A stretch of 64,000 nt of DNA. Origin: Bacteroidaceae bacterium (GTDB taxonomy: Bacteria > Bacteroidota > Bacteroidia > Bacteroidales > UBA932). The stretch covers positions 4,054-68,053 of the forward strand of contig CAVIGZ010000004.1 of the NCBI GenBank assembly GCA_963642565.1. Direction: 5' to 3'. The first letter of the stretch is position 1; each line of letters begins with the position of its first letter. Made by a program: the position numbers and the translations under genes. Shown in pieces: positions 1 to 64,000 of the stretch. The notes below the pieces were generated by a model. That model was not told the origin of the DNA and did no database searches. It saw only the letters and a program-made list of their open reading frames with translations.

Positions 1-2
1 TC

Positions 3-1628
3 CCCTGCCGGAAGCTCTGCCGAAAACTTAAAAAATGTTCCACGTGGAACAAAATTCAACAATCCGGAAAGAGAAATCTCGGGGCGGGAGGCAAGATCCG
101 AAATTCGTTTAGACTCCGAAAGTGTCGCGGAATCATGCTCGGCAAGATAATCATTGATGACATCGGCCCGCAAATTCACATTGTCGCACATCTGTGAAAG
201 AGCTGCAACAGCATCATACTTCCGGCGCATCAAATCCAATCGGCGAGGTGAGGCCAGACCAATCTTATGAGACTTTTCCGTCAGACGCAAATCCGCATTG
301 TCCTGTCGAAGCAGAATCCTGTACTCGGCCCGGGAAGTGAACATTCTATACGGCTCGTCAACCCCCTTCGTGATCAAGTCATCAATCAGAACACCAATGT
401 ACGACTCGTCGCGGCGGAGGATGAACGGATCCTGTCCATGAACCTTCAAATGAGCGTTAATGCCGGCCATAATCCCTTGAGCTCCAGCCTCTTCATAGCC
501 TGTAGTACCATTGACCTGACCCGCCAAATAAAGACCTTCTACATCTTTAAGTTCAAGAGTCTCACGAAGTTGCGTAGGATCAAAGTAATCATATTCAACA
601 GCATAGGCTGGTTTGAAAATCTTTGCGTCCTCCAATCCGGCTATTGAATGCAAGGCATCCAACTGAACATCCAACGGAAGGGATGAAGAGAAACCCTGAA
701 GATAATATTCATTGGTGTCACTCCCCTCCGGTTCAAGGAACAACTGATGGGAATCCTTGTCCGGGAAAACCCGAAGTTTATCCTCGATGCTCGGACAATA
801 CCTCGGACCGCGGCCGGAGATCATTCCGGTAAACATCGGCGAATCCTTGAAGCCTGACCTGAGGATTTCGTGAACCTTCACATTGGTGTGAAGAATAAAG
901 CAAGGCATCTGCTCTTCCCTGCCTTGAACCCTTGACGGAACATCAAGATAAGAGAAACGTTCCGGTTTTTCATCGCCTGACTGTTGAAGAAGTCTTGAGG
1001 TGTCAACAGAGGAAATGTCAATCCTCGGAGGAGTGCCTGTCTTCATGCGACCGGTCCTAAGTCCGAGACTGACGAGCTGCTCTGTCAGACCATGTGAGGA
1101 CAACTCCCCTATCCTGCCTCCTTCAAAAGAAGTGCGGCCGATGAACATTCTCCCATTGAGGAACGTTCCTGTGGCCAGAATAACCGCCTGAGACTTGAAA
1201 ATTGCCCCGGTATTTGTCTTGACCCCGCAGATTTTTGAATTCTCAAAGAGAAAAGATGTGATAAAATCCGCATAAAGGTCTAATTTACAATTACTTTCAA
1301 GAATATTCCTCCAACATGCCGAAAAGGCCTGTTTGTCGCATTGCGCGCGCGGACTCCACATAGCCGGCCCCTTCGAGCGGTTCAGCATCCTGAACTGGAG
1401 AGTCGATGCGTCTGTGACCAGGCCCATCATTCCACCGAGAGCGTCAATCTCCCGGACGATTTGTCCCTTGGCTATTCCTCCCACCGCAGGATTGCAGGAC
1501 ATGCGCGCGAAACTGTTGAGATCGGCATTGACCAGCAAAACGGAAGATCCGAGATTGGCGGCGGCAGCGGCAGCCTCACAACCGGCATGTCCCCCACCGA
1601 CAACTATCACATCATAAGAATATGTCAT
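3..1628 (-). CDS. mnmG: tRNA uridine-5-carboxymethylaminomethyl modification enzyme MnmG/GidA (partial, runs off left edge)
   Basis: Absent from the ORF track because it has no stop in the window. The minus strand from ATG at 1628 reads [24 protein letters not shown] (GidA FAD-binding N-terminus). The same frame near the left edge is open (…[22 protein letters not shown]…). Confidence 0.95.
36..51. promoter_or_regulatory. parS centromere-like site (TGTTCCACGTGGAACA) inside mnmG
   Basis: Perfect 16-bp palindrome matching the widespread parS consensus TGTTNCACGTGAAACA. Confidence 0.85.
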
Positions 1629-1695
1629 ATTCAAGAAAATTTAAACCACCACCGCCTGGCAATGGCATTGTTTTTATGAATATATTCAAAAATAA

Positions 1696-2115
1696 CTATG
1701 CCTTGTCCCTCAGACTAAGGTAGTAGTCCTCCTTGGCGCGCATCACCTTCCGGTCTTCGGGCGTGTGGTCATCGTAGCCTATGAGATGAAGAAGACCGTG
1801 GACCATCACACGGTGAAGTTCCTCATCAAACTCGGTTCCGAACTCGATAGCATTCTCACGCACACTGTCTATGCTTATGAACAAGTCACCTGAAAGCTTG
1901 TCTCCTTCGCAATAGTCAAAGGTTATGACATCTGTAAAATAGTCATGGTGCAGGTAACGGATGTTGACATCAAGAATGTAATTGTCTGAACAAAAAATTA
2001 TTGAGATGTCACCAAGAGTCCTTATCTCGCTTCCGGCGACCATTTTAAGCCATCTGTTGTTGGCTATCTTGTTCTTGAGAAGGAACTTGATGTCCTCGCA
2101 ATAATACCTGACCAT
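1696..2115 (-). CDS. ybeY: rRNA maturation endoribonuclease YbeY
   Basis: HGLLHLIGYDD (H3xH5xH motif), TDVITFDY, GDLFISID. Confidence 0.95.
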   Translation of the reverse strand: MVRYYCEDIKFLLKNKIANNRWLKMVAGSEIRTLGDISIIFCSDNYILDVNIRYLHHDYFTDVITFDYCEGDKLSGDLFISIDSVRENAIEFGTEFDEELHRVMVHGLLHLIGYDDHTPEDRKVMRAKEDYYLSLRDKA

Positions 2116-2131
2116 AACCCTGAATTTTACG

Positions 2132-2189
2132 CAAATCTACAACTAATAATTCAAAAAATTTGAAATGACAATTATTATTTCTATCTTTG
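2132..2189. promoter_or_regulatory. Divergent Bacteroidetes sigma-A -7 elements (ybeY-mnmG / tonB)
   Basis: TAGATTTG on the minus strand (2132-2139) and TATCTTTG on the plus strand (2182-2189) match TAnnTTTG. Confidence 0.6.
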
Positions 2190-2253
2190 AAAGCCTATTG
2201 GAAGGTTTTGTTTCAAGGCACATAAGAAATGATTGTTAAAATTAATTACTGAT

Positions 2254-2943
2254 ATGGAAATCAAGAAAACACCAAAAGCCGATCTTGAGAACAGAAGAAC
2301 TCTCTACACGGAGATCGGACTCGTGGTCGCTCTTCTCGTAGTCTGGGGAGCTTTTTCCTACAGCACAAAGGAGAAAGCTGTCGCCAGTCTGGGTGAAGAC
2401 ACTATGGTAGTTGAAGTCGAGGACATGGTTCCTATCACTCAGGAGACACCTCCACCACCTCCAGAGGCACCGAAGATTCCTGTACTCTCTGACCAGATCG
2501 ACATCGTTGAGGATGACATCAAGGTTGAGGACAACTTCATGAGCCTTGAGGATGACGCCAACCTCGGAGTCGAGATTATGGACTATGTTGAGGAAGTAAA
2601 GGAGGAAGTTGTTGAGGAAGAGGCTATTCCTTTCCAGCTCGTTGAGGAGAAACCTTCATTCAACGGTGGAGACGCCAACGAATTTTCAAAGTGGGTGAAT
2701 TCCAAGCTTCAGTACCCTGAGATCGCAAAGGAGAATGGTGTGCAGGGACGTGTCACACTTCAGTTCACTGTCAATCCTGACGGTACCGTAAGCAATGTGA
2801 AAGTTCTTCGCGGAGTTGACTCCTCACTCGACAAGGAGGCCGTCAGAGTAGTTTCCATGTCCCCGAAGTGGAAGCCGGGAAAGCAGCGTGACCGCGCTGT
2901 GAAGGTAACCTACACCTTCCCTGTAATCTTCCAGTTGAGGTAA
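2254..2943 (+). CDS. tonB: Energy transducer TonB
   Basis: MEIKKTPKADLEN start, one TM helix, poly-Pro linker, C-terminal TonB domain (YPEIAKENGVQGRV…WKPGKQR). ATG 2254 preferred over TTG 2233. Confidence 0.92.
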   Translation: MEIKKTPKADLENRRTLYTEIGLVVALLVVWGAFSYSTKEKAVASLGEDTMVVEVEDMVPITQETPPPPPEAPKIPVLSDQIDIVEDDIKVEDNFMSLEDDANLGVEIMDYVEEVKEEVVEEEAIPFQLVEEKPSFNGGDANEFSKWVNSKLQYPEIAKENGVQGRVTLQFTVNPDGTVSNVKVLRGVDSSLDKEAVRVVSMSPKWKPGKQRDRAVKVTYTFPVIFQLR

Positions 2944-2966
2944 TCAGAAATCACAACATGAACACC

Positions 2967-2996
2967 AAGGCCGTCCCCAACCGGATGGCCTTTTTT
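2967..2996 (+). terminator. Intrinsic terminator after tonB
   Basis: AAGGCCGTCC/GGATGGCCTT stem followed by a T-run. Confidence 0.7.
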
Positions 2997-2997
2997 A

Positions 2998-4185
2998 ATG
3001 AATATGGAAGAATTGACAGAGAAAGCCGTCTTTGTCGGCATCATCAGGCAGAATGATGACGACAGAAAGGTGATGGAGTATCTTGACGAACTTGAGTTTC
3101 TGGCGGAGACGGCAGGGGCCAAAGGCGACATGAAGTTCATTCAGAGACTTGACAAACCGGAAAAAGCCACCTACATCAGAAGCGGAAAACTTCAGGAGAT
3201 TGCTGACTACTGCGAGGAAAACGAGATAAAGTACGTGATCTTCGACGATGAGTTGACAGGAATGCAGCAAAGGAACATCGAGAAGGTAATCAGCTGCAGT
3301 TCAGTCATTGACAGAACCAGCCTTATTCTCGAGATTTTTGCGCAGCGTGCCAAGACATCCTACGCCAAGATGCAGGTCGAGCTCGCCCGCTACAACTACA
3401 TGCTCCCGAGACTGGCCGGAATGTGGACTCATCTTGAGAGACAGAGAGGAGGCATGGGTACGAGAGGAGGTATGGGTGAGACCCAGATTGAGATTGACCG
3501 CCGGATCGTAAAGGAACGCATAGCAAGACTCAAGGAACAGCTGAAGAAAGTCGATAAGCAGATGTCCACGCAAAGGGGCAATAGAGGCTCTATGGTGCGA
3601 CTTTCCCTCGTGGGCTATACAAATGTAGGGAAGAGCACAATAATGAATCTGCTGGCCAAATCTGACGTTTTTGCCGAAAACAAACTCTTCGCCACCCTTG
3701 ACACTACAGTCAGAAAGGTCGTGATAGAGAATGTACCGTTTTTGCTTAGCGACACCGTCGGATTCATCAGAAAACTTCCTACACAGCTTGTCGAGGCTTT
3801 CAAAAGCACTTTGGATGAGGTGCGTGAGGCCGACATCCTGCTGCATGTCGTGGACATCTCGCACCCTGGCTTTGAGGAGCAGATGGAGGTAGTTGAGAGA
3901 ACACTACAGGAAATTGGTGCCAGCAACAAGCCGGTCTATGTGATTTTCAATAAGATAGATGCCTACACCTACGAGGAGTACGATGAATTCTCTCTGACTC
4001 CGAAAGGCAAGGAGAACCGTTCTCTGGAGGAGTTGAAAAACAGCTGGATAGCGCAGGAAAAGACCCCTTGCATCTTCATGTCCGCAATCAACAGGACCAA
4101 CATCGGGAAGCTCCGCAGCGACATCTACAAGATGGTGGCCGAAATCCATGCCGGCCGCTATCCGTTCAATAACTTCCTCTGGTAA
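2998..4185 (+). CDS. hflX: Ribosome-splitting GTPase HflX
   Basis: GYTNVGKS, LFATLDTT, DTVGFI, NKID G-motifs, plus HflX N-domain (IFDDEL, GETQIEIDRR). Confidence 0.97.
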   Translation: MNMEELTEKAVFVGIIRQNDDDRKVMEYLDELEFLAETAGAKGDMKFIQRLDKPEKATYIRSGKLQEIADYCEENEIKYVIFDDELTGMQQRNIEKVISCSSVIDRTSLILEIFAQRAKTSYAKMQVELARYNYMLPRLAGMWTHLERQRGGMGTRGGMGETQIEIDRRIVKERIARLKEQLKKVDKQMSTQRGNRGSMVRLSLVGYTNVGKSTIMNLLAKSDVFAENKLFATLDTTVRKVVIENVPFLLSDTVGFIRKLPTQLVEAFKSTLDEVREADILLHVVDISHPGFEEQMEVVERTLQEIGASNKPVYVIFNKIDAYTYEEYDEFSLTPKGKENRSLEELKNSWIAQEKTPCIFMSAINRTNIGKLRSDIYKMVAEIHAGRYPFNNFLW

Positions 4186-4229
4186 TCTAACATTGGCTTT
4201 ACATCTAAAAGATTCTGTATATCATAAAT

Positions 4230-4295
4230 AGCCAAAAAAGTCTCTCACGAAATTTTTCACGTTACAAAAATTTCGAGTAGAGACTTTTATTGGCT
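4230..4295. repeat. Long imperfect AT-rich inverted repeat
   Basis: AGCCAAAAAAGTCTCTCACGAAATTTTT (4230-4257) pairs with AAAAATTTCGAGTAGAGACTTTTATTGGCT (4266-4295) with two single-base bulges and one mismatch. Confidence 0.75.
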
Positions 4296-4336
4296 TTGAA
4301 AGATTTCTGCCCTATAAATACCGACATATAGTTTAA

Positions 4337-4379
4337 AAAACGTCCGGTCGCTTCGACAGGCTCAGCGACCGGACGTTTT
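4337..4379. terminator. REP-like palindrome, probably acting as bidirectional terminator between convergent hflX and sdhB
   Basis: Perfect 16-bp stem AAAACGTCCGGTCGCT/AGCGACCGGACGTTTT around loop TCGACAGGCTC. The core recurs at 54070. Confidence 0.75.
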
Positions 4380-4394
4380 ATAAATCAGATAATT

Positions 4395-5174
4395 CTACTC
4401 AGCGAACTTCGCCTTGAGGAACTCGCGGTTGAGACGGGCGATGTGGTCGATGGAGATTCCCTTCGGGCACTCCATCTCGCAGGCACGTGTGTTCGTGCAG
4501 CTTCCGAAACCAAGCTCCTCCATCTTCGCAACCATATTCCTTGCCCTTCTTGCGGCCTCAGGACGACCCTGAGGAAGCAGAGCGAGTGAACTTACCCTTG
4601 CGGCCACGAACAACATCGCAGAGCCGTTCTTGCACGTTGCCACGCAAGCGCCGCAACCAACGCACGCGGCTGCGTCCATGCTCTTCTCCGCATTGTCGTG
4701 AGAGATGAGAATATTGTTGGCATCCTGAGCGGAACCTGTTCTGACAGAGATGAATCCTCCAGCCTGAAGAATCTTGTCGAACGCACTGCGGTCAACAACC
4801 AGATCCTTGATAATAGGAAAACCGGCACTTCTGAAAGGCTCCACAGTGATGGTGGCGCCATCCTTGAAATGACGCATGAAAAGCTGGCAGGTCGTGACGT
4901 GATCGTCCGGTCCGTGCGCGCGGCCGTCGATGAACAACGAGCAGGCACCGCAGATGCCCTCGCGGCAGTCATGGTCGAAAGAAACAGGACCGCTGCTCTG
5001 GCAGCCTCTGTCAACGGCTACTGGATCGTTACCCTCACGGATCAGCTGCTCATTAAGGATGTCAAGCATTTCGAGGAAAGAGGCGTCCTCCTCTATTCCG
5101 GAAATATGATAAGTCTCAAAATGACCTTGTTCCCCGGCGTTCTTCTGACGCCATATCTTAAGATTGAAATCCAT
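4395..5174 (-). CDS. sdhB: Succinate dehydrogenase/fumarate reductase iron-sulfur subunit
   Basis: [14 protein letters not shown] [2Fe-2S] motif, [11 protein letters not shown] and [12 protein letters not shown] ferredoxin motifs. Confidence 0.95.
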
Positions 5175-5182
5175 AGCCGATT

Positions 5183-7129
5183 CTAGTCTTTATAATTTCT
5201 TGTTTTAACTTCGATGAACTCGTACTTGAGAGGCTCCTTGTGAAGCTCAGGCTCCTGGCCTTCTCCCTTGTACTCCCAGGCGGCGACATACATGTATTTC
5301 GCGTCGTCTCTCTTGGCCTCCCCTTCCTCGGTCTGGCTCTCCACACGGAAGTGACCGCCGCAGGACTCCTTTCTGTTCAAGGCGTCACGGGCCATAAGCT
5401 CGCCGATCTCGAAGAAGTCCTCAAGCCTGAGGGCTTTCTCAAGCTCCTGGTTGAACTGATTCTGCTCTCCCGGAACGCAGACATCTTTGTAGAACACAGC
5501 CTTGAGGTCATTGATTTCATGAATGGCCTTCTTCAAACCTTCCTCATCGCGGGCCATGCCCACATACTCCCACATGATGTTGCCCAGCTTCTTGTGGATG
5601 GAATCGACAGTCTGCTTACCCTTGATGGAGAAGAGCCTGTCGATTCTGGCCTGAACATCCTTCTCGGCCTTGTCGAAGGCAGGATCGTTGATGTCGGTCT
5701 TTGGCTCGGCGAACTTGTGCGAAAGGTAGTCGGCGATAGTGATAGGCAGCACGAAGTAACCGTCAGCAAGACCCTGCATGAGGGCTGAAGCTCCGAGACG
5801 GTTTCCGCCGTGGTCTGAGAAGTTGGCCTCACCGATGGCATAGAGTCCCGGGATGGTGGTCTGAAGATCGTAGTCAACCCAGATGCCTCCCATCGTGTAG
5901 TGGATGGCAGGATAGATCATCATAGGCTCCTCCCAAGGGCTTACGTTATTGATCTTGAAGTACATGTCGAAGAGGTTGCCGTAACGCTCCTGCACTCTCT
6001 GGTGACCGAGACGCTTGATGGCCTCCGAGAAGTCAAGGAACACGGCGAGACCTGTCTCGTTGACTCCGTAACCGGCGTCGCATCTCTCTTTGGCGGCTCT
6101 CGAAGCCACGTCACGAGGCACGAGGTTGCCGAAGGCAGGGTAACGGCGCTCAAGATAGTAGTCACGATCCTCCTCTGGAATCTGTGAAGGCTTGATCTCG
6201 TGTTTGCGGAGCTTCATCACATCCTCCATCTTCTTAGGAACCCAGATACGTCCGTCGTTACGCAGGGACTCTGACATGAGGGTCAGCTTGCACTGCTGGT
6301 CTCCGTGTACCGGGATGCATGTAGGGTGGATCTGCGCGAAGCAAGGATTGGCGAAATACGCTCCCTTCTTGTAGCACTGCCATGCGGCCGAACCGTTGCT
6401 GTTCATGGCGTTGGTTGAAAGGAAGTAGGTGTTGCCGTAGCCGCCTGTGGCGATCACGACAGCGTGCGCTCCGAATCTCTCAAGCTTGCCGGTCACAAGG
6501 TTACGGGCGATGATGCCCTTCGCCTGTCCGTCGATGATGACAAGGTCAAGCATCTCGTGACGAGGATAGCTTGTCACCGTTCCGGCGGCGATCTGGCGGT
6601 TCAAAGCCGCATAGGCGCCCAGAAGGAGCTGCTGTCCGGTTTGTCCGCGGGCATAGAAAGTACGGCTTACCTGAACACCTCCGAAAGAGCGGTTGGCAAG
6701 GTAGCCGCCGTACTCGCGGGCGAAAGGAACTCCCTGCGCCACACACTGGTCGATAATTGCTGCGCTCACCTCGGCGAGACGATAGACATTGGCCTCGCGG
6801 CTGCGGTAGTCGCCACCCTTGATCGTGTCGTAGAAAAGACGATAGACGGCGTCGTTGTCATTCTGATAGTTCTTTGCGGCGTTGATTCCACCCTGAGCGG
6901 CTATCGAGTGCGCGCGGCGAGGGGAATCACTGATGCAGAAAACCTTGACATTGTAGCCAAGCTCACCGAGAGTGGCGGCTGCGGAAGCGCCGCCAAGTCC
7001 GGTACCGACAACGATGATTTCAAGCTTTCTTCTGTTGTTCGGATTGACGAGTCGGAGTTCCGACTTACGTCTGGTCCATTTCTCGGCCAAAGGACCGTCA
7101 GGAATCTTTGAGATTAATTTATCGGCCAT
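5183..7129 (-). CDS. sdhA: Succinate dehydrogenase/fumarate reductase flavoprotein subunit
   Basis: [13 protein letters not shown] motif, [13 protein letters not shown] (covalent FAD His), [22 protein letters not shown]. Confidence 0.96.
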
Positions 7130-7240
7130 ATTCTGAATATGTTATTTATAAAATTCAAAACAAGTAATCGTTAAAATCTTAGCCAAACCGGAGGGCAATT
7201 ATTTTCCCCCTCTTATCAAAATCGCAATAAGTCTGCAATT

Positions 7241-8332
7241 TTAGTCATTTTTCTCGTAATCAGCAATTCTAAAAGCCATTTTCGGTTGTTTACCGACACA
7301 AATTTTATTATAACGGCGGTAAATCCTCCTTGTGAAGCGGTCGTAACGCCGAAGCGACATTTCATTTGAAAAATGATCGTCAACGAACCTCTCCACCTCT
7401 CTGCAGTCCTCTTCGCAGCCATGCTCAAACCCAAAGGCAGATTTCAAGGCAAGAGCGGCGTCACAAATCGCAGAGTTTTCACTCTCCTGCGACTTTTTCA
7501 TAAAATAAGGAATATGATCGCTCTCAAACACTTTCAAAGGCACATAGACAGAAGTCGTCGGATTGCCAAGAAGCGTCCACATTACCGTGTTACAAGGATC
7601 CACCCCAGAAGAAACCCCTTCAAAGACGACCGCGGCTGATGTGATGTTGCGCATAATGGGCTTTCCGGTACGCGACACCTCGTTGAAGAGAAACTTATGA
7701 TCGACAGTGAATATGTCAGCGGAAGCCATTATTCCGGATGCTTTTTCGAACCTATCGACTCCTTTGCGATCCTCTTTTCGGCCACTCCTTGTGAAATTAG
7801 TCACTACCATATACCCGCCGGGCTGGTCAGCCACGATGTACTTCTTCCACGAATGGTTGTTAACTTCATAATACGCGGCCTCTCCGAGCGCGTCAATGAT
7901 TCCGAAATTAGCCTCCACACCCCAAGGCTTCGGAAGCGAATCAAGCATATCCTCAAAATCTTGAAGACAGCGGCATATCCCCAGAGCCTTGTACATGACA
8001 ATTCCCTCCTTGTCCATTTCGGAGGAAGGAACGTCATCATCCTTGAGGTCGTAGGTGGCTGTGTTCATGATGCAGAAGCCGGCGGAGTTGACTCCAGACC
8101 ACACCTCTCCGGCCCGCGACGGCGAATTCACAAGACCTATGAATGAATATTCAGGTCCTTGGAACCACTCCATCCTGTTGTTCAACTCCCCTGTGTCCCG
8201 ATGCTTGAACATCACAGGACGGCCGTCGGAGCGCACTCCCCCGGAAACAATCACTGATGTACAACAAAGTGCCTTTAATGAAATAAATAAAAGTGCGGAA
8301 ACTACAGCTGATATTCTAAAAAAGCGTGCCAT
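7241..8332 (-). CDS. Secreted Ntn-hydrolase (C45/C69-like acyltransferase/amidase)
   Basis: Signal peptide from ATG 8332 followed by CTSVIVSG…KHRD (N-terminal Cys nucleophile) and [11 protein letters not shown]. Confidence 0.7.
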
Positions 8333-9347
8333 TGTCTTCTTTTCTTGATTCAAGTTCGGCGTCCAGACCAAGATGACGGTAGGCCATCTCGGTGGCGACC
8401 CGGCCTCTCTGCGTCCTAACGATGAAGCCCTCCTTGATGAGGAACGGCTCGTAAACCTCCTCGAATGTACCCTGATCCTCACTTATCGCCGTGGCGATCG
8501 TGTTGGCCCCGACCGGACCTCCCTTGAACGTGGTGATGATGGTGCGGAGGATCTTGTTGTCGATGGAATCCAGTCCCCTCTTGTCTATCTTCAACTTGTC
8601 AAGGGCGTAACGGGAAATGTTCAGGTCTATGTGTCCGTCCCCCATCACCTGGGCGAAATCACGCACACGCTTCAGAAGAGCGTTGGCGATACGTGGAGTT
8701 CCGCGGCTCCTCAGAGCGATCTCCTTCGCGGCCTCGTCATCGATGGTCACGTTCAGGATCCGGGCGCTCCTGCGCACGATGCGGATCAGATCGGATGTGT
8801 CGTAATACTCTAGGGCGCAATTGATTCCGAACCTTTCCCGGAGAGGCGCCGTAAGCAGGCCGCTCCTGGTTGTCGCCCCGACAAGAGTGAACGGATTGAG
8901 GGAAATCCTGACCGACCTCGCTCCCGGCCCCTTGTCTATCATGATGTCGATGACATAGTCCTCCATAGCCGAGTAAAGATACTCCTCGACCTCCGGAGAG
9001 AGCCGGTGGATCTCGTCGATGAACAGCACGTCACCGGTCTCCAAAGACGTAAGCAGACCGGCCAGGTCCCCCGGCTTGTCCAACACAGGACCGGAAGTCA
9101 CCTTCATGTTCACACCCATCTCGTTGGCGATGATGTGCGCAAGAGTTGTCTTTCCAAGACCTGGAGGCCCGTGAAAGAGCACATGGTCAAGGGCTTCACT
9201 TCTCATCTTCGCCGCTTTGACATAGATGTTCAGATTCGAGACAATCTCTTTCTGTCCTGTGAAATCTTCCAGACCTTGAGGGCGGATTATTCCGTCCAAA
9301 TCCTTATCTTTGCCGGCGTTTGTACTGTGCGGATCAAATTCTGTCAT
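8316..9347 (-). CDS. ruvB: Holliday junction branch migration helicase RuvB
   Basis: [41 protein letters not shown]. Confidence 0.98.
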
Positions 9348-9362
9348 CAGAAATTGTTTTAG

Positions 9363-9755
9363 TCAGTACAAAGATAGTTAAAACAGCCGGAAGAATGAGA
9401 AGCTGTTTTGAATTGTTTGTTTGAAGGTTTATTCACCTCAAAGAACATTTCAAAAAAATCAAAACAGCTTCTGAAAGTCCGGCGAATCCGTCAGCCACAA
9501 GGTCAATGAAAAAAAATATAATTGAAAGATTTATATGATTTGTTGATTCTGTATAGGTTGTTAATTTGTTGATAACTTGATTTTATCATTGAAAACCAAA
9601 TTATTGCATGCCGCATAAATTGTTGGTTAAGTTAAGGAAAAGTTTTTGATGAGTTGTGGAAAAGTCAGCGGATCCGGAAAACCGACATTCCACATCATTT
9701 TTTTCACAGGGTTTTCAACAGTTTTTAAACAAGATTCAGACGTTTATGTTGATAA
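9363..9755. other. Candidate replication origin oriC (AT-rich, clustered DnaA-box-like 9-mers)
   Basis: TGTTGATAA at 9567 and 9747, TGTGGAAAA 9655, TTTTTCACA 9700, TTTTCAACA 9712, TTTTAAACA 9723, CATTCCACA 9686. AT-rich stretch at about 9505-9650. Lies near parS and mnmG. Confidence 0.55.
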
Positions 9756-12700
9756 GTTCGGCATCCGTTAAAAAACTCTCCGGCAGTCTTGTCTCGAAAA
9801 GGGAAACCTGCTGCAGGGGGCTGTTCCTTTCCGCAAGGTGGTTTGTTGTCTCCGAGGTCGCTTCCGGAGGTACAAACCTGATAGTCCTTCCTGACAGGGA
9901 GAGCGCTGAATATTGCTGCTCTGATCTTTACGCCCTGACAGACGGGGACATCGTGTTTTATCTCCCTGACAGCGGCAAGGGAGTCGAGAGAAGCAACTAT
10001 AAATCCTCTCTCGGAGTCCAGAGGACATCAGCCGTCGGAAAGATCCTTTCAAACAGGGACAATTCGGAAAGGCTGTTCATCGTGACCTATCCCGAGGCTC
10101 TTGAGGAACATGTTCCCGCTCCTGACAGGATCCGCGAGTCCATTCTGAAGATTTTCAAGGGACAGGAGATTTCCCATGACTCCATCAGGGACATTCTTTT
10201 CAGCCAAGGATTCGAGAAGGTGGATTTCGTCTCGGCTCCGGGGCAGTATTCAATAAGAGGGTCCATCATCGACATATTCTCATATTCATTCAACCACCCT
10301 TTCAGGGTGTCTTTTTTCGGGGATGAGGTTGAGAGGATCCATGTGTTTGACTGCAACACGCAGCTTTCAGGAGAGGAAAGAAATGAGATTGAGATTTTTC
10401 CTGACCTTGCCGCGGAGACTTCGGATGCGGAGGGTGTAAGTGTGGCCGGTCTGCTGCCTGAAGGTACGGTTGTCTGGCTGGATTCTTCCGACATGTACAA
10501 GGACAGGGATTTCTTCAAGGGACTCTCCTCTTTCAGGAGGGTGTTTCTGGAGATTCCTCTCGGAATGGAAGCCGGGGATGCAGTGCCGTTCAGCATCGCT
10601 CCGCAGCCTGTGTTCAACAAGAATTTCGAGCTGCTTACCGCAGACATCAGGCAGAACATCGAGCATGGGTACAAAGTTTTCATATTCAGTGAAAAGAACT
10701 CGCAGATAGAGAGGTTGAAGTCCATCCTGACAGAGAACTGCGGACTGGTGCCGCAGTTTGTCGCGGGGAAGAATATCCATTCAGGGTTCATTGACCGGGA
10801 TGACAAGGTCTGCTGCTACTCCGATCACGAGATTTTTGACCGTTTCCACAGAGTGAGTGTCAGGAGAACGGTGGAAAAGAGCGAGCAGTTGACTCTTAAC
10901 GATTTGACTGCTTTCAACATAGGAGACTATGTGGTTCACATCGACCACGGTGTCGGGGTGTTCGGCGGTCTTGTGAGGATGAAGGATGACAAAGGGAGGA
11001 TGCATGAGGTCGTGAAGCTGATGTACAAGGACGGCGACGTAGTGTTCGTGTCAGTTCATTCTCTGAACAAGATTTCCAGATTCCGCTCCAAGGACGGGGA
11101 GCCTCCGAAGATCAGCAAGCTTGGATCCAGAACCTGGCAGAACCTCAAGCAGAGCGCGAAGTCAAAGATCAAGGACATCGCCAAGGATCTCATCCAGCTT
11201 TACGCCAAACGGAAAACCACCCAAGGATTCGCCTACTCCCCCGACAGCTACCTTCAGGAAGAGCTGGAGTCTTCGTTCATGTACGAGGACACTCCGGATC
11301 AGGAGTCTGCCAACAGGGCCGTGAAGAGGGACATGGAGGACAACAGTCCTATGGACAGGCTTGTCTGCGGAGATGTGGGATTCGGCAAGACGGAGATAGC
11401 GATAAGGGCCGCCTTCAAGGCCGTCACTGACGGCAAGCAGGTCGCCGTGCTGGTGCCTACCACGATTCTTTCCCTTCAGCACTACACTACTTTCTCATCG
11501 CGGCTTAGGAATTTCCCATGTACGACAGACTATGTGAGCAGACTGCGTACCACAAAAGAAATCAATGATGTAAAGGAAAGGCTCAGGAACGGTCAGCTGG
11601 ACATTGTGATCGGAACCCACAAACTGCTCGGCCAAGGGTTCGAGTTCAAGGACCTCGGACTTCTGATCATTGATGAGGAACAGAAGTTCGGTGTGTCCAC
11701 CAAGGAGAAACTCCGTCAGGTGAAGGCTTCTGTGGACACTCTGACATTGACTGCGACTCCTATTCCGCGTACCTTGCAGTTCTCCCTGCTTGGAGCCAGG
11801 GATCTCTCCATCATCAACACTCCGCCTCCCAACAGGATTCCTACCCAGACTGAGATCATCCTGTTCGACAAGGATGAGATCCGGAGCATCATCAACTATG
11901 AGCTCAACCGCGGCGGCCAGCTGTTCTTCATCCACAATAAAGTCGAGGAACTGTCTTCAATCCACGAGATTCTGCACAGGCTCGTTCCGGACATGAAGAT
12001 CTGCGTGGCCCACGGTCAGATGGATGCGAAGGAGCTGGAGAACAGGATGCTGGACTTCATCCGCGGAGACTATGACATGCTGCTCTGCACCACGATCATC
12101 GAGAACGGACTGGACATACCGAACGCCAACACCATCATAATCAATCAGGCTCAGAACATCGGCCTGAGCGATCTGCATCAGCTCAGGGGACGTGTCGGCA
12201 GATCTGACAGGAAAGCCTTCTGCTACCTTATAGTTCCTCCGCTTGTCACAATAACGGACGATGCCCGAAGAAGGCTCAAGGCCATCGAGGAGTTCTCCGA
12301 TCTTGGAAGCGGATTCAACATCGCCATGCAGGATCTGGACATCCGGGGTGCCGGAAACCTTCTGGGAGCGGAACAGAGCGGATTCATCATGGACATGGGC
12401 TATGAGACCTACCAGAAAATCCTTGCGGAGGCGATGGAGGAACTTGGAGTCGAGACGGGAGTATCCGCGGGCCGAACCGATGGATCCTTTGTCGAGGACT
12501 GTACGGTCGAGACTGACCAGCCTGCGATGATCCCGGACTCTTACATCGACATAACGGCCGAGAAGATAAGGATTTACAAGCAACTTGACAGCATGACCGG
12601 CGACAAGGAGATCGACCGCGCCAAGGCTCAGCTTGAGGACCGGTTCGGAGAGATGCCGCAGGAAGCCGACAATCTGTTCCATGTGGTTAAAATCAGGAAT

Positions 12701-12946
12701 CTTGGAGGAAAACTCGGGTTCGAGAAGATCATCATCAAGAACGGAATGATGATAATGTTCTTCATCGCCAACCAGATGTCTCCTTACTACAAGTCTGATG
12801 TCTTTTCGGGAATATTACAGAGCATCAACGCCAACGACCGGCTTTTCAACCTCAAGCAGTCGGAAGGTAAACTCAAGATCGTAAGCCGCGGGATAGATTC
12901 TCTGCCGAAAGCTCTTCTGACCCTCAATAGACTGAGTGACCGTTAA
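9746..12946 (+). CDS. mfd: Transcription-repair coupling factor Mfd
   Basis: GDYVVHIDHGVG (RID/CarD), CGDVGFGKTE, IIDEEQKFG, TATPIPRT, QLRGRVGRS, DLDIRGAGN. ATG 9746 preferred over the ORF start at 9656. Confidence 0.96.
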   Translation: MLISSASVKKLSGSLVSKRETCCRGLFLSARWFVVSEVASGGTNLIVLPDRESAEYCCSDLYALTDGDIVFYLPDSGKGVERSNYKSSLGVQRTSAVGKILSNRDNSERLFIVTYPEALEEHVPAPDRIRESILKIFKGQEISHDSIRDILFSQGFEKVDFVSAPGQYSIRGSIIDIFSYSFNHPFRVSFFGDEVERIHVFDCNTQLSGEERNEIEIFPDLAAETSDAEGVSVAGLLPEGTVVWLDSSDMYKDRDFFKGLSSFRRVFLEIPLGMEAGDAVPFSIAPQPVFNKNFELLTADIRQNIEHGYKVFIFSEKNSQIERLKSILTENCGLVPQFVAGKNIHSGFIDRDDKVCCYSDHEIFDRFHRVSVRRTVEKSEQLTLNDLTAFNIGDYVVHIDHGVGVFGGLVRMKDDKGRMHEVVKLMYKDGDVVFVSVHSLNKISRFRSKDGEPPKISKLGSRTWQNLKQSAKSKIKDIAKDLIQLYAKRKTTQGFAYSPDSYLQEELESSFMYEDTPDQESANRAVKRDMEDNSPMDRLVCGDVGFGKTEIAIRAAFKAVTDGKQVAVLVPTTILSLQHYTTFSSRLRNFPCTTDYVSRLRTTKEINDVKERLRNGQLDIVIGTHKLLGQGFEFKDLGLLIIDEEQKFGVSTKEKLRQVKASVDTLTLTATPIPRTLQFSLLGARDLSIINTPPPNRIPTQTEIILFDKDEIRSIINYELNRGGQLFFIHNKVEELSSIHEILHRLVPDMKICVAHGQMDAKELENRMLDFIRGDYDMLLCTTIIENGLDIPNANTIIINQAQNIGLSDLHQLRGRVGRSDRKAFCYLIVPPLVTITDDARRRLKAIEEFSDLGSGFNIAMQDLDIRGAGNLLGAEQSGFIMDMGYETYQKILAEAMEELGVETGVSAGRTDGSFVEDCTVETDQPAMIPDSYIDITAEKIRIYKQLDSMTGDKEIDRAKAQLEDRFGEMPQEADNLFHVVKIRNLGGKLGFEKIIIKNGMMIMFFIANQMSPYYKSDVFSGILQSINANDRLFNLKQSEGKLKIVSRGIDSLPKALLTLNRLSDR

Positions 12947-13019
12947 AATCAAAACAGCTTCCAAGTTGCCGCTTACTGAAATAAAATTGCTATCTTTGAA
13001 AGTTTGTCGGTTTTAGACA

Positions 13020-13748
13020 ATGCCGAATCTTTTGGTTGAAATAGGAAACACCGCGCTGAAAGCGGCCTGGTCCGAAGGTGTCACCCTCGGAAAGACTTTC
13101 CGTTATCAGGGCGAGAAGATGTTCGACTATGTGGATTCGCTGGTTGAGAAGGAAAAACCGGCTGTGATGGTCATTTCCTCCACCATCGACATCAGCAGCG
13201 ATGAAGAGGAGAGACTCAAAGGAAAATGCGGAAGACTGGTGATCCTTGACCGGAACCACACGGAAATGGCTGATGAATATTCCCTTCCTTCCTATCTGTC
13301 CCCTGACAGAATAGCCTCCGTGATAGCCTCAAGGCATCTTTTCAAAGGCAGGGGAAGTGTTGTATTCGATTTCGGCACCACTCTGACAATCGATGTCATC
13401 GAACCTGACGGGGAATATTCCGGAGGGAACATATCCCCGGGACTGAGGACAAGATTCAAGGCTTTGTCGAGGTATTCAAGGACACTGCCTCTTGTGGACA
13501 CTCCCGTTTCGGTAAGAACCACAGGAAATTCGCTTGATTCCGCCATAGAATCAGGTGTAGTGTCAGGCATAATGTTTGAAATAACAGGCTACCTGTCTTT
13601 ATTTCCCGAAAAAATTGTGGTTTTTACGGGGGGAGACGCTTTATATTTTGCAAAAAGAATGAAAAACTCCATCTTTGCAGTCTGCAATCTTGTGATGATG
13701 GGGTTAGCCTTAATCGCTGACAAGTATTATGTTGAAAGGAAAGTTTAG
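13020..13748 (+). CDS. coaX: Type III pantothenate kinase
   Basis: EIGNT, SPDRIA, DFGTTLTID, GGNISPG, TGGDA. TATCTTTG -7 element at 12991. Confidence 0.88.
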   Translation: MPNLLVEIGNTALKAAWSEGVTLGKTFRYQGEKMFDYVDSLVEKEKPAVMVISSTIDISSDEEERLKGKCGRLVILDRNHTEMADEYSLPSYLSPDRIASVIASRHLFKGRGSVVFDFGTTLTIDVIEPDGEYSGGNISPGLRTRFKALSRYSRTLPLVDTPVSVRTTGNSLDSAIESGVVSGIMFEITGYLSLFPEKIVVFTGGDALYFAKRMKNSIFAVCNLVMMGLALIADKYYVERKV

Positions 13749-15051
13749 AAAGATATTCCTGTCCGTGCCGGTATTGTTCTGCGCGTTCCCTGTGTTCGCC
13801 CAGAACGATGCCTATAATGCCTACACCCCATATTCCATGTTCGGAATAGGCGAGATCTCGAAACAGGGGACCGCATTCAACAAGAGCATGGGAGGTGTAG
13901 GAATCGCGACGAGGGACAAGAGGAATGTGAACATCCTCAATCCCGCCGCCGTCACAGCAAGGGAAGCCAAATCCGTTATGGTTGACTTCGGAATAGCCCA
14001 GGGCAACAGGTATTATGCCCAGCACGGCGTGAAGTCTTCCAACAACACCTTCAACTTCTACGATTTCGTGATCTCTTTTCCTGTTTACAAGTCACTTGCG
14101 ATGTACGCCGGAGTGACTCCCTACAGTGATTTGGGTTATGAGATCTCTTCAAAGATCACAGATCCTTCGGTCATAGCGAACACAGGTGTCATCACCAACA
14201 CAGTTCAAGGTTACGGCGGAATGACCAACATGTTTCTTGGATCCGGAATTGATGTGGCGAAAGGACTTTCCGTAGGTGTGGAAGGACAGTATTATTTCGG
14301 CAATCTTCACAAGACCAATGAGTTTGCAATGTCGAAATCCACTTACAGGAGCATTTCCAGCGGATTCGACATGAATCTTAACGCTTTCACCGCAAAGTTG
14401 GGTGTACAGTACGAGACAAACCTTACGGAGAACATTTCCGCTGTCGCCGGCATCACATGCAAGCTTGGAACAAGCCTCAACGGAGAGGTTGAACGGTACG
14501 AGATCCAGTCGATCTCGTCGGTCAATGACTCTACTCCTTCTCCGAGAAGCTACGTTGACACCTTGAGCGGCCAGGTCAAGCTTGCCGGTGAACTTGGAAT
14601 AGGAATAGCCTTGAAAGGAGGGGACAAGTGGACAGCCGAGATCAACTACATCCGTTCTGACTGGAGTTCCAGCGGAATGAATAAGGTTCCGGGATTCGCC
14701 AATGTCGGCAATGCCGTTTTCAGCGCATCCACGGCACAGTCAGTCAGGGCCGGGTTCTCGATCGTTCCGAACAGAAATGATATTCGTTACTATCGTAAAA
14801 GAGTGACTTACAGGGCTGGAGCCTATTGGGATCAAGCTTATTGCAAACTTGACGGTCAGTCGATCAACGCCGTCGGAGTCACTTTAGGAGCCACACTTCC
14901 CGTGTTCAGCTGGAGCAACGGTCTGACATTCGGGGTCGATTTCGGACAGAGGGGATCGTTGACCGGAAACATGGTGAGGGAGAGATACGTCAACTTCAAC
15001 ATCGGGATCAACATCTTCGACATCTGGTTCATGAAGCCTAAATACAATTGA
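13729..15051 (+). CDS. Outer-membrane beta-barrel protein (FadL/OmpP1-like)
   Basis: Signal peptide, PYSMFGIG…SMGGVGIA…NPAA N-terminal motif, alternating beta-strand pattern. Confidence 0.7.
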   Translation: MLKGKFRKIFLSVPVLFCAFPVFAQNDAYNAYTPYSMFGIGEISKQGTAFNKSMGGVGIATRDKRNVNILNPAAVTAREAKSVMVDFGIAQGNRYYAQHGVKSSNNTFNFYDFVISFPVYKSLAMYAGVTPYSDLGYEISSKITDPSVIANTGVITNTVQGYGGMTNMFLGSGIDVAKGLSVGVEGQYYFGNLHKTNEFAMSKSTYRSISSGFDMNLNAFTAKLGVQYETNLTENISAVAGITCKLGTSLNGEVERYEIQSISSVNDSTPSPRSYVDTLSGQVKLAGELGIGIALKGGDKWTAEINYIRSDWSSSGMNKVPGFANVGNAVFSASTAQSVRAGFSIVPNRNDIRYYRKRVTYRAGAYWDQAYCKLDGQSINAVGVTLGATLPVFSWSNGLTFGVDFGQRGSLTGNMVRERYVNFNIGINIFDIWFMKPKYN

Positions 15052-15084
15052 TGAATATATTAGAAATAAAAATAATACACAACC

Positions 15085-16389
15085 ATGAAAAGGATCACAC
15101 TAGTACTGTTAACTCTCGCTGCGGCGGCTTTCGGAACGAAAGTTTCCGCTCAGGGAAAGTATGGCGCGGACAGCGCGGAATGCATCAAGTATCTGTCTTA
15201 CTATCAGGAGTATTACAAACAGAAGAACTACACGGAGGCGCTTCCTAACTGGAGAAAGGCTTTCAAACTCTGTCCTCCTACGGCCAGCCAGAACATGCTT
15301 CTTAACGGTATGACCCTTCTCGGAAAGGAGATCGTCAAGACGAAGGACGCGCAGGCACGCGCCGCGATAATCGACACGATCCTTAATCTGAATGACCTCA
15401 GGGCGCAGTACTATCCTAAATATGCCGTTGCGGCCTACAATTCAAAAGGACAGTACATCACACAGTACTTCAAGGATCCTAAGGTTGTCTATGAGCAGCT
15501 GAACAAGATCATCGAGATCAATCAGGAGAAAACCAAGCCGAGTCTTCTCCTCCTTGACCTCAATTCAGCCATTGAACTTTACAAGGATTCCTCTCTCGGA
15601 GCCGAGGAAGTGATCAACACTTACCAGAACGCCATCGCTTTGCTTGACAAGGCCGGAAATGACGAGGAGAACGCCAAGATCAAGTCCGACATCGAGGGAC
15701 TGTTCATCACAAGCCAGGTCGCCAGCTGCGACAACCTCATCGCCCTGTTCACACCACGCTACGAGTCTGATCCGGACAACATGGACCTCGTTGCCAACAT
15801 CGTGAAGATGCTTGGTTCTACTGAAGGATGCCAGAATAACGACCTGTTCCTCAAGGCTGTGACCAAAATGCACAAAAATGAGCCGTCAGCGTCATCGGCT
15901 TACTATCTTTACAAGCTTCACGCCGCCAATGATGAGTCCGACACCGCCATCAAGTACTTTGAGGAGGCTGTCTCACTCTGTGCCGACGATGATCCTGTCA
16001 AGGCTGACTACCTGATCGAACTTGCCACCTACTGCCTCAAGAACAACATCACAGGCAAGGCGTTCGACTACGCCAGAAAGGCAGCCGAACTTGAGCCGGC
16101 CCATCAGGGCAAGGCTTACTACCTCATCGCCACGATCTGGGGTGCGGCCCGCTGCGGAGGGAACGAGATTGAAAGCAGAGCCAAATACTGGGTTGCTGTT
16201 GACTATCTCCAGAAGGCGAAGTCCGCTGACTCCTCTCTGACCGATGACTGCAACAAACTCATCTCCGCCTACAGTGTCTATTATCCTCAGAAGGCTGAGG
16301 CGTTCATGTACGATGTTGTTGACGGACAGTCTTACACGGTTAACTGCGGCGGCATGCATGCGACAACTACCGTAAGGACGCAGAAGTAA
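15085..16389 (+). CDS. Exported TPR-repeat protein
   Basis: Signal peptide and helical TPR-like repeats (AYYLYKL…AIKYFEEAV; AFDYARKAAEL). Confidence 0.75.
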   Translation: MKRITLVLLTLAAAAFGTKVSAQGKYGADSAECIKYLSYYQEYYKQKNYTEALPNWRKAFKLCPPTASQNMLLNGMTLLGKEIVKTKDAQARAAIIDTILNLNDLRAQYYPKYAVAAYNSKGQYITQYFKDPKVVYEQLNKIIEINQEKTKPSLLLLDLNSAIELYKDSSLGAEEVINTYQNAIALLDKAGNDEENAKIKSDIEGLFITSQVASCDNLIALFTPRYESDPDNMDLVANIVKMLGSTEGCQNNDLFLKAVTKMHKNEPSASSAYYLYKLHAANDESDTAIKYFEEAVSLCADDDPVKADYLIELATYCLKNNITGKAFDYARKAAELEPAHQGKAYYLIATIWGAARCGGNEIESRAKYWVAVDYLQKAKSADSSLTDDCNKLISAYSVYYPQKAEAFMYDVVDGQSYTVNCGGMHATTTVRTQK

Positions 16390-16396
16390 TGCGGAA

Positions 16397-17026
16397 TTGA
16401 AACGGAACATACATAGTCTTATGATGATTGCAACCGCTTCGGCGGTTGCTTTCATCGTATTTTCCTGCAAGGGAAAACTGTCCGAGGCGGAGCGTCTGAA
16501 TCTTGCCGAGACCCCTGTTCAGACAGTGGACAGCATGTTTGTGGTCCAGACGAAGAACGGTGGCATCCAGATGAGGGTGGAGGCCGATGTGATGGAGAGG
16601 TACGAGAACGACACATGTTCCTACGAACTCTTTCCGAAGGGTCTGCATGCCTTTGCCTACACGGATGATGACATGCTTGAGACAGTTCTTCACTCCGACA
16701 ACGCGAAGCATTTCAAAAGCAAGAGGACTAAGGAGGAATATTGGTCAGCCTTCGGCAATGTGGTGGTTCAGAATGTGATAAACCAGCAGACTCTGGAGAC
16801 GGACACTCTTTATTGGGATCAGTCCGGCAAGGAAATCTACACAGACTGCTATGTCAGGATGTTCTCCAACGACGGGTTTCTTCAGGGATTCGGCATGAGG
16901 TCGGACGAGATGGCAAGGAACGCAAGAATCTTCAAGGCTTTCAACAGTGATCTTGTTGTGGTGCAGGATTCGACCAAGGTAATCATTGATTCTGTCAACT
17001 TTATTGGGCCTTTGCTCAAAAAATAA
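16397..17026 (+). CDS. lptC: LPS export periplasmic protein LptC
   Basis: Lipobox-like VFSCK, FPKGL, AFGNVVV, LETDTLYWDQ…IYTD. Bacteroidales LptC pattern and context. Confidence 0.8.
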   Translation: MKRNIHSLMMIATASAVAFIVFSCKGKLSEAERLNLAETPVQTVDSMFVVQTKNGGIQMRVEADVMERYENDTCSYELFPKGLHAFAYTDDDMLETVLHSDNAKHFKSKRTKEEYWSAFGNVVVQNVINQQTLETDTLYWDQSGKEIYTDCYVRMFSNDGFLQGFGMRSDEMARNARIFKAFNSDLVVVQDSTKVIIDSVNFIGPLLKK

Positions 17027-17101
17027 TGGTTAATTGAATTAAAATCACTATCTTCGCACCCCAATACCTATTTTTTGGAAATTATAAAAACGTAATACAC
17101 A

Positions 17102-19183
17102 ATGGCGATTCTTCAAAAAACTCGCGAAAAGGCCGGCATGGCAGTGTCTATCATCATTGCCTTGGCTCTTTTGTCATTCATTATCGACCCTCAGACCCTT
17201 GAGACCGCGTTCAATGCGATGTCCTCAAGGAATGATGTGGGATCAATCAACGGTAAGACCGTCTCTTATCTTGATTTCCAGCAGGATGTGGAAAAGTTCA
17301 CAACCATCAATGAGATGGTGACAGGTTCTTCCGCCCAGAACGAACGTCAGCAGGAGCAGATCCGCAACGCCGCATGGCAGAGTCTTCTGGACAGGTATCT
17401 GTTCATCAAGAATGCGAAAGCCGCCGGTATCAGGGTAGGTGAGGAAGAGATGAAGGATCTTCTTGCCGGAGACATGATCTCTCCGGTGATCTCTCAGAAT
17501 CCGGCTTTTTTGGATGAGGACGGCAACTTTTCGAAAGAGGCTTTGCAGAATCTCATCAGCGGTGTCTCACAGGATCAGACCGGAAGGATCAGAGAGTATT
17601 GGAACTACCTGCAGAACACTGTTTACACGCAGCAGTTCTATGCTAAATACGGTTCTCTGTTCACTCAGGGCAACGTGCAGAACCCTCTGATGCTCAGAAG
17701 AGCCATCGCCGAGAACAACAACACGACAAACGTTGATTTCGTGCTGGTTCCGAACTACGGTCAGGACACCACCGTCAAGGTGAGCGGCGAGGAGATCAGA
17801 AAGTACTACGACACCCACAAGAAGATGTTCAGACAGAACGCTTCAAGGGACATGGAATATGTTGTCTTCGAGGTGAAGCCTTCCGAGGCTGACATCACCT
17901 CCACGAACGAGGCTGTCGGCAAGGTTTACGACGAGTTCACGACCACCGACAACATGAAGTCTTTCCTTGCCAGAAATTCCGAGAGGAACTTCAGTGAGTA
18001 CTGGTACAGGGCCGGTGAACTTTCAACAGTCAACAAGGCTGTCAGCGAGTTTGTTGACAACAACACTTCCGGAACCTCACCTGTTGTCTCAGACAACAAT
18101 GTGTTCTATGCCGCCAGGATCATGGCCACAGCGCAGATTCCTGACTCTGTCTATGTAAGGCACATCCTTCTTCAGGGTGGCACCGAGACGAAGGCCGACA
18201 GCCTCCTCAACGTGCTTGCCAAGGGTGAGAGCTTCTCCAATGTCGCCGCCTCATACTCATCAGACACCAGAAGTGCCGCCGACGGGGAGCTGGGCAACAT
18301 CGGCTGGATGACCCAGACTTACATGATTCCTGGATTCGAGTCTGTGTTTTCGGCCAGGACAGGCAATCCGTACATAGTGAAGACACAGTACGGAACACAC
18401 ATTGTCGAGGTTTCCAAAAGGACGGCTCCTGTGGCCAAGAAGCAGGTGGCCATCCTTGAGAAAACAGCTCTCGCAAGCGGTGAGACATTCAACAGTTATT
18501 ATGCCCAGGCCAGCAAGTTCTCCAAGCTTGCAGCCGGTAAGTACGACAATTACAAGGCTGCCGTTGACTCGATGGGAATCTACTCACATCCTTTGAAAGT
18601 CACCGAGGCCACCTCCAGCTACGGTTCCATCCAGCAGGCCAAGGAAGTCACGAGATGGGTGTTCGACAACAAGGTCGGAAAGGTTTCCGAAATCATTACT
18701 GTTGACAATAACTACCTGTTTGTCGCCACGGTCACAGGAATCCACAAGGAAGGCATCGCAAAGCTTGATGAGGTAAAGGATGCCATCCGCCAGAGGCTCT
18801 ATGCCGAAAAGTCCGGCGAGAAGGCTGCCGCCGACATCGCTCAGAAGATTCAGGGTCTTGGTAACCTTCAGGCCATTGCCGACACCCTTCACTCCTCTGT
18901 AAGCGCAGGGGTTGACGTGAGGTTCGCCTCATTGTCAGGACAGGGACTCGACCCTAAGTTCATCGGTGCCGCCTCAGTCGCTCCGGAAGGAAAGATCTGC
19001 TCCGTGGCCGGATCAATCGGAACTTATGTGTTCAAGGTCAACTCTCGTGACACCGGAGCTTTCTACACCGAGGATGACGCAAAGAACAACGCCGCTCAGA
19101 TCAACAGCTACAGCACTCAGATGATTCTTCCTGTCATGATGACGGAGGCTGAGGTGAAGGACAACAGGGCGCGCTTCTATTAA
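17102..19183 (+). CDS. ppiD: PpiD-like periplasmic chaperone/peptidyl-prolyl isomerase
   Basis: N-terminal TM anchor, SurA-N-like region, parvulin domain (VRHILL…GELGNIGW…TQYGTHIV), C-terminus VKDNRARFY. Confidence 0.85.
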   Translation: MAILQKTREKAGMAVSIIIALALLSFIIDPQTLETAFNAMSSRNDVGSINGKTVSYLDFQQDVEKFTTINEMVTGSSAQNERQQEQIRNAAWQSLLDRYLFIKNAKAAGIRVGEEEMKDLLAGDMISPVISQNPAFLDEDGNFSKEALQNLISGVSQDQTGRIREYWNYLQNTVYTQQFYAKYGSLFTQGNVQNPLMLRRAIAENNNTTNVDFVLVPNYGQDTTVKVSGEEIRKYYDTHKKMFRQNASRDMEYVVFEVKPSEADITSTNEAVGKVYDEFTTTDNMKSFLARNSERNFSEYWYRAGELSTVNKAVSEFVDNNTSGTSPVVSDNNVFYAARIMATAQIPDSVYVRHILLQGGTETKADSLLNVLAKGESFSNVAASYSSDTRSAADGELGNIGWMTQTYMIPGFESVFSARTGNPYIVKTQYGTHIVEVSKRTAPVAKKQVAILEKTALASGETFNSYYAQASKFSKLAAGKYDNYKAAVDSMGIYSHPLKVTEATSSYGSIQQAKEVTRWVFDNKVGKVSEIITVDNNYLFVATVTGIHKEGIAKLDEVKDAIRQRLYAEKSGEKAAADIAQKIQGLGNLQAIADTLHSSVSAGVDVRFASLSGQGLDPKFIGAASVAPEGKICSVAGSIGTYVFKVNSRDTGAFYTEDDAKNNAAQINSYSTQMILPVMMTEAEVKDNRARFY

Positions 19184-19203
19184 TAGGATTATAGTTTTAT
19201 TTT

Positions 19204-19245
19204 TAAGTCCGGCTTTCAACACGAAGGCCGGACTTATTTTTTTTT
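19204..19245 (+). terminator. Intrinsic terminator after ppiD
   Basis: TAAGTCCGGCTTTC/GAAGGCCGGACTTA stem followed by a T-run. Confidence 0.8.
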
Positions 19246-19484
19246 CATTGTGCTTTACACTTGTCAAACTGACTCTTCAGGCACTTTTTGAAAAGGTTTT
19301 GTTACGTACCACAACTTAATTTTTGTTATATCTACTTCAAAAATTGCCAATGTTTGTTTTAAAAAAAATATTAGGATTAATTTTAAATCGTTTTTTTTAA
19401 CAAACCACATATCCCTCCACGTAAGCGGGGGAATAGCAACGATAACTTTTTTTTATTAAAGAGTCAGTTTAACACATTAATTAT

Positions 19485-22400
19485 ATGCACGAAAGAATCC
19501 AAAAAGTTGTGTCATGTCTTTGGGTAAAGACAATGACAGCGGCTGTTCTCATGCTTCTGGTTGTCGGGTCAGGCATTGCCTTCGCCCAGAAACCGGATCG
19601 GACAATCACCGGAAAGGTGTTGGACGAGAACAATCAGCCGATGCCTGGCGTGACCATCATAGTCGATGGTACGACCAAGGGTACAATGACCGGACCGGAC
19701 GGAACCTTCACGCTTGCCGGTGTGCCGTCAGGATCGACGGTTATTGTTTCTTGTATCGGTTACACCAATCAGGTTCTTCCTGAGGGTAAGTCGGACTATC
19801 AGATAAAGCTTGTGCCTGATTCCGAGATGCTTGAGGAAACCGTTGTTGTGGCCTTCGGACAGCAGAAGAAAGTCTCGGTGACGGGAGCTATCTCATCCGT
19901 CTCGTCCAAGGACCTTCGCAAAACCACGGCCACACGTCTTGACAACGCCCTTGCGGGCCGCGTGACTGGTCTTACCTCAATGCAGAGCGGCGGTGGTCAG
20001 CCAGGTGTCGACGGAGCGACGATGTACCTGCGAGGCGCCGCCACTCTCAACGGCAAGAGTCCTCTGATTCTTGTCGACGGTGTGGAACGCGACAACATCC
20101 GCACGATCGACATGAACGAGGTCGAGAGCATCTCGGTCCTCAAGGACGCCTCCGCCACGGCTCTATATGGAGTGCAGGGCGCGAACGGTGTGATCCTTAT
20201 TCAGACCAGAAGAGGACAGAAGGGAAAGGCCCAGCTGAATGTCTCGTTTGACCAGAGCTGGACTTCGTTCACCAAAGAACCGTCAAGGCTTCACTCTTGG
20301 GAGTATTGTGAGCTCAGAAACGAGGCTTTGGCAAACGATGGCATTGCGGCGGCGTACTCCGATGAAGTGATCGCCAAGTACAGGAATCCTCTTCTTGGTC
20401 TTGATCCGTCTTCTTCCGATTACGAGAATCAGGTGGCGACCCGCAGGGCGATCTACTGCGACAATGACTTCTACAGAATGTACCTGAAGAAAAACACTCC
20501 TCAGACAAGAGCCAATGTCAACATCTCCGGAGGTACTGATTTCGTCAACTACTTCGTCAATGTCGGCTACATCCATCAGGGAGGTAACCTGAACACAGAG
20601 GATCCTGACTATCTCGGCTATGATCCGCAGTGCTACATGGACAGGCTCAGCCTTCGTTCCAACCTTGACTTCCACATCACAAAGAACCTTACCGCTTCCT
20701 TGAACATCGCATCGTACGCCGAGACTGTCAACATGCCTTGCGCCGGAGCGTTGTACGGCGGAAGCCAGAGCTGGATGATAACAGACCTTATCTACCAGTC
20801 CCAGACAATCCTTCCGATCTCTCAGGGTCCTACCACCGACTCGAGATTCGGTGTGGACAGCGGAGCCATCATTGACTACAATTACCTGGACAGATCCGCA
20901 TTCGAGATCATAAACAGAAGGGGTTTCAGCCAGAACAAGAGAAAGAATCTCAACACCCAGTTCTCCCTCAATTGGGATCTCAGCGAGCTTGTGACCAAAG
21001 GCCTCAGCCTTAACGGCATCGTGGCCTATGACTCCTATAACCTTGGAACTTTCGAGGGCTACAAGCAGGAGGCGACCTATTATGCCAAGGTTGACTATGA
21101 ACACGACACATTGACTTACTCTCAGCACAACAGCAACACGACGGCTTTGTCAATGTCTTCCAACAGATCTTCCAACTATAACGTTTATGCCCAGGGTTCA
21201 GTCAATTATGCCAGGACTTTCGGAAAACATGACGTGACCGGAATGTTCTCCGCCTACAGAAAATACTGGGAGACCACATCCGCAGAGATTCCTTACAACG
21301 TTCTTGGTGTGGCCGGACGCGCGACATATTCCTATGATGACAGGTATCTTGCCGAAGCCAACTTCGGTTACAACGGTTCCGAGCAGTTCTCTCCGAACAA
21401 GCGTTTCGGTTTCTTCCCTTCAGGCTCCATCGGCTGGATCGCCAGCAACGAGACTTTCCTGAAGAACAACAATGCGATCACCTGGTTGAAACTCAGGGCT
21501 TCCTACGGACTTGCCGGTAACGACCAGGCTACAAGCAAGCGGTTCTTGTACCAGGACAACATCCAGGTCGGCGGCGGGACCAATGTTCAGGGACTTGGCG
21601 GGAAATCCATCAGCGAGGGTCTTCTTGGCAACAAGGACATCACCTGGGAAATCGGACGCAAGTTGAATGTCGGCGCCGAAATAGGCCTTTTCAAGGATTT
21701 CAGAATCAACCTTGACTACTACAATGAGTACCGTGACCAGATTCTTATCCAGCGTCAGACAGTTCCTTCTTTCCAGGGAATAAGCTCAAGCAGCATTCCT
21801 ATGGTCAACATGGGAAAAGTCAAGAGCCACGGATTTGAGGCCGAGGTCAGCTACAGCCATTCTTTCAACAGGGATTTCTCTTTCTCTGTCAAAGGCAACA
21901 TTGGTCTCAATGACAATGAGGTGATCGAAAATGACGAGCCGATGCGTTCCGAAGAGTACGCTTACCAGTACCAACAGGAAGGATTCCGCATCAACCAGGC
22001 CTGGGGTTATCTTATCGACTGGGATTCTCCGGGAAAGGGTTACTTCACTTCCCAGGAAGAGATTGACAATTACTATCCGTATGGATTCGGAATCCCGAGG
22101 GTAGGTGATTTCGTCTACAAGGACGTCAATGGCGACGGCGAGATTGACGAGAAGGACCTCTCTCCTATCGGTTACTCAACCACCGTTCCGGGTCTCAACT
22201 ACGGTGTCTCGCTTGGTCTGAATTTCAAGGGCTTTGATTTCAACGTCCTCTTCTCCGGTCTTGGAAGATACTCGAAGTACTACATGGGACAGGGAGTTGT
22301 CGAGTACACAAAGAGCGGTACTTTCTTTGATTGGACAAGAAACGGCTGGACCGAGGAGAGATGGGCCAACGGCGAGAAGATCACCTATCCGGCCATCTCC

Positions 22401-22667
22401 ACTGCTCAGACGACAAGCCACACGACCAATGACTTCTTCATCCAGAACAGGTCGTTCCTCAGGCTTAAGAACATTGAGTTGGGCTACACTCTTCCTGAAA
22501 GGTTCCTGTCAAAGGCCGGTGTCAAGTCCCTCAGAGTCTATGTCAGCGGGCAGAATCTCTTCGTCTGGGATAATCTGCGCATAACACACATCGATCCGGA
22601 GCAGGACAGTTCGTACGGTTATCCTATTACCAAGAATGTCAGCCTTGGTGTGAACATCAACTTTTAA
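19485..22667 (+). CDS. susC: SusC/RagA TonB-dependent transporter (1st)
   Basis: CarboxypepD-like N-domain, LEETVVVAFG, plug motif ESISVLKDASATALYGVQGANGVILI, YNGSEQF, ends in GVNINF. Confidence 0.95.
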   Translation: MHERIQKVVSCLWVKTMTAAVLMLLVVGSGIAFAQKPDRTITGKVLDENNQPMPGVTIIVDGTTKGTMTGPDGTFTLAGVPSGSTVIVSCIGYTNQVLPEGKSDYQIKLVPDSEMLEETVVVAFGQQKKVSVTGAISSVSSKDLRKTTATRLDNALAGRVTGLTSMQSGGGQPGVDGATMYLRGAATLNGKSPLILVDGVERDNIRTIDMNEVESISVLKDASATALYGVQGANGVILIQTRRGQKGKAQLNVSFDQSWTSFTKEPSRLHSWEYCELRNEALANDGIAAAYSDEVIAKYRNPLLGLDPSSSDYENQVATRRAIYCDNDFYRMYLKKNTPQTRANVNISGGTDFVNYFVNVGYIHQGGNLNTEDPDYLGYDPQCYMDRLSLRSNLDFHITKNLTASLNIASYAETVNMPCAGALYGGSQSWMITDLIYQSQTILPISQGPTTDSRFGVDSGAIIDYNYLDRSAFEIINRRGFSQNKRKNLNTQFSLNWDLSELVTKGLSLNGIVAYDSYNLGTFEGYKQEATYYAKVDYEHDTLTYSQHNSNTTALSMSSNRSSNYNVYAQGSVNYARTFGKHDVTGMFSAYRKYWETTSAEIPYNVLGVAGRATYSYDDRYLAEANFGYNGSEQFSPNKRFGFFPSGSIGWIASNETFLKNNNAITWLKLRASYGLAGNDQATSKRFLYQDNIQVGGGTNVQGLGGKSISEGLLGNKDITWEIGRKLNVGAEIGLFKDFRINLDYYNEYRDQILIQRQTVPSFQGISSSSIPMVNMGKVKSHGFEAEVSYSHSFNRDFSFSVKGNIGLNDNEVIENDEPMRSEEYAYQYQQEGFRINQAWGYLIDWDSPGKGYFTSQEEIDNYYPYGFGIPRVGDFVYKDVNGDGEIDEKDLSPIGYSTTVPGLNYGVSLGLNFKGFDFNVLFSGLGRYSKYYMGQGVVEYTKSGTFFDWTRNGWTEERWANGEKITYPAISTAQTTSHTTNDFFIQNRSFLRLKNIELGYTLPERFLSKAGVKSLRVYVSGQNLFVWDNLRITHIDPEQDSSYGYPITKNVSLGVNINF

Positions 22668-22679
22668 ATGATGTAGATT

Positions 22680-24608
22680 ATGAAAAATAGATTATCATAT
22701 ATTGCTTTAACATTCTTTGCCGTCTTTGCGGTCTCCTCTTGCTCTGATGTTTTGGACAGGGCGCCTGACGGCAAGATCTCCATTGAGGAAGTGTTCTCGG
22801 ACAACGACAAAACGATGTACTATCTGAACACTTGCTACTCAAGCATCAACGGAAAAGGTTGCCAGTACTTTTTTTGGAATAGGGGTCCTGTGAACTGGTG
22901 CGATGACGCCTGGGACGCGGATGATATAGATGTGGACTGGGCTGGATCACGCAAGTACTATGACGGGAACGCCACCGCTGCCAGTCATCCTGCCACCATC
23001 AACAACGGTGATTCCGGCAACGAGAGCGTGTCTTGGTCAAGGTCTTTCCAAAGGATCCGCAACTGCTCGCTCTTCCTTCAGAACATTCCTACAGCCAAGG
23101 TCAATTCGGAGAGCGACCGCTCAAGATGGACAGCCGAGGCTCATGTCCTCAGGGCTTACTACTATTCAGAACTTCTTATGTGGTTCGGATGCGCCCTTCC
23201 TATCATCAGGGAGCCGTTCACTCTCGACGCCGATTTTTCCACTGTGCAGCGCAGTTCTTTCTACGATGTGGTTCAGTTCATAATCGAGGATTGCGACGCA
23301 GCCCTTGCCTGTTCAGAGCTTCCTTGGAGAATCACCACGGACAACGAGGCGATGCGCATGACCAAGGCTGTTGCCTGGGCCATCAAGTCGAGGATGACTG
23401 TATTTGCGGCCAGTCCTCTGTACAACGACGGCAACAACTACTGGAACGAGGCCTACACAGTCAACAAGGCTGCCGTTCAGGCTCTCGAAAGCAACGGGTA
23501 TGCTCTTTACAGCAAGGTCAATCAGGCCGCTGTCTGGGGAAATGAGGATAAGGCTTTCCTTGAAGGCGCATCGCAGTACTTCAACGAGTATTTCTGCAAC
23601 TCCGGAGCCTATGCCGCGGATCCGGCTGACAAGGAGACAATCTACCAGCTCAAGGACGGTACGAACTGGGATCTCGCCAATGTCGACGCCCCTGGTGCCA
23701 TTCTCAACTACAAGGCCGGAACATGTCCGTCCCAGGAGCTTGTGGATGCGTTTGAGACTATTGACGGCCAGCCTGTCCTGAATCTTGCGAAGCCTTATAA
23801 TGACGAGCAGCATCTCCAGCCTAACTACAACACGGCGAACACAACTTACGACAAGAACAATCCTTACGCCAACAGAGACCCGAGATTCTATGCCACAGTC
23901 TATTACAATGGATCTAAAAGGTATTGCAACTGGTCTACGAAAGCCGAGGCCACATCTTTTGAAAATTCAGGTCAGGTAGCGGGAGAGCAGGTAAGAACCA
24001 TCACCACTTGGGATGCCTATGAGAAAAGCGACGGTTCGATTGATGAAACTCCGGAACCTTTGATGGGACGCTCTCTTATCGGACGAACATTGACCCGTAC
24101 AGGCTATTACCAAAGAAAGTTCCTGCATCCGAACAGCGGTGTCGAAATGCGAATCAACGGAGCCAGACACAAGGACTACCGCCTTGCCGAGATTTATCTG
24201 AATTTCGCCGAGGCGGCGATGGAGGCCGGACACGCTGACGAAGCCATCACTTACGTGAACAAGGTGCGCACCCGCGCCGGAATGCCGGGTCTGCCCGCCA
24301 GTCTTTCCGGAGACGCTCTGCGTCAGCGCATCCACAATGAGCGCAGGGTGGAGCTGGCTCTTGAGGGCAACCGCTATTTCGACGTGCGCAGATGGCACAA
24401 TCCGGACGAGGATCTTTCGGCCACTGACCGCTGGATCACCGGCATGAGCATCACACACATGCAGGATGGTTCCTACAAGTACGAGCGTACAATCCTGAAG
24501 GAGCGTCAGTGCTACACCAACAAATGGCTCAAGACGCCTATCCCGCTTTCAGAAGTCAACAACATGAGAGCCATAACGGGAGAGGATTGGCAGAACCCTG
24601 GTTGGTAA
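22680..24608 (+). CDS. susD: SusD/RagB surface glycan-binding lipoprotein (1st)
   Basis: Lipobox VSSC, LRAYYY, RDPRFYATV, RLAEIYLNFAEA, ERRVELALEGNRYFDVRRW, QNPGW. Confidence 0.95.
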   Translation: MKNRLSYIALTFFAVFAVSSCSDVLDRAPDGKISIEEVFSDNDKTMYYLNTCYSSINGKGCQYFFWNRGPVNWCDDAWDADDIDVDWAGSRKYYDGNATAASHPATINNGDSGNESVSWSRSFQRIRNCSLFLQNIPTAKVNSESDRSRWTAEAHVLRAYYYSELLMWFGCALPIIREPFTLDADFSTVQRSSFYDVVQFIIEDCDAALACSELPWRITTDNEAMRMTKAVAWAIKSRMTVFAASPLYNDGNNYWNEAYTVNKAAVQALESNGYALYSKVNQAAVWGNEDKAFLEGASQYFNEYFCNSGAYAADPADKETIYQLKDGTNWDLANVDAPGAILNYKAGTCPSQELVDAFETIDGQPVLNLAKPYNDEQHLQPNYNTANTTYDKNNPYANRDPRFYATVYYNGSKRYCNWSTKAEATSFENSGQVAGEQVRTITTWDAYEKSDGSIDETPEPLMGRSLIGRTLTRTGYYQRKFLHPNSGVEMRINGARHKDYRLAEIYLNFAEAAMEAGHADEAITYVNKVRTRAGMPGLPASLSGDALRQRIHNERRVELALEGNRYFDVRRWHNPDEDLSATDRWITGMSITHMQDGSYKYERTILKERQCYTNKWLKTPIPLSEVNNMRAITGEDWQNPGW

Positions 24609-24645
24609 TGGTTAAATCTTACAGAACAAATAATTAGCATCAAAC

Positions 24646-27600
24646 ATGATGAATAAGAATATATTTGCAGCAGCGGTGCTTCTCCTGTTCGGGACAACCT
24701 TGCAGGTGAAGGCGCAGGACATCACCGTCACGGGCACCGTAAAGGACGTTTACGGCAATCCGTTGCCCGGGGTGATTGTCTCGGCTAATCATAAGGACCT
24801 CTACATGACGGACAGGAACGGGCAGTACACAGCGAAGGTTGACAAGACCGGCGAGCTGGAGTTCACCCTTCTTGGATTCAAACCGACCTCGATAAAGGCT
24901 GCTTCCCAGCCGGACGTGGTCCTCGAGGATGATGCCCACGGCCTTGCCGAGAGGGTAAACATAGGCCTTGCCAACCAGAGCAGGGAAGTTCTTTCCGATG
25001 CGGTCTCGACAGCTTCGGGCAAGGAACTCGGAAGATCGTTGATGTCCCGCCTTCAGGGGTCGTTCTCCGGAATTTTCTCAGGACTTACCACTGTCGAATC
25101 ATCTTTTGAGCCGGCTTACGAGGATCTCAACCTGTACATCCGCGGCTATTCCACCTTTCATGGCGGAACTGCCGGCGTAGTCATCGACGGAATCCTGTAC
25201 GATTCCTTCGCACATGACATTCTCTACAGGATCTCTCCTGAGGAGATAGAGTCAGTTTCCGTTCTGAAGGACGGAGCATCGCAGGCTATCTATGGTGTTA
25301 AAGGTTCCGACGGCTTGCTCGTCATCAACACCAAGCGCGGCACTCCGGGCAAACTCAAGATCGGAGTGAACATCTCTGAGACAGTTCAGACTCCAACCTC
25401 GAAGATCCACAGTTTTGATTCCTACACTTTCGCGAACCTCAGGAATCAGGCGGCTGTGAACGACGGTCTCGGAGAGTACCGCTTCTTCTCGCAGGAGGCC
25501 TTGGAAGGCTTCAAGGCAGGCGGAAGCGACCTTTATCCTGACACGAACTGGTACGACATGCTTGTCCGCGATTTCTCCAATCAGCAGAGAATAGCCTTGG
25601 ACGCCACAGGCGGCAACGAGAACGTGAAGTTCTACTCCAATTTCAACGTTGCCCGTCAGGGAAGCTTCTGGAACACCGACCAGTCGGACTACAAGACTGA
25701 CAACGAGAAGTACAGGATCAACTTCCGCTCCAACGTGGATGTGAAGATCAACGAGTACATCAGCCTTTGGGCCAATCTGGCAGGATCCGTGGTGAAATCT
25801 CACTCGCCTTATGCCAATGTGGCCACAAACGGGAATCTGTACTCAATGATCACCTGCATGCCGTCGTTCATCTACGGCCCTGTCACACCTACCATCTACG
25901 ACGATGAAGGCAACGTGATTGAAGAGGGCGGGGAAGTGACGACTACCGCCACCATCAACGCCTCTCCTTACGGAATGCTGAACCGCAGCGGCTACAACAA
26001 CGAGACAAACACCAACATCTACGGTCAGGCCGGCCTTAAGGTGGATCTTTCCTTCCTGACCCCAGGACTTTGGGCAGGCGGCAGCGTGGGCTATCTCTCC
26101 TACATCAACTCTGTCATGTCAACCACCCAGAATTACGCGAGATTCATCCGTAATGATGATTGGAATGAATTGACATTCACCCAGTACGGCACAACAATCA
26201 ATGACGCTCTTGTCTATTCAAAAGGGACTGCGCTTTACGGCTACTTCTCTTACAAAGGCGAGGCCGGATGGCAGAGGGATTTCGGCAGACATCACCTGAA
26301 TGCGGACGCTTACATGAACTATCAGGTGTTCGATAACATGACAGGAAGCGCCGTGTATGATTTCAGGCGCGTCTATTCAGGTGCGGAGCTGATGTATGAC
26401 TTTGACAAGAGATACGCGGTGAAGCTCTCGACCGGATATTCAGGTTCCGACTATTTCCCGAGAAGCACGCGCTTCATCTGGACCCCTGGAGTCTCCGCGG
26501 CGTGGATCGCCTCCAACGAGGGCTTCGTGAAGGAGAACGCTCCTTGGCTGTCATTGCTGAAGATCCGTGGTTCCTACGCTGTCACAGGCAACGATGCCAC
26601 AGGTTTCGACAGGTACGCCTACAAAGATCAGGTGACCAGCACCGTGGGAGGACTTATTCCGTATCTTAACTATCATACCAATGAGACTGTGTACGGCAAC
26701 GCCAATCTTGAGCCGGAGAAAATCCACAAGACGAACGTTGGAATAGACCTCGGCATAGCCAACCAGTTCCAGGTTTCCTTCGATGTGTTCAAGGAAAAAC
26801 TGAACAACGGCGTGGTCAGCTCCACAGCCAAGGTTCCTACCTATCAGGGTATTCCTCTGGGATCATATCCAATCACCAACATCGGTGAGTTCGAGAACAA
26901 GGGATGGGAACTCTCGGTAAGTTACAGGAAGCGTTTCAGCTCCGATTTCGGGCTGTTTCTCGCAGGTCATCTTGACTACAGCAAGAATAAGGTCATCTAT
27001 GTCGGTGAGACGGCTTATGACGACACCTATGCCTATCGGTATCACACTCAAGGGTATCCTCTCGGACAGTCTTGGGGCTACCTTACCGACTACAGCAACG
27101 GCAGCGGACTGTACAATTTCCAGGATGAGATTGACGCCGGCCCTACTTACTCGTTCGGCACTCCGCGTCTTGGAGACATCAAGTACAAGGACCTGAACGG
27201 GGACGGTGTCATCGACGAGAAGGACCTTGCCCCTATCGGCGACGGCTCACTGCCGAAGTACAACTTCGCGTTCAACGTAGGCTTCAGCGTCAAGGACTTC
27301 GAGGTTAATCTCCTCTTCCAGGGACTCGGTGACTACAAGAGAAACTACAGCGAGTTGATTTCCTATCAGTCCGCCTATGAGGGAATCTTCACAGAAAGCC
27401 ACAAGACGGCATGGACGGCCGAGAAATGGCTCAATGACGAGGAGATCGGCTTCCCTGCGCTTTCAACCACCACCACCACTAACAGCCAGACGAATGACTA
27501 TCTCCTCAAGGATGCTTCGTTCCTTCGTCTGAAGACTGCAGAGATTTCCTACAACATGCCTAAGAAGGTCTGCGACTTCCTCAACGCAAGCGCGTTCAAG

Positions 27601-27729
27601 GTTTACGTGAGCGGTCAGAACCTCTTCACCATTGACGGAATGAAGACAAATGACACTCCGGTCGAGGGTTCCTGCTTCGCTTTCCCTGTGTACAGGATGT
27701 ACAGGCTTGGAATCAATCTTACCTTCTAA
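24646..27729 (+). CDS. susC: SusC/RagA TonB-dependent transporter (2nd)
   Basis: IESVSVLKDGASQAIYGVKGSDG plug, GDIKYKDLNGDGVID, ASFLRLK, ends in GINLTF. Confidence 0.93.
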   Translation: MMNKNIFAAAVLLLFGTTLQVKAQDITVTGTVKDVYGNPLPGVIVSANHKDLYMTDRNGQYTAKVDKTGELEFTLLGFKPTSIKAASQPDVVLEDDAHGLAERVNIGLANQSREVLSDAVSTASGKELGRSLMSRLQGSFSGIFSGLTTVESSFEPAYEDLNLYIRGYSTFHGGTAGVVIDGILYDSFAHDILYRISPEEIESVSVLKDGASQAIYGVKGSDGLLVINTKRGTPGKLKIGVNISETVQTPTSKIHSFDSYTFANLRNQAAVNDGLGEYRFFSQEALEGFKAGGSDLYPDTNWYDMLVRDFSNQQRIALDATGGNENVKFYSNFNVARQGSFWNTDQSDYKTDNEKYRINFRSNVDVKINEYISLWANLAGSVVKSHSPYANVATNGNLYSMITCMPSFIYGPVTPTIYDDEGNVIEEGGEVTTTATINASPYGMLNRSGYNNETNTNIYGQAGLKVDLSFLTPGLWAGGSVGYLSYINSVMSTTQNYARFIRNDDWNELTFTQYGTTINDALVYSKGTALYGYFSYKGEAGWQRDFGRHHLNADAYMNYQVFDNMTGSAVYDFRRVYSGAELMYDFDKRYAVKLSTGYSGSDYFPRSTRFIWTPGVSAAWIASNEGFVKENAPWLSLLKIRGSYAVTGNDATGFDRYAYKDQVTSTVGGLIPYLNYHTNETVYGNANLEPEKIHKTNVGIDLGIANQFQVSFDVFKEKLNNGVVSSTAKVPTYQGIPLGSYPITNIGEFENKGWELSVSYRKRFSSDFGLFLAGHLDYSKNKVIYVGETAYDDTYAYRYHTQGYPLGQSWGYLTDYSNGSGLYNFQDEIDAGPTYSFGTPRLGDIKYKDLNGDGVIDEKDLAPIGDGSLPKYNFAFNVGFSVKDFEVNLLFQGLGDYKRNYSELISYQSAYEGIFTESHKTAWTAEKWLNDEEIGFPALSTTTTTNSQTNDYLLKDASFLRLKTAEISYNMPKKVCDFLNASAFKVYVSGQNLFTIDGMKTNDTPVEGSCFAFPVYRMYRLGINLTF

Positions 27730-27748
27730 TGGATTCATAAAGTAAATC

Positions 27749-29488
27749 ATGAATATTATGAAAAAATTCCGCATACTAATTCTTGCGATGGCTGCCGCCG
27801 CGGTCCTCTCCGCATGTCAGGATGATTTGGATCTCCGTACCAACGGAACCATCGACATGTCCGAGGTGTTCAAGGACCGTAACAGAACCAAGGGCTACCT
27901 CAACGCCTGCTACGACTACAAGAAGAATCCGTACGTTCATGTCGGTTCCTACACGGATGACGCGCAGCATAGTCAGGCCATCACCGCCGGTAATTATTTT
28001 GACTTGTGGTACAACACCGGCGTCACATCCAGCAATTTCGACGCCAACAACTGGGACAGCAATTCCTGGAGCCACTACTTCCAGGGAGTCCGTAAGTGCA
28101 ATGTGTTCATCGCCAACATCGACAACGCCACAGCGGAGATGCAGGACTGGGAGAGGGCCGGATGGAAGGCGCAGGCTCTGACGATGAGGGCGTGGTACTA
28201 CCTTCAGCTCATGAAGAGGTACGGACAGCTTCCTCTGATCACTTCGGATCTTGGTACCGGCCATGACTATTCGTCCGACAAGAAGGCGACAGTCTCCGAG
28301 ATAGCGGCCCAGATTTTCGCTGACTGCGACGCCGCGATCGCCACCGAGGACTCGAACGCATATTCCTATGTTTACTCCACCCAGCAGTGGGGGATGGCTA
28401 CCAAGGCTCTTGCCCAGGCCACCAGATGCGAGACCGCGACTTATGTGATCAGTCCGCTCATGGGTGACGGAGGCTACACGGTGGACCAGGCTCTTGAAAT
28501 CGCCGCTGACGCTCTTGCCAAGGTTCTGGCCAACGACTACAGCCTTTGGACATCTGCCAGCGACGGCTACAACGCCTACGCTTCGTACTTCCTCTACAAT
28601 CCGGAGGATTACAGGGCATTGGACAAAGAGACCATTCTTGGAGGCTACCGCACCGCCGTCTGGTCTGATTGCGGTCTGCCGATCGTGAGCGGAAGTTCCA
28701 CTGCCGGCACATGTCCTACCCAGGAGCTTGTCGACGCCTACGAGATGTCGAACGGCAAGCCTGCGATCACAGGTTACTCCGACGAGCAGCACCTCAAGCC
28801 GATCATCAACGCGGAATCCGGCTACGATGAGACGAAGCCTTACGAGAACCGTGACCCTCGCTTCTACGCCACAGTTTTCTACAACGGCAGCAAGAGAGGC
28901 AATGATGAGATCTCCACGATAGCCGGTGCCAACTGCGGACTGAATTCCACCAACATCAGGTACACCCACACGGGTTACTACATGCGCAAGTATGCCCACG
29001 ACGCCTCCAACAGGAACTCCAACTCGGACGGCTACAAGCGTCTTGTACGTCTTGCGGAGCTTTACTACAACTTCGCCGAAGTGGCCTATCAGGCTGTCGG
29101 AGCGGATCAGATTGTCACCACCTCCGGTCTTAACATGTCGGCGCGCGACGCTGTCAACGCTGTCCGCGCGAGGGTGGAAATGCCAGAGATTCCGAGCGGA
29201 CTCTCTAAATCCGAGTTCGAGCAGAGGTACCGCAACGACCGCAGGGTCGAGTTCGCCCTGGAGCCGGACCGCTACTTCAGTCTGCGCCGCTGGAAGACTC
29301 TCGACGCTTCGGGAATTGTCTCCGGAATGAAGATTTCCGGTACGGGCAAGAACCTGACCTATGAGCGTTTCGCGTTCGACAAGCGCGTAAGTTGCACGGA
29401 CAAGTACCTCCTCTACCCATTGGAACTCTCTGAAGCCACCAAGATCCTGGAACTTACTGGAAATGACTGGCAGAACCCTGGATGGTAG
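27749..29488 (+). CDS. susD: SusD/RagB surface glycan-binding lipoprotein (2nd)
   Basis: Lipobox LSAC, RAWYY, RDPRFYATV, RLAELYYNFAE, DRRVEFALE…LRRW, QNPGW. Confidence 0.93.
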   Translation: MNIMKKFRILILAMAAAAVLSACQDDLDLRTNGTIDMSEVFKDRNRTKGYLNACYDYKKNPYVHVGSYTDDAQHSQAITAGNYFDLWYNTGVTSSNFDANNWDSNSWSHYFQGVRKCNVFIANIDNATAEMQDWERAGWKAQALTMRAWYYLQLMKRYGQLPLITSDLGTGHDYSSDKKATVSEIAAQIFADCDAAIATEDSNAYSYVYSTQQWGMATKALAQATRCETATYVISPLMGDGGYTVDQALEIAADALAKVLANDYSLWTSASDGYNAYASYFLYNPEDYRALDKETILGGYRTAVWSDCGLPIVSGSSTAGTCPTQELVDAYEMSNGKPAITGYSDEQHLKPIINAESGYDETKPYENRDPRFYATVFYNGSKRGNDEISTIAGANCGLNSTNIRYTHTGYYMRKYAHDASNRNSNSDGYKRLVRLAELYYNFAEVAYQAVGADQIVTTSGLNMSARDAVNAVRARVEMPEIPSGLSKSEFEQRYRNDRRVEFALEPDRYFSLRRWKTLDASGIVSGMKISGTGKNLTYERFAFDKRVSCTDKYLLYPLELSEATKILELTGNDWQNPGW

Positions 29489-29527
29489 TGTGGAACTCTT
29501 GATTTGAATTGATAAAAATTGATGAAT

Positions 29528-31123
29528 ATGAAGAAAATCATCTACTTGATACTGATCGCATGCTCCGGCCTGTTCTTCTCCTGCAAGGATGAGTCCGGAA
29601 TGACGAAAGACGGGGACATAGTCCTGTCAAACCTGACGGCGGAGCCGAGGATCGGAGCGGTTGTCCTCAAGTGGGACAACCCGACGGCAAGCGACTATTA
29701 CTATGCCACCGTCATCTATCAGAACGCTGCCGGAGAGGAGGTGAAGCAAAAGGTGAGCGTCTATAGTGTCGATTCTGAAAAGGGAGAAGGCCACACTTCC
29801 GTAATGATAGGAGGCTTCTCCGACACGAACACTTACGAGTTCACGGTCACTCCTTACACTTCAGATGAGCGTTATGGAGATCCGCTGACCGTTTCCTGCG
29901 CTCCCGAGGATGCCAGCAAGGCTTTCAAGTACATCACGGAGACCATCACGACCACCCCTACAATCGAAGGGGCTGTCATCGGTTGGGCCAATGACTATGA
30001 TGTCCCTGTCACTGTCAACATCTCCTACAAGAATCTCGCTGGTGAGACCAAGACTGTCACCAGGACAGGGAGCGTGGACGACAGCGTGGAGATCTTTCCG
30101 TTTGTGGACAAGACAAGCGTCACCGTCACCGTAACCGACGAGAGCGGTAAGAACACTTCCGATCCCAAGGTGATCGAGGTGACACCGGAAAGGGGAGAGA
30201 TTCCTCAATCCAGAATCACGGCCGTCGGCGCCTCAAGCGTGAATGGCGGCAACGATCCGGCAAGACTCTTGGACAACAATGTCTCAACCGCTTGGAAGTC
30301 AGGTGACGAAGATTACCAATGGGTGGCTTTCGACCTCGGTGAGGTCCACAAAGTCAACTGGATCGAGATGGTTGGTGATTCCGATGACAAGGAAGCCCAG
30401 CCTACTTCCATCATGATCTATTATTCCGAGGTTCCGGTGGCAGACATCTCCGCCGCCACAAACCTCGGCACGTTCGAGTACAATCCTGAACACGTTTACA
30501 ATCACGCCTATGGGTTTAATGCTCCTGTCAACGCAAGGTACATCCTTGTCGCTTTCCTGGGATCCCGCCGCGTGAGCATCACCGAGTTCTGTGCCTACTA
30601 TGCCGACGCCGCGACACATTATGCGAACGAGTCCGCCGCGGAACTTCAGCCGGATCCGGACGATGACGACACCTACTACCCGGACACTGAGTACATGACT
30701 CCTAACACTGCTGTCTATTGCAATAAATTGAACATTACCGCAAGCAATCCTGACGATCCGTCTGAATTCACTTATACAACAACAGGCGGTGACCCTGGGG
30801 TGTCCATGACTCCTATCAAGAAACAGGTTCCGGGAACAGTGCTTGTGTTCCACTACAAGTCAACGGCCGACCTGTCCTGCGAGTTCTTCTGGTGCAAAGG
30901 CGGCTGGGGAGTCGGCGGCCCTGCCGGAGGAGTGGAGACGTTCTTCAAACTGAAGAAGACCGATGAGTGGAAGACATTCAAGATGAACATGGTTCAGGCT
31001 TGGAACAACGGCTGGTGGACCGGAGCCCCGGGTGCGGTTGTCCGCTTTGACATCGGAGACGGAGCCGGAGATACGGTTGTCATCAGGTTGATGCACTGGC
31101 GCGCCGCCGAGGAGGGCGAATAA
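29528..31123 (+). CDS. PUL surface lipoprotein: DUF4959/Fn3-like + F5/8 type C (CBM32-like) + C-terminal CBM-like module
   Basis: Lipobox FFSC, GAVVLKW, discoidin motifs LLDNNVSTAWKS…WVAFDLG…ARYI, Trp-rich C-terminal beta module. Confidence 0.7.
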   Translation: MKKIIYLILIACSGLFFSCKDESGMTKDGDIVLSNLTAEPRIGAVVLKWDNPTASDYYYATVIYQNAAGEEVKQKVSVYSVDSEKGEGHTSVMIGGFSDTNTYEFTVTPYTSDERYGDPLTVSCAPEDASKAFKYITETITTTPTIEGAVIGWANDYDVPVTVNISYKNLAGETKTVTRTGSVDDSVEIFPFVDKTSVTVTVTDESGKNTSDPKVIEVTPERGEIPQSRITAVGASSVNGGNDPARLLDNNVSTAWKSGDEDYQWVAFDLGEVHKVNWIEMVGDSDDKEAQPTSIMIYYSEVPVADISAATNLGTFEYNPEHVYNHAYGFNAPVNARYILVAFLGSRRVSITEFCAYYADAATHYANESAAELQPDPDDDDTYYPDTEYMTPNTAVYCNKLNITASNPDDPSEFTYTTTGGDPGVSMTPIKKQVPGTVLVFHYKSTADLSCEFFWCKGGWGVGGPAGGVETFFKLKKTDEWKTFKMNMVQAWNNGWWTGAPGAVVRFDIGDGAGDTVVIRLMHWRAAEEGE

Positions 31124-31152
31124 TCAAAGTTCCTTTAAACATTTATTTACAG

Positions 31153-33084
31153 ATGATAAAAAAGACAAGCTTTTCATCTATAATGATTTTCGTGGTTATG
31201 TCCTGTGCGCTTTCAGCACAGGACATAACTGTCGAAAATCCGCCGGTTGATCTCTGTCAGGACACTTGGGTGGCCACTGACGCCTTGGGCAGGACAATGC
31301 CGGGCATTGATGCCGCGGGTCCTGTAAAGACCGACCAGCGCCGTGTCGTGGGAATCTTCTACATCACATGGCACACGCAGAACCTCGCGACCCTTCCGGC
31401 ACCTTATGAAGCGGATGTGACGAAAGTTCTCAAGACCGATCCGAACGCCCGTCTTCAGGCCGACAATCCGAACTGGAAATATGGCTCCTACCACTGGGGA
31501 GAGCCTGAGATGGGCTATTTCCTCAGCCAGGACGAATGGGTGATCCGCAAGGACATGTCGATGCTCTCCGACGCCGGGGTGGACGTGCTGGTGATGGACG
31601 TCACCAACGCCGTACGCTACTGGGACGAGTGGGAGGTGCTGTTCTCCACGATGGAGAAGATGCGCGCAGAAGGCAACAGCACGCCGCAGTTCTGTTTCTG
31701 GGCGTTCAACGGGGAAGTGATCACCGTCGTCCAGCAGCTCTACGAGCGGATCTACAAAGAGAACAAGTACCCTGATCTTTGGTTCTACTGGGACGGAAAG
31801 CCTCTGCTGCTGTACAACGCCGACCCTGTCCATGATGCCAACGGAGGCCATTCCGCCTACAGGGACGGCACTCACGACTACTCCGATGAGGTGAAGAGTT
31901 TCTTCACTCTCAGGAACATGTGGTGGGGCTACTACGAGTGGGCCGGGAAGCGTTTCATCGGCACGGAGGACAACTGGAGTTTCGGCTACAGCATGGCTGA
32001 TCCTAAGATCAAGTCCATGACTCCGGAGGAACTGGTTTCAAAGCACAACGGCAAGGTCGAGGAGGCGGCTGTCACGCCTGCCCAGCATCCGGTCACTATG
32101 ACCAGGGAGCCGATGGGAGTCGGAAAATCCTGGTCGAGACGCTACGGCGAGCCGAAGCTCAATGAATATGATCTCCCGGATTCTGCCTATGTCCCTTGGC
32201 TCGGACGCAAGGTCTCCGATCCGGAGGGCTACGGAATCTACTTCCAGGAGCGTTGGGACGACGCTCTGGCCGCGAACCCTCAGTTCCTTTACCTCAACGA
32301 CTGGAACGAGTGGACGGCCGGAAAGTACAACGGCGAGGTCGGCTGGCTCGGCAGGAAGAATCCGTTCATGTTCGTGGACCAGTACAACTCCGAGTTCAAC
32401 CGGACGATCCAGCCGATGAAAGGCGGCTACACCGACAACTACTACATGCAGATGGCCCAGAACATCCGCCGCTACAAGGGAGTGAGGCCGGTTCCGGTGA
32501 ACAGGCATATTCATAAAATGTCGGTTGACGGAATATTCGGTGATTGGGAGCAGGTTGAGGTGGTCTATCGCGACACCCGCGGGGATGTGTTCCATCGCGA
32601 CGCAAAGGGTTACGGCGGGCTTCACTACACCGATGACACCGGAAGGAACGACATTGTGGCTTCGAAGGTGGCCGTCGGCAAGTCTGAGATATTCTTTTAC
32701 GCCGAGACCGCGGATGACTTGACTCCGTGCACCGATCCTGACTGGATGCTGCTGTTGATTGACTCCGACGGAGACTCATCGACAGGTTGGTACGGCTACG
32801 ACATCCTGATCAACAAGGACGTGACCTCGCCTGGCGAAGGGAATGTCCTGAAGTTCATTGACGGAAAATGGACCGTGGCCGGAAAGTACCGTTTCGCCGT
32901 GGACGGCAACAAACTGGAACTGGCCGTTCCGAAGTCGCTGCTGGGCGTTTCCGGGAAGTCGATCACCTTTGACTTCAAGTGGGCGGACAACACCGGGGAA
33001 CTCATTGACCCGATTTCTTTGTGCCTCCACGGAGACACCGCCCCGAACCGCAGGTTCAACTACAGATTCGTCTGGAACAAATAA
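31153..33084 (+). CDS. Putative glycoside hydrolase, GH99/GH71-like TIM barrel (paralog A)
   Basis: Signal peptide, FYITWH, HWGEPEMGYF, DAGVDVL, DGKPLL, NDWNEW. Located in the PUL. Confidence 0.65.
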   Translation: MIKKTSFSSIMIFVVMSCALSAQDITVENPPVDLCQDTWVATDALGRTMPGIDAAGPVKTDQRRVVGIFYITWHTQNLATLPAPYEADVTKVLKTDPNARLQADNPNWKYGSYHWGEPEMGYFLSQDEWVIRKDMSMLSDAGVDVLVMDVTNAVRYWDEWEVLFSTMEKMRAEGNSTPQFCFWAFNGEVITVVQQLYERIYKENKYPDLWFYWDGKPLLLYNADPVHDANGGHSAYRDGTHDYSDEVKSFFTLRNMWWGYYEWAGKRFIGTEDNWSFGYSMADPKIKSMTPEELVSKHNGKVEEAAVTPAQHPVTMTREPMGVGKSWSRRYGEPKLNEYDLPDSAYVPWLGRKVSDPEGYGIYFQERWDDALAANPQFLYLNDWNEWTAGKYNGEVGWLGRKNPFMFVDQYNSEFNRTIQPMKGGYTDNYYMQMAQNIRRYKGVRPVPVNRHIHKMSVDGIFGDWEQVEVVYRDTRGDVFHRDAKGYGGLHYTDDTGRNDIVASKVAVGKSEIFFYAETADDLTPCTDPDWMLLLIDSDGDSSTGWYGYDILINKDVTSPGEGNVLKFIDGKWTVAGKYRFAVDGNKLELAVPKSLLGVSGKSITFDFKWADNTGELIDPISLCLHGDTAPNRRFNYRFVWNK

Positions 33085-33094
33085 TATTTGTGCT

Positions 33095-35824
33095 GTGAGA
33101 AGAGTTCTTACCTCTTTGCTGGTGCTTGCGGCCCTGTGCGCCCAGGCCAAGCCTACGGTCAATCCCGTCTGTCTGACCTGCAACGAAATGGTCAACCCTG
33201 TCGCTGTCAGTGACGTGCGCTTCAGTTGGAAGCTCGATTCGGATGTAAAGGCTGCCCGCCAGACAGCCTACGAACTCTGGATCGGAACGCTGCCGCAATG
33301 TGGCGGCGACGTGTGGAAGTCCGGGAAAATCATCTCGGAAGACCAGCTGGACATCACACCTCCTTCGGATGTCATCCTCAAGGAAGGGGAGAGGTACTTC
33401 TGGAAGGTCAGGGTCTGGGACGGATCTGACAAGGTCTCCGCATGGACTGCTCCGGCCAGTTTCCGAAAGTCGATAGACAACTCATGGAAAGCTGACTGGA
33501 TTGCCACGGGAAAGATGGAGGACGGCCCGTTCCCGTATTTCCGCAAGACCTTTTCGGTCGGCAAGGGCAAGGTCCGCTCGGCTGTCATCTACCTTTGCGG
33601 TCTGGGCTGCTCTCAGCTTTTCTTCAATGGCATGGTTGTCGAGCCTGACAGGGTTCTCGATCCCGCCCAGACCGACTACGACAAGAAAGCTCTCTACAGC
33701 GCGTTTGATGTTACCGGCCTTCTTGTGAACGGCAAGAACTGCATAGGAGTCATGCTGGGAGCCGGATGGTACGATCAGGATAAGGTCTGGGGAGGAGGAA
33801 TGACCTACGGCAAGCCTATGCTCCGTTGTCAGATGCGCATTGAATATTCTTCCGGCGCAGTGGAGACCGTCGGTACGGACACATCCTGGAAATGGGCCGA
33901 CGGTCCGCTTGTAAGATCGAATGTCTATCAAGGGGATGAATATGATGCCAGACGAGAGATGGACGGATGGTGTTCAGCGGCGTTCGATGACAGTTCATGG
34001 AACGCCGCCGTGATGGCTCAAGGTGTCATCCCGAAGCGGATGGCCGCTCAGGAGATTCCTCCGATGGTGGCCGGGAAGCCTCAGGAGGCCTCATCCATGT
34101 GGCGGTCTTCCAAGAAGGGGAACGTCTGGATTTATGACTTCGGAACCAACCTAACCTCGGAAGTCGTGTTCAGCGCGTCTCTTCCGCGCGGAGTCAGGCT
34201 CCAGACCATCGGATCGGAGGAGATCGACCCTGTCACCCGCGAGATTGACGTGGAGTCCACCGGAGTGGAACATGTCGGATTACAGAAGGATGCCTACACT
34301 TTCGCAGGAAAAGGGAAGGAGACATGGATGCCGGTCTTCACCTACCACGGAATGAGGTATGTGGAGCTGACCGTCGAAGGCTCTGACGAAGAGCCGGGGC
34401 TGGACTGGATCACACGCGCCCCTGTACACACCGACTTGGTCACAATCGGGTCGTTCGAATGCTCGGACCATCAGATCAACTACCTGCATGACATCGCTGC
34501 GAGGACATTCATCAATGCGTTTGTCGGGCTTCCTGTGGACTGCAACCAAAGGGAGAAGTGCGGATGGCTCGGAGACACTCACGCCTACGACAGGGCCGCC
34601 GACATGCTCTTCCAGATGAACAGCTTCTGGGTCAAGTACCTTGATGACATCAGGACCACTTCGGATGTAAGTCTCACAAACACCCTCTTCCACAAGCTTT
34701 ATAACCATAGGTTCTACTACGCTGACAAGGAGGCGGGGATTCCGTTCATGATAGCCCCAGGAAAGCGTCTCTGCGGAGTGGCTTCTCCTGACTGGGGGAC
34801 GGCCGTCGTGCAGCTTCCCTGGCATCTTTACCTGTACTGTGGCAACAGGGGAATTCTCGAGAACTACTACGACATGATGAGTCTTTGGGTCCGCCACATA
34901 GCGGACACTGCGGTTGACGGGATTGTCTACGAGGGTCTCGGCGACTGGTGTCCGACATTCAGCAGCCATGAGCACAACGCCACGGCCGTCGAGTTCTCAT
35001 CCTCGGCATTCCATCTTCTGGACCTCGGAATAATGGTCAGGACGGCAAGGCTGCTTGGCAGGGAAGATGACCTCGGGTGGTTCGAAAAGCAGGAGGAATA
35101 TGTCCGCAAGGCCATCACCGCCAAGTTCTTCAACCCTCTCAAGTGTTCCTTCGGAGGCCAGACAGCGGACGCGATGGCTCTTGAACTCGGACTCTTTCCT
35201 CAAGACCGCCGTCAGGAAGGCGCACAGGCCATCCTGAATGACATAAACACCGGCCACAAGTTCTTCGATGTGGGAGTCTTCGGACTTTCAAGGATAGGAA
35301 GCGCACTGGCAAGGAACGGGGCTTCGGCGGAAGCGTTCGCCCTCTTCACGAAGAAAGGAGAGAACACGTTCGGTGTGATGGTCGATTCCTTGAAGGTGAC
35401 CACCCTGTGGGAGACTCTGCCTTTGCAGAGCGACACCCGGGCGAAGTCTCACGGCTCTCACTGCCATCCTATGCAAGGAGGCTATGAGTCCTGGATTCTT
35501 GAGGATGTCGCCGGACTGAGGCCTGTGGAGGATGCTCCGGGATTCAAGACAGTCCTGTTCCATCCTTGGCACACTTCCGACCTTGAATGGGCGGCCGCTA
35601 CGGTTGACACCCGTTACGGAACGACCTCCACTTCATGGAAGAACGAGGGCGGAAGGCTTGTCTGGGACATCGTCATCCCGGCCGGCGCCGACGGGCTGGT
35701 GTACATTCCTGAAGGAAAGAAGGCAACGGTTGACGGTAAGGCTGTCGTGTTTGACAGGAAAAATCACGAAGGCTATGAATGCTACGTCTTCCCTTCCGGC
35801 TCTTATCACATTGTGGCTGAATAG
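33095..35824 (+). CDS. GH78 alpha-L-rhamnosidase-family protein
   Basis: GTG start with signal peptide, YFWKVRVWD, PYFRKTF, YDFGTN, FTYHGMRY, DCNQREKCGWLGD, TTLWE, SHCHPMQG. Confidence 0.88.
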   Translation: MRRVLTSLLVLAALCAQAKPTVNPVCLTCNEMVNPVAVSDVRFSWKLDSDVKAARQTAYELWIGTLPQCGGDVWKSGKIISEDQLDITPPSDVILKEGERYFWKVRVWDGSDKVSAWTAPASFRKSIDNSWKADWIATGKMEDGPFPYFRKTFSVGKGKVRSAVIYLCGLGCSQLFFNGMVVEPDRVLDPAQTDYDKKALYSAFDVTGLLVNGKNCIGVMLGAGWYDQDKVWGGGMTYGKPMLRCQMRIEYSSGAVETVGTDTSWKWADGPLVRSNVYQGDEYDARREMDGWCSAAFDDSSWNAAVMAQGVIPKRMAAQEIPPMVAGKPQEASSMWRSSKKGNVWIYDFGTNLTSEVVFSASLPRGVRLQTIGSEEIDPVTREIDVESTGVEHVGLQKDAYTFAGKGKETWMPVFTYHGMRYVELTVEGSDEEPGLDWITRAPVHTDLVTIGSFECSDHQINYLHDIAARTFINAFVGLPVDCNQREKCGWLGDTHAYDRAADMLFQMNSFWVKYLDDIRTTSDVSLTNTLFHKLYNHRFYYADKEAGIPFMIAPGKRLCGVASPDWGTAVVQLPWHLYLYCGNRGILENYYDMMSLWVRHIADTAVDGIVYEGLGDWCPTFSSHEHNATAVEFSSSAFHLLDLGIMVRTARLLGREDDLGWFEKQEEYVRKAITAKFFNPLKCSFGGQTADAMALELGLFPQDRRQEGAQAILNDINTGHKFFDVGVFGLSRIGSALARNGASAEAFALFTKKGENTFGVMVDSLKVTTLWETLPLQSDTRAKSHGSHCHPMQGGYESWILEDVAGLRPVEDAPGFKTVLFHPWHTSDLEWAAATVDTRYGTTSTSWKNEGGRLVWDIVIPAGADGLVYIPEGKKATVDGKAVVFDRKNHEGYECYVFPSGSYHIVAE

Positions 35825-35875
35825 CTCCACCAGGAGCTGGCCGTTAAGTTTAAAAACATTGGAAATCATTTGACT

Positions 35876-37687
35876 ATGAAAAGAATTTTTCTCGCTTTCT
35901 CGCTTTTGTCCCTGGTGATGACCCCATCGTTCTCCCAGGAGGTGAACAGCGACTCCTGGGCGGCCACAGACGCCCTTGGCCGCAAGGTAAGGTCTTATGC
36001 CGACGCTCCGGCCAAACGTGACGGAAAGGTTGTAGCGATGTTCTACTGGACATGGCATCAGGGCAACGACGACACGACTTACCGTGTCAAGAACATCTCC
36101 GGAATAATCCGTCAGCAACCTGAGGCCCTGAAGGACTACAACCATCCGGCATGGGGCAGCAAGAAGCCCGGCTTCTTCTTTTGGGAAGAGCCTTTGTTCG
36201 GCTACTACAAGACCACCGACAAGTGGGTTCTCCGCAAGCAGGCGGAGCTTCTGGCGGACGCCGGAGTTGACGCTGTCTTCTTTGACTGCACCAACGGCTC
36301 CCTGACCTGGAAGGAATCCTACGAGGCTCTTCTGGAAACCTGGGACAAGGCGCGGAAAGACGGAGTGAACGTGCCGAAGATAGCGTTCATGCTCAATTTC
36401 GGTCCGTTGCCTACGTCGCGTGTCTCACTCCGTCAGCTCTACAATGACCTTTACAAGCCGGGCAGGTACTCCGACCTGTGGTTTGTCTGGAAAGGCAAGC
36501 CTTGCATAATGGCTTATCCGGAGGCTCTTGACGACTCCCCTCTGGACCGTGAGATCGCCGGGTTCTTCACTTTCCGTCCGGGGCAGCCGGACTACGTTGA
36601 CGGACCGTCCAGGAACGACCAGTGGGGATGGCTTGAGAACTACCCTCAGCACGGCTATGTCGCTTCGGAAGGAGCTGACGGAAAGGTTTCCTATGAGCAG
36701 GTCACGGTAGGTGTCTCCCAGAACACAAGCCCTGACCGTAAAGGTCATTGCGGAGCCTTCAATGTCAAGGATTCGCAGGGCAGGAGTTTCTCGGTCAGAA
36801 ACGGTTTCGACCCGCGTCCTGACGGCTATCTTTACGGCTGGAACTTCGCTGAGCAGTGGGACAGGGCTGACGAGCTTGACCCTGAGCTGGTCTTCGTGAC
36901 GGGATGGAATGAGTACATCGCCGGAATCTGGCTTCCGGAGCATGGCTGGCAGGGAGACCCGTTCTCGTTTGTGGATCAGTTCGACTGGGACCACAGCCGG
37001 GACATCGAGCCTAACAAAGGCTGGGGTGACAAGGGTGATGTCTATTACCTTCAGCTGGTTGACAGGGTGCGCAAGTTCAAGGGAATGGCTCCGTCGGAAC
37101 CCGCCAGCGGCGAGAAGACCATCGACATGAAGAATGTCGGGGACTGGGATGATGTCAGACCGTATTTCCGAAGCTACAAGGGCAACACCATGCACCGCGA
37201 AGCCCGCGGACGTTATGACTGCTTCTATGTGAACACAACAGGCAGGAACGACATAACCGGAGCCAAGGTGGCCCGTGACTCAGAGAACCTTTGGTTCTAT
37301 GTGGAGACGGCCGGGAAGCTGTCTCCGCAGTCCGGCCCGCACTGGATGCAGCTGCTTATCGACGTGGACCGGGACAAGTCGACCGGCTGGAACGGCTATG
37401 ACTTCATCATCAACCGCGTCGGTCCGGAAGGGCGCAAAGCCGTTCTGGAGAGGAATATTCAAGGAATATGGATGTGGGAGGAATCGGCCGGATGCGAGTT
37501 CCGAACCTATGGCGACAGACTTGTGATAAAGATTCCCCGCAAGGCTTTGGGGCTTTCTTCAGATTCTCTTGACTTCGAGTTCAAATGGAACGACAACATG
37601 CAGGAGGAAGGGAACATCATGGACTTCTATGTCAACGGTGATTCCGCTCCCGGCGGACGTTTCAACTACGTCTATACCGCCAGGTAG
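35876..37687 (+). CDS. Putative glycoside hydrolase, GH99/GH71-like TIM barrel (paralog B)
   Basis: Signal peptide, FYWTWH, FWEEPLFGYY, DAGVDAV, TGWNEY. Colinear similarity to 31153-33084. Confidence 0.65.
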   Translation: MKRIFLAFSLLSLVMTPSFSQEVNSDSWAATDALGRKVRSYADAPAKRDGKVVAMFYWTWHQGNDDTTYRVKNISGIIRQQPEALKDYNHPAWGSKKPGFFFWEEPLFGYYKTTDKWVLRKQAELLADAGVDAVFFDCTNGSLTWKESYEALLETWDKARKDGVNVPKIAFMLNFGPLPTSRVSLRQLYNDLYKPGRYSDLWFVWKGKPCIMAYPEALDDSPLDREIAGFFTFRPGQPDYVDGPSRNDQWGWLENYPQHGYVASEGADGKVSYEQVTVGVSQNTSPDRKGHCGAFNVKDSQGRSFSVRNGFDPRPDGYLYGWNFAEQWDRADELDPELVFVTGWNEYIAGIWLPEHGWQGDPFSFVDQFDWDHSRDIEPNKGWGDKGDVYYLQLVDRVRKFKGMAPSEPASGEKTIDMKNVGDWDDVRPYFRSYKGNTMHREARGRYDCFYVNTTGRNDITGAKVARDSENLWFYVETAGKLSPQSGPHWMQLLIDVDRDKSTGWNGYDFIINRVGPEGRKAVLERNIQGIWMWEESAGCEFRTYGDRLVIKIPRKALGLSSDSLDFEFKWNDNMQEEGNIMDFYVNGDSAPGGRFNYVYTAR

Positions 37688-37799
37688 GAAGTCTTGGTCT
37701 GTTTGAGAATTTGAAGAGAAGGAGTTTTTCAGATAAGAAACATGAAAAAGATGATGCAGGTTATTTTTTGAAGGTTTCTAAATGTTAAGAATAACGGAC

Positions 37800-39440
37800 A
37801 TGAAAATCAATTCATCGTTGCGGCTGATCATCGCCGCGCTCTCATTGACTATTCTTTGCTCATGCGGAAAGGACGCTCCTGGGCCTAACGTTGTCGTAAA
37901 GCCGAAGAGTACCAAGGAACAGATGGCCGCCAACCTGAAGGAATACCTTGCCAAGGACTATTCCTCCAAAGTGGCAAGTGTGGAGGTGACTTCCGACAAA
38001 GTGATTGTCAAGGGTTCCTGCGGAGGGTCCGGGAAGTACGTCCTTGCCGAGATCACTCCTTGGCAGGATGTTACCGAGCTGAAAGAGTACCCTTACACCG
38101 AGAGTGTCTCGGACAAGAATTTTTCGGTCACGGTGGACAGGATTGTCCCGTCACGCGAGGGGATAAGGTACGACAGGGTTTTCTCAAAATGGGCGGTCGT
38201 CAAGGTGGACGGAGACGGACAGACGTTGGATTCCCACGCCCGTTATGCTGACGAGGTGGCTCCGAAGGCCAGTCCGGCCGCTGTCCCGCTCAGGAACAAG
38301 AAAGGTTTCGGGGCCGGAGATCACGACTATTATTTCAGCGACTGCAAGGAGATGAATGTCGGCAGCATCACCATGAATGTGGTTCTCAACAACTACATCA
38401 CGGGAAAGGGTTCAGGCTATTCCTATGGCGGAATCAACTACAGCCTTGGCCCCGTGAAGGAATATGTTGACTATGTGACCGCCAAGGCCGCGGAAAACAG
38501 CCTTGTGGTCTCGGCCATCATTCTCTGTCAGGTCAACTCCATATTCAATGATCCGGAGAACACGGGAGGCAACTACACGATGCCGAATATGACGACCGCC
38601 GAGTCTTTCAACCTCTATGCCGCCGCGCTTGAGCACATGGCCTCCACCCACTGCACCGCGGACAGGAGAATTTCCCACTGGATCATGCACAACGAGGTTG
38701 ACTTTGCGGACGAGTGGACCAACATGGGCACTCAACCGATGCTGCGCTACCTTGACAGGTATGTCAAGTCCATGAGAATCTGCTACAACATCGCGCGGCA
38801 GTACGACCAGAACGCCTCTGTTCTTGGTTCTTTCACACATTGCTGGACAAAGTCCGACGGAGCCTATGCGCCGAAGACATTGCTGAACAAGATTGTTGAA
38901 TATTCCAACGTGGAGGGAGACTTCCGCTGGGGTGTGGCGTACCACCCTTACCCACAGGATCTCACGAAGCCGACATTCTGGAACGACGACACTCAGGCTA
39001 CCTTCTCGATGGACACCAAGTACGTGACTTTCAAGAATCTGGAGGTTATCGACGCTTGGATCAAGCTCAAGGAGAACCTTTACAAAGGGACGGAGAAACG
39101 TCAGCTGTTCCTCTCCGAGCAAGGCACCAACTCGCCTACCTATTCGGAATCTGACCTTGCGCTTCAGGCCGCGGGCGGCGCCTGGGTTTGGAAAAAGGTT
39201 TCCAAATTGGACGGAATTGACGCTGTACAATGGCACAACTGGGCCGACAACAAGGCCGAGGGAGGTCTCAGGATCGGCCTCCGTACCTTCGATGAGGGCA
39301 GTGTCCAGAACCTGACCCCAAAGCCTGTCTGGTACGTCTGGAAAGCAGCCGGCACTCCTGAGGAAGACTCCGTCTTCGATCAGTACAAGACCACCATCGG
39401 CATCACCGACTGGGACTCCATCATGGGAGAGGTAAAATAG
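37800..39440 (+). CDS. DUF5722-type lipoprotein, putative clan GH-A-like glycoside hydrolase
   Basis: Lipobox LCSC, HWIMHNEVD, AYHPYP, LSEQG, PKPVWYVWK. Confidence 0.65.
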   Translation: MKINSSLRLIIAALSLTILCSCGKDAPGPNVVVKPKSTKEQMAANLKEYLAKDYSSKVASVEVTSDKVIVKGSCGGSGKYVLAEITPWQDVTELKEYPYTESVSDKNFSVTVDRIVPSREGIRYDRVFSKWAVVKVDGDGQTLDSHARYADEVAPKASPAAVPLRNKKGFGAGDHDYYFSDCKEMNVGSITMNVVLNNYITGKGSGYSYGGINYSLGPVKEYVDYVTAKAAENSLVVSAIILCQVNSIFNDPENTGGNYTMPNMTTAESFNLYAAALEHMASTHCTADRRISHWIMHNEVDFADEWTNMGTQPMLRYLDRYVKSMRICYNIARQYDQNASVLGSFTHCWTKSDGAYAPKTLLNKIVEYSNVEGDFRWGVAYHPYPQDLTKPTFWNDDTQATFSMDTKYVTFKNLEVIDAWIKLKENLYKGTEKRQLFLSEQGTNSPTYSESDLALQAAGGAWVWKKVSKLDGIDAVQWHNWADNKAEGGLRIGLRTFDEGSVQNLTPKPVWYVWKAAGTPEEDSVFDQYKTTIGITDWDSIMGEVK

Positions 39441-39449
39441 GCGTGACGG

Positions 39450-40553
39450 CTACACGTTAAACAGGAAGTGCATGATGTCGCCGTCCTGGACGACATATTC
39501 CTTGCCTTCCGTGGCGAGCTTGCCGGCGGCGCGGACGGCGCTTTCGCTGCCGAGTGTGACGAAGTCATCGTACTTGATGACCTCGGCTCTGATGAAGCCT
39601 TTCTCGAAGTCCGTGTGGATGACTCCGGCGGCTTTCGGGGCTTTGTCGCCCTTGTGGATTGTCCAGGCGCGGCACTCGTCGGCTCCGGCGGTGAAGAATG
39701 TCTGGAGACCGAGCAGATGGTAGGCTCCTTGGATCAGCCTCACGACACCTGATTCTTTCAGACCCATCTCATCAAGGAACATCTGGCGGTCCTCGTAGGA
39801 GTCCATCTCGGCGATCTCGGACTCTGTCTTGGCGGAGATCACGAGGATTCCGGCGTTCTCCTCCCTGACGGCCTCACGTACTGCGTCCACGTACTTGTTG
39901 CCGCCTGCGGCGGAGGCGTCATCCACGTTGCAGACGTACATCACCGGCTTGTTGGTGAGCAGGAACAGATCCTTGGCCATCGCGGCCTCCTCTTCATTGA
40001 TGAACTCCACCGTCCTGCACGATTTTCCCTGCTCAAGGGCCTCCTTGTAGCGGAGCAGAAGGTTCACAAGTTTCCTGGCGTCCTTGTCTCCTCCTGTCGT
40101 GGCCTGTTTCTGGCTCTTCGCAAGGCGGGATTCCACCGTCTCAAGATCCTTGATCTGAAGTTCCGTGTCCACCACTTCCTTGTCCCTCACCGGATTCACA
40201 CTGCCGTCCACATGGACAACATTGCCGTCATCGAAGCATCTGAGGACGTGCAGGATGGCGTCTGTCTCACGGATGTTGGCAAGGAACTGGTTCCCAAGGC
40301 CTTCGCCCTTGCTGGCTCCCTTGACGAGACCGGCTATGTCCACGATGTCCACAGTTGCCGGGACAACACTCTTGGGCTTGCACATGTCCGCAAGCACTTC
40401 CAGCCTCTTGTCGGGCACGTTCGTCGAACCGAGATTTGGCTCTATGGTGCAGAAAGGAAAGTTCGCGCTCTGGGCCTTGCCTGAGCTTACACAGTTGAAC
40501 AAGGTTGACTTCCCGACATTCGGAAGTCCGACTATACCGCATTTCAATGACAT
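39450..40553 (-). CDS. ychF: Redox-regulated ATPase YchF
   Basis: GIVGLPNVGKST, FPFCTIEPN, DIAGLVKGASKGEGLGNQFL, TGS domain EGKEYVVQDGD. Confidence 0.98.
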   Translation of the reverse strand: MSLKCGIVGLPNVGKSTLFNCVSSGKAQSANFPFCTIEPNLGSTNVPDKRLEVLADMCKPKSVVPATVDIVDIAGLVKGASKGEGLGNQFLANIRETDAILHVLRCFDDGNVVHVDGSVNPVRDKEVVDTELQIKDLETVESRLAKSQKQATTGGDKDARKLVNLLLRYKEALEQGKSCRTVEFINEEEAAMAKDLFLLTNKPVMYVCNVDDASAAGGNKYVDAVREAVREENAGILVISAKTESEIAEMDSYEDRQMFLDEMGLKESGVVRLIQGAYHLLGLQTFFTAGADECRAWTIHKGDKAPKAAGVIHTDFEKGFIRAEVIKYDDFVTLGSESAVRAAGKLATEGKEYVVQDGDIMHFLFNV

Positions 40554-40590
40554 ATCCTATTGATTTCTAATTTTTATTATTGGGCATTCA

Positions 40591-40607
40591 AAGTGATTCC
40601 TAAAAAA
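40591..40607. repeat. 17-bp repeat AAGTGATTCCTAAAAAA, inverted copy at 43166-43182
   Basis: Exact reverse-complement match read by eye. Confidence 0.7.
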
Positions 40608-40796
40608 TAACTTGGTGCTTTTGCGCGTCTTTTTGGTCTAGATTTATTTTTTCATCATCACAAAAAGAATATGACCCGTCAATATTTTTTCGGGGACAAA
40701 GATACGAATGATAAGAAAAAGTTTTTCTGTTTTTTATGAAAGTGTTTCTGTTTCTTTTCGTTTTTTATGTTTTTGTGCCGCATCTTTGCCGGCGGA

Positions 40797-41825
40797 ATGA
40801 AAAGGTTGATCGTCATACTGTCCGCTTTTCTTCTCTTTCCTGCCGCCGCTGTACAGGTTGTTCATAAATGCTCATTCACGATAAAGGCGGCAGCAAGGGA
40901 AGAGGAGCGGACGCTTGTCATGTTCTGGAATCTTGAGAACCTTTTCGACTGGCGCAGGGACAGCCTTAACGGAAGCGAGTCGGAAGCTGAATTCACCTCG
41001 TTCGGGAAAAGGCACTGGACAAAACGCCGTTTTGTGGCGAAGTGCAATGCGATAGCGAAGGCCATTTTCTGGATAAAGGACAGAGAGGGCATGCTTCCGG
41101 ACGTCATAGGAATAGCCGAGGTGGAGAACCGTTTTGTTCTCGAAAGACTTCTTGAGGAGACTCCTCTTTACAAGACGGACTACGGGATCGTTCATTTCGA
41201 CTCTCCGGATCCGCGCGGGATAGATGTCGCCCTTCTTTACAGAAAATCCCGGCTGGAGCTGCTTCGTGCTGTTTCATTGAGTGTCGGGAGCGGGACGGAT
41301 CCTCCGATGAGGACCAGAGACATTCTTTTGACCAAATTCCGGAAGCCGGACGGAGACAGCGTGGCTTTTCTGGTGAACCATCATCCGTCCAAGTATGGGG
41401 GAAAGACAGGCCGGAGGAGGGAAGTGGCGCTCAGCAGGCTGCGTGATGCCACGGACTCCCTGCAAAGAGCCGGGCTGAGGAATATACTCGCGATGGGTGA
41501 CTTCAACGACACTCCTGACAATCCGGCTTTCGGAATATTGACTGACGGGCAGCCTTACCCTTTGACGAACCTGGCGGTTCCGCTTGCTGCAAAGGGTTAT
41601 GGAACGATAAGATATTCAGGTAAATGGGAGATGATAGACATGTTCTTTGTTTCGGAAAGCGTTGCCGTGAGCGGGCATATTCCTGAAATGAGGGTTTTGA
41701 GGCTGCCTTTCCTTATGACGCGGGACAACGCTCATTCCGGGGAAAAACCGCTCCGGACGTACACCGGGCCGCGATATGTCGGGGGAGTGAGCGATCATTG
41801 TCCGATTGTTGTGACTATTCGGTAG
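40797..41825 (+). CDS. Exported endonuclease/exonuclease/phosphatase (EEP) family protein
   Basis: WNLENLFD, AEVEN, DPRGIDVALLY, NHHPS, MGDFND, GVSDHCP. Confidence 0.88.
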   Translation: MKRLIVILSAFLLFPAAAVQVVHKCSFTIKAAAREEERTLVMFWNLENLFDWRRDSLNGSESEAEFTSFGKRHWTKRRFVAKCNAIAKAIFWIKDREGMLPDVIGIAEVENRFVLERLLEETPLYKTDYGIVHFDSPDPRGIDVALLYRKSRLELLRAVSLSVGSGTDPPMRTRDILLTKFRKPDGDSVAFLVNHHPSKYGGKTGRRREVALSRLRDATDSLQRAGLRNILAMGDFNDTPDNPAFGILTDGQPYPLTNLAVPLAAKGYGTIRYSGKWEMIDMFFVSESVAVSGHIPEMRVLRLPFLMTRDNAHSGEKPLRTYTGPRYVGGVSDHCPIVVTIR

Positions 41826-41926
41826 ATAATCGACAAAAATTGTTAAATTTGCCTTATTGGAAGTCGGTCCTGGGGACTGCTTCGGAAACTGACAAAACTG
41901 AGAGACAGCTTCTAAAATCACATAAT

Positions 41927-43078
41927 ATGGAAATGAAAACCAGAATCAGGGAGAAATTCAAGACTCTCTTCGGTGCCGAAGGTGAGGTTTTCGCTTCGGC
42001 GGGTCGTATTAACCTTATCGGTGAACATACTGACTATAACGGGGGTTATGTTTTCCCCGGAGCCATCGATTGCGGAATCGTGGCCGAGGTCAAACCGAAC
42101 GGAACCCAGAAAGTCAAGGCTTTCTCACTTGACTATGATGAATATGTCGAGTTCGGACTCAATGAGGAGGACAAGCCTAAGCAGCAGTGGGCCAGCTACA
42201 TCTTCGGTGTGTGCCGGGAGACCGTGAAGCGTGGCGGGAAGGTTGAAGGTTTTGACACCGTCTTCGCCGGAGACGTTCCGCTCGGAGCCGGTCTTTCTTC
42301 GTCAGCTGCTTTGGAGAGCACATTCGCATATGCCATCAACTATCTGTTTGACAACAAGATCGACAAGTTTGACCTTGCGAAGATCGGCCAGTCCACCGAG
42401 CATAACTACTGCGGGGTGAAGTGCGGAATAATGGATCAGTTCGCCTCGATTTTCGGAAAGAAGGGCAGTTTGATTCGCCTTAACTGCAAGACACTGGAGT
42501 ACAAGTATTTCCCATTCGATCCGAAGGGCTATAGACTCGTCCTTGTTGATTCGTGCGTGAAACATGAACTGGCCTCTTCGGCGTATAACAAGAGAAGGGA
42601 GTCCTGCGAGAACGCAGCCAAGGCCATCAGAAAGAACCATCCTGATGTGGAGTTCCTCAGCGATGCCAAGAGAGTATGGCTTGACGAGGTCCGCGAGGAG
42701 ATTCCGGAGGAAGACTTCCTCAGGGCCGAGTATGTGATCGGGGAGGTTCAGAGAGTCCTTGACGTGTGCGACGCCCTTGAGAGGGGAGACTATGAGACTG
42801 TCGGAGAGATGATGTACCAGACCCATTTCGGTCTGAGCAAGCTCTACGAGGTCAGCTGCGAGGAACTTGATTTCCTCAACAAGCTTGCCCGCAAGTGCGA
42901 GGTGACCGGTTCCCGCGTGATGGGCGGAGGCTTCGGAGGCTGCACCATCAACCTTGTGAAGGATGAACTATACGATGCGTTCATCGCGGCTGTCAAGGAG
43001 CAGTTCCCTGCCAAGTTCGGTCACGATCCGAAGTTCTACGATGTCGTGATCAGTGACGGAGCCAGAAAAGTGGAATAA
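41927..43078 (+). CDS. galK: Galactokinase
   Basis: GRINLIGEHTDYN, PLGAGLSSSAA, CGIMDQF, GSRVMGGGFGGC. TAAATTTG -7 element at 41844. Confidence 0.96.
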   Translation: MEMKTRIREKFKTLFGAEGEVFASAGRINLIGEHTDYNGGYVFPGAIDCGIVAEVKPNGTQKVKAFSLDYDEYVEFGLNEEDKPKQQWASYIFGVCRETVKRGGKVEGFDTVFAGDVPLGAGLSSSAALESTFAYAINYLFDNKIDKFDLAKIGQSTEHNYCGVKCGIMDQFASIFGKKGSLIRLNCKTLEYKYFPFDPKGYRLVLVDSCVKHELASSAYNKRRESCENAAKAIRKNHPDVEFLSDAKRVWLDEVREEIPEEDFLRAEYVIGEVQRVLDVCDALERGDYETVGEMMYQTHFGLSKLYEVSCEELDFLNKLARKCEVTGSRVMGGGFGGCTINLVKDELYDAFIAAVKEQFPAKFGHDPKFYDVVISDGARKVE

Positions 43079-43100
43079 TATTTTTTTTACTTAATACGAC

Positions 43101-43137
43101 AAGGGTCGCACGGGATTGTTCCTCTGCGGCCCTTTTT
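43101..43137 (+). terminator. Intrinsic terminator after galK
   Basis: AAGGGTCGCA…TGCGGCCCTT stem followed by Ts. Confidence 0.7.
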
Positions 43138-43206
43138 AAATTTTATGAATATACCGGGGGAGAGTTTTTTTAGGAATCACTTAAGATTCTCTACCAACTA
43201 TAAATA

Positions 43207-43260
43207 TTCCTTATTTAGCCAAAAGTGGGTGAAATGTGTGGGTTTTGGCTAAATAAGGAA
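43207..43260. repeat. Perfect 18-bp inverted repeat with 18-bp spacer
   Basis: TTCCTTATTTAGCCAAAA / TTTTGGCTAAATAAGGAA. Confidence 0.8.
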
Positions 43261-43265
43261 ATGAG

Positions 43266-43317
43266 TTACCTGAAGAGGCGGGCGACCCGGGCCGAGCCGA
43301 TGCGGGAGAAGCCGGGG
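43266..43317 (-). repeat. Diverged duplicate of the last 52 bp of the CpXC gene (43725-43776)
   Basis: 43/52 identical by manual alignment. Reads PGFSRIGSARVARLFR* versus PGFSRIDPAWVARFFR*. Confidence 0.8.
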
Positions 43318-43354
43318 AATCATATTCATCACATCCGGAACGCCCCATTGTCCG

Positions 43355-43642
43355 TCAAGGCTTAAGGCATCCTATCGGAACCACGTACACGTCATCATCT
43401 CTTTTATAGGCCATTGCGCCGACGGCGGTCAGCACCATTTTGAATGAAGGTGCATGCATTCTGGTTGTGTCGATGCTGGACGCCAGTTTGTTGAGGGATC
43501 CGGCGCCTTCATCAACCAGTTTCTTGCCTCCAAGCTTGATTTCCACGAGGGCATATTGGCCGTTCCTCAGATGAATGACGGAGTCGCACTCCAGACCGTT
43601 GCTGTCTCTGTAATGGTACACGCTGCCATTCAAAAACACCAT
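43355..43642 (-). pseudogene. 5'-truncated AAA-ATPase/DUF4143 gene (C-terminal PD-(D/E)xK-like part only)
   Basis: VYHYRDSNGLECD…LVEIKLG…VYVVPIGCLKP is the typical end of these proteins. The N-terminal ATPase part is missing. Confidence 0.75.
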
Positions 43643-43724
43643 TGGTGAACGTTACGGCAAATCTGATACTAAAAACCGACAAATCAAAGAGTTGTAAGTA
43701 AAATTCGGTGATTTGTGGATTATT

Positions 43725-44375
43725 CTATCTGAAGAAGCGGGCGACCCATGCGGGGTCGATGCGTGAGAAGCCGGGGGAGGGCTTGACGGACGGGTTGCGG
43801 CGGATGATGCCGGCGCAGTCCTCGTAGACATTGAATCCGATGCGCAGACCGTGCATCCGGCCGTCTTTCGGGTAGGAGAACTCGATGTCGTTGTCCGGAC
43901 CGTCGATGTGATAGAACTTGAACGGAGTGTCCTGCAGGTCTTTGGCCCCGCCTTTCTCCATCATCTCCATCTTGGTGATGTACTTGCACATCTCGATCAC
44001 GCAGTCGTCCAGGCCGGAGTCGAAGATGTTGACCTTCTCGATCAGCGAGCCGATGTCGCTCACGCGGCGGAGCGTGTAGTCCTCCAGAGTCTGCGAAATC
44101 TTCTCGAACTGTGCCTCAAGAGCCTTCTCCTGCGTCTCGGGAAGGATCCCGTTAGGCATGAGCCAGATCATAAGGCGCTCAGTCGGATCGTGGTAGAGCG
44201 TCTGTCCCTGGACAAGGTTGGCCTTTCCGCAGTGCGGGCATTCCCACACGAACAGCGAGCCGTCCTTTACCTTCGCCTTCAATTCCGGGTTATCTCCGAC
44301 ATTTATGCGGTTCCAGATCTCGACTCCGTGCCTTTCTCCGCAGGCCGCGCAGGCGGCCGTAACCTTCTCTGACAT
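43725..44375 (-). CDS. CpXC domain-containing (Zn-ribbon) protein
   Basis: CAAC…INV…PELKAKVKDGSLF…CPHCG…LYHDP…LIEKVNIFD. Confidence 0.8.
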   Translation of the reverse strand: MSEKVTAACAACGERHGVEIWNRINVGDNPELKAKVKDGSLFVWECPHCGKANLVQGQTLYHDPTERLMIWLMPNGILPETQEKALEAQFEKISQTLEDYTLRRVSDIGSLIEKVNIFDSGLDDCVIEMCKYITKMEMMEKGGAKDLQDTPFKFYHIDGPDNDIEFSYPKDGRMHGLRIGFNVYEDCAGIIRRNPSVKPSPGFSRIDPAWVARFFR

Positions 44376-44408
44376 ATTCGTTGATTTTTAGAAGTTGATT
44401 CCCGCCTC

Positions 44409-44684
44409 CTATCTGTCAAGCCACTTCCAGACCTTGTACATCAGCGTTCCCCAGACGAGGAACAGGACCACATAGACCCAGAAGGGCAGTCTGGCGGCGT
44501 AATGCGTGCCTTGGGTGAGTTTATCGTAATCGGGGATGTCGGCGTAGTAATATGCCCCCGCCCCGAAATCAAGCGAGTCCTGAAGCCCGAGGCCGCGCGC
44601 CATGATGTAAAGGGCGGCCAGAACGGTCGCCCCTATGACGGTCAAGGTAAGGATCTTGACGAATATTTTGCCTTTCCCGCTCAT
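44409..44684 (-). CDS. Small two-TM membrane protein, translationally coupled to the YeiH gene
   Basis: Two hydrophobic helices around DFGAGAYYYADIP. Start overlaps the upstream stop at 44684. Confidence 0.65.
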   Translation of the reverse strand: MSGKGKIFVKILTLTVIGATVLAALYIMARGLGLQDSLDFGAGAYYYADIPDYDKLTQGTHYAARLPFWVYVVLFLVWGTLMYKVWKWLDR

Positions 44685-46039
44685 CAGTCAAGTGTCGGAA
44701 TCGGGAAGAAATTGCCGGAAAGGAGAAGCCAGACGGCGAAGAACGTCAGCACGATGTTGAAGCTTTGGCCGATGATGTAGAGCCAGAGCACCTTGCCTCC
44801 CTGCATCTGTTTGATGATCTCCTTGAAGTTCGTGTCCAGTCCGATACTGGTGAAAGCAAGCACGAACGCCCAGTTCTTGTACTGGTCCAGCACCTTGTTG
44901 ATCGCTCCCACCTGATCGGCCCCGCAGAGAGGCTGGATGAGGAACGAGGCCACCATCGAGGCGATGAAGAATCCGAGGATGAACTTAGGGAAGCGTACCC
45001 AGATCTCTCCTGGACCGACCTTGGCCATCCCGTTGTTGTCGATTCTGGTGGCGAAGAACACCGCCACGAAGAAGGCGATGAAACCGATGAGGATGTTCTG
45101 GATGGATTTCACGAGCACCGCCGCCTGCTGCGCCTCCGGACCGAGGGCCGTACCGGCCACAACGACAGCTCCGGTGGAGTCAACGGTGCCTCCGATGAGC
45201 GAGCCGCCCATGATCTGCGACATTCCGCAGGCCTTGATGATGACCGGCTCGAAGACCATCATGAGGATTGTGAATATGATGGAGATCGACACGGTGATGG
45301 AAAGGTCGTCCTTCTTCGCCTTTGAGGCCGCCGCCGTGGCGATGGCCGCGCTGGTTCCGCAGACACTGGTCGCCGAGGCCATCGTTATGACCAGCGGCTT
45401 GTTGTCTATCTTGAGCACCTTGATTCCGAACCACCACATGAACAGAATCACGATCGGGGTCACGATCCAGGCTATTCCGAGGCCGTAGAGACCGAATTTG
45501 GCGATGTTGGAGAACAGCACGGAGAATCCCATGATCACAAGGCCGGTCTTGATGTAGAACTCGGTCTTGATGGCCGGCTTGAGCCAGTTCGGAACACCGA
45601 CCGTGTTGGAGATCAGAAGACCCACGAGAAGTGCCCAGAAAGCCCATTCGAGGTAGCGGTTGAGGGTGTATTCAGCGCTGATGAGACGTACCACAAGGGC
45701 GATGGCGAACAGCCCGATGAGGGCGGGAATATATTTCTTCACGCTCTCGCCCTGAAGTTTGACTCCCACTGTGAACAGCGCCCCGAGGGTGATGAACGTC
45801 ACCAGAAACTTGCGCCAGAAAGCCCAGGCTCCAAGCTGTTCAGCCAAAGGGACAACCTTTGAGGCCGCCGCTCCGGAGAGGTTCTCTCCAAGAGTCCATG
45901 TGGCGAACTTGACCGCTGAAAAATCGAATGCCTTTGTCAGGACGGCGATGCAGGCGATGATGATCACGATGCCACCGATCCAGATTGCCTGCCAGTCCTC
46001 TTTTCCCCAGAATGCGGGAACAGTCTTGCCTTTTTCCAT
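44684..46039 (-). CDS. YeiH/putative sulfate exporter family membrane protein
   Basis: Multi-TM, EFYIKTGLV, SVCGTSAAIA, GGTVDSTGAV, RFPKFILGF. TATCTTTG -7 element at 46072-46079 on the minus strand. Confidence 0.85.
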   Translation of the reverse strand: MEKGKTVPAFWGKEDWQAIWIGGIVIIIACIAVLTKAFDFSAVKFATWTLGENLSGAAASKVVPLAEQLGAWAFWRKFLVTFITLGALFTVGVKLQGESVKKYIPALIGLFAIALVVRLISAEYTLNRYLEWAFWALLVGLLISNTVGVPNWLKPAIKTEFYIKTGLVIMGFSVLFSNIAKFGLYGLGIAWIVTPIVILFMWWFGIKVLKIDNKPLVITMASATSVCGTSAAIATAAASKAKKDDLSITVSISIIFTILMMVFEPVIIKACGMSQIMGGSLIGGTVDSTGAVVVAGTALGPEAQQAAVLVKSIQNILIGFIAFFVAVFFATRIDNNGMAKVGPGEIWVRFPKFILGFFIASMVASFLIQPLCGADQVGAINKVLDQYKNWAFVLAFTSIGLDTNFKEIIKQMQGGKVLWLYIIGQSFNIVLTFFAVWLLLSGNFFPIPTLD

Positions 46040-46122
46040 CTGTAAAATTAGTATAATGTTTTACTATTCCGCAAAGATATAACAACAGATGCTTTCCCGC
46101 AAAACTTTTTTTAAACAGCTTC

Positions 46123-49100
46123 TTACAGGTTAATGCTGAAGATCCAGCCGATGTAGTTGCGGTTGAGGGCGGAAATCGGGAAGCGGTCGATGTTGCTCCA
46201 GAAGTTGCGGGCGTAGCGGATGCCGATCTGTGTGTCGTACGGAAGCCAGAGGAAGTTGCCGAGATTGACGGAGAGATCCGCGCCGGCGCTGAACAGATTC
46301 TCTCCGGCGACACCACCCGGATTGTAATGAAGTATGCCTGACCGGTTGAAGGTCTGGTAGGACCAGTCGAGGAACGGAGTCAGCTCGAAGTTCTTGATGT
46401 AGGCCACAGGACTGAGGAACGACAGGTCAACGTCCCCGAAAGGGATCGCATAGTCGGCGGTGAGTTTCCATCTGGATTCCGAGCAGGTGTTGAGGATGCT
46501 CTTCAGGTTCGTGTCGACGAATCCTCTCGGCACTGCGGTCAATGCCCCCTCGGGCATGCTTCCTTCTTCTCCGGGACCGAAATATGTCTCCATCGATGCG
46601 GTGAGCCTGAGCCCTTGCCTTGCGGAGAACCCGGGAAGATAGCCGTAGGTGTAGAGGTAGGCCGTAGGCCTGTAGGCGTCAAGATGGCCCGGCCGTGTGT
46701 GGATCCCGAGTTCGGCTCCGAAGCCGAGCGAAGGAAAGACCTGTGACGGAGCCTTCTGCCTCATGACATAACCTCTCAGGGAAACATCCAGTGTCCGTAG
46801 CGGTGAGACATGCTCTTCGCCTATGGAGCTGAAGGTTTCGGTCACTTCCTTGCCATCCTTGTTCACGATGTGCTGCAGGAGAATCCGGTCGTTGTACCTG
46901 TCGTTCGTGAATCTGTACCTGATCTGCGGGATCAGACCTCTGGTGATGCCTCCGGAAGAGAAGTTCAGGGGGACATAGACCTTGACACTTCCGTCAAGGT
47001 AGGGCCTGTCAGACAAGGAGCCTTTGTTGTAGAGCCTGTAATAGTTCCCCTTCGTGACCTGAATTTTCCGGATGTCCATCGCCGCCCTGTCGTTGATGTC
47101 GGCGGAAAGCTCGAAAACCGGGAACAACCCTGTGTACACGTACTTGAAATGTCCGGAATGCCTCCATTTTCCCGTCCGGTAAGGATCCTCATGCGCCCCG
47201 TAGCCGATCATTCCATAGCCGGTGCTGAGCAGATTCTGGAACAGGGCGGTGGCCCCGAGGGAGACGCTTTTGTAGTAGTCATCGCCGCTGATGTCGTCTA
47301 TCTCATTGTAGTTGAAGTACACCGGCGCCCACGAATGGATGTGCGGCAATCTGACCTTTGAATATCTTTCCGTCCGCGTGAAGCCTGCCTCAGCGGCAAT
47401 GTCGGCTGAGTTGCCAATGGCGTTTTCCTGCGCCGAAAGAGCCTCTGCGACAGGGTATTTATGAATATCCCCGTAGCGAACTTCGGTCACAGGCAGGTCG
47501 CCGACCGCCGTGGCGTACATCATGCGTCCCTGTCTGTAGTCCCGCGGACTGTCCGACGCGGCCAGCGAACTGTAGTACAGGGTGTCAGCCTTGAAGACTG
47601 GCGAACTGATCCCGTAGCGGGTCGAAGTCAGCTGACGCAGCGTGAGGGCATCCACGTCAAATGAATATAATTCCGTCACACCCGTCCTGTCGCAGAGGAA
47701 AGACAGCCGGCCGTCTTCCGGGACCGGAACAGATCGCAGATGTGAAAGCGTGACCGGTTGAGGATCAAGTAATTGGCTAAGTATCGCCTTCCCGTCAGCG
47801 TTTTGCCCTGCAATCTCATAGATTCCCGTTCCGTTCTCCGACAACCCCGCCGCGAACAGTCTCTCTCCGATCCAGGCCGATTCCGTGAACTGGAGCGAAT
47901 CCGGAGCTATGAACGATTTCAGGGCGAAGCCGTCATCAGCGTCCAGAAGAACGATCCGCGATCCTCCCGCGTAAGGATATTCAGTGACGGCCAAAACCTT
48001 TCCGTCAGGTGCCGGAGCAGGATTGAAAAACCGTTCCTTCCTTGTCAGGTCATGGACTCTTTCCGGCTTTTTCAGGTTTACGTAACGGATTCTGGAACTT
48101 CCCCCGAGAGTCCGGCGAAGCCCGGCCACGGACTCGCTCCAGAATATTCTTTGCCCCTCCGAGTCAAGTGAAAGATCACTGGTGTAGGAGGCGAAGCTCC
48201 TGATTCTCTTTTCTTTACCAGCGGGATCCATCCGGACAAGACTGTTTGCGGCGGCAAGCCCTGACTTGATGGAATATATTCCTGAACCATCCGCCTGAAC
48301 CGCCCCGCCGTACTCCGTGTGCATCAGAGGGGTTCCGCTGACCTGCCTGGACGGCATAAACGGCTCCCGGAGAGCGGCTTCCATGTTCCATAACCGCCGG
48401 AAATTTTCCTCTATGACGCGGAAGGAATCCTTGAAGTTCTTTCCGCTGGCGTCCTTGACGGTCCTCTGGAGATTGAAGATCCGGCCTTTGCGCACGACCC
48501 TGTCGAAGTACTCCTTCGTGAAAAGAGGGTCATCGAAAAACACCCTTGAACCGGCGATAAGCATGTAGCCGACCCTGTAGTGGTCAGGTGTATAGCGTTT
48601 GTTTGAACCATAGCTCCATCTGTAGTAGTCCCTCCAGTCCCCGCAGTCGAACGCCGGCATCATGTAGCCCAGAAAGTCGGCCTGCCTTCCGCGTCCGCTC
48701 CGGCTGAGCGCCGTTTCCGCCACCACGGCGTCTCCTTCAAGGAATGCGGGCCCCGGGAATATTCCCGCAAAGGCTCCCGCCGCCATCTCTCCGAAGAGCC
48801 AGTGCAACGTTTTGTTGCCCCTGTCCGCACCGAACTGCATCTGCGCCGCGTGCCGCCCTTCGTGGATTGTCAGATTCCGCACCCAAGGCATGGCCGTCGG
48901 AGCGTAAGGGTCGTTGACAGTGAACATGTCCATCCTTTTCGGCGCCCAGGTGACCGATGCGTTCGGCAGCACATGGCGGCTGTGCAGCACGACCGGCATC
49001 TTGCTCCTGTAATTCTGTCCGATCAGGAATCCCGAAGATCCTGCCACCTTGAGCCTCGCGGCCTCCAGTTCCTTTCCATAGACCCTCGCCAGAGAATCGT

Positions 49101-49263
49101 TTCCTTCCGGGAAAATCAGCTTGAAGTTCTCTGTCTCCATCTGCCTCCACCTAAGCGACGCCGGATCGTCCCCCGTCAGCGAGAACTGTGCGTCAGCTTC
49201 TGTGCAGAACAAAGACAGGAAGAACACTGTCACCGACAGGATATGGATTATGGCCCTGGTCAT
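46123..49263 (-). CDS. Large exported protein: zincin-like domain + TolB-like propeller + probable C-terminal OM beta-barrel
   Basis: Signal peptide, HEGRH…EGDA, PAPAPDGKVLA propeller blades, beta-rich C-terminus ending YIGWIFSINL. Confidence 0.65.
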   Translation of the reverse strand: MTRAIIHILSVTVFFLSLFCTEADAQFSLTGDDPASLRWRQMETENFKLIFPEGNDSLARVYGKELEAARLKVAGSSGFLIGQNYRSKMPVVLHSRHVLPNASVTWAPKRMDMFTVNDPYAPTAMPWVRNLTIHEGRHAAQMQFGADRGNKTLHWLFGEMAAGAFAGIFPGPAFLEGDAVVAETALSRSGRGRQADFLGYMMPAFDCGDWRDYYRWSYGSNKRYTPDHYRVGYMLIAGSRVFFDDPLFTKEYFDRVVRKGRIFNLQRTVKDASGKNFKDSFRVIEENFRRLWNMEAALREPFMPSRQVSGTPLMHTEYGGAVQADGSGIYSIKSGLAAANSLVRMDPAGKEKRIRSFASYTSDLSLDSEGQRIFWSESVAGLRRTLGGSSRIRYVNLKKPERVHDLTRKERFFNPAPAPDGKVLAVTEYPYAGGSRIVLLDADDGFALKSFIAPDSLQFTESAWIGERLFAAGLSENGTGIYEIAGQNADGKAILSQLLDPQPVTLSHLRSVPVPEDGRLSFLCDRTGVTELYSFDVDALTLRQLTSTRYGISSPVFKADTLYYSSLAASDSPRDYRQGRMMYATAVGDLPVTEVRYGDIHKYPVAEALSAQENAIGNSADIAAEAGFTRTERYSKVRLPHIHSWAPVYFNYNEIDDISGDDYYKSVSLGATALFQNLLSTGYGMIGYGAHEDPYRTGKWRHSGHFKYVYTGLFPVFELSADINDRAAMDIRKIQVTKGNYYRLYNKGSLSDRPYLDGSVKVYVPLNFSSGGITRGLIPQIRYRFTNDRYNDRILLQHIVNKDGKEVTETFSSIGEEHVSPLRTLDVSLRGYVMRQKAPSQVFPSLGFGAELGIHTRPGHLDAYRPTAYLYTYGYLPGFSARQGLRLTASMETYFGPGEEGSMPEGALTAVPRGFVDTNLKSILNTCSESRWKLTADYAIPFGDVDLSFLSPVAYIKNFELTPFLDWSYQTFNRSGILHYNPGGVAGENLFSAGADLSVNLGNFLWLPYDTQIGIRYARNFWSNIDRFPISALNRNYIGWIFSINL

Positions 49264-49330
49264 ACATCGGCAGTAAGAAACCTTCTAACCTGCATCATCT
49301 TTTTTACACGTTACTAAAAGGTTTGCCTCG

Positions 49331-50980
49331 CTATATTTCGATCATAGGACTTGCGAGGGCCTTTCTGAGCTGGTCGTCGTAGCGGAGACGGATCTTGATG
49401 CCGGCTTCCTGGAAGTGGTAGCGGACGGCGATCTCCTCCTCGATGAAAGGCACGATCTCATCCTTCTTAAGTTTAAGGAAAGTCTCCTTGTCCATCTCCA
49501 GGGCTTTCTGGAGGGCGTCAAGCTCCACTGACATATTCTTTGACAGACCGTCTTTCTCAAGTTCCGTCTTCATCCGGTCGAAGTAGGTCCTGGCGCTGGA
49601 GCGGTAGTCGAACTCCTTTGTCTTGGCGAATGCCACGAATCCGTCCCAGTCCTTGTCGGAGAGGTGGAAGTCCTCATCTACCGAAGAGTGCGAGCGGACA
49701 AAGTCGAGGACATATTGCTCGATGATTCCTGAATAGACGAGGGAATATGTGAGCCGGCTGTAGTCGTGTCCGTCAATCTTGACATCCGGGGTGATGCCGC
49801 CGCCGTCGCGCACCGTCCTGCCGCGGGAGGTCTTGAACTCATGTGTCAGAGAGTCGGGGATGTACCCGACGCTGCCGTCTTCGTTGCGGTGCGAGTAGTC
49901 GATCGCCTGGACGCAGCGTCCGGACGGAGTGTAGTATTTCGCCGTGGTGACTTTGAGCTGGCCGTTGTACGGGAGCGGGCGGATGCTTTGGACAAGTCCC
50001 TTGCCGAATGTCCTTGTGCCCATCACCGTGGCCCTGTCAAGGTCCTGAAGGGCTCCGGTCACGATTTCGGACGAGGATGCCGAGCCGGAATCCACCATCA
50101 CGATGATCGGAATCTGAGTGTCAAGCGGTTCGGATGTGGTCTTGTAGTGCATCTCGGTTCCGGCGGCCTGCCCTTTGGAGGACACCACCATGGAGCCTTT
50201 CGGCACGAAGAGGGACACTATGCCCACCGCCTCGCTCATCAGGCCGCCGCCGTTGCCCCGCAGATCGAGGACCAGCTTCTTCATTCCCTGGCTCTTGAGT
50301 CTCAGGAAAGCGTTGCGCAGCTCTCCGGAGACGTTCTCCGTGAAGCCGCTCTGGTAGATGTAGCCGGTGGTGTCGTTGAGCATTCCGGCATATTCGATGT
50401 CCGGAAGATGGATCCTCTCGCGGGTCACCACGATGTCCTCCACTTCCTTGGAGCGCAGTTTCAGCACCTTGAACCTGACCGTCGTGCCGGGCTTGCCCTT
50501 CATCCTGTCGGAACTTTCCTGACTTGTGAGTCCGTGGGTGCTCACCCCGTCGATCTCCATGATCTCGTCGCCGCAGGCGAGACCGTACTTCTGGGCCGGA
50601 GACCCCTTGTAAGGCTCGTTGATGATGACGTTCCCGTCTTTCCGGGGTTTGTAGATCAACGCCCCGATGCCGCCGTAGGACTTGTTGATCATCATCATCA
50701 GGTCTTCGTTCTCCTCCTCCGGAATGTAAACGGTGTACGGGTCAAGGTTCTCAAGCATCGCGTCGATGCCGGCCCGCTCGATCCTGTCCACAGGCAGCGA
50801 GTCCACGTAGGAGCGGTTGAGTTCCTTGAGTATGGAATTCTGGATCTCGGTCCATTTCCCGAGTTTGAAGCTCTGTGACTGCGAATAGGCCGCGGTGCTG
50901 ACCGCTACTGCCAGCGATGCCGCTATCAATGATTTGATCTTCATGTTCTTGAATATGTTCTTGAATGTCCCCGCCTTCAT
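49331..50980 (-). CDS. S41 family C-terminal processing protease (CtpA/Prc-like)
   Basis: LDPYT, PDZ (GSPAQKYGL), LDLRGNGGG, SASSSEIVTGALQD, TFGKGLVQ. Start may be 50944. Confidence 0.93.
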   Translation of the reverse strand: MKAGTFKNIFKNMKIKSLIAASLAVAVSTAAYSQSQSFKLGKWTEIQNSILKELNRSYVDSLPVDRIERAGIDAMLENLDPYTVYIPEEENEDLMMMINKSYGGIGALIYKPRKDGNVIINEPYKGSPAQKYGLACGDEIMEIDGVSTHGLTSQESSDRMKGKPGTTVRFKVLKLRSKEVEDIVVTRERIHLPDIEYAGMLNDTTGYIYQSGFTENVSGELRNAFLRLKSQGMKKLVLDLRGNGGGLMSEAVGIVSLFVPKGSMVVSSKGQAAGTEMHYKTTSEPLDTQIPIIVMVDSGSASSSEIVTGALQDLDRATVMGTRTFGKGLVQSIRPLPYNGQLKVTTAKYYTPSGRCVQAIDYSHRNEDGSVGYIPDSLTHEFKTSRGRTVRDGGGITPDVKIDGHDYSRLTYSLVYSGIIEQYVLDFVRSHSSVDEDFHLSDKDWDGFVAFAKTKEFDYRSSARTYFDRMKTELEKDGLSKNMSVELDALQKALEMDKETFLKLKKDEIVPFIEEEIAVRYHFQEAGIKIRLRYDDQLRKALASPMIEI

Positions 50981-51139
50981 CTTCGCGGCGGCAAGGTCAA
51001 GGCACGGCGCAACACCTGTGCCAACTCCGCAAATTTAAGGAATTCCGTCCAAAGAAATTCGCGCGGCAAAAAAAATTTGCAGTCTGAAAGGATTTACGTA
51101 AATTTACAAGATTTGTTTTAAAACGGATTTCGTGCGATC

Positions 51140-52669
51140 ATGGGAGGCGGAAAAAAAGTGATGATGTTCGCCGGCCTTGGCGGGCTGGCGGTCGGAGTGT
51201 GTGCCATGCTGGCGGTGGGCGGTGCGATGACCCGCACTTCCACCAACGAGTATTGCATGAGCTGCCACTACCATGAACAGGCGGATGCCGACTGGAAGAA
51301 ATCCGAGCACTACAACAGCAGGAGCGGAGTGGTGACCGACTGTGCGGCGTGTCATCTTCCGCCGAAGGAGAACGGCTACCTCCGCTACTACATGGTCAAG
51401 GCCAGGATGGGGGCGAAGGATCTCTGGGCCAAGATGACGAAGGACAAGGACGAGATCGACTGGAGTTCAAGAAGGACGCTTGAGCGCGGCTCGGAAATCG
51501 TTTACAACGAGTCCTGCGAGAAATGCCATGTCAATCTTTATCCTTCGGGGATCTCCGATGACGGCATCACGGCCCATCTCTACTACGACGAAAATTCAAA
51601 GAAACTGGATCTCCAGTGCATCAGCTGCCATCTGAACACCGGCCACGACATGCCCGGCTACGAGCATAAGAGATTGGAAGGCAAGGTGATGGACACGGGT
51701 GGCGGAGAGAAGTACGACAGCGCCGCCGTGGTGATCTCATTCTCCAACTTCACGGAGACTGTTCCGGGGACGACGGCAGCCATAAGCATGATCGCCGTTC
51801 CTGGAGGCGAGTTCACGCTCGGAAGTCCGGACAGCGAGCCGTTCCGTTCGGAGGACGAGGGCCCGCAGAGGAAGGTCCGGATCTCACCGTTCTTCATGGG
51901 CGAGGTCGAGGTGACATGGCATCAGTTCTGGGCTTTCTACAACGAGACGATGTCCGAGGGCAGAACCCCTCCGGAGAAAATCTATGCCAACAACAACCGT
52001 CCTGACGTGGATGCGGTCAGCGGGCCTACCCCGCCGTTCGGATTCCCGGACCAGGGCTGGGGAATGGGTGAAAGGCCGGCGATCACGATGACACACTACG
52101 CCGCCGAGACGTTCTGTCAGTGGCTTTCCCTCAAAACGGGGCGCAGCTACCGTCTCCCGACCGAGGCCGAATGGGAATATGCGGCCCGTGGCGGCACCCG
52201 GACTCCGTACTTCTTCGAGGGCAACCCGAAGAAATACTCGAAAGAGACATTCTGGAACAGACTTTTCGGAGCGGACACGACCTCTATCGCAAGTTATGTG
52301 GTCTATGCGGAGGACAGTTTCGGCAAGACGCAGGAGCCTTCCGAGGTGAAGGCCAATCCGTTCGGACTCAAGAATATGCTGGGCAACGTGATGGAATATT
52401 GCTCCGACCGTTATGCCGCGGACGCATATTCAAAGATCGCTGACGGCGCTTTGGATCCGAAAGGTCCGGAGAGCGGCGACGAGTTCGTGGTCCGCGGAGG
52501 AGCCTATTCGGATGATGCCTCCCTTGTCCGCTGCGCCGCCAGAAACCACACCCGTAATGATGACTGGCTCCGCACAGATCCGCAGAACCCGAAGAGCATC
52601 TGGTGGTATTCTGACATCAAGGGGATCGGTTTCAGGGTCGTGTGCGACGTGCCGGAAGGAATTCTATAA
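51140..52669 (+). CDS. NapC/NirT-type tetraheme cytochrome c fused to an FGE/SUMF1-like domain
   Basis: N-terminal TM, four CxxCH motifs (CMSCH, CAACH, CEKCH, CISCH…GH). Then FTLGS…DEGPQR…EVT, RLPTEAEWEYAARGG, NPFGL..MLGNV.E, RGGAY, IGFRVV. Confidence 0.88.
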   Translation: MGGGKKVMMFAGLGGLAVGVCAMLAVGGAMTRTSTNEYCMSCHYHEQADADWKKSEHYNSRSGVVTDCAACHLPPKENGYLRYYMVKARMGAKDLWAKMTKDKDEIDWSSRRTLERGSEIVYNESCEKCHVNLYPSGISDDGITAHLYYDENSKKLDLQCISCHLNTGHDMPGYEHKRLEGKVMDTGGGEKYDSAAVVISFSNFTETVPGTTAAISMIAVPGGEFTLGSPDSEPFRSEDEGPQRKVRISPFFMGEVEVTWHQFWAFYNETMSEGRTPPEKIYANNNRPDVDAVSGPTPPFGFPDQGWGMGERPAITMTHYAAETFCQWLSLKTGRSYRLPTEAEWEYAARGGTRTPYFFEGNPKKYSKETFWNRLFGADTTSIASYVVYAEDSFGKTQEPSEVKANPFGLKNMLGNVMEYCSDRYAADAYSKIADGALDPKGPESGDEFVVRGGAYSDDASLVRCAARNHTRNDDWLRTDPQNPKSIWWYSDIKGIGFRVVCDVPEGIL

Positions 52670-52713
52670 AGTTATAAAGTTAAAACATTAATAACATAAA
52701 GACTATTGATAAA

Positions 52714-54069
52714 ATGAACAACAAAATGGACAGAAGATCCTTTCTTGGCAAGAGCGCCAGGATAGGTGTAGGTCTGGTAGGCGGCAGCGTTTTGCTGTCC
52801 GCCTGCGCTGGCGGTGACAAATCCGGCAAATTGATTCCCCTCAGGCAGCCGGGCGAGTATTATGTTCCGGAACTTCCGGACAAGGCCATTGACGGTAAGG
52901 AACTCAAGGTCGGCGTGATCGGCTGCGGCGGACGCGGAAGCGGTGCCGTTGAGGATCTGCTGAACGCCGCCGACGGAATCAAGGTGACGGCTCTCGGCGA
53001 TGTGTTCGCCGACCGGCTGAACAGCCTCCGCGACAGCCTAAAGAACAACAGGAATCAGGAGGTTCCGGAGGATCACTGCTTTGTCGGCTTCGATGCTTAC
53101 AAGCAGGTCATCGATTCCGGGGTTGACATGGTCATCGTGGCCACTCCGCCTGTCTTCAGGCCGACACATTTCCAGTACGCCACCGAAAAGGGAGTCCATT
53201 CGTTCCTTGAGAAGCCTATCGCGGTGGACGCCAAAGGCTACCGTCAGATCATGGCCACGGCGAAACAGGCCGAGGCCAAGGGTCTTTGCGTGGTGACCGG
53301 AACGCAGCGTCATCATCAGAGGCCTTATGTGGAGTCCTTCAAGAAGATTCAGGAAGGCATGATCGGCGAGATCACCGGCGGCAATGTTTACTGGAACCAG
53401 GGCATGCTCTGGTACAGGGAGCGTCAGCAGGGCTGGAGCGACATGGAATGGATGATCCGCGACTGGGTCAACTGGAAGTGGCTTTCCGGCGACCACATCG
53501 TCGAGCAGCACGTGCACAACATCGACGTGTTCAACTGGATGATCGGAGGGCATCCGATCAAGGCGACCGGTTTCGGAAGCCGTCAGCGCCGCGTCACCGG
53601 AGACCAGTACGACAACTTCAGCATCGACTTCGAGTACGAGAACGGAGTCCATCTGCACAGCATGTCGCGTCAGATCGACGGTTGCTCCAACAACATCAGT
53701 GAATATGTCCGCGGAACCAAAGGCTACTGGAGTTCTGTGGATTTCGCCATCCGTGACCTTCAGGGGAATGTCCTTTGGCAGTTCGACGCCGAGGCCGAGA
53801 AGGCTCAGTACCAGCAGACCAATCCGTATGTGCTTGAGCATGTCGATTGGGTGAACCACATCCGTAAGGGTGAGACTCATGTGGAGGCCGGAGATTGCGG
53901 CGTGTCATCTCTTTGCGGAGTGATGGGCCGTGAGGCGGCCTACACCGGCCAGACCATAACCTGGGACGAGATCAGCGCCTCCGACCTGGACTACCTCCCG
54001 GAGAAGCTGGAACTCGGCAAGATGGACATGAGCAAGTATGTCGTACCGGTTCCGGGTTCCGGAAAGTAA
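52714..54069 (+). CDS. Tat-exported Gfo/Idh/MocA NAD(P)-dependent oxidoreductase (probable lipoprotein)
   Basis: DRRSFL Tat motif, LSAC lipobox, VGVIGCGGRGSG, ATPP, EKP, GTQRH, EQHVHNID. Confidence 0.9.
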   Translation: MNNKMDRRSFLGKSARIGVGLVGGSVLLSACAGGDKSGKLIPLRQPGEYYVPELPDKAIDGKELKVGVIGCGGRGSGAVEDLLNAADGIKVTALGDVFADRLNSLRDSLKNNRNQEVPEDHCFVGFDAYKQVIDSGVDMVIVATPPVFRPTHFQYATEKGVHSFLEKPIAVDAKGYRQIMATAKQAEAKGLCVVTGTQRHHQRPYVESFKKIQEGMIGEITGGNVYWNQGMLWYRERQQGWSDMEWMIRDWVNWKWLSGDHIVEQHVHNIDVFNWMIGGHPIKATGFGSRQRRVTGDQYDNFSIDFEYENGVHLHSMSRQIDGCSNNISEYVRGTKGYWSSVDFAIRDLQGNVLWQFDAEAEKAQYQQTNPYVLEHVDWVNHIRKGETHVEAGDCGVSSLCGVMGREAAYTGQTITWDEISASDLDYLPEKLELGKMDMSKYVVPVPGSGK

Positions 54070-54097
54070 CCGGTCGCTGAGCCTGTCGAAGTGCCGG
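54070..54097. repeat. REP-like palindrome CCGGTCGCTGAGCCTGTCGAAG…
   Basis: 22 nt identical to the reverse complement of 4351-4372. Confidence 0.8.
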
Positions 54098-54133
54098 AGA
54101 TACGGAATGTCATAAACAATAAAGCGAGAATTT

Positions 54134-55045
54134 ATGGACAGAAGAAGTTTTTTGACAACTGCGGCGGCCGGGTCGGCGGCTTTGGCCGCCGCCTCGGTGC
54201 TGCCGGGATGCGTTGCCGTCAAGGACGATAGGAAAAAGGCCGGGAAGGACCTTGAGCTGAATCTTTCCTTTCAGGAGGGGACGGCTCCCGGCGAGACTCT
54301 GGCTGAAAGGCTGGACTTCATGGAGAGTCTCGGAATCACCGGTTTCGAGCCGGGTGGACACGGGCTGGCTTCCCGTGTGAAGGAGATTCAGGATGCCCTC
54401 AGCGGACGGAACATCAAGGTGTCGGCGATCTGCGCCGGTTTCGACGGCTTCATCCTTGCCGAGGATCCTGCGGTCAAGGAACTGTTCGACAAGACCATGC
54501 GCGGGATCGTGGCCGCCGCCGGAGAACTCGGATCGACCGGAGTCATCATGGTTCCGGCGTTCAACCATCAGACTCCGTGCAGGCCTCACACGATTGACAC
54601 CCGCAAGTTCCTTTGCGAGCAGCTCCACGACCTCGGAGAGTTCGCCCTTGAACACGGCACGACCGTGATCCTTGAGCCGTTGAACAGGAACGAGGCATTC
54701 TACCTCCGTCAGGTGGCCGACGCCGCTGCGATTGCCCGTGACTCGGACAGCGAGGGAGTCAAGGCTATGGGCGACTTCTGGCACATGTCCGAGGAGACTT
54801 CCGACTACGGCGCCCTGATGTCGGCCGGCAAGGAGTACCTTCAGCACGTCCACATCGCCAGCCGCGGACGCCGCATCATGCCGGGCGAGGACGGAGAGAA
54901 GGACAACTACGTTGACGGATTCAGAGCCCTCAAGGAGATTGGTTACGACAAGTATGTCAGCTTCGAGTGCGGTACGAAGGGCGACCGCGCCACGACCGTC
55001 ACCGCAGCCGTTGATCTCCTGCGCAAGCAGTGGGTCCAGGCGTAA
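54134..55045 (+). CDS. Tat-exported xylose-isomerase-like TIM-barrel sugar isomerase/epimerase/dehydratase
   Basis: DRRSFL Tat motif, metal ligands in LEPLNRNE, GDFWHM, HVHIAS, SFEC. Confidence 0.88.
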   Translation: MDRRSFLTTAAAGSAALAAASVLPGCVAVKDDRKKAGKDLELNLSFQEGTAPGETLAERLDFMESLGITGFEPGGHGLASRVKEIQDALSGRNIKVSAICAGFDGFILAEDPAVKELFDKTMRGIVAAAGELGSTGVIMVPAFNHQTPCRPHTIDTRKFLCEQLHDLGEFALEHGTTVILEPLNRNEAFYLRQVADAAAIARDSDSEGVKAMGDFWHMSEETSDYGALMSAGKEYLQHVHIASRGRRIMPGEDGEKDNYVDGFRALKEIGYDKYVSFECGTKGDRATTVTAAVDLLRKQWVQA

Positions 55046-55887
55046 TGTCTGCCTTGGACTATCCGTTCGGGCTTTCCGCGGCCTTGGTCCATGTCTGCCT
55101 TCTGGTGGTCATCTATGTGTCGCGTGAGCGATGTCCGTTGTACAGACATCTGGCCGGACGGAAAGCCTGCACAATCTCGATTTCAATCGTACTGTCTCTG
55201 CTTCTCATCTTCGGGCTCACACCGCAGGATGGGAGCGGAGACGGTTTTTTAGGCGTTCTTGGTTTTCGGAACATGAGCCGTTCGCCGGTTTTCATCCTCG
55301 CGTTGTTTCTTTTAGCGACGACCGTCACGCTGAACACGATCGAGGATATTCATAAATTCACAAGGCATCGCTTTGGAGTGACCTGTGCCCACCTGGCACT
55401 GTCGGTGATTCTCATCGCCGGGCTGTTCGGCAGCGGCGGAACCGTCCGGGCGAGAATGGAGGCGAATCCGGGCATTCCCGTTCACTATGGGCTGGACGAG
55501 CGGAGCGGCGAATCCCGTAAGCTGCCTTTCGAACTGACCCTCAGACGCTTTGTGATTGATGAATATGCCTCCGAAGCCTCTTTGGTTCTGCCGGACGGCC
55601 GCTCTTCCGAGGTCAGAATCGCTGTCAACCATCCGGTCCGGGTCGGAGAGTGGTGGATCTACCAGACGGATTATGTGATGGACACCGGGCGCGGGGAGTT
55701 CACAAGCATATTCAAATGTGTCCATTCCCCGTTGTCCGAGGTTTTCCGCATCGCCTTGTGGCTGCTGCTCGTCTGCGCCGCTGCGATGGTGTTCTTTTCC
55801 GGTTTCAAGCCTCACTTCGGAAAGAGGGCCATCTCTTCCGGACAAGATTCTTCCGAGGAGATGTTCAATGGAAAGGAGGTTCGGTGA
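55045..55887 (+). CDS. Cytochrome c biogenesis protein ResB/CcsB-like (system II)
   Basis: TM helices, conserved His in CAHLAL, LPFELTLRRF, IAVNHP…WIYQ. TAATG coupling with the upstream gene. Confidence 0.75.
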   Translation: MSALDYPFGLSAALVHVCLLVVIYVSRERCPLYRHLAGRKACTISISIVLSLLLIFGLTPQDGSGDGFLGVLGFRNMSRSPVFILALFLLATTVTLNTIEDIHKFTRHRFGVTCAHLALSVILIAGLFGSGGTVRARMEANPGIPVHYGLDERSGESRKLPFELTLRRFVIDEYASEASLVLPDGRSSEVRIAVNHPVRVGEWWIYQTDYVMDTGRGEFTSIFKCVHSPLSEVFRIALWLLLVCAAAMVFFSGFKPHFGKRAISSGQDSSEEMFNGKEVR

Positions 55888-56777
55888 TGGGTTGGGATTC
55901 ATTCGTCTGGTTCGCCTCGACCGCATCCGCGCTGTGGATTTGCGGAGCGGTTGCCTCTGTCAGGTCGGAGCGGCGTCTGCCTGCGGTTCTGCTGACCGGC
56001 TGCGGATCTGCCGTATTCCTTGCATTCATTGCCGGAGTGTGGATCTCGCTCGGCCGTCCGCCGCTCCGCACGATGGGGGAGACCCGCCTCTGGTTCAGCC
56101 TCTTCCTCTCTCTGATCGGTCTCGGGGTCTATTTCCGTTGGCGCTACCGCTGGGTGCTGCCGTTCGGCTGCCTGATGGCCGTGATGTTCGCGAGCATCAA
56201 CGTGTTCAAGCCGGAGATCCACACCGAGGAACTTATGCCGGCCCTTCGCAGTCCGTGGTTCGTTCCGCACGTCATCGTCTACATGTTCGCCTATGCAGTG
56301 ATGGGCATCGCCACCATCCTCGCCGTCCGCCTCCTCCGGCTTCTCCGCCATCCGGTCACGAAGCCGGAGCCTTCGGCCACTGAGCCAGTCGGAGTGACCG
56401 ACCTCCGCCTCTGCGACACCCTTGTCCGCATCGGCTGGGGTTTCCTCACGATGGGCATAGTGATGGGGGCCCTCTGGGCCAAGCAGGCCTGGGGTGACTA
56501 CTGGACCTGGGATCCCAAGGAGACCTGGGCCGCCGCCACCTGGCTGAGTTACCTGCTTTATCTTCATCTGCGCCAAGGTCAAGGCCATAACCATAGTCAA
56601 GGTCCGGGCTCTTTTATGTCTTCGGTCACTGAGCTGGCCGAAGTGACATCACACTCCCACAGATCCGTCCGCCGCGCTCTCCTCCTCCTGCTCTTCTCGT
56701 TCATTCTCCTCCAGATGTGCTGGTGGGGCGTCAACTGCCTTCCCTCCGCCCAAGGCTTCAGCCTTCACACTTATTGA
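55887..56777 (+). CDS. ccsA: Cytochrome c biogenesis protein CcsA (system II heme lyase)
   Basis: RPPLRTMGET, MPALRSPWFVPHV, WAKQAWGDYWTWDPKETW (WWD domain), YLH, C-terminal SLHTY. TGATG coupling. Confidence 0.93.
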   Translation: MGWDSFVWFASTASALWICGAVASVRSERRLPAVLLTGCGSAVFLAFIAGVWISLGRPPLRTMGETRLWFSLFLSLIGLGVYFRWRYRWVLPFGCLMAVMFASINVFKPEIHTEELMPALRSPWFVPHVIVYMFAYAVMGIATILAVRLLRLLRHPVTKPEPSATEPVGVTDLRLCDTLVRIGWGFLTMGIVMGALWAKQAWGDYWTWDPKETWAAATWLSYLLYLHLRQGQGHNHSQGPGSFMSSVTELAEVTSHSHRSVRRALLLLLFSFILLQMCWWGVNCLPSAQGFSLHTY

Positions 56778-58650
56778 CCGTCATCTCACAGCGCGCGCAG
56801 TCGAATGAGAGGGAGTAGCGTCTGCCGTTGTTGGTGAGGTACAGGCGACCGGACGGGTCGGCGCCCCCTTGATGCCTTCCCGTTTGCCGATGGACAGGGC
56901 ATAGGCCGAGTTCGTGGCGGATGCAGTACTTGGTGCGCATCAGTTCGGCGTCCGGGCGGCGGGAGATTTCGAAAGCGTTGTCGGTTGTCGCGGCATCCAA
57001 AGACAGGTAGGTTTCCCGGGCTATACGGTTGGCGATGTTCGCCTTGTACGAAAGATGGATGCCGTTGGAAGATGTTTCCTGAATGTCAAGAACTTGGGAT
57101 AACTCCGCACGGCCTGTCCCTTGGGCGGCCGGCAGCGGGATGGCCTTGCAGGGGATGGCTTCGAGGGCGGCGGCGAGATCCCGTCTTATGGCGTTCAGTG
57201 AGGAGGCCGGCAGGAACGGCAGCGTCCCGTCAGGGGTCTGCACGTCCAAAGAGCGGAGCGTGAATGAATATGTTCCCGTCACCTTTGAGATCTGGGCGGC
57301 GAACATCCCGCGCATCCTTTCCGGATTCTCCGCCGCGGTGCCATCTGCCTCACGCTCCAGAATGACGCTGCGTCCGTCCTGGCTTATTGCGCTGATCTTC
57401 AAGTGATAGGCTTTGCTGATCAAAATGTCCGCCGTCACGGGAATCGTCCTGACCGGAAGGTTGGAGTCCAGTTCTTTTTCAAAGGCCGCGCTGAGGTTGC
57501 GGTACAGTTTCGTTCCGGGATAGAGTCCCTGGACATTCCGGCACGTTATCCGGTTCCCTTGGCAGACATCGCCACGGAACCCGACGATCTCACCGCGGCC
57601 TTTGGCGATGAAAGAGAACCCGTCCCCGTTCCGAAGCCGGTCGGCAGGATTCTTCATCCGCACGGTTATCGTGGCATTATCCATGGAGACCACCGTCCCG
57701 ATCTCCTCCCCGATTGATTTAGGCGCATCCATCGAGGACCAGCCCGCCGACCGTCTCCCGTCCAAAAACAGCTGTGTGTACCCCCGGTTGAAAGTCTTGT
57801 TGAGATCCGGAGTGAACCCGCCTTCCGACTTCCCGAACGAGACCCTGCGGTACTTCTCCGGATTCGCCGCGACCAACTCATCCAATGCCAGTGAATATGC
57901 CCGCACGACGTTCCGCACGTAGGAGATGTTCTTCAACCGCCCCTCGATCTTGAACGAGCGGATTCCCGCCTCAGTCAGGTCTTTCAGTCTGTCCATGAGG
58001 TTGTAGTCCTTCAGCGACAGCAGGGCTTTGTTCCTCACGAGAACGTCCCCGGACTCATCCACAAGGTCATAGAGAGACCGGCATGCCTGAATGCACTCCC
58101 CCCGGTTGGCGCTTCGTCCGGCGACTCGTTCGGACATGTAGCATTGTCCGCTGTAGCAGACGCAGAGCGCTCCGTGGACGAAAAACTCCAATTCGCAGCC
58201 TACGGCGTCACGGATGGCCCTGATCTGTTCCAGGGACATCTCCCTTTCCAGGACAAGGCGTGAGGCTCCGAGACTTTCGTAGAGCCGGGCTTTCTCCGGA
58301 GTCCTTATCGCGCACTGTGTCGATGCGTGTACCGGCAGGTCGGTCAGTTTCCAGACCGCAAGATCCTGTGCGATGACGGCGTCCACTCCGGCGGCCTTCG
58401 CCCCGGCAAGCAGCCTTTCCGCCTCCGTAAGTTCATTGTCAAAAAGGATTGTGTTGAGTGTCAGGAAGATCCGCACGCCGAACCGGTGGGCATATTCCGT
58501 GAGTCTCCGGATTTCCTCCATCGGGTTTCCGGCAGCTTGACGCGCCCCGAACGCAGGGCCGGCCACATACACGGCATCGGCACCGCAGTCAATCGCCGCG
58601 ATGCCGATGTCAGCGTTTCTTGCCGGAGCAAGAAGTTCAAGACAGTCCAT
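56758..58650 (-). CDS. rlhA: U32 family protein with DUF3656 (RlhA-like 23S rRNA hydroxylase)
   Basis: LELLAPA, GADAVY, HASTQ, FVHGALCVCYSGQCY, RSANRGECIQACR, KIEGRLK, LMRTKYCIRHELGLC. Confidence 0.78.
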   Translation of the reverse strand: MDCLELLAPARNADIGIAAIDCGADAVYVAGPAFGARQAAGNPMEEIRRLTEYAHRFGVRIFLTLNTILFDNELTEAERLLAGAKAAGVDAVIAQDLAVWKLTDLPVHASTQCAIRTPEKARLYESLGASRLVLEREMSLEQIRAIRDAVGCELEFFVHGALCVCYSGQCYMSERVAGRSANRGECIQACRSLYDLVDESGDVLVRNKALLSLKDYNLMDRLKDLTEAGIRSFKIEGRLKNISYVRNVVRAYSLALDELVAANPEKYRRVSFGKSEGGFTPDLNKTFNRGYTQLFLDGRRSAGWSSMDAPKSIGEEIGTVVSMDNATITVRMKNPADRLRNGDGFSFIAKGRGEIVGFRGDVCQGNRITCRNVQGLYPGTKLYRNLSAAFEKELDSNLPVRTIPVTADILISKAYHLKISAISQDGRSVILEREADGTAAENPERMRGMFAAQISKVTGTYSFTLRSLDVQTPDGTLPFLPASSLNAIRRDLAAALEAIPCKAIPLPAAQGTGRAELSQVLDIQETSSNGIHLSYKANIANRIARETYLSLDAATTDNAFEISRRPDAELMRTKYCIRHELGLCPVHRQTGRHQGGADPSGRLYLTNNGRRYSLSFDCARCEMTVNKCEG

Positions 58651-58689
58651 TTTGCCCGAAGATCCCACCGTAAACGGTGAACGCAAAGG

Positions 58690-59625
58690 CTATTTGTTCA
58701 GAGCCGCGATCATCTGCTTGGCCTGTGCGCCGAACTTCGGATCGTCCTGAACCTTCTTGTAGAACTCAAGAGCCTTGGCGTTGTTCTTCGCTCCCTGATA
58801 GAGGGCTGCTACAGTGAATGTTATGGCCGGAGCGTTCTTCGCGTCCGGTTTCATCTCAAGGTACTTCTCGAAGTACTTGATCGCGTCCGCGTTCTTGCTG
58901 AGCTTCTGGGAACTCTGACCGGCGATGAGGTAGGCGGTGGCGTTCTCCGCAAAGCTGTTGGCCTTTTCGGCGGCCTTCACGGCATCAGCGAACTTCTGTC
59001 CCTTGAGGGCGGCGTTTGCCTGCCTTACATAGATGTTGGACACCTGCTCCTTTGCCTCGGCTTCCTCTCCGTTCCAAGCGGCGTGCTTGAAAGCCTCGAT
59101 GGCCTCCTCGGTCTTGCCCTGCGCTCCGAGAGCCTGTCCGAGATAGAGGGCGGTCTTTCCGGCGGTGGTGTCGCAGGCATAAGACTTCGCAAAACCGTCA
59201 GAGGCTGTGACGAAATCTTTCAGCTTGAGAGCGTTGACACCTTTCTGCAACCACATCTGAGGGACAAGGTCCTTGGCCTTGTCGGCAATCTCGGCGTTCT
59301 CGTATTCTGTGGCGATCTTCTCCACCTCGTCAAGCTTGACGGCGGCCTCGTCGTACTTCTCATCCTTGATCAGATCCTTGGCTACCTCAAGCGCGACCCC
59401 CGGGATGGCGTTCTTGCAGTTGGCCACGAGCTCATCGGCGTCAGCACCGATGGTCTTGCCCATCTCAAGGGCTTTCTGGAAACAGTCAAGCGCCTCTGTC
59501 CAGTTCTTCATTGAGATGGCTGTGGCTCCATTATTGTAGAGTTCTGTTGCCTGGGCCATGTCCTGGGCGGAAGCCATGCCGGCGGCCATAAATGCGGCCG
59601 CGATCGCGAGAATAAACTTTTTCAT
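58690..59625 (-). CDS. Exported TPR-repeat protein
   Basis: Signal peptide and repeated TPR helices (ALDCFQKAL, AIKYFEKYL, ALEFYKKV). Confidence 0.8.
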   Translation of the reverse strand: MKKFILAIAAAFMAAGMASAQDMAQATELYNNGATAISMKNWTEALDCFQKALEMGKTIGADADELVANCKNAIPGVALEVAKDLIKDEKYDEAAVKLDEVEKIATEYENAEIADKAKDLVPQMWLQKGVNALKLKDFVTASDGFAKSYACDTTAGKTALYLGQALGAQGKTEEAIEAFKHAAWNGEEAEAKEQVSNIYVRQANAALKGQKFADAVKAAEKANSFAENATAYLIAGQSSQKLSKNADAIKYFEKYLEMKPDAKNAPAITFTVAALYQGAKNNAKALEFYKKVQDDPKFGAQAKQMIAALNK

Positions 59626-59728
59626 CGTATCAAAATTATGTTAACTATATTCGCAACATCCACAAATGTAATAAAAAATTGTGTCAATTGCGCATAATTG
59701 GCTATTTTTGTCTTGGGAGGTGTCAGTA

Positions 59729-62257
59729 ATGTGTTACTTTATCAAATCAGTCTTGTGCTTCGCGCTGTTGGGTTTCTCAATAATGATGCCGGCGCAGGAT
59801 CTGCCTGTTCTCCAGAAGGACGGAGCCGTCACGACGGGCAGCCTCACCAACGGAATTTCCTACTACCTGGTGACCAATCCTTTGATGAAGGGAGTGGCCG
59901 ATTTCGCCCTTGTGCGCAAAGGCTGTAGCGACACGCTCGCAGCCAGAAAAGAACTTTCATCACTGCCTCACTTCAACAAGACAATCCCTTACAAGTTTCT
60001 GTCACGCAAAGGGGTAGGCTGCCGTCCGGAGGGCTACATCTCCTACCGGGACGATGCGGTCATATTCAGATTCGATGATGTCCCCGTCTTCGACCAGGCC
60101 GCGTCGGACACCACTCTTCTTCTGATGTTCGACCTCGTCGCGGCCTCTCCGTGCCAGCACGCGGTCATCATTGCAGGTGACATCAACCCTTCCGCCATCA
60201 TCGAGAGGATGAACGTCTTCTCTCTGATGGTTCCGTCACGCAACCCGGTCTATAGGAAAAAGGAATATGTCTGGAAACCTTCGGAGGAGGCTGAATATTC
60301 ATTCGTCCCGTCCCCTCAGTCCTCCGTGACGGTGGAGTTCCGCTCTCCGAGAACTCCGGACAATCAGATGGGGACCATCCAGCCGTTCATCTCGGAACTT
60401 TTCTCCAACTCGCTGCGCGGGATTGTCTCGAACCGTCTGCGGGAGACGTTCATGTCAAGAGGCATCCCTGTCCGGTCATCGGACGCCGAGTACCTCGGCA
60501 GTGCGGCCGGTGCGGGTGACGAGCGTTTCCGCATGACTGTCCGGACCTCCCGCAGCCAGCTGATGCCGGCGACTTTGGCCATAGCCTCCACTTTGTCGGA
60601 AATCTGTTCCAAAGGAATCGGGACCGATGAGTACAGGGTCGCCCGCAACTCCGTCCTGAACGGTTGCCTCAAGGCTTCCACCAACGACGCGATCGTCTGC
60701 CAGTGCGTCTCGGCTTACCTTTACGGGGCGGATCTGGCCTCTCCGGCGACAAAGGCGAAGTTCTTTTTGTCAAGGAACATGTCAGCTGCCGCCGAGACGG
60801 AGATCTTCAACGCCTACGTCTCCGCCCTGCTTTCAGGCATGGAGACCCCTTCGGTGACCTGGACAGGCGATGAGGATGACTATGACGGATGGTTCTGGCC
60901 GACGGCGTTCGAGTCGGCCGTGGAAGGTGTCTCGATGCTGGAAAAACCTGCCTGTCACTGGAGGACCAGTCCAAAGGACACTTCCGCATTTTGGAATGAC
61001 AAGAACAAGGTGAAGCTCAAGACTGTGGCGTCAGAGCCTGTCTCCGGCGGGGAGATGTGGACTTTCACCAACGGCATGAAGGTGATCTACAAGAAGATGG
61101 ACACCAAGGGCCGGTTCAGTTACTCATTGATGATAAAGGGCGGTTTCTCCACTGTGAGGAATCTCCGGCGCGGGGAGGGGGCTTTCTTCCCGGACATGTT
61201 CGGACTTAGCGAGATCGCCGGGATGCCGGGGAGCGATTTTGACAAGATTCTCAGGTCGAACGGTGTGGAGATGAACTGTGAGGTCTCCGCTTCGGATCTG
61301 CGTCTGTCGGGTTCCGCTCCGTCTGACAGGTTCACCCTTGTTCTCAAGGCATTGCTTTCCGCGGCCAACCGCAGAAAGTCGTCCGCGGCCGAGTTCGAGT
61401 CATGGCGGAATCAGGAACTTGCATCGCTGGAGCCAGCCTGTCTGGACAGCCTGATGTACCCGGACTACAATTACTCCTCCGTCAAGACACCGTCCGGCCT
61501 TACGCCGGAAGTCATGGACGATGCCTCGGCTTTTTTTGACAACCAGTTCCTTCGTTCGAACGACGGTGTTTTTGTGATAGTCGGCGACTTGTCCGCCGAG
61601 TCGGTTCAGAAGATTCTGTGCCAGTACATCGGAGGATTCCGTGTCAGCAAGTCCTCTACAGTCCGCCAGTTCGTCCCGTACAAGATGCGGATTGGTTCCA
61701 CGACATACTCCAGGACAGGCTCTCCGGTCAGCATAAGCATAGGCTTGGCGTGCGCCGAGCCTTTCACTACGGAGAACTACATGGCTTTCAAGGTCGCTGG
61801 ACTCGCCATCCAGCGAAGGTTGACCGGCGTGATGGCCGAACATGGCTTCAGCGTGAGGATGTCGGACCGTTTCAGCGTCTGGCCTCAGGAGACTCTGGAA
61901 CTGATTTTCAGATGCTCTCCGGTTCCGGAGACTGGACTCCCGTATGGGGTGGAGAGCGGTTCGTCACAGCCGATGGGAGCGCTTGTCGCGGCCAGGAAGG
62001 CGATAGAGACCGTGCTTTCGCAGCCGGTTGATGCGGCGGAACTCGCCTCGTGCAAGTCTCTGCTGGCCAACAACTACTCCGCTTACCTGTCGGACACGGA
62101 CAACTACATCGATGCCGTACTGATGCGTTATTCCGCCGGGAAGGACGTGCTGACCGGCTACAACAACAGAATCGGCAGCGTCTCCGCCGACAAGGTAAAG
62201 GAAATCTTCGGCGCCCTGTCCGAAGGAATGAGAATCGAATATGTCGTCAAGCAATAA
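59729..62257 (+). CDS. Degenerate M16 (PqqL/insulinase-like) protein lacking HxxEH
   Basis: GSLTNGISYYL and WTFTNGMKVIYKK half-domain starts, VIIAGDIN and VIVGDL motifs, no HxxEH. Confidence 0.7.
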   Translation: MCYFIKSVLCFALLGFSIMMPAQDLPVLQKDGAVTTGSLTNGISYYLVTNPLMKGVADFALVRKGCSDTLAARKELSSLPHFNKTIPYKFLSRKGVGCRPEGYISYRDDAVIFRFDDVPVFDQAASDTTLLLMFDLVAASPCQHAVIIAGDINPSAIIERMNVFSLMVPSRNPVYRKKEYVWKPSEEAEYSFVPSPQSSVTVEFRSPRTPDNQMGTIQPFISELFSNSLRGIVSNRLRETFMSRGIPVRSSDAEYLGSAAGAGDERFRMTVRTSRSQLMPATLAIASTLSEICSKGIGTDEYRVARNSVLNGCLKASTNDAIVCQCVSAYLYGADLASPATKAKFFLSRNMSAAAETEIFNAYVSALLSGMETPSVTWTGDEDDYDGWFWPTAFESAVEGVSMLEKPACHWRTSPKDTSAFWNDKNKVKLKTVASEPVSGGEMWTFTNGMKVIYKKMDTKGRFSYSLMIKGGFSTVRNLRRGEGAFFPDMFGLSEIAGMPGSDFDKILRSNGVEMNCEVSASDLRLSGSAPSDRFTLVLKALLSAANRRKSSAAEFESWRNQELASLEPACLDSLMYPDYNYSSVKTPSGLTPEVMDDASAFFDNQFLRSNDGVFVIVGDLSAESVQKILCQYIGGFRVSKSSTVRQFVPYKMRIGSTTYSRTGSPVSISIGLACAEPFTTENYMAFKVAGLAIQRRLTGVMAEHGFSVRMSDRFSVWPQETLELIFRCSPVPETGLPYGVESGSSQPMGALVAARKAIETVLSQPVDAAELASCKSLLANNYSAYLSDTDNYIDAVLMRYSAGKDVLTGYNNRIGSVSADKVKEIFGALSEGMRIEYVVKQ

Positions 62258-62852
62258 GTTCGGAACCATCATCCAGATCGGTGACATCCTTGTCTCTGAG
62301 GATGTCGTCACTGAATATTTCGCCTGTGACTACTCCCTTTGCAAAGGCTGCTGCTGCATCATCGGGGACAGCGGGGCCCCGCTGGAGGAGTCTGAACTGG
62401 AACCTTTGGAGGAGAACTACCCGGTATATTCAAAACTGATGAGGCCGCAGGGCCGCACCCGGATTGACAGGGAGGGGTTTTTCTCCATCGACCGGGACGG
62501 GGACATCGTGACTCCGGTCGTGGACCGGACGGAGGAGTGTGCCTACACCACTTTTGACGGGGAGGGCAACTGCTTCTGTTCCATCGAACGATGCTTCTTC
62601 CAAGGCACCTGCAAGTTCCGCAAGCCTCAGTCCTGCTGGCTCTACCCGATCCGTGTCACCAGACTCACCGGAGGCGGTAAGGCCCTGAATCTTCATCGCT
62701 GGGAAATCTGCAGGGACGCCTACGAAAAAGGCCGCCGCGAGGGCGTCCGCGTCTATGAGTTCCTCCGCGAACCCCTCATCTCCGTCTTCGGAGAAGACTT
62801 CTATGAAGCCCTCAACTTCGCCGCCGGAAAGATTCTTTCAAACGGCCGGTGA
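62241..62852 (+). CDS. DUF3109 family Cys-rich protein
   Basis: FACDYSLCKGCCCIIGDSGAPL, ECAY, CSIE, KPQSCWLYPIR. Confidence 0.85.
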   Translation: MSSSNKFGTIIQIGDILVSEDVVTEYFACDYSLCKGCCCIIGDSGAPLEESELEPLEENYPVYSKLMRPQGRTRIDREGFFSIDRDGDIVTPVVDRTEECAYTTFDGEGNCFCSIERCFFQGTCKFRKPQSCWLYPIRVTRLTGGGKALNLHRWEICRDAYEKGRREGVRVYEFLREPLISVFGEDFYEALNFAAGKILSNGR

Positions 62853-62868
62853 CGGGCCGGAAAGAGAA

Positions 62869-63087
62869 TCACTCTGCCTTGTCGTCGGAGGCGAGGAGAG
62901 CCACCGCTGCATCATAGTCGGCGGCGTTGACCTTGACCTCCACGGGATCGACATAGTTCAGCGAGACGTAGGAGGAGTTCTCTCCGAACACTGCGGCAGG
63001 GATGCCGTTCTCATTGAGCATTCCAGCTGTGATGTGGGCGCTCATCGCATTGTCGAACTTCGCGACAGTCTTGAGTTCTTCTGCCAT
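62869..63087 (-). CDS. DUF2007-like small protein
   Basis: AHITAGMLNENGIPA…VEVKVNAADYDAAVALL. Confidence 0.7.
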   Translation of the reverse strand: MAEELKTVAKFDNAMSAHITAGMLNENGIPAAVFGENSSYVSLNYVDPVEVKVNAADYDAAVALLASDDKAE

Positions 63088-63115
63088 AATCTTTGAATAT
63101 TGGATGGTTGAGTTG

Positions 63116-63586
63116 TCACTCCTCGTCCAGTGCCCTGAACTTGTACTCCAGACCGCCGACAATCCGCACCACCTCCTTGGTGAGGCCCTCGACCTCGAAG
63201 CCGCCGAGTTCGCGGGTCATCGTGATCCGGTCCTCGAACATCTTGAAGAGAGCGCTGAACCTGGAGCGGAGACGGAAGGTCATGTTCTCGCCGTCCTCGC
63301 TTTCCAGACGGTAGCCGCGCGCCTCCATGTAGTCAATGATCCCGCCGCGGAGGTCGGAATATTCACCTTTCAGCATGGCGGATCTTCTGATGAAGCCGAA
63401 CCTCGGGTAGAACGCCGAGACCAAGGCGAACAGGGCGGCTATCTGCCACAGGGACTTGTAGCCGTCGCGGAACATCAGGCCTATGTCGGCCTTGACGACT
63501 CCGATCAGCACCAGGGCCGCCATGATGACCACAAGCAGGATGGTGAAATAGAAAAAGTATTTGACTGCTCTGACAAAGTATTTCAT
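63116..63586 (-). CDS. Hypothetical membrane protein
   Basis: Two N-terminal TM helices. TATCTTTG -7 element at 63613-63620 on the minus strand. Confidence 0.65.
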   Translation of the reverse strand: MKYFVRAVKYFFYFTILLVVIMAALVLIGVVKADIGLMFRDGYKSLWQIAALFALVSAFYPRFGFIRRSAMLKGEYSDLRGGIIDYMEARGYRLESEDGENMTFRLRSRFSALFKMFEDRITMTRELGGFEVEGLTKEVVRIVGGLEYKFRALDEE

Positions 63587-63671
63587 TGTTAGTGCGATTT
63601 TTGCTATAAAGACAAAGATATGAAATAGTTTTGTTATTTTTGTGTCATCAATCAATAAATCGAAGAAGACT

Positions 63672-64000
63672 ATGGTAGAAATAGATCCTATTCAGGAGCG
63701 CCGTGAGCGCGAAGAGCAAGAGAGGAAGAATGAAAGCCTCAGGAAGACGATGTGGGCGCTTGTGGCTGTGGCCGTGCTGCTTGCCGCCGGCCTTGCCTAC
63801 ATCTGGTTCTCGAAGTCCAGCCTCGTGAAGGACCTGAATGCGGAGAAGGAAGACCTTACCCAGCAGATGATCGCATTGAAGGGGGACTACGACAGCCTTT
63901 CCTCAGACTACGCCACGATCAACAGCCAGCTGGATTCCTCCAAGGAAGAGGTCAGCCAGCTGATCGAGAGAATACAGAAGACCGAGGCCACGAACCGCCG
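63672..64000 (+). CDS. Membrane-anchored coiled-coil protein (partial, runs off right edge)
   Basis: Absent from the ORF track. ATG 63672 reads MVEIDPIQERRERE…MWALVAVAVLLAAGLAYIWF…, followed by heptad-rich sequence. TATTTTTG -7 element at 63635. Confidence 0.7.
   Translation, partial: MVEIDPIQERREREEQERKNESLRKTMWALVAVAVLLAAGLAYIWFSKSSLVKDLNAEKEDLTQQMIALKGDYDSLSSDYATINSQLDSSKEEVSQLIERIQKTEATNR

Follow-up and report, generated by a model that had tools for sequence, protein, structure and literature searches.

A tetrahaem cytochrome with a formylglycine-generating-enzyme-like domain paired with an exported Gfo/Idh/MocA enzyme: a putative periplasmic sugar:quinone oxidoreductase of gut Bacteroidales

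The operon described here lies at positions 51140-56777 of a 64,000-nucleotide stretch (the window) of contig CAVIGZ010000004.1 from a Bacteroidaceae bacterium (GCA_963642565.1), and consists of five co-directional open reading frames, all on the forward strand. Gene A (51140..52669, +) encodes a 509-residue protein with an N-terminal membrane helix, a NapC/NrfH-type tetrahaem domain, a linker and a domain with the fold of formylglycine-generating enzyme (FGE). It is followed after 44 bases by gene B (52714..54069, +; 451 residues), a Gfo/Idh/MocA dehydrogenase with a Tat signal, and after a further 64 bases by gene C (54134..55045, +; 303 residues), a TIM-barrel epimerase/isomerase (AP_endonuc_2) that also carries a Tat signal. 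Gene D (55045..55887, +; 280 residues), a short ResB/CcsB for system II haem attachment, and gene E (55887..56777, +; 296 residues), a CcsA-type haem lyase subunit (Cytochrom_C_asm), are joined to their upstream neighbors by the stop/start overlaps TAATG (55043-55047, C/D) and TGATG (55885-55889, D/E). A preliminary description of this DNA had reported the same five genes with both overlaps, and had read them as a membrane-anchored cytochrome with four CxxCH motifs, two RRxFL Tat proteins and ResB/CcsA; motif and Pfam matches uphold these assignments and the five-gene set is confirmed, while its interpretation as a sugar-redox module coupled to quinone is supported in part. Since relatives of gene A are encoded in 497 stretches of a species-genome collection, the operon is not a chance arrangement. 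Scanning for promoters and terminators returned about as many as chance predicts (2 against 1.9, and 5 against 5.1).

Cytochrom_NNT (Pfam) matches residues 7-172 of gene A (E 3.5e-27), within a tetrahaem domain of about residues 7-176. The four CxxCH haem sites (51254..51631, +; residues 39, 68, 126 and 160) and additional histidines at 45, 57, 146 and 169 are invariant in 54/54 fused homologues, and the N-terminal membrane helix with four CxxCH motifs is the arrangement of the NapC/NirT/NrfH family. A CxxCHxM motif at haem 1 is a feature of that family from which gene A departs: His45, kept in all 54 fused homologues, stands at the position of NrfH Met49 in the alignment to 2j7a, and the protein falls under every NCBIfam cut-off of the group (61 of 134 bits for NrfH, 63 of 478 for TorC). 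Lys87 (54/54) and Asp94 (53/54) align to Lys82 and Asp89 of NrfH (PDB 2j7a), and Asp89, the match of Asp94, we take to be a quinol-site residue. Lys82 has a reported role in the quinol site (PMC2762525). Conservation of these residues suggests that the tetrahaem domain reacts with quinol or quinone, which agrees with the quinone-reactive NapC-type domain proposed earlier. The AlphaFold model of gene A has a mean pLDDT of 85.5, and the membrane helix and c-type haems point to a periplasmic location.

FGE-sulfatase (PF03781) matches residues 216-470 of gene A (E 1.6e-38; 133 bits against a cut-off of 23), in an FGE-fold domain that spans about residues 200-505 and has PvdO (5hha; E 5.9e-19, 26% identity) as its best Foldseek match. 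The catalytic copper cysteines of FGE are absent, with GGAYSDDAS of gene A aligned to GGSFLCHES of FGE and Asp458, whose position holds D or S in most of 69 sequences, aligned to the first of them; a role in sulfatase maturation was rejected for lack of these cysteines. A C-terminal signature of the subfamily, D480-PQNPKSIW-W489 (52577..52606, +), is invariant at D480, Q482, P484, S486, W488 and W489 across the 69 sequences and would supply the other half of the surface on which B is predicted to dock; a search of 50% representatives was swamped by FGE-repeat proteins, and the signature appeared in 11 of 150 matches. A second stretch, D291-A-V-S-G-P-T297 (52010..52030, +), lies in a loop specific to the subfamily and is a candidate ApbE flavinylation site.

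The ApbE motif has been defined as D-x-x-[S/T]-G-A-[S/T], and the substitutions reported for it do not include Pro at the place of Ala (PMC12052999). Gene A, with DAVSGPT, is one residue off this motif (Pro296 where known substrates have Ala). The exact motif, absent from gene A, is present in 5/38 fused loci and 17/120 unfused-type matches; the commonest unfused form, D-A-V-[T/S]-R-P-[T/S], is two residues off, and a pattern search found no motif match in 16/120 unfused-type homologues. Across 69 aligned homologues the acceptor T/S is kept in 69/69 and the Asp six residues earlier in 68/69, while members without a clear motif include one NapC fusion (P0240) and a locus with AAVARPS (L289). 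Elsewhere in the genome the motif reads DAVSGAT in RnfD, DAISGAT in NqrB and DAITGAT in NqrC, and RnfG departs from it with DAITAST. The motif loop is probably mobile, as judged from the low confidence of residues 271-300 in the model (pLDDT 52-63). The preliminary description had suggested that an unseen flavin partner may be needed; the guess of a flavin was apt, and the missing partner is probably the FGE-like domain of gene A itself, with its candidate site in this loop. Since docking to B is predicted for this very loop, docking alone could account for its conservation. Term searches of the main texts of PMC8238504, PMC11334425 and PMC12052999 turned up no mention of an FGE-fold ApbE substrate.

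Gene B begins with an RRSFL Tat motif, and a TatC gene is present in the genome; the lipobox-like LSA-C31, found together with the Tat motif in 45/60 close homologues, suggests that B is probably a lipoprotein. Its GCGGRG loop, Asp96, EKP and E264/H268/D271 are intact, and G70, G72, E166, K167, H268 and D271 are present in 54/54 homologues, giving B the glycine loop, EKP and catalytic motif of the Gfo/Idh/MocA family. By the family rule, Asp96 presumably marks a preference for NAD rather than NADP. The subfamily is uncharacterised, with at most 20% identity to any solved structure, and its best structure matches (inositol dehydrogenases, YjhC/NanOx and others, 13-20% identity) point to no one substrate. 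The comparison with BT2156-BT2159 drawn earlier does not extend to orthology of B with BT2158, which was rejected (NF058561, where B scores 23 bits and the cut-off is 750), and B is 21% identical to the true BT2158-type enzyme of the same genome (813 bits), which lies outside the operon on contig C61 beside a DUF1080 gene. The reported lack of DUF1080 is correct for the operon but not for the genome, which holds four matches elsewhere; among annotated loci, DUF1080 is directly upstream only in L041 and L042. Neighbors of the B subfamily include families of the 3-keto-glycoside pathway (ThuA-domain, LacA/LacC-like, a second Gfo and an IolE-like TIM), with LacA/LacC-like genes adjoining some unfused loci (L117, L119), and family and neighbors together point to a sugar or glycoside as substrate.

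Gene C also opens with an RRSFL Tat motif, and its lipobox is unconserved (3/60 close homologues). Its closest solved relatives are 3kws (a putative sugar isomerase, 415 bits) and 6wn6 (3-keto-D-glucoside 4-epimerase, 93 bits), its best characterised match is the distant 3-keto-D-glucoside 4-epimerase YcjR (E 2.3e-25), and it fails to align with the genome's IolE-like TIM. Gene D covers positions 150-274 of the 486-position ResB model; gene E scores 125 bits with TIGR03144, under the cut-off of 188, and contains the WWD-type motif WGDYWTWDPKETW. With ResB and Cytochrom_C_asm domains and this motif, D and E have the makeup of a system II maturation pair, the ResB being short. The genome encodes a second c-type cytochrome, a di-haem DHOR on contig C77, and gene A is the only open reading frame with three or more CxxCH motifs, so that the check for other haem clients returned no NrfA and no other multihaem protein but did return this di-haem one. 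DHOR has its own fused maturase, which weakens the case that D and E are dedicated by default to A as sole cytochrome c, and 14/57 close and 38/38 distant loci without adjacent resB/ccsA weaken it further. Genes resB/ccsA adjoin in 43/57 close loci but not in other Bacteroidales families (0/38 loci), and so fall outside the invariant unit; a CcsA-type gene occurs somewhere in 71/72 fusion genomes.

Among 301 Bacteroidota genomes, 30 of the 31 with the B subfamily carry the FGE subfamily, all 24 with a strong FGE-subfamily match hold the B subfamily, and six of the other seven B-holding genomes have a shorter FGE member beside B, counts made with profiles built partly from 18-20 of these same genomes and over kin that are not independent. 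Neighborhood analysis bears out the earlier claim that the cytochrome is conserved beside the Gfo gene: it is next to B in 57/57 close loci with 5 kb downstream and in 36/38 loci of other Bacteroidales families. The C-type TIM, by contrast, occurs in only 13/38 of the latter loci, and the TIM barrel, previously counted as a core part, is exchangeable in other lineages and stands outside the invariant unit. The conserved core, narrower than the set first described, consists of the FGE-like domain and a single Gfo/Idh/MocA subfamily. The fusion was found in 35/300 other Bacteroidales genomes sampled (loci were taken from 31; matches in G339, G397, G440 and G462 were split or near contig ends). 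Uncultured genomes from human and ruminant guts that are labelled Cryptobacteroides or Alistipes commonly carry it. The unit is not limited to anaerobes, the setting named earlier; the FGE-Gfo pair is also found in aerobic relatives. Literature searches, whose view excluded the large flavinylation-survey tables and Pedobacter/Echinicola fitness data, returned no description of the system, and the searched terms are absent from the supplement files of PMC9007349 and PMC8238504.

Linkage to apbE comes from the unfused forms of the subfamily. Their loci have apbE at 0.6-1.6 kb in 8/18 cases, where the canonical motif is absent from other open reading frames, and ApbE is encoded in 18/18 of their genomes, against 191/301 in the phylum sample. 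In genomes G227 and G017 (100% complete) the sole apbE is the copy beside the unfused FGE gene, and FMN_bind, NQR2_RnfD_RnfE and DUF2271 were not found, in a check of FMN targets that covered these three families. In 78 metagenome loci, B is near 27/42 subfamily members and apbE near 11/42, in each case against 0/36 other FGE-fold loci. ApbE is encoded in the source genome (contig C50) and in 70/72 fusion genomes; because apbE adjoins the gene in 0/118 fused loci (and 0/11 fused metagenome loci), gene A is linked to ApbE through its unfused homologues. Fusions of the subfamily to a planctomycete-type cytochrome c occur as well, with CxxCH in 18/120 matches, most of them with PF07635 and one (L231) with B downstream. 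It has thus entered two unrelated cytochrome fusions, the NapC type of gene A and the PF07635 type.

The structure prediction proposed in the preliminary description was run for A and B. The prediction gave the complex a score of 0.83, while the best of three controls stayed at 0.00, and the score mark is reached by 116/157 solved complexes and 2/215 mismatched pairs, a calibration outside of which this prediction falls through its custom alignments and riding ligands. One of the three runs scored 0.00; the runs share at least 7% of their contacts, the pLDDT of the partners is at least 86, and the output gives no FMN or NAD position. The interface comprises residues 297-309 and 478-484 of A and residues 73-78 (the glycine loop), 198, 228-236, 322-328 and 370-372 of B, and is predicted to place Thr297 of A at the NAD cleft of B.

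Outside the operon, the window carries fumarate reductase/succinate dehydrogenase flavoprotein and iron-sulfur genes (4398..7129, −; NF005749 1157 bits and NF005746 401 bits, both over cut-off), whose product is a likely menaquinol sink. MenA, MenG, Nqr and Frd are present in the genome, and neither cytochrome bd nor a futalosine pathway gene was found there. NrfA, as the preliminary description had it, is no partner: it was not found in the source genome (96.6% complete) or in 41/41 close relatives, which led us to reject a nitrite reductase role, and it occurs elsewhere in 17/72 fusion genomes.

We propose that A and B together make up a periplasmic sugar:quinone oxidoreductase tethered to the membrane, and rate this reading at somewhat better than even; an electron-relay role as such we consider likely, and the complete scheme, in which FMN is covalently bound to Thr297, only slightly favored. 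Flavinylation, direction and substrate are the elements that we infer. Electrons would pass from sugar to bound NAD, FMN, haems, menaquinone and fumarate reductase. B, exported folded by Tat with its NAD bound, would oxidise a sugar or glycoside hydroxyl, probably at C3, and the FGE-like domain of A is predicted to dock onto its NAD cleft. Housekeeping ApbE would attach FMN to Thr297, and the FMN would accept hydride from NADH and then give off single electrons, which would run through the four haems to menaquinone at an NrfH-type site whose residues are present. Fumarate reductase, whose genes are present, would reoxidise the menaquinol, C would epimerise or rearrange the keto-sugar, and D and E would mature the haems of A. 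The outcome would be net sugar oxidation in a compartment without a free NAD pool, and a quinone site on the periplasmic side could make the electron transfer electroneutral. Aerobic relatives would use the FGE-Gfo pair unfused or fused to a mono- or di-haem cytochrome c, in many cases accompanied by a dedicated apbE. We see an even chance that this FGE-fold family, with matches of Bacteroidota, Verrucomicrobia and Planctomycetes type, represents unrecognised ApbE-flavinylated carriers that reoxidise the NAD of Tat-exported Gfo/Idh/MocA enzymes and adapt to the host chain, NapC-menaquinone in anaerobes and cytochrome c in aerobes.

The covalent flavin is argued for by the universal T/S acceptor, by exact canonical motifs that recur in fused and unfused forms, and by the repeated recruitment of apbE beside the gene, in two genomes as the sole copy. 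These points stand against an electron wire without covalent FMN, in which the loop only docks and a non-covalent flavin, metal or other cofactor, of the kind that PvdO may use, bridges NADH and haem; such a wire would suit the Pro296 and Arg-Pro departures from the motif, the place of the loop in the predicted interface, the absence of apbE from fused loci, and the closest fold, PvdO, whose NCBIfam label is dihydropyoverdine dehydrogenase, and we regard it as unlikely. Flow could also be reversed, with the NapC domain oxidising menaquinol, as do NrfH, CymA and TorC, and B reducing a keto-sugar or other carbonyl as terminal acceptor. Characterised NapC/NrfH proteins are mostly quinol oxidisers (PMC2762525), the quinol-site residues are kept, and acceptors in the genome are few, without NrfA or cytochrome bd. 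Against this, aerobic relatives fuse the FGE domain to ordinary cytochrome c, which suits oxidation. The NAD couple has a potential of about −320 mV. From menaquinol, at −74 mV (PMC2762525), the path to NAD is strongly uphill, and we consider reverse flow improbable; of the two directions left side by side in the preliminary description, oxidation is favored over keto-sugar reduction.

The near-obligate pairing and the keeping of a maturation system speak for a central role of the relay rather than one in maintenance or sensing, where B would recycle its own NAD, as has been proposed for BT2158, and A would reset wrongly reduced enzyme or report redox state. For BT2158, a cycle that relies on tightly bound NAD(P) and involves no cytochrome has been put forward, and its authors had to postulate an unidentified co-substrate, since oxidation through cytochrome c seemed to be precluded in anaerobes of this kind (PMC8121099); B has the 3-keto-glycoside-type neighbors listed above; however, the genome already has a separate cytochrome-free pathway of the BT2158 family, a reset role would still need the same wire, and we give this possibility no better prospects than reverse flow. 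Non-catalytic members are frequent among FGE-fold proteins (GldK/PorK, repeats), and the domain might be a lectin-like element or scaffold tethering B to the membrane while the haems serve a partner encoded elsewhere. The lack of another multihaem or NrfA client in the genome, the independent fusion to a second cytochrome type and the apbE linkage of unfused forms make this very improbable.

If the sugar:quinone oxidoreductase reading is correct, it would constitute a periplasmic NADH:quinone route through which gut bacteria that live by fermentation could oxidise sugars ahead of import and pass the electrons by respiration to fumarate. Exported sugar dehydrogenases of the NAD type have to turn over where no free NAD pool exists, and for a second and widespread subfamily the module offers a direct answer to how they do so. 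Thousands of proteins that go by the label formylglycine-generating enzyme or SUMF1/EgtB/PvdO family would gain a function. The reading would also bring a new fold and motif variants (Pro, Arg-Pro) to ApbE substrates, and would explain why haem-c maturation genes are kept in small-genome gut Bacteroidales without nitrite reductase.

Each part of the module resembles a known system. ApbE-flavinylated proteins (NqrB/C, RnfD/G, FMN_bind, Flavodoxin_4, FMN_red insertions) share an extracytosolic D-x-x-[S/T]-G-x-[S/T] loop with gene A and apbE co-location with its subfamily, and Flavodoxin_4 substrates likewise acquired the motif as an insertion in a known fold (PMC11334425); unlike them, the FGE subfamily has Pro or Arg-Pro in the motif. 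PvdO, a periplasmic FGE-fold protein (PF03781) labelled dehydrogenase, has the fold of gene A, which differs in lacking the copper cysteines, in scoring 96 bits against the PvdO cut-off of 500, and in the motif loop and DPQxPKSxWW that only its subfamily carries. NapC/NirT/NrfH/CymA/TorC proteins (PF03264; 2j7a) have the same single N-terminal helix, four CxxCH motifs and Lys/Asp at the NrfH Lys82/Asp89 places, and the partner-facing C-terminal domain of TorC is presumably the counterpart of the fused domain of gene A. Unlike theirs, this domain has the FGE fold, its partner is an NAD enzyme rather than a nitrite, nitrate or TMAO reductase, and the predicted electron flow is towards quinone. 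BT2156-BT2159 of B. thetaiotaomicron, like the operon, has a Tat-exported Gfo/Idh/MocA enzyme with a TIM-barrel neighbor (PMC8121099); unlike the operon, that pathway includes a DUF1080 lyase/hydrolase and works without a cytochrome. By analogy, the system that the module most likely works like is LacABC, the glucoside 3-dehydrogenase of Caulobacter, Pedobacter and Echinicola. LacA we take to be an FAD enzyme of the GMC family. LacABC, like the proposed module, is a membrane-bound system that oxidises glycosides in the periplasm with a link to cytochrome c (PMC9007349, PMC8121099); unlike in LacABC, catalysis here would fall to a Gfo of the NAD type, and electrons would be relayed by an FGE fold joined to a quinone-reactive tetrahaem domain, which a menaquinone anaerobe could use.

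The five co-directional genes named in the preliminary description, with their overlaps and motifs, are all in place when the sequence is re-read. On the + strand lie A (51140-52669; Pfam Cytochrom_NNT at residues 7-172 and FGE-sulfatase at 216-470), B (52714-54069; Gfo/Idh/MocA), C (54134-55045; Tat TIM barrel), D (55045-55887; short ResB) and E (55887-56777; CcsA domain), and all five proteins score below the NCBIfam equivalog cut-offs. At their 3' ends, ccsA and a convergent U32 peptidase gene share 20 bases (56758-56777), and CcsA carries His-rich insertions of variable length. About 12 kb from the operon, with no sign of linkage, lies a polysaccharide utilisation locus (19485-39437) that encodes two SusC/SusD pairs together with an alpha-L-rhamnosidase, a DUF4959 lipoprotein and a DUF5722 protein.

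Pairing counts and a metagenome control identify the FGE-like domain plus B as the unit. This domain occurs fused to the NapC-type tetrahaem domain, as in A, or unfused. The cytochrome does sit next to a Gfo gene, as had been claimed: B follows A in 57/57 close loci with 5 kb downstream (from 80 close loci in all), C is present in 57/57, and D and E in 43/57; the nearest relatives, labelled Cryptobacteroides, Alistipes or Bacteroidales, come from human and ruminant guts. Of 300 other Bacteroidales genomes, 35 also carry the fusion, and 38 loci from 31 of these contain B in 36, a C-type TIM in 13 and resB/ccsA in none; C is often replaced there by a second Gfo, a ThuA-domain protein or a different Tat TIM. 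In a phylum sample, the unfused domain (~40% identity) occurs in 18 mostly aerobic-type genomes, with B in the locus of 17. Profile searches of the 301 phylum-sample genomes detect the B subfamily in 31; strong matches to the FGE subfamily occur in 24, all within the 31, when three FGE matches near E 1e-61 in long frames are counted as generic; since the profiles were partly built from the same genomes, the independent check is confined to 11 newly found genomes. Six of the seven remaining B genomes hold a shorter FGE-subfamily member directly beside B, and the seventh, G053, has none within 16 kb of B. As a control, 78 metagenome loci were divided, on score or C-terminal signature, into subfamily members (42) and others (36): B lies near 27/42 members versus 0/36 others and apbE near 11/42 versus 0/36, with mean flanks of 6.4-7.1 kb versus 5.4 kb and with five of the 36 others resembling cut or divergent members. 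Across close, distant and control loci, the originally proposed make-up is thus narrowed: the FGE-like domain and B make up the conserved core, and the TIM and maturation genes are accessories.

Operon variants occur among relatives. ResB and CcsA are merged into one protein of 452-466 aa in two loci (L041:11865-13154 and L042:11851-13185), and in both the gene immediately upstream of the cytochrome fusion is a double-DUF1080 gene. A WbuC-family cupin gene separates B and C in Alistipes-labelled loci L057, L059, L065-L067, L071-L074 and L076, and most cupin-bearing Alistipes-labelled loci have a second Gfo upstream. An unrelated gene of ~430-440 aa, inserted between B and C in either orientation in L011, L013, L014 and L030, suggests a mobile or hot-spot insertion. 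In rumen relatives (L034, L045, L046, L048, L069, L070) the gene directly upstream of A encodes a ~960 aa FAD-linked oxidase that has 4Fe-4S and CCG domains. Several genomes carry a second fusion operon (L184, L189-L193), which is accompanied by an additional Gfo, a GT2 glycosyltransferase, a ThuA-domain protein and a TPR membrane protein. In L201, L203 and protein P0243, the FGE subfamily is preceded by a long, repeat-like extension at the N terminus (724 aa), and FGE is the only Pfam match.

Within a loop missing from ordinary FGE-fold proteins, A carries D291-A-V-S-G-P-T297. This resembles the ApbE motif, given in PMC12052999 as D-x-x-[S/T]-G-A-[S/T], whose final residue bears the FMN; the same paper reports that Gly->Ala or Ala->Val changes each halve flavinylation. 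In an alignment of 69 homologues, T/S occupies the final motif position in 69 and D the first in 68. Fused forms have predominantly DAISGPT (exact canonical motif in 5/38) and unfused forms DAV[T/S]RP[T/S] (canonical in 17/120, no match in 16/120). Some deviation from the motif is presumably accepted by the local ApbE, since RnfG of this genome has DAITAST; the relaxed pattern matches 10 of 1467 ORFs here by chance, three being NqrB, NqrC and RnfD. In 8/18 unfused loci apbE lies 0.6-1.6 kb from the FGE gene, and the other ORFs there lack the canonical motif; it was near the fused gene in 0/118 fused loci. Genomes G227 and G017 have no apbE besides this neighbouring one, and searches of both for FMN_bind, NQR2_RnfD_RnfE and DUF2271 gave no match. 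ApbE is present in 18/18 unfused and 70/72 fused genomes versus 191/301 overall. In about 18 of 120 FGE-subfamily matches the fusion partner is instead a cytochrome c domain of planctomycete type, so the subfamily has been joined to haem domains a second time, independently.

AlphaFold models A with a mean pLDDT of 85.5 (52-63 in the motif loop); the best fold match of this model is PvdO, and the copper cysteines of FGE are missing. Aligned to NrfH, the haem domain places Lys87 on Lys82 and Asp94 on Asp89; NrfH Lys82 and CymA Lys91 bind quinol, according to PMC2762525. His45 replaces NrfH Met49 in 54/54 fused homologues. The Gfo active site is complete in B, whose similarity to solved structures is equally low for inositol dehydrogenases, NanOx and glycoside dehydrogenases. 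The predicted complex of B with the FGE domain of A scores 0.83 versus 0.00 for the best of three controls, a mark reached by 116/157 solved complexes and 2/215 mismatched pairs, the inputs (self-made alignments, riding ligands) lying outside this calibration; of the three runs one gave 0.00, agreement between runs is at least 7% of contacts, and partner pLDDT is at least 86. A is predicted to dock with Thr297 at the NAD cleft, two subfamily-specific elements (297-309 and 478-484) facing B's glycine loop 73-78 and cleft rim. PDB searches returned no similar complex.

The domains, their conservation and pairing, and the menaquinone-attachment and fumarate-reduction genes form the observed basis for a mechanism. 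We propose that B would oxidise a sugar with bound NAD, that FMN on Thr297 would turn the hydride into single electrons, and that the haems of A would pass these to menaquinone and thence to fumarate. With menaquinone at -74 mV (PMC2762525), this sequence from sugar through NAD, FMN, haem and menaquinone to fumarate is downhill, and the reverse is not. Glycosides or cyclitols, converted to their keto forms, are the probable substrates, because C's best characterised relative is YcjR, a 3-keto-glucoside epimerase (PMC11543891), and the operon-neighbour families belong to 3-keto-glycoside pathways (PMC9007349, PMC8121099 and bioRxiv 573055).

The 1.98 Mb genome (96.6% complete) carries TatC, one ApbE, Nqr, Rnf, MenA and MenG, with fumarate reductase genes inside the window. 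The reported lack of an NrfA partner extends to this whole assembly, and cytochrome bd was likewise not found in it. Cytochrome bd oxidase genes adjoin the fusion operon in five relatives' loci (L173, L179, L183, L161, L197), a possible alternative quinol sink. A search for other haem-c clients found another c-type cytochrome that has a maturase to itself: an operon on contig C77 (786-6918; L322) encodes an outer-membrane porin-like protein, a lipoprotein that we take to be imelysin-like, a fused CcsBA and a DHOR lipoprotein with two haems, and probably serves iron uptake. A possible third client is a lipoprotein with a PD40 propeller and one CxxCH (contig C46, 8173-9690; L307).

We rejected NrfH, FGE and the BT2158 pathway as the module's identity; a true BT2158-family enzyme adjoins a DUF1080 gene elsewhere in the genome. 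Literature searches, with subscription papers mostly outside their coverage, returned no description of the module, and FGE, NapC and Gfo are not named in the main text of two flavinylation surveys, as searched by term. The module is real, widespread and undescribed, with a specific and testable mechanism, and would be categorically new if an FGE-fold flavin relay is confirmed. Like LacABC, it would work as a periplasmic glycoside dehydrogenase wired to the respiratory chain, but it does not belong to that system and its components are different.
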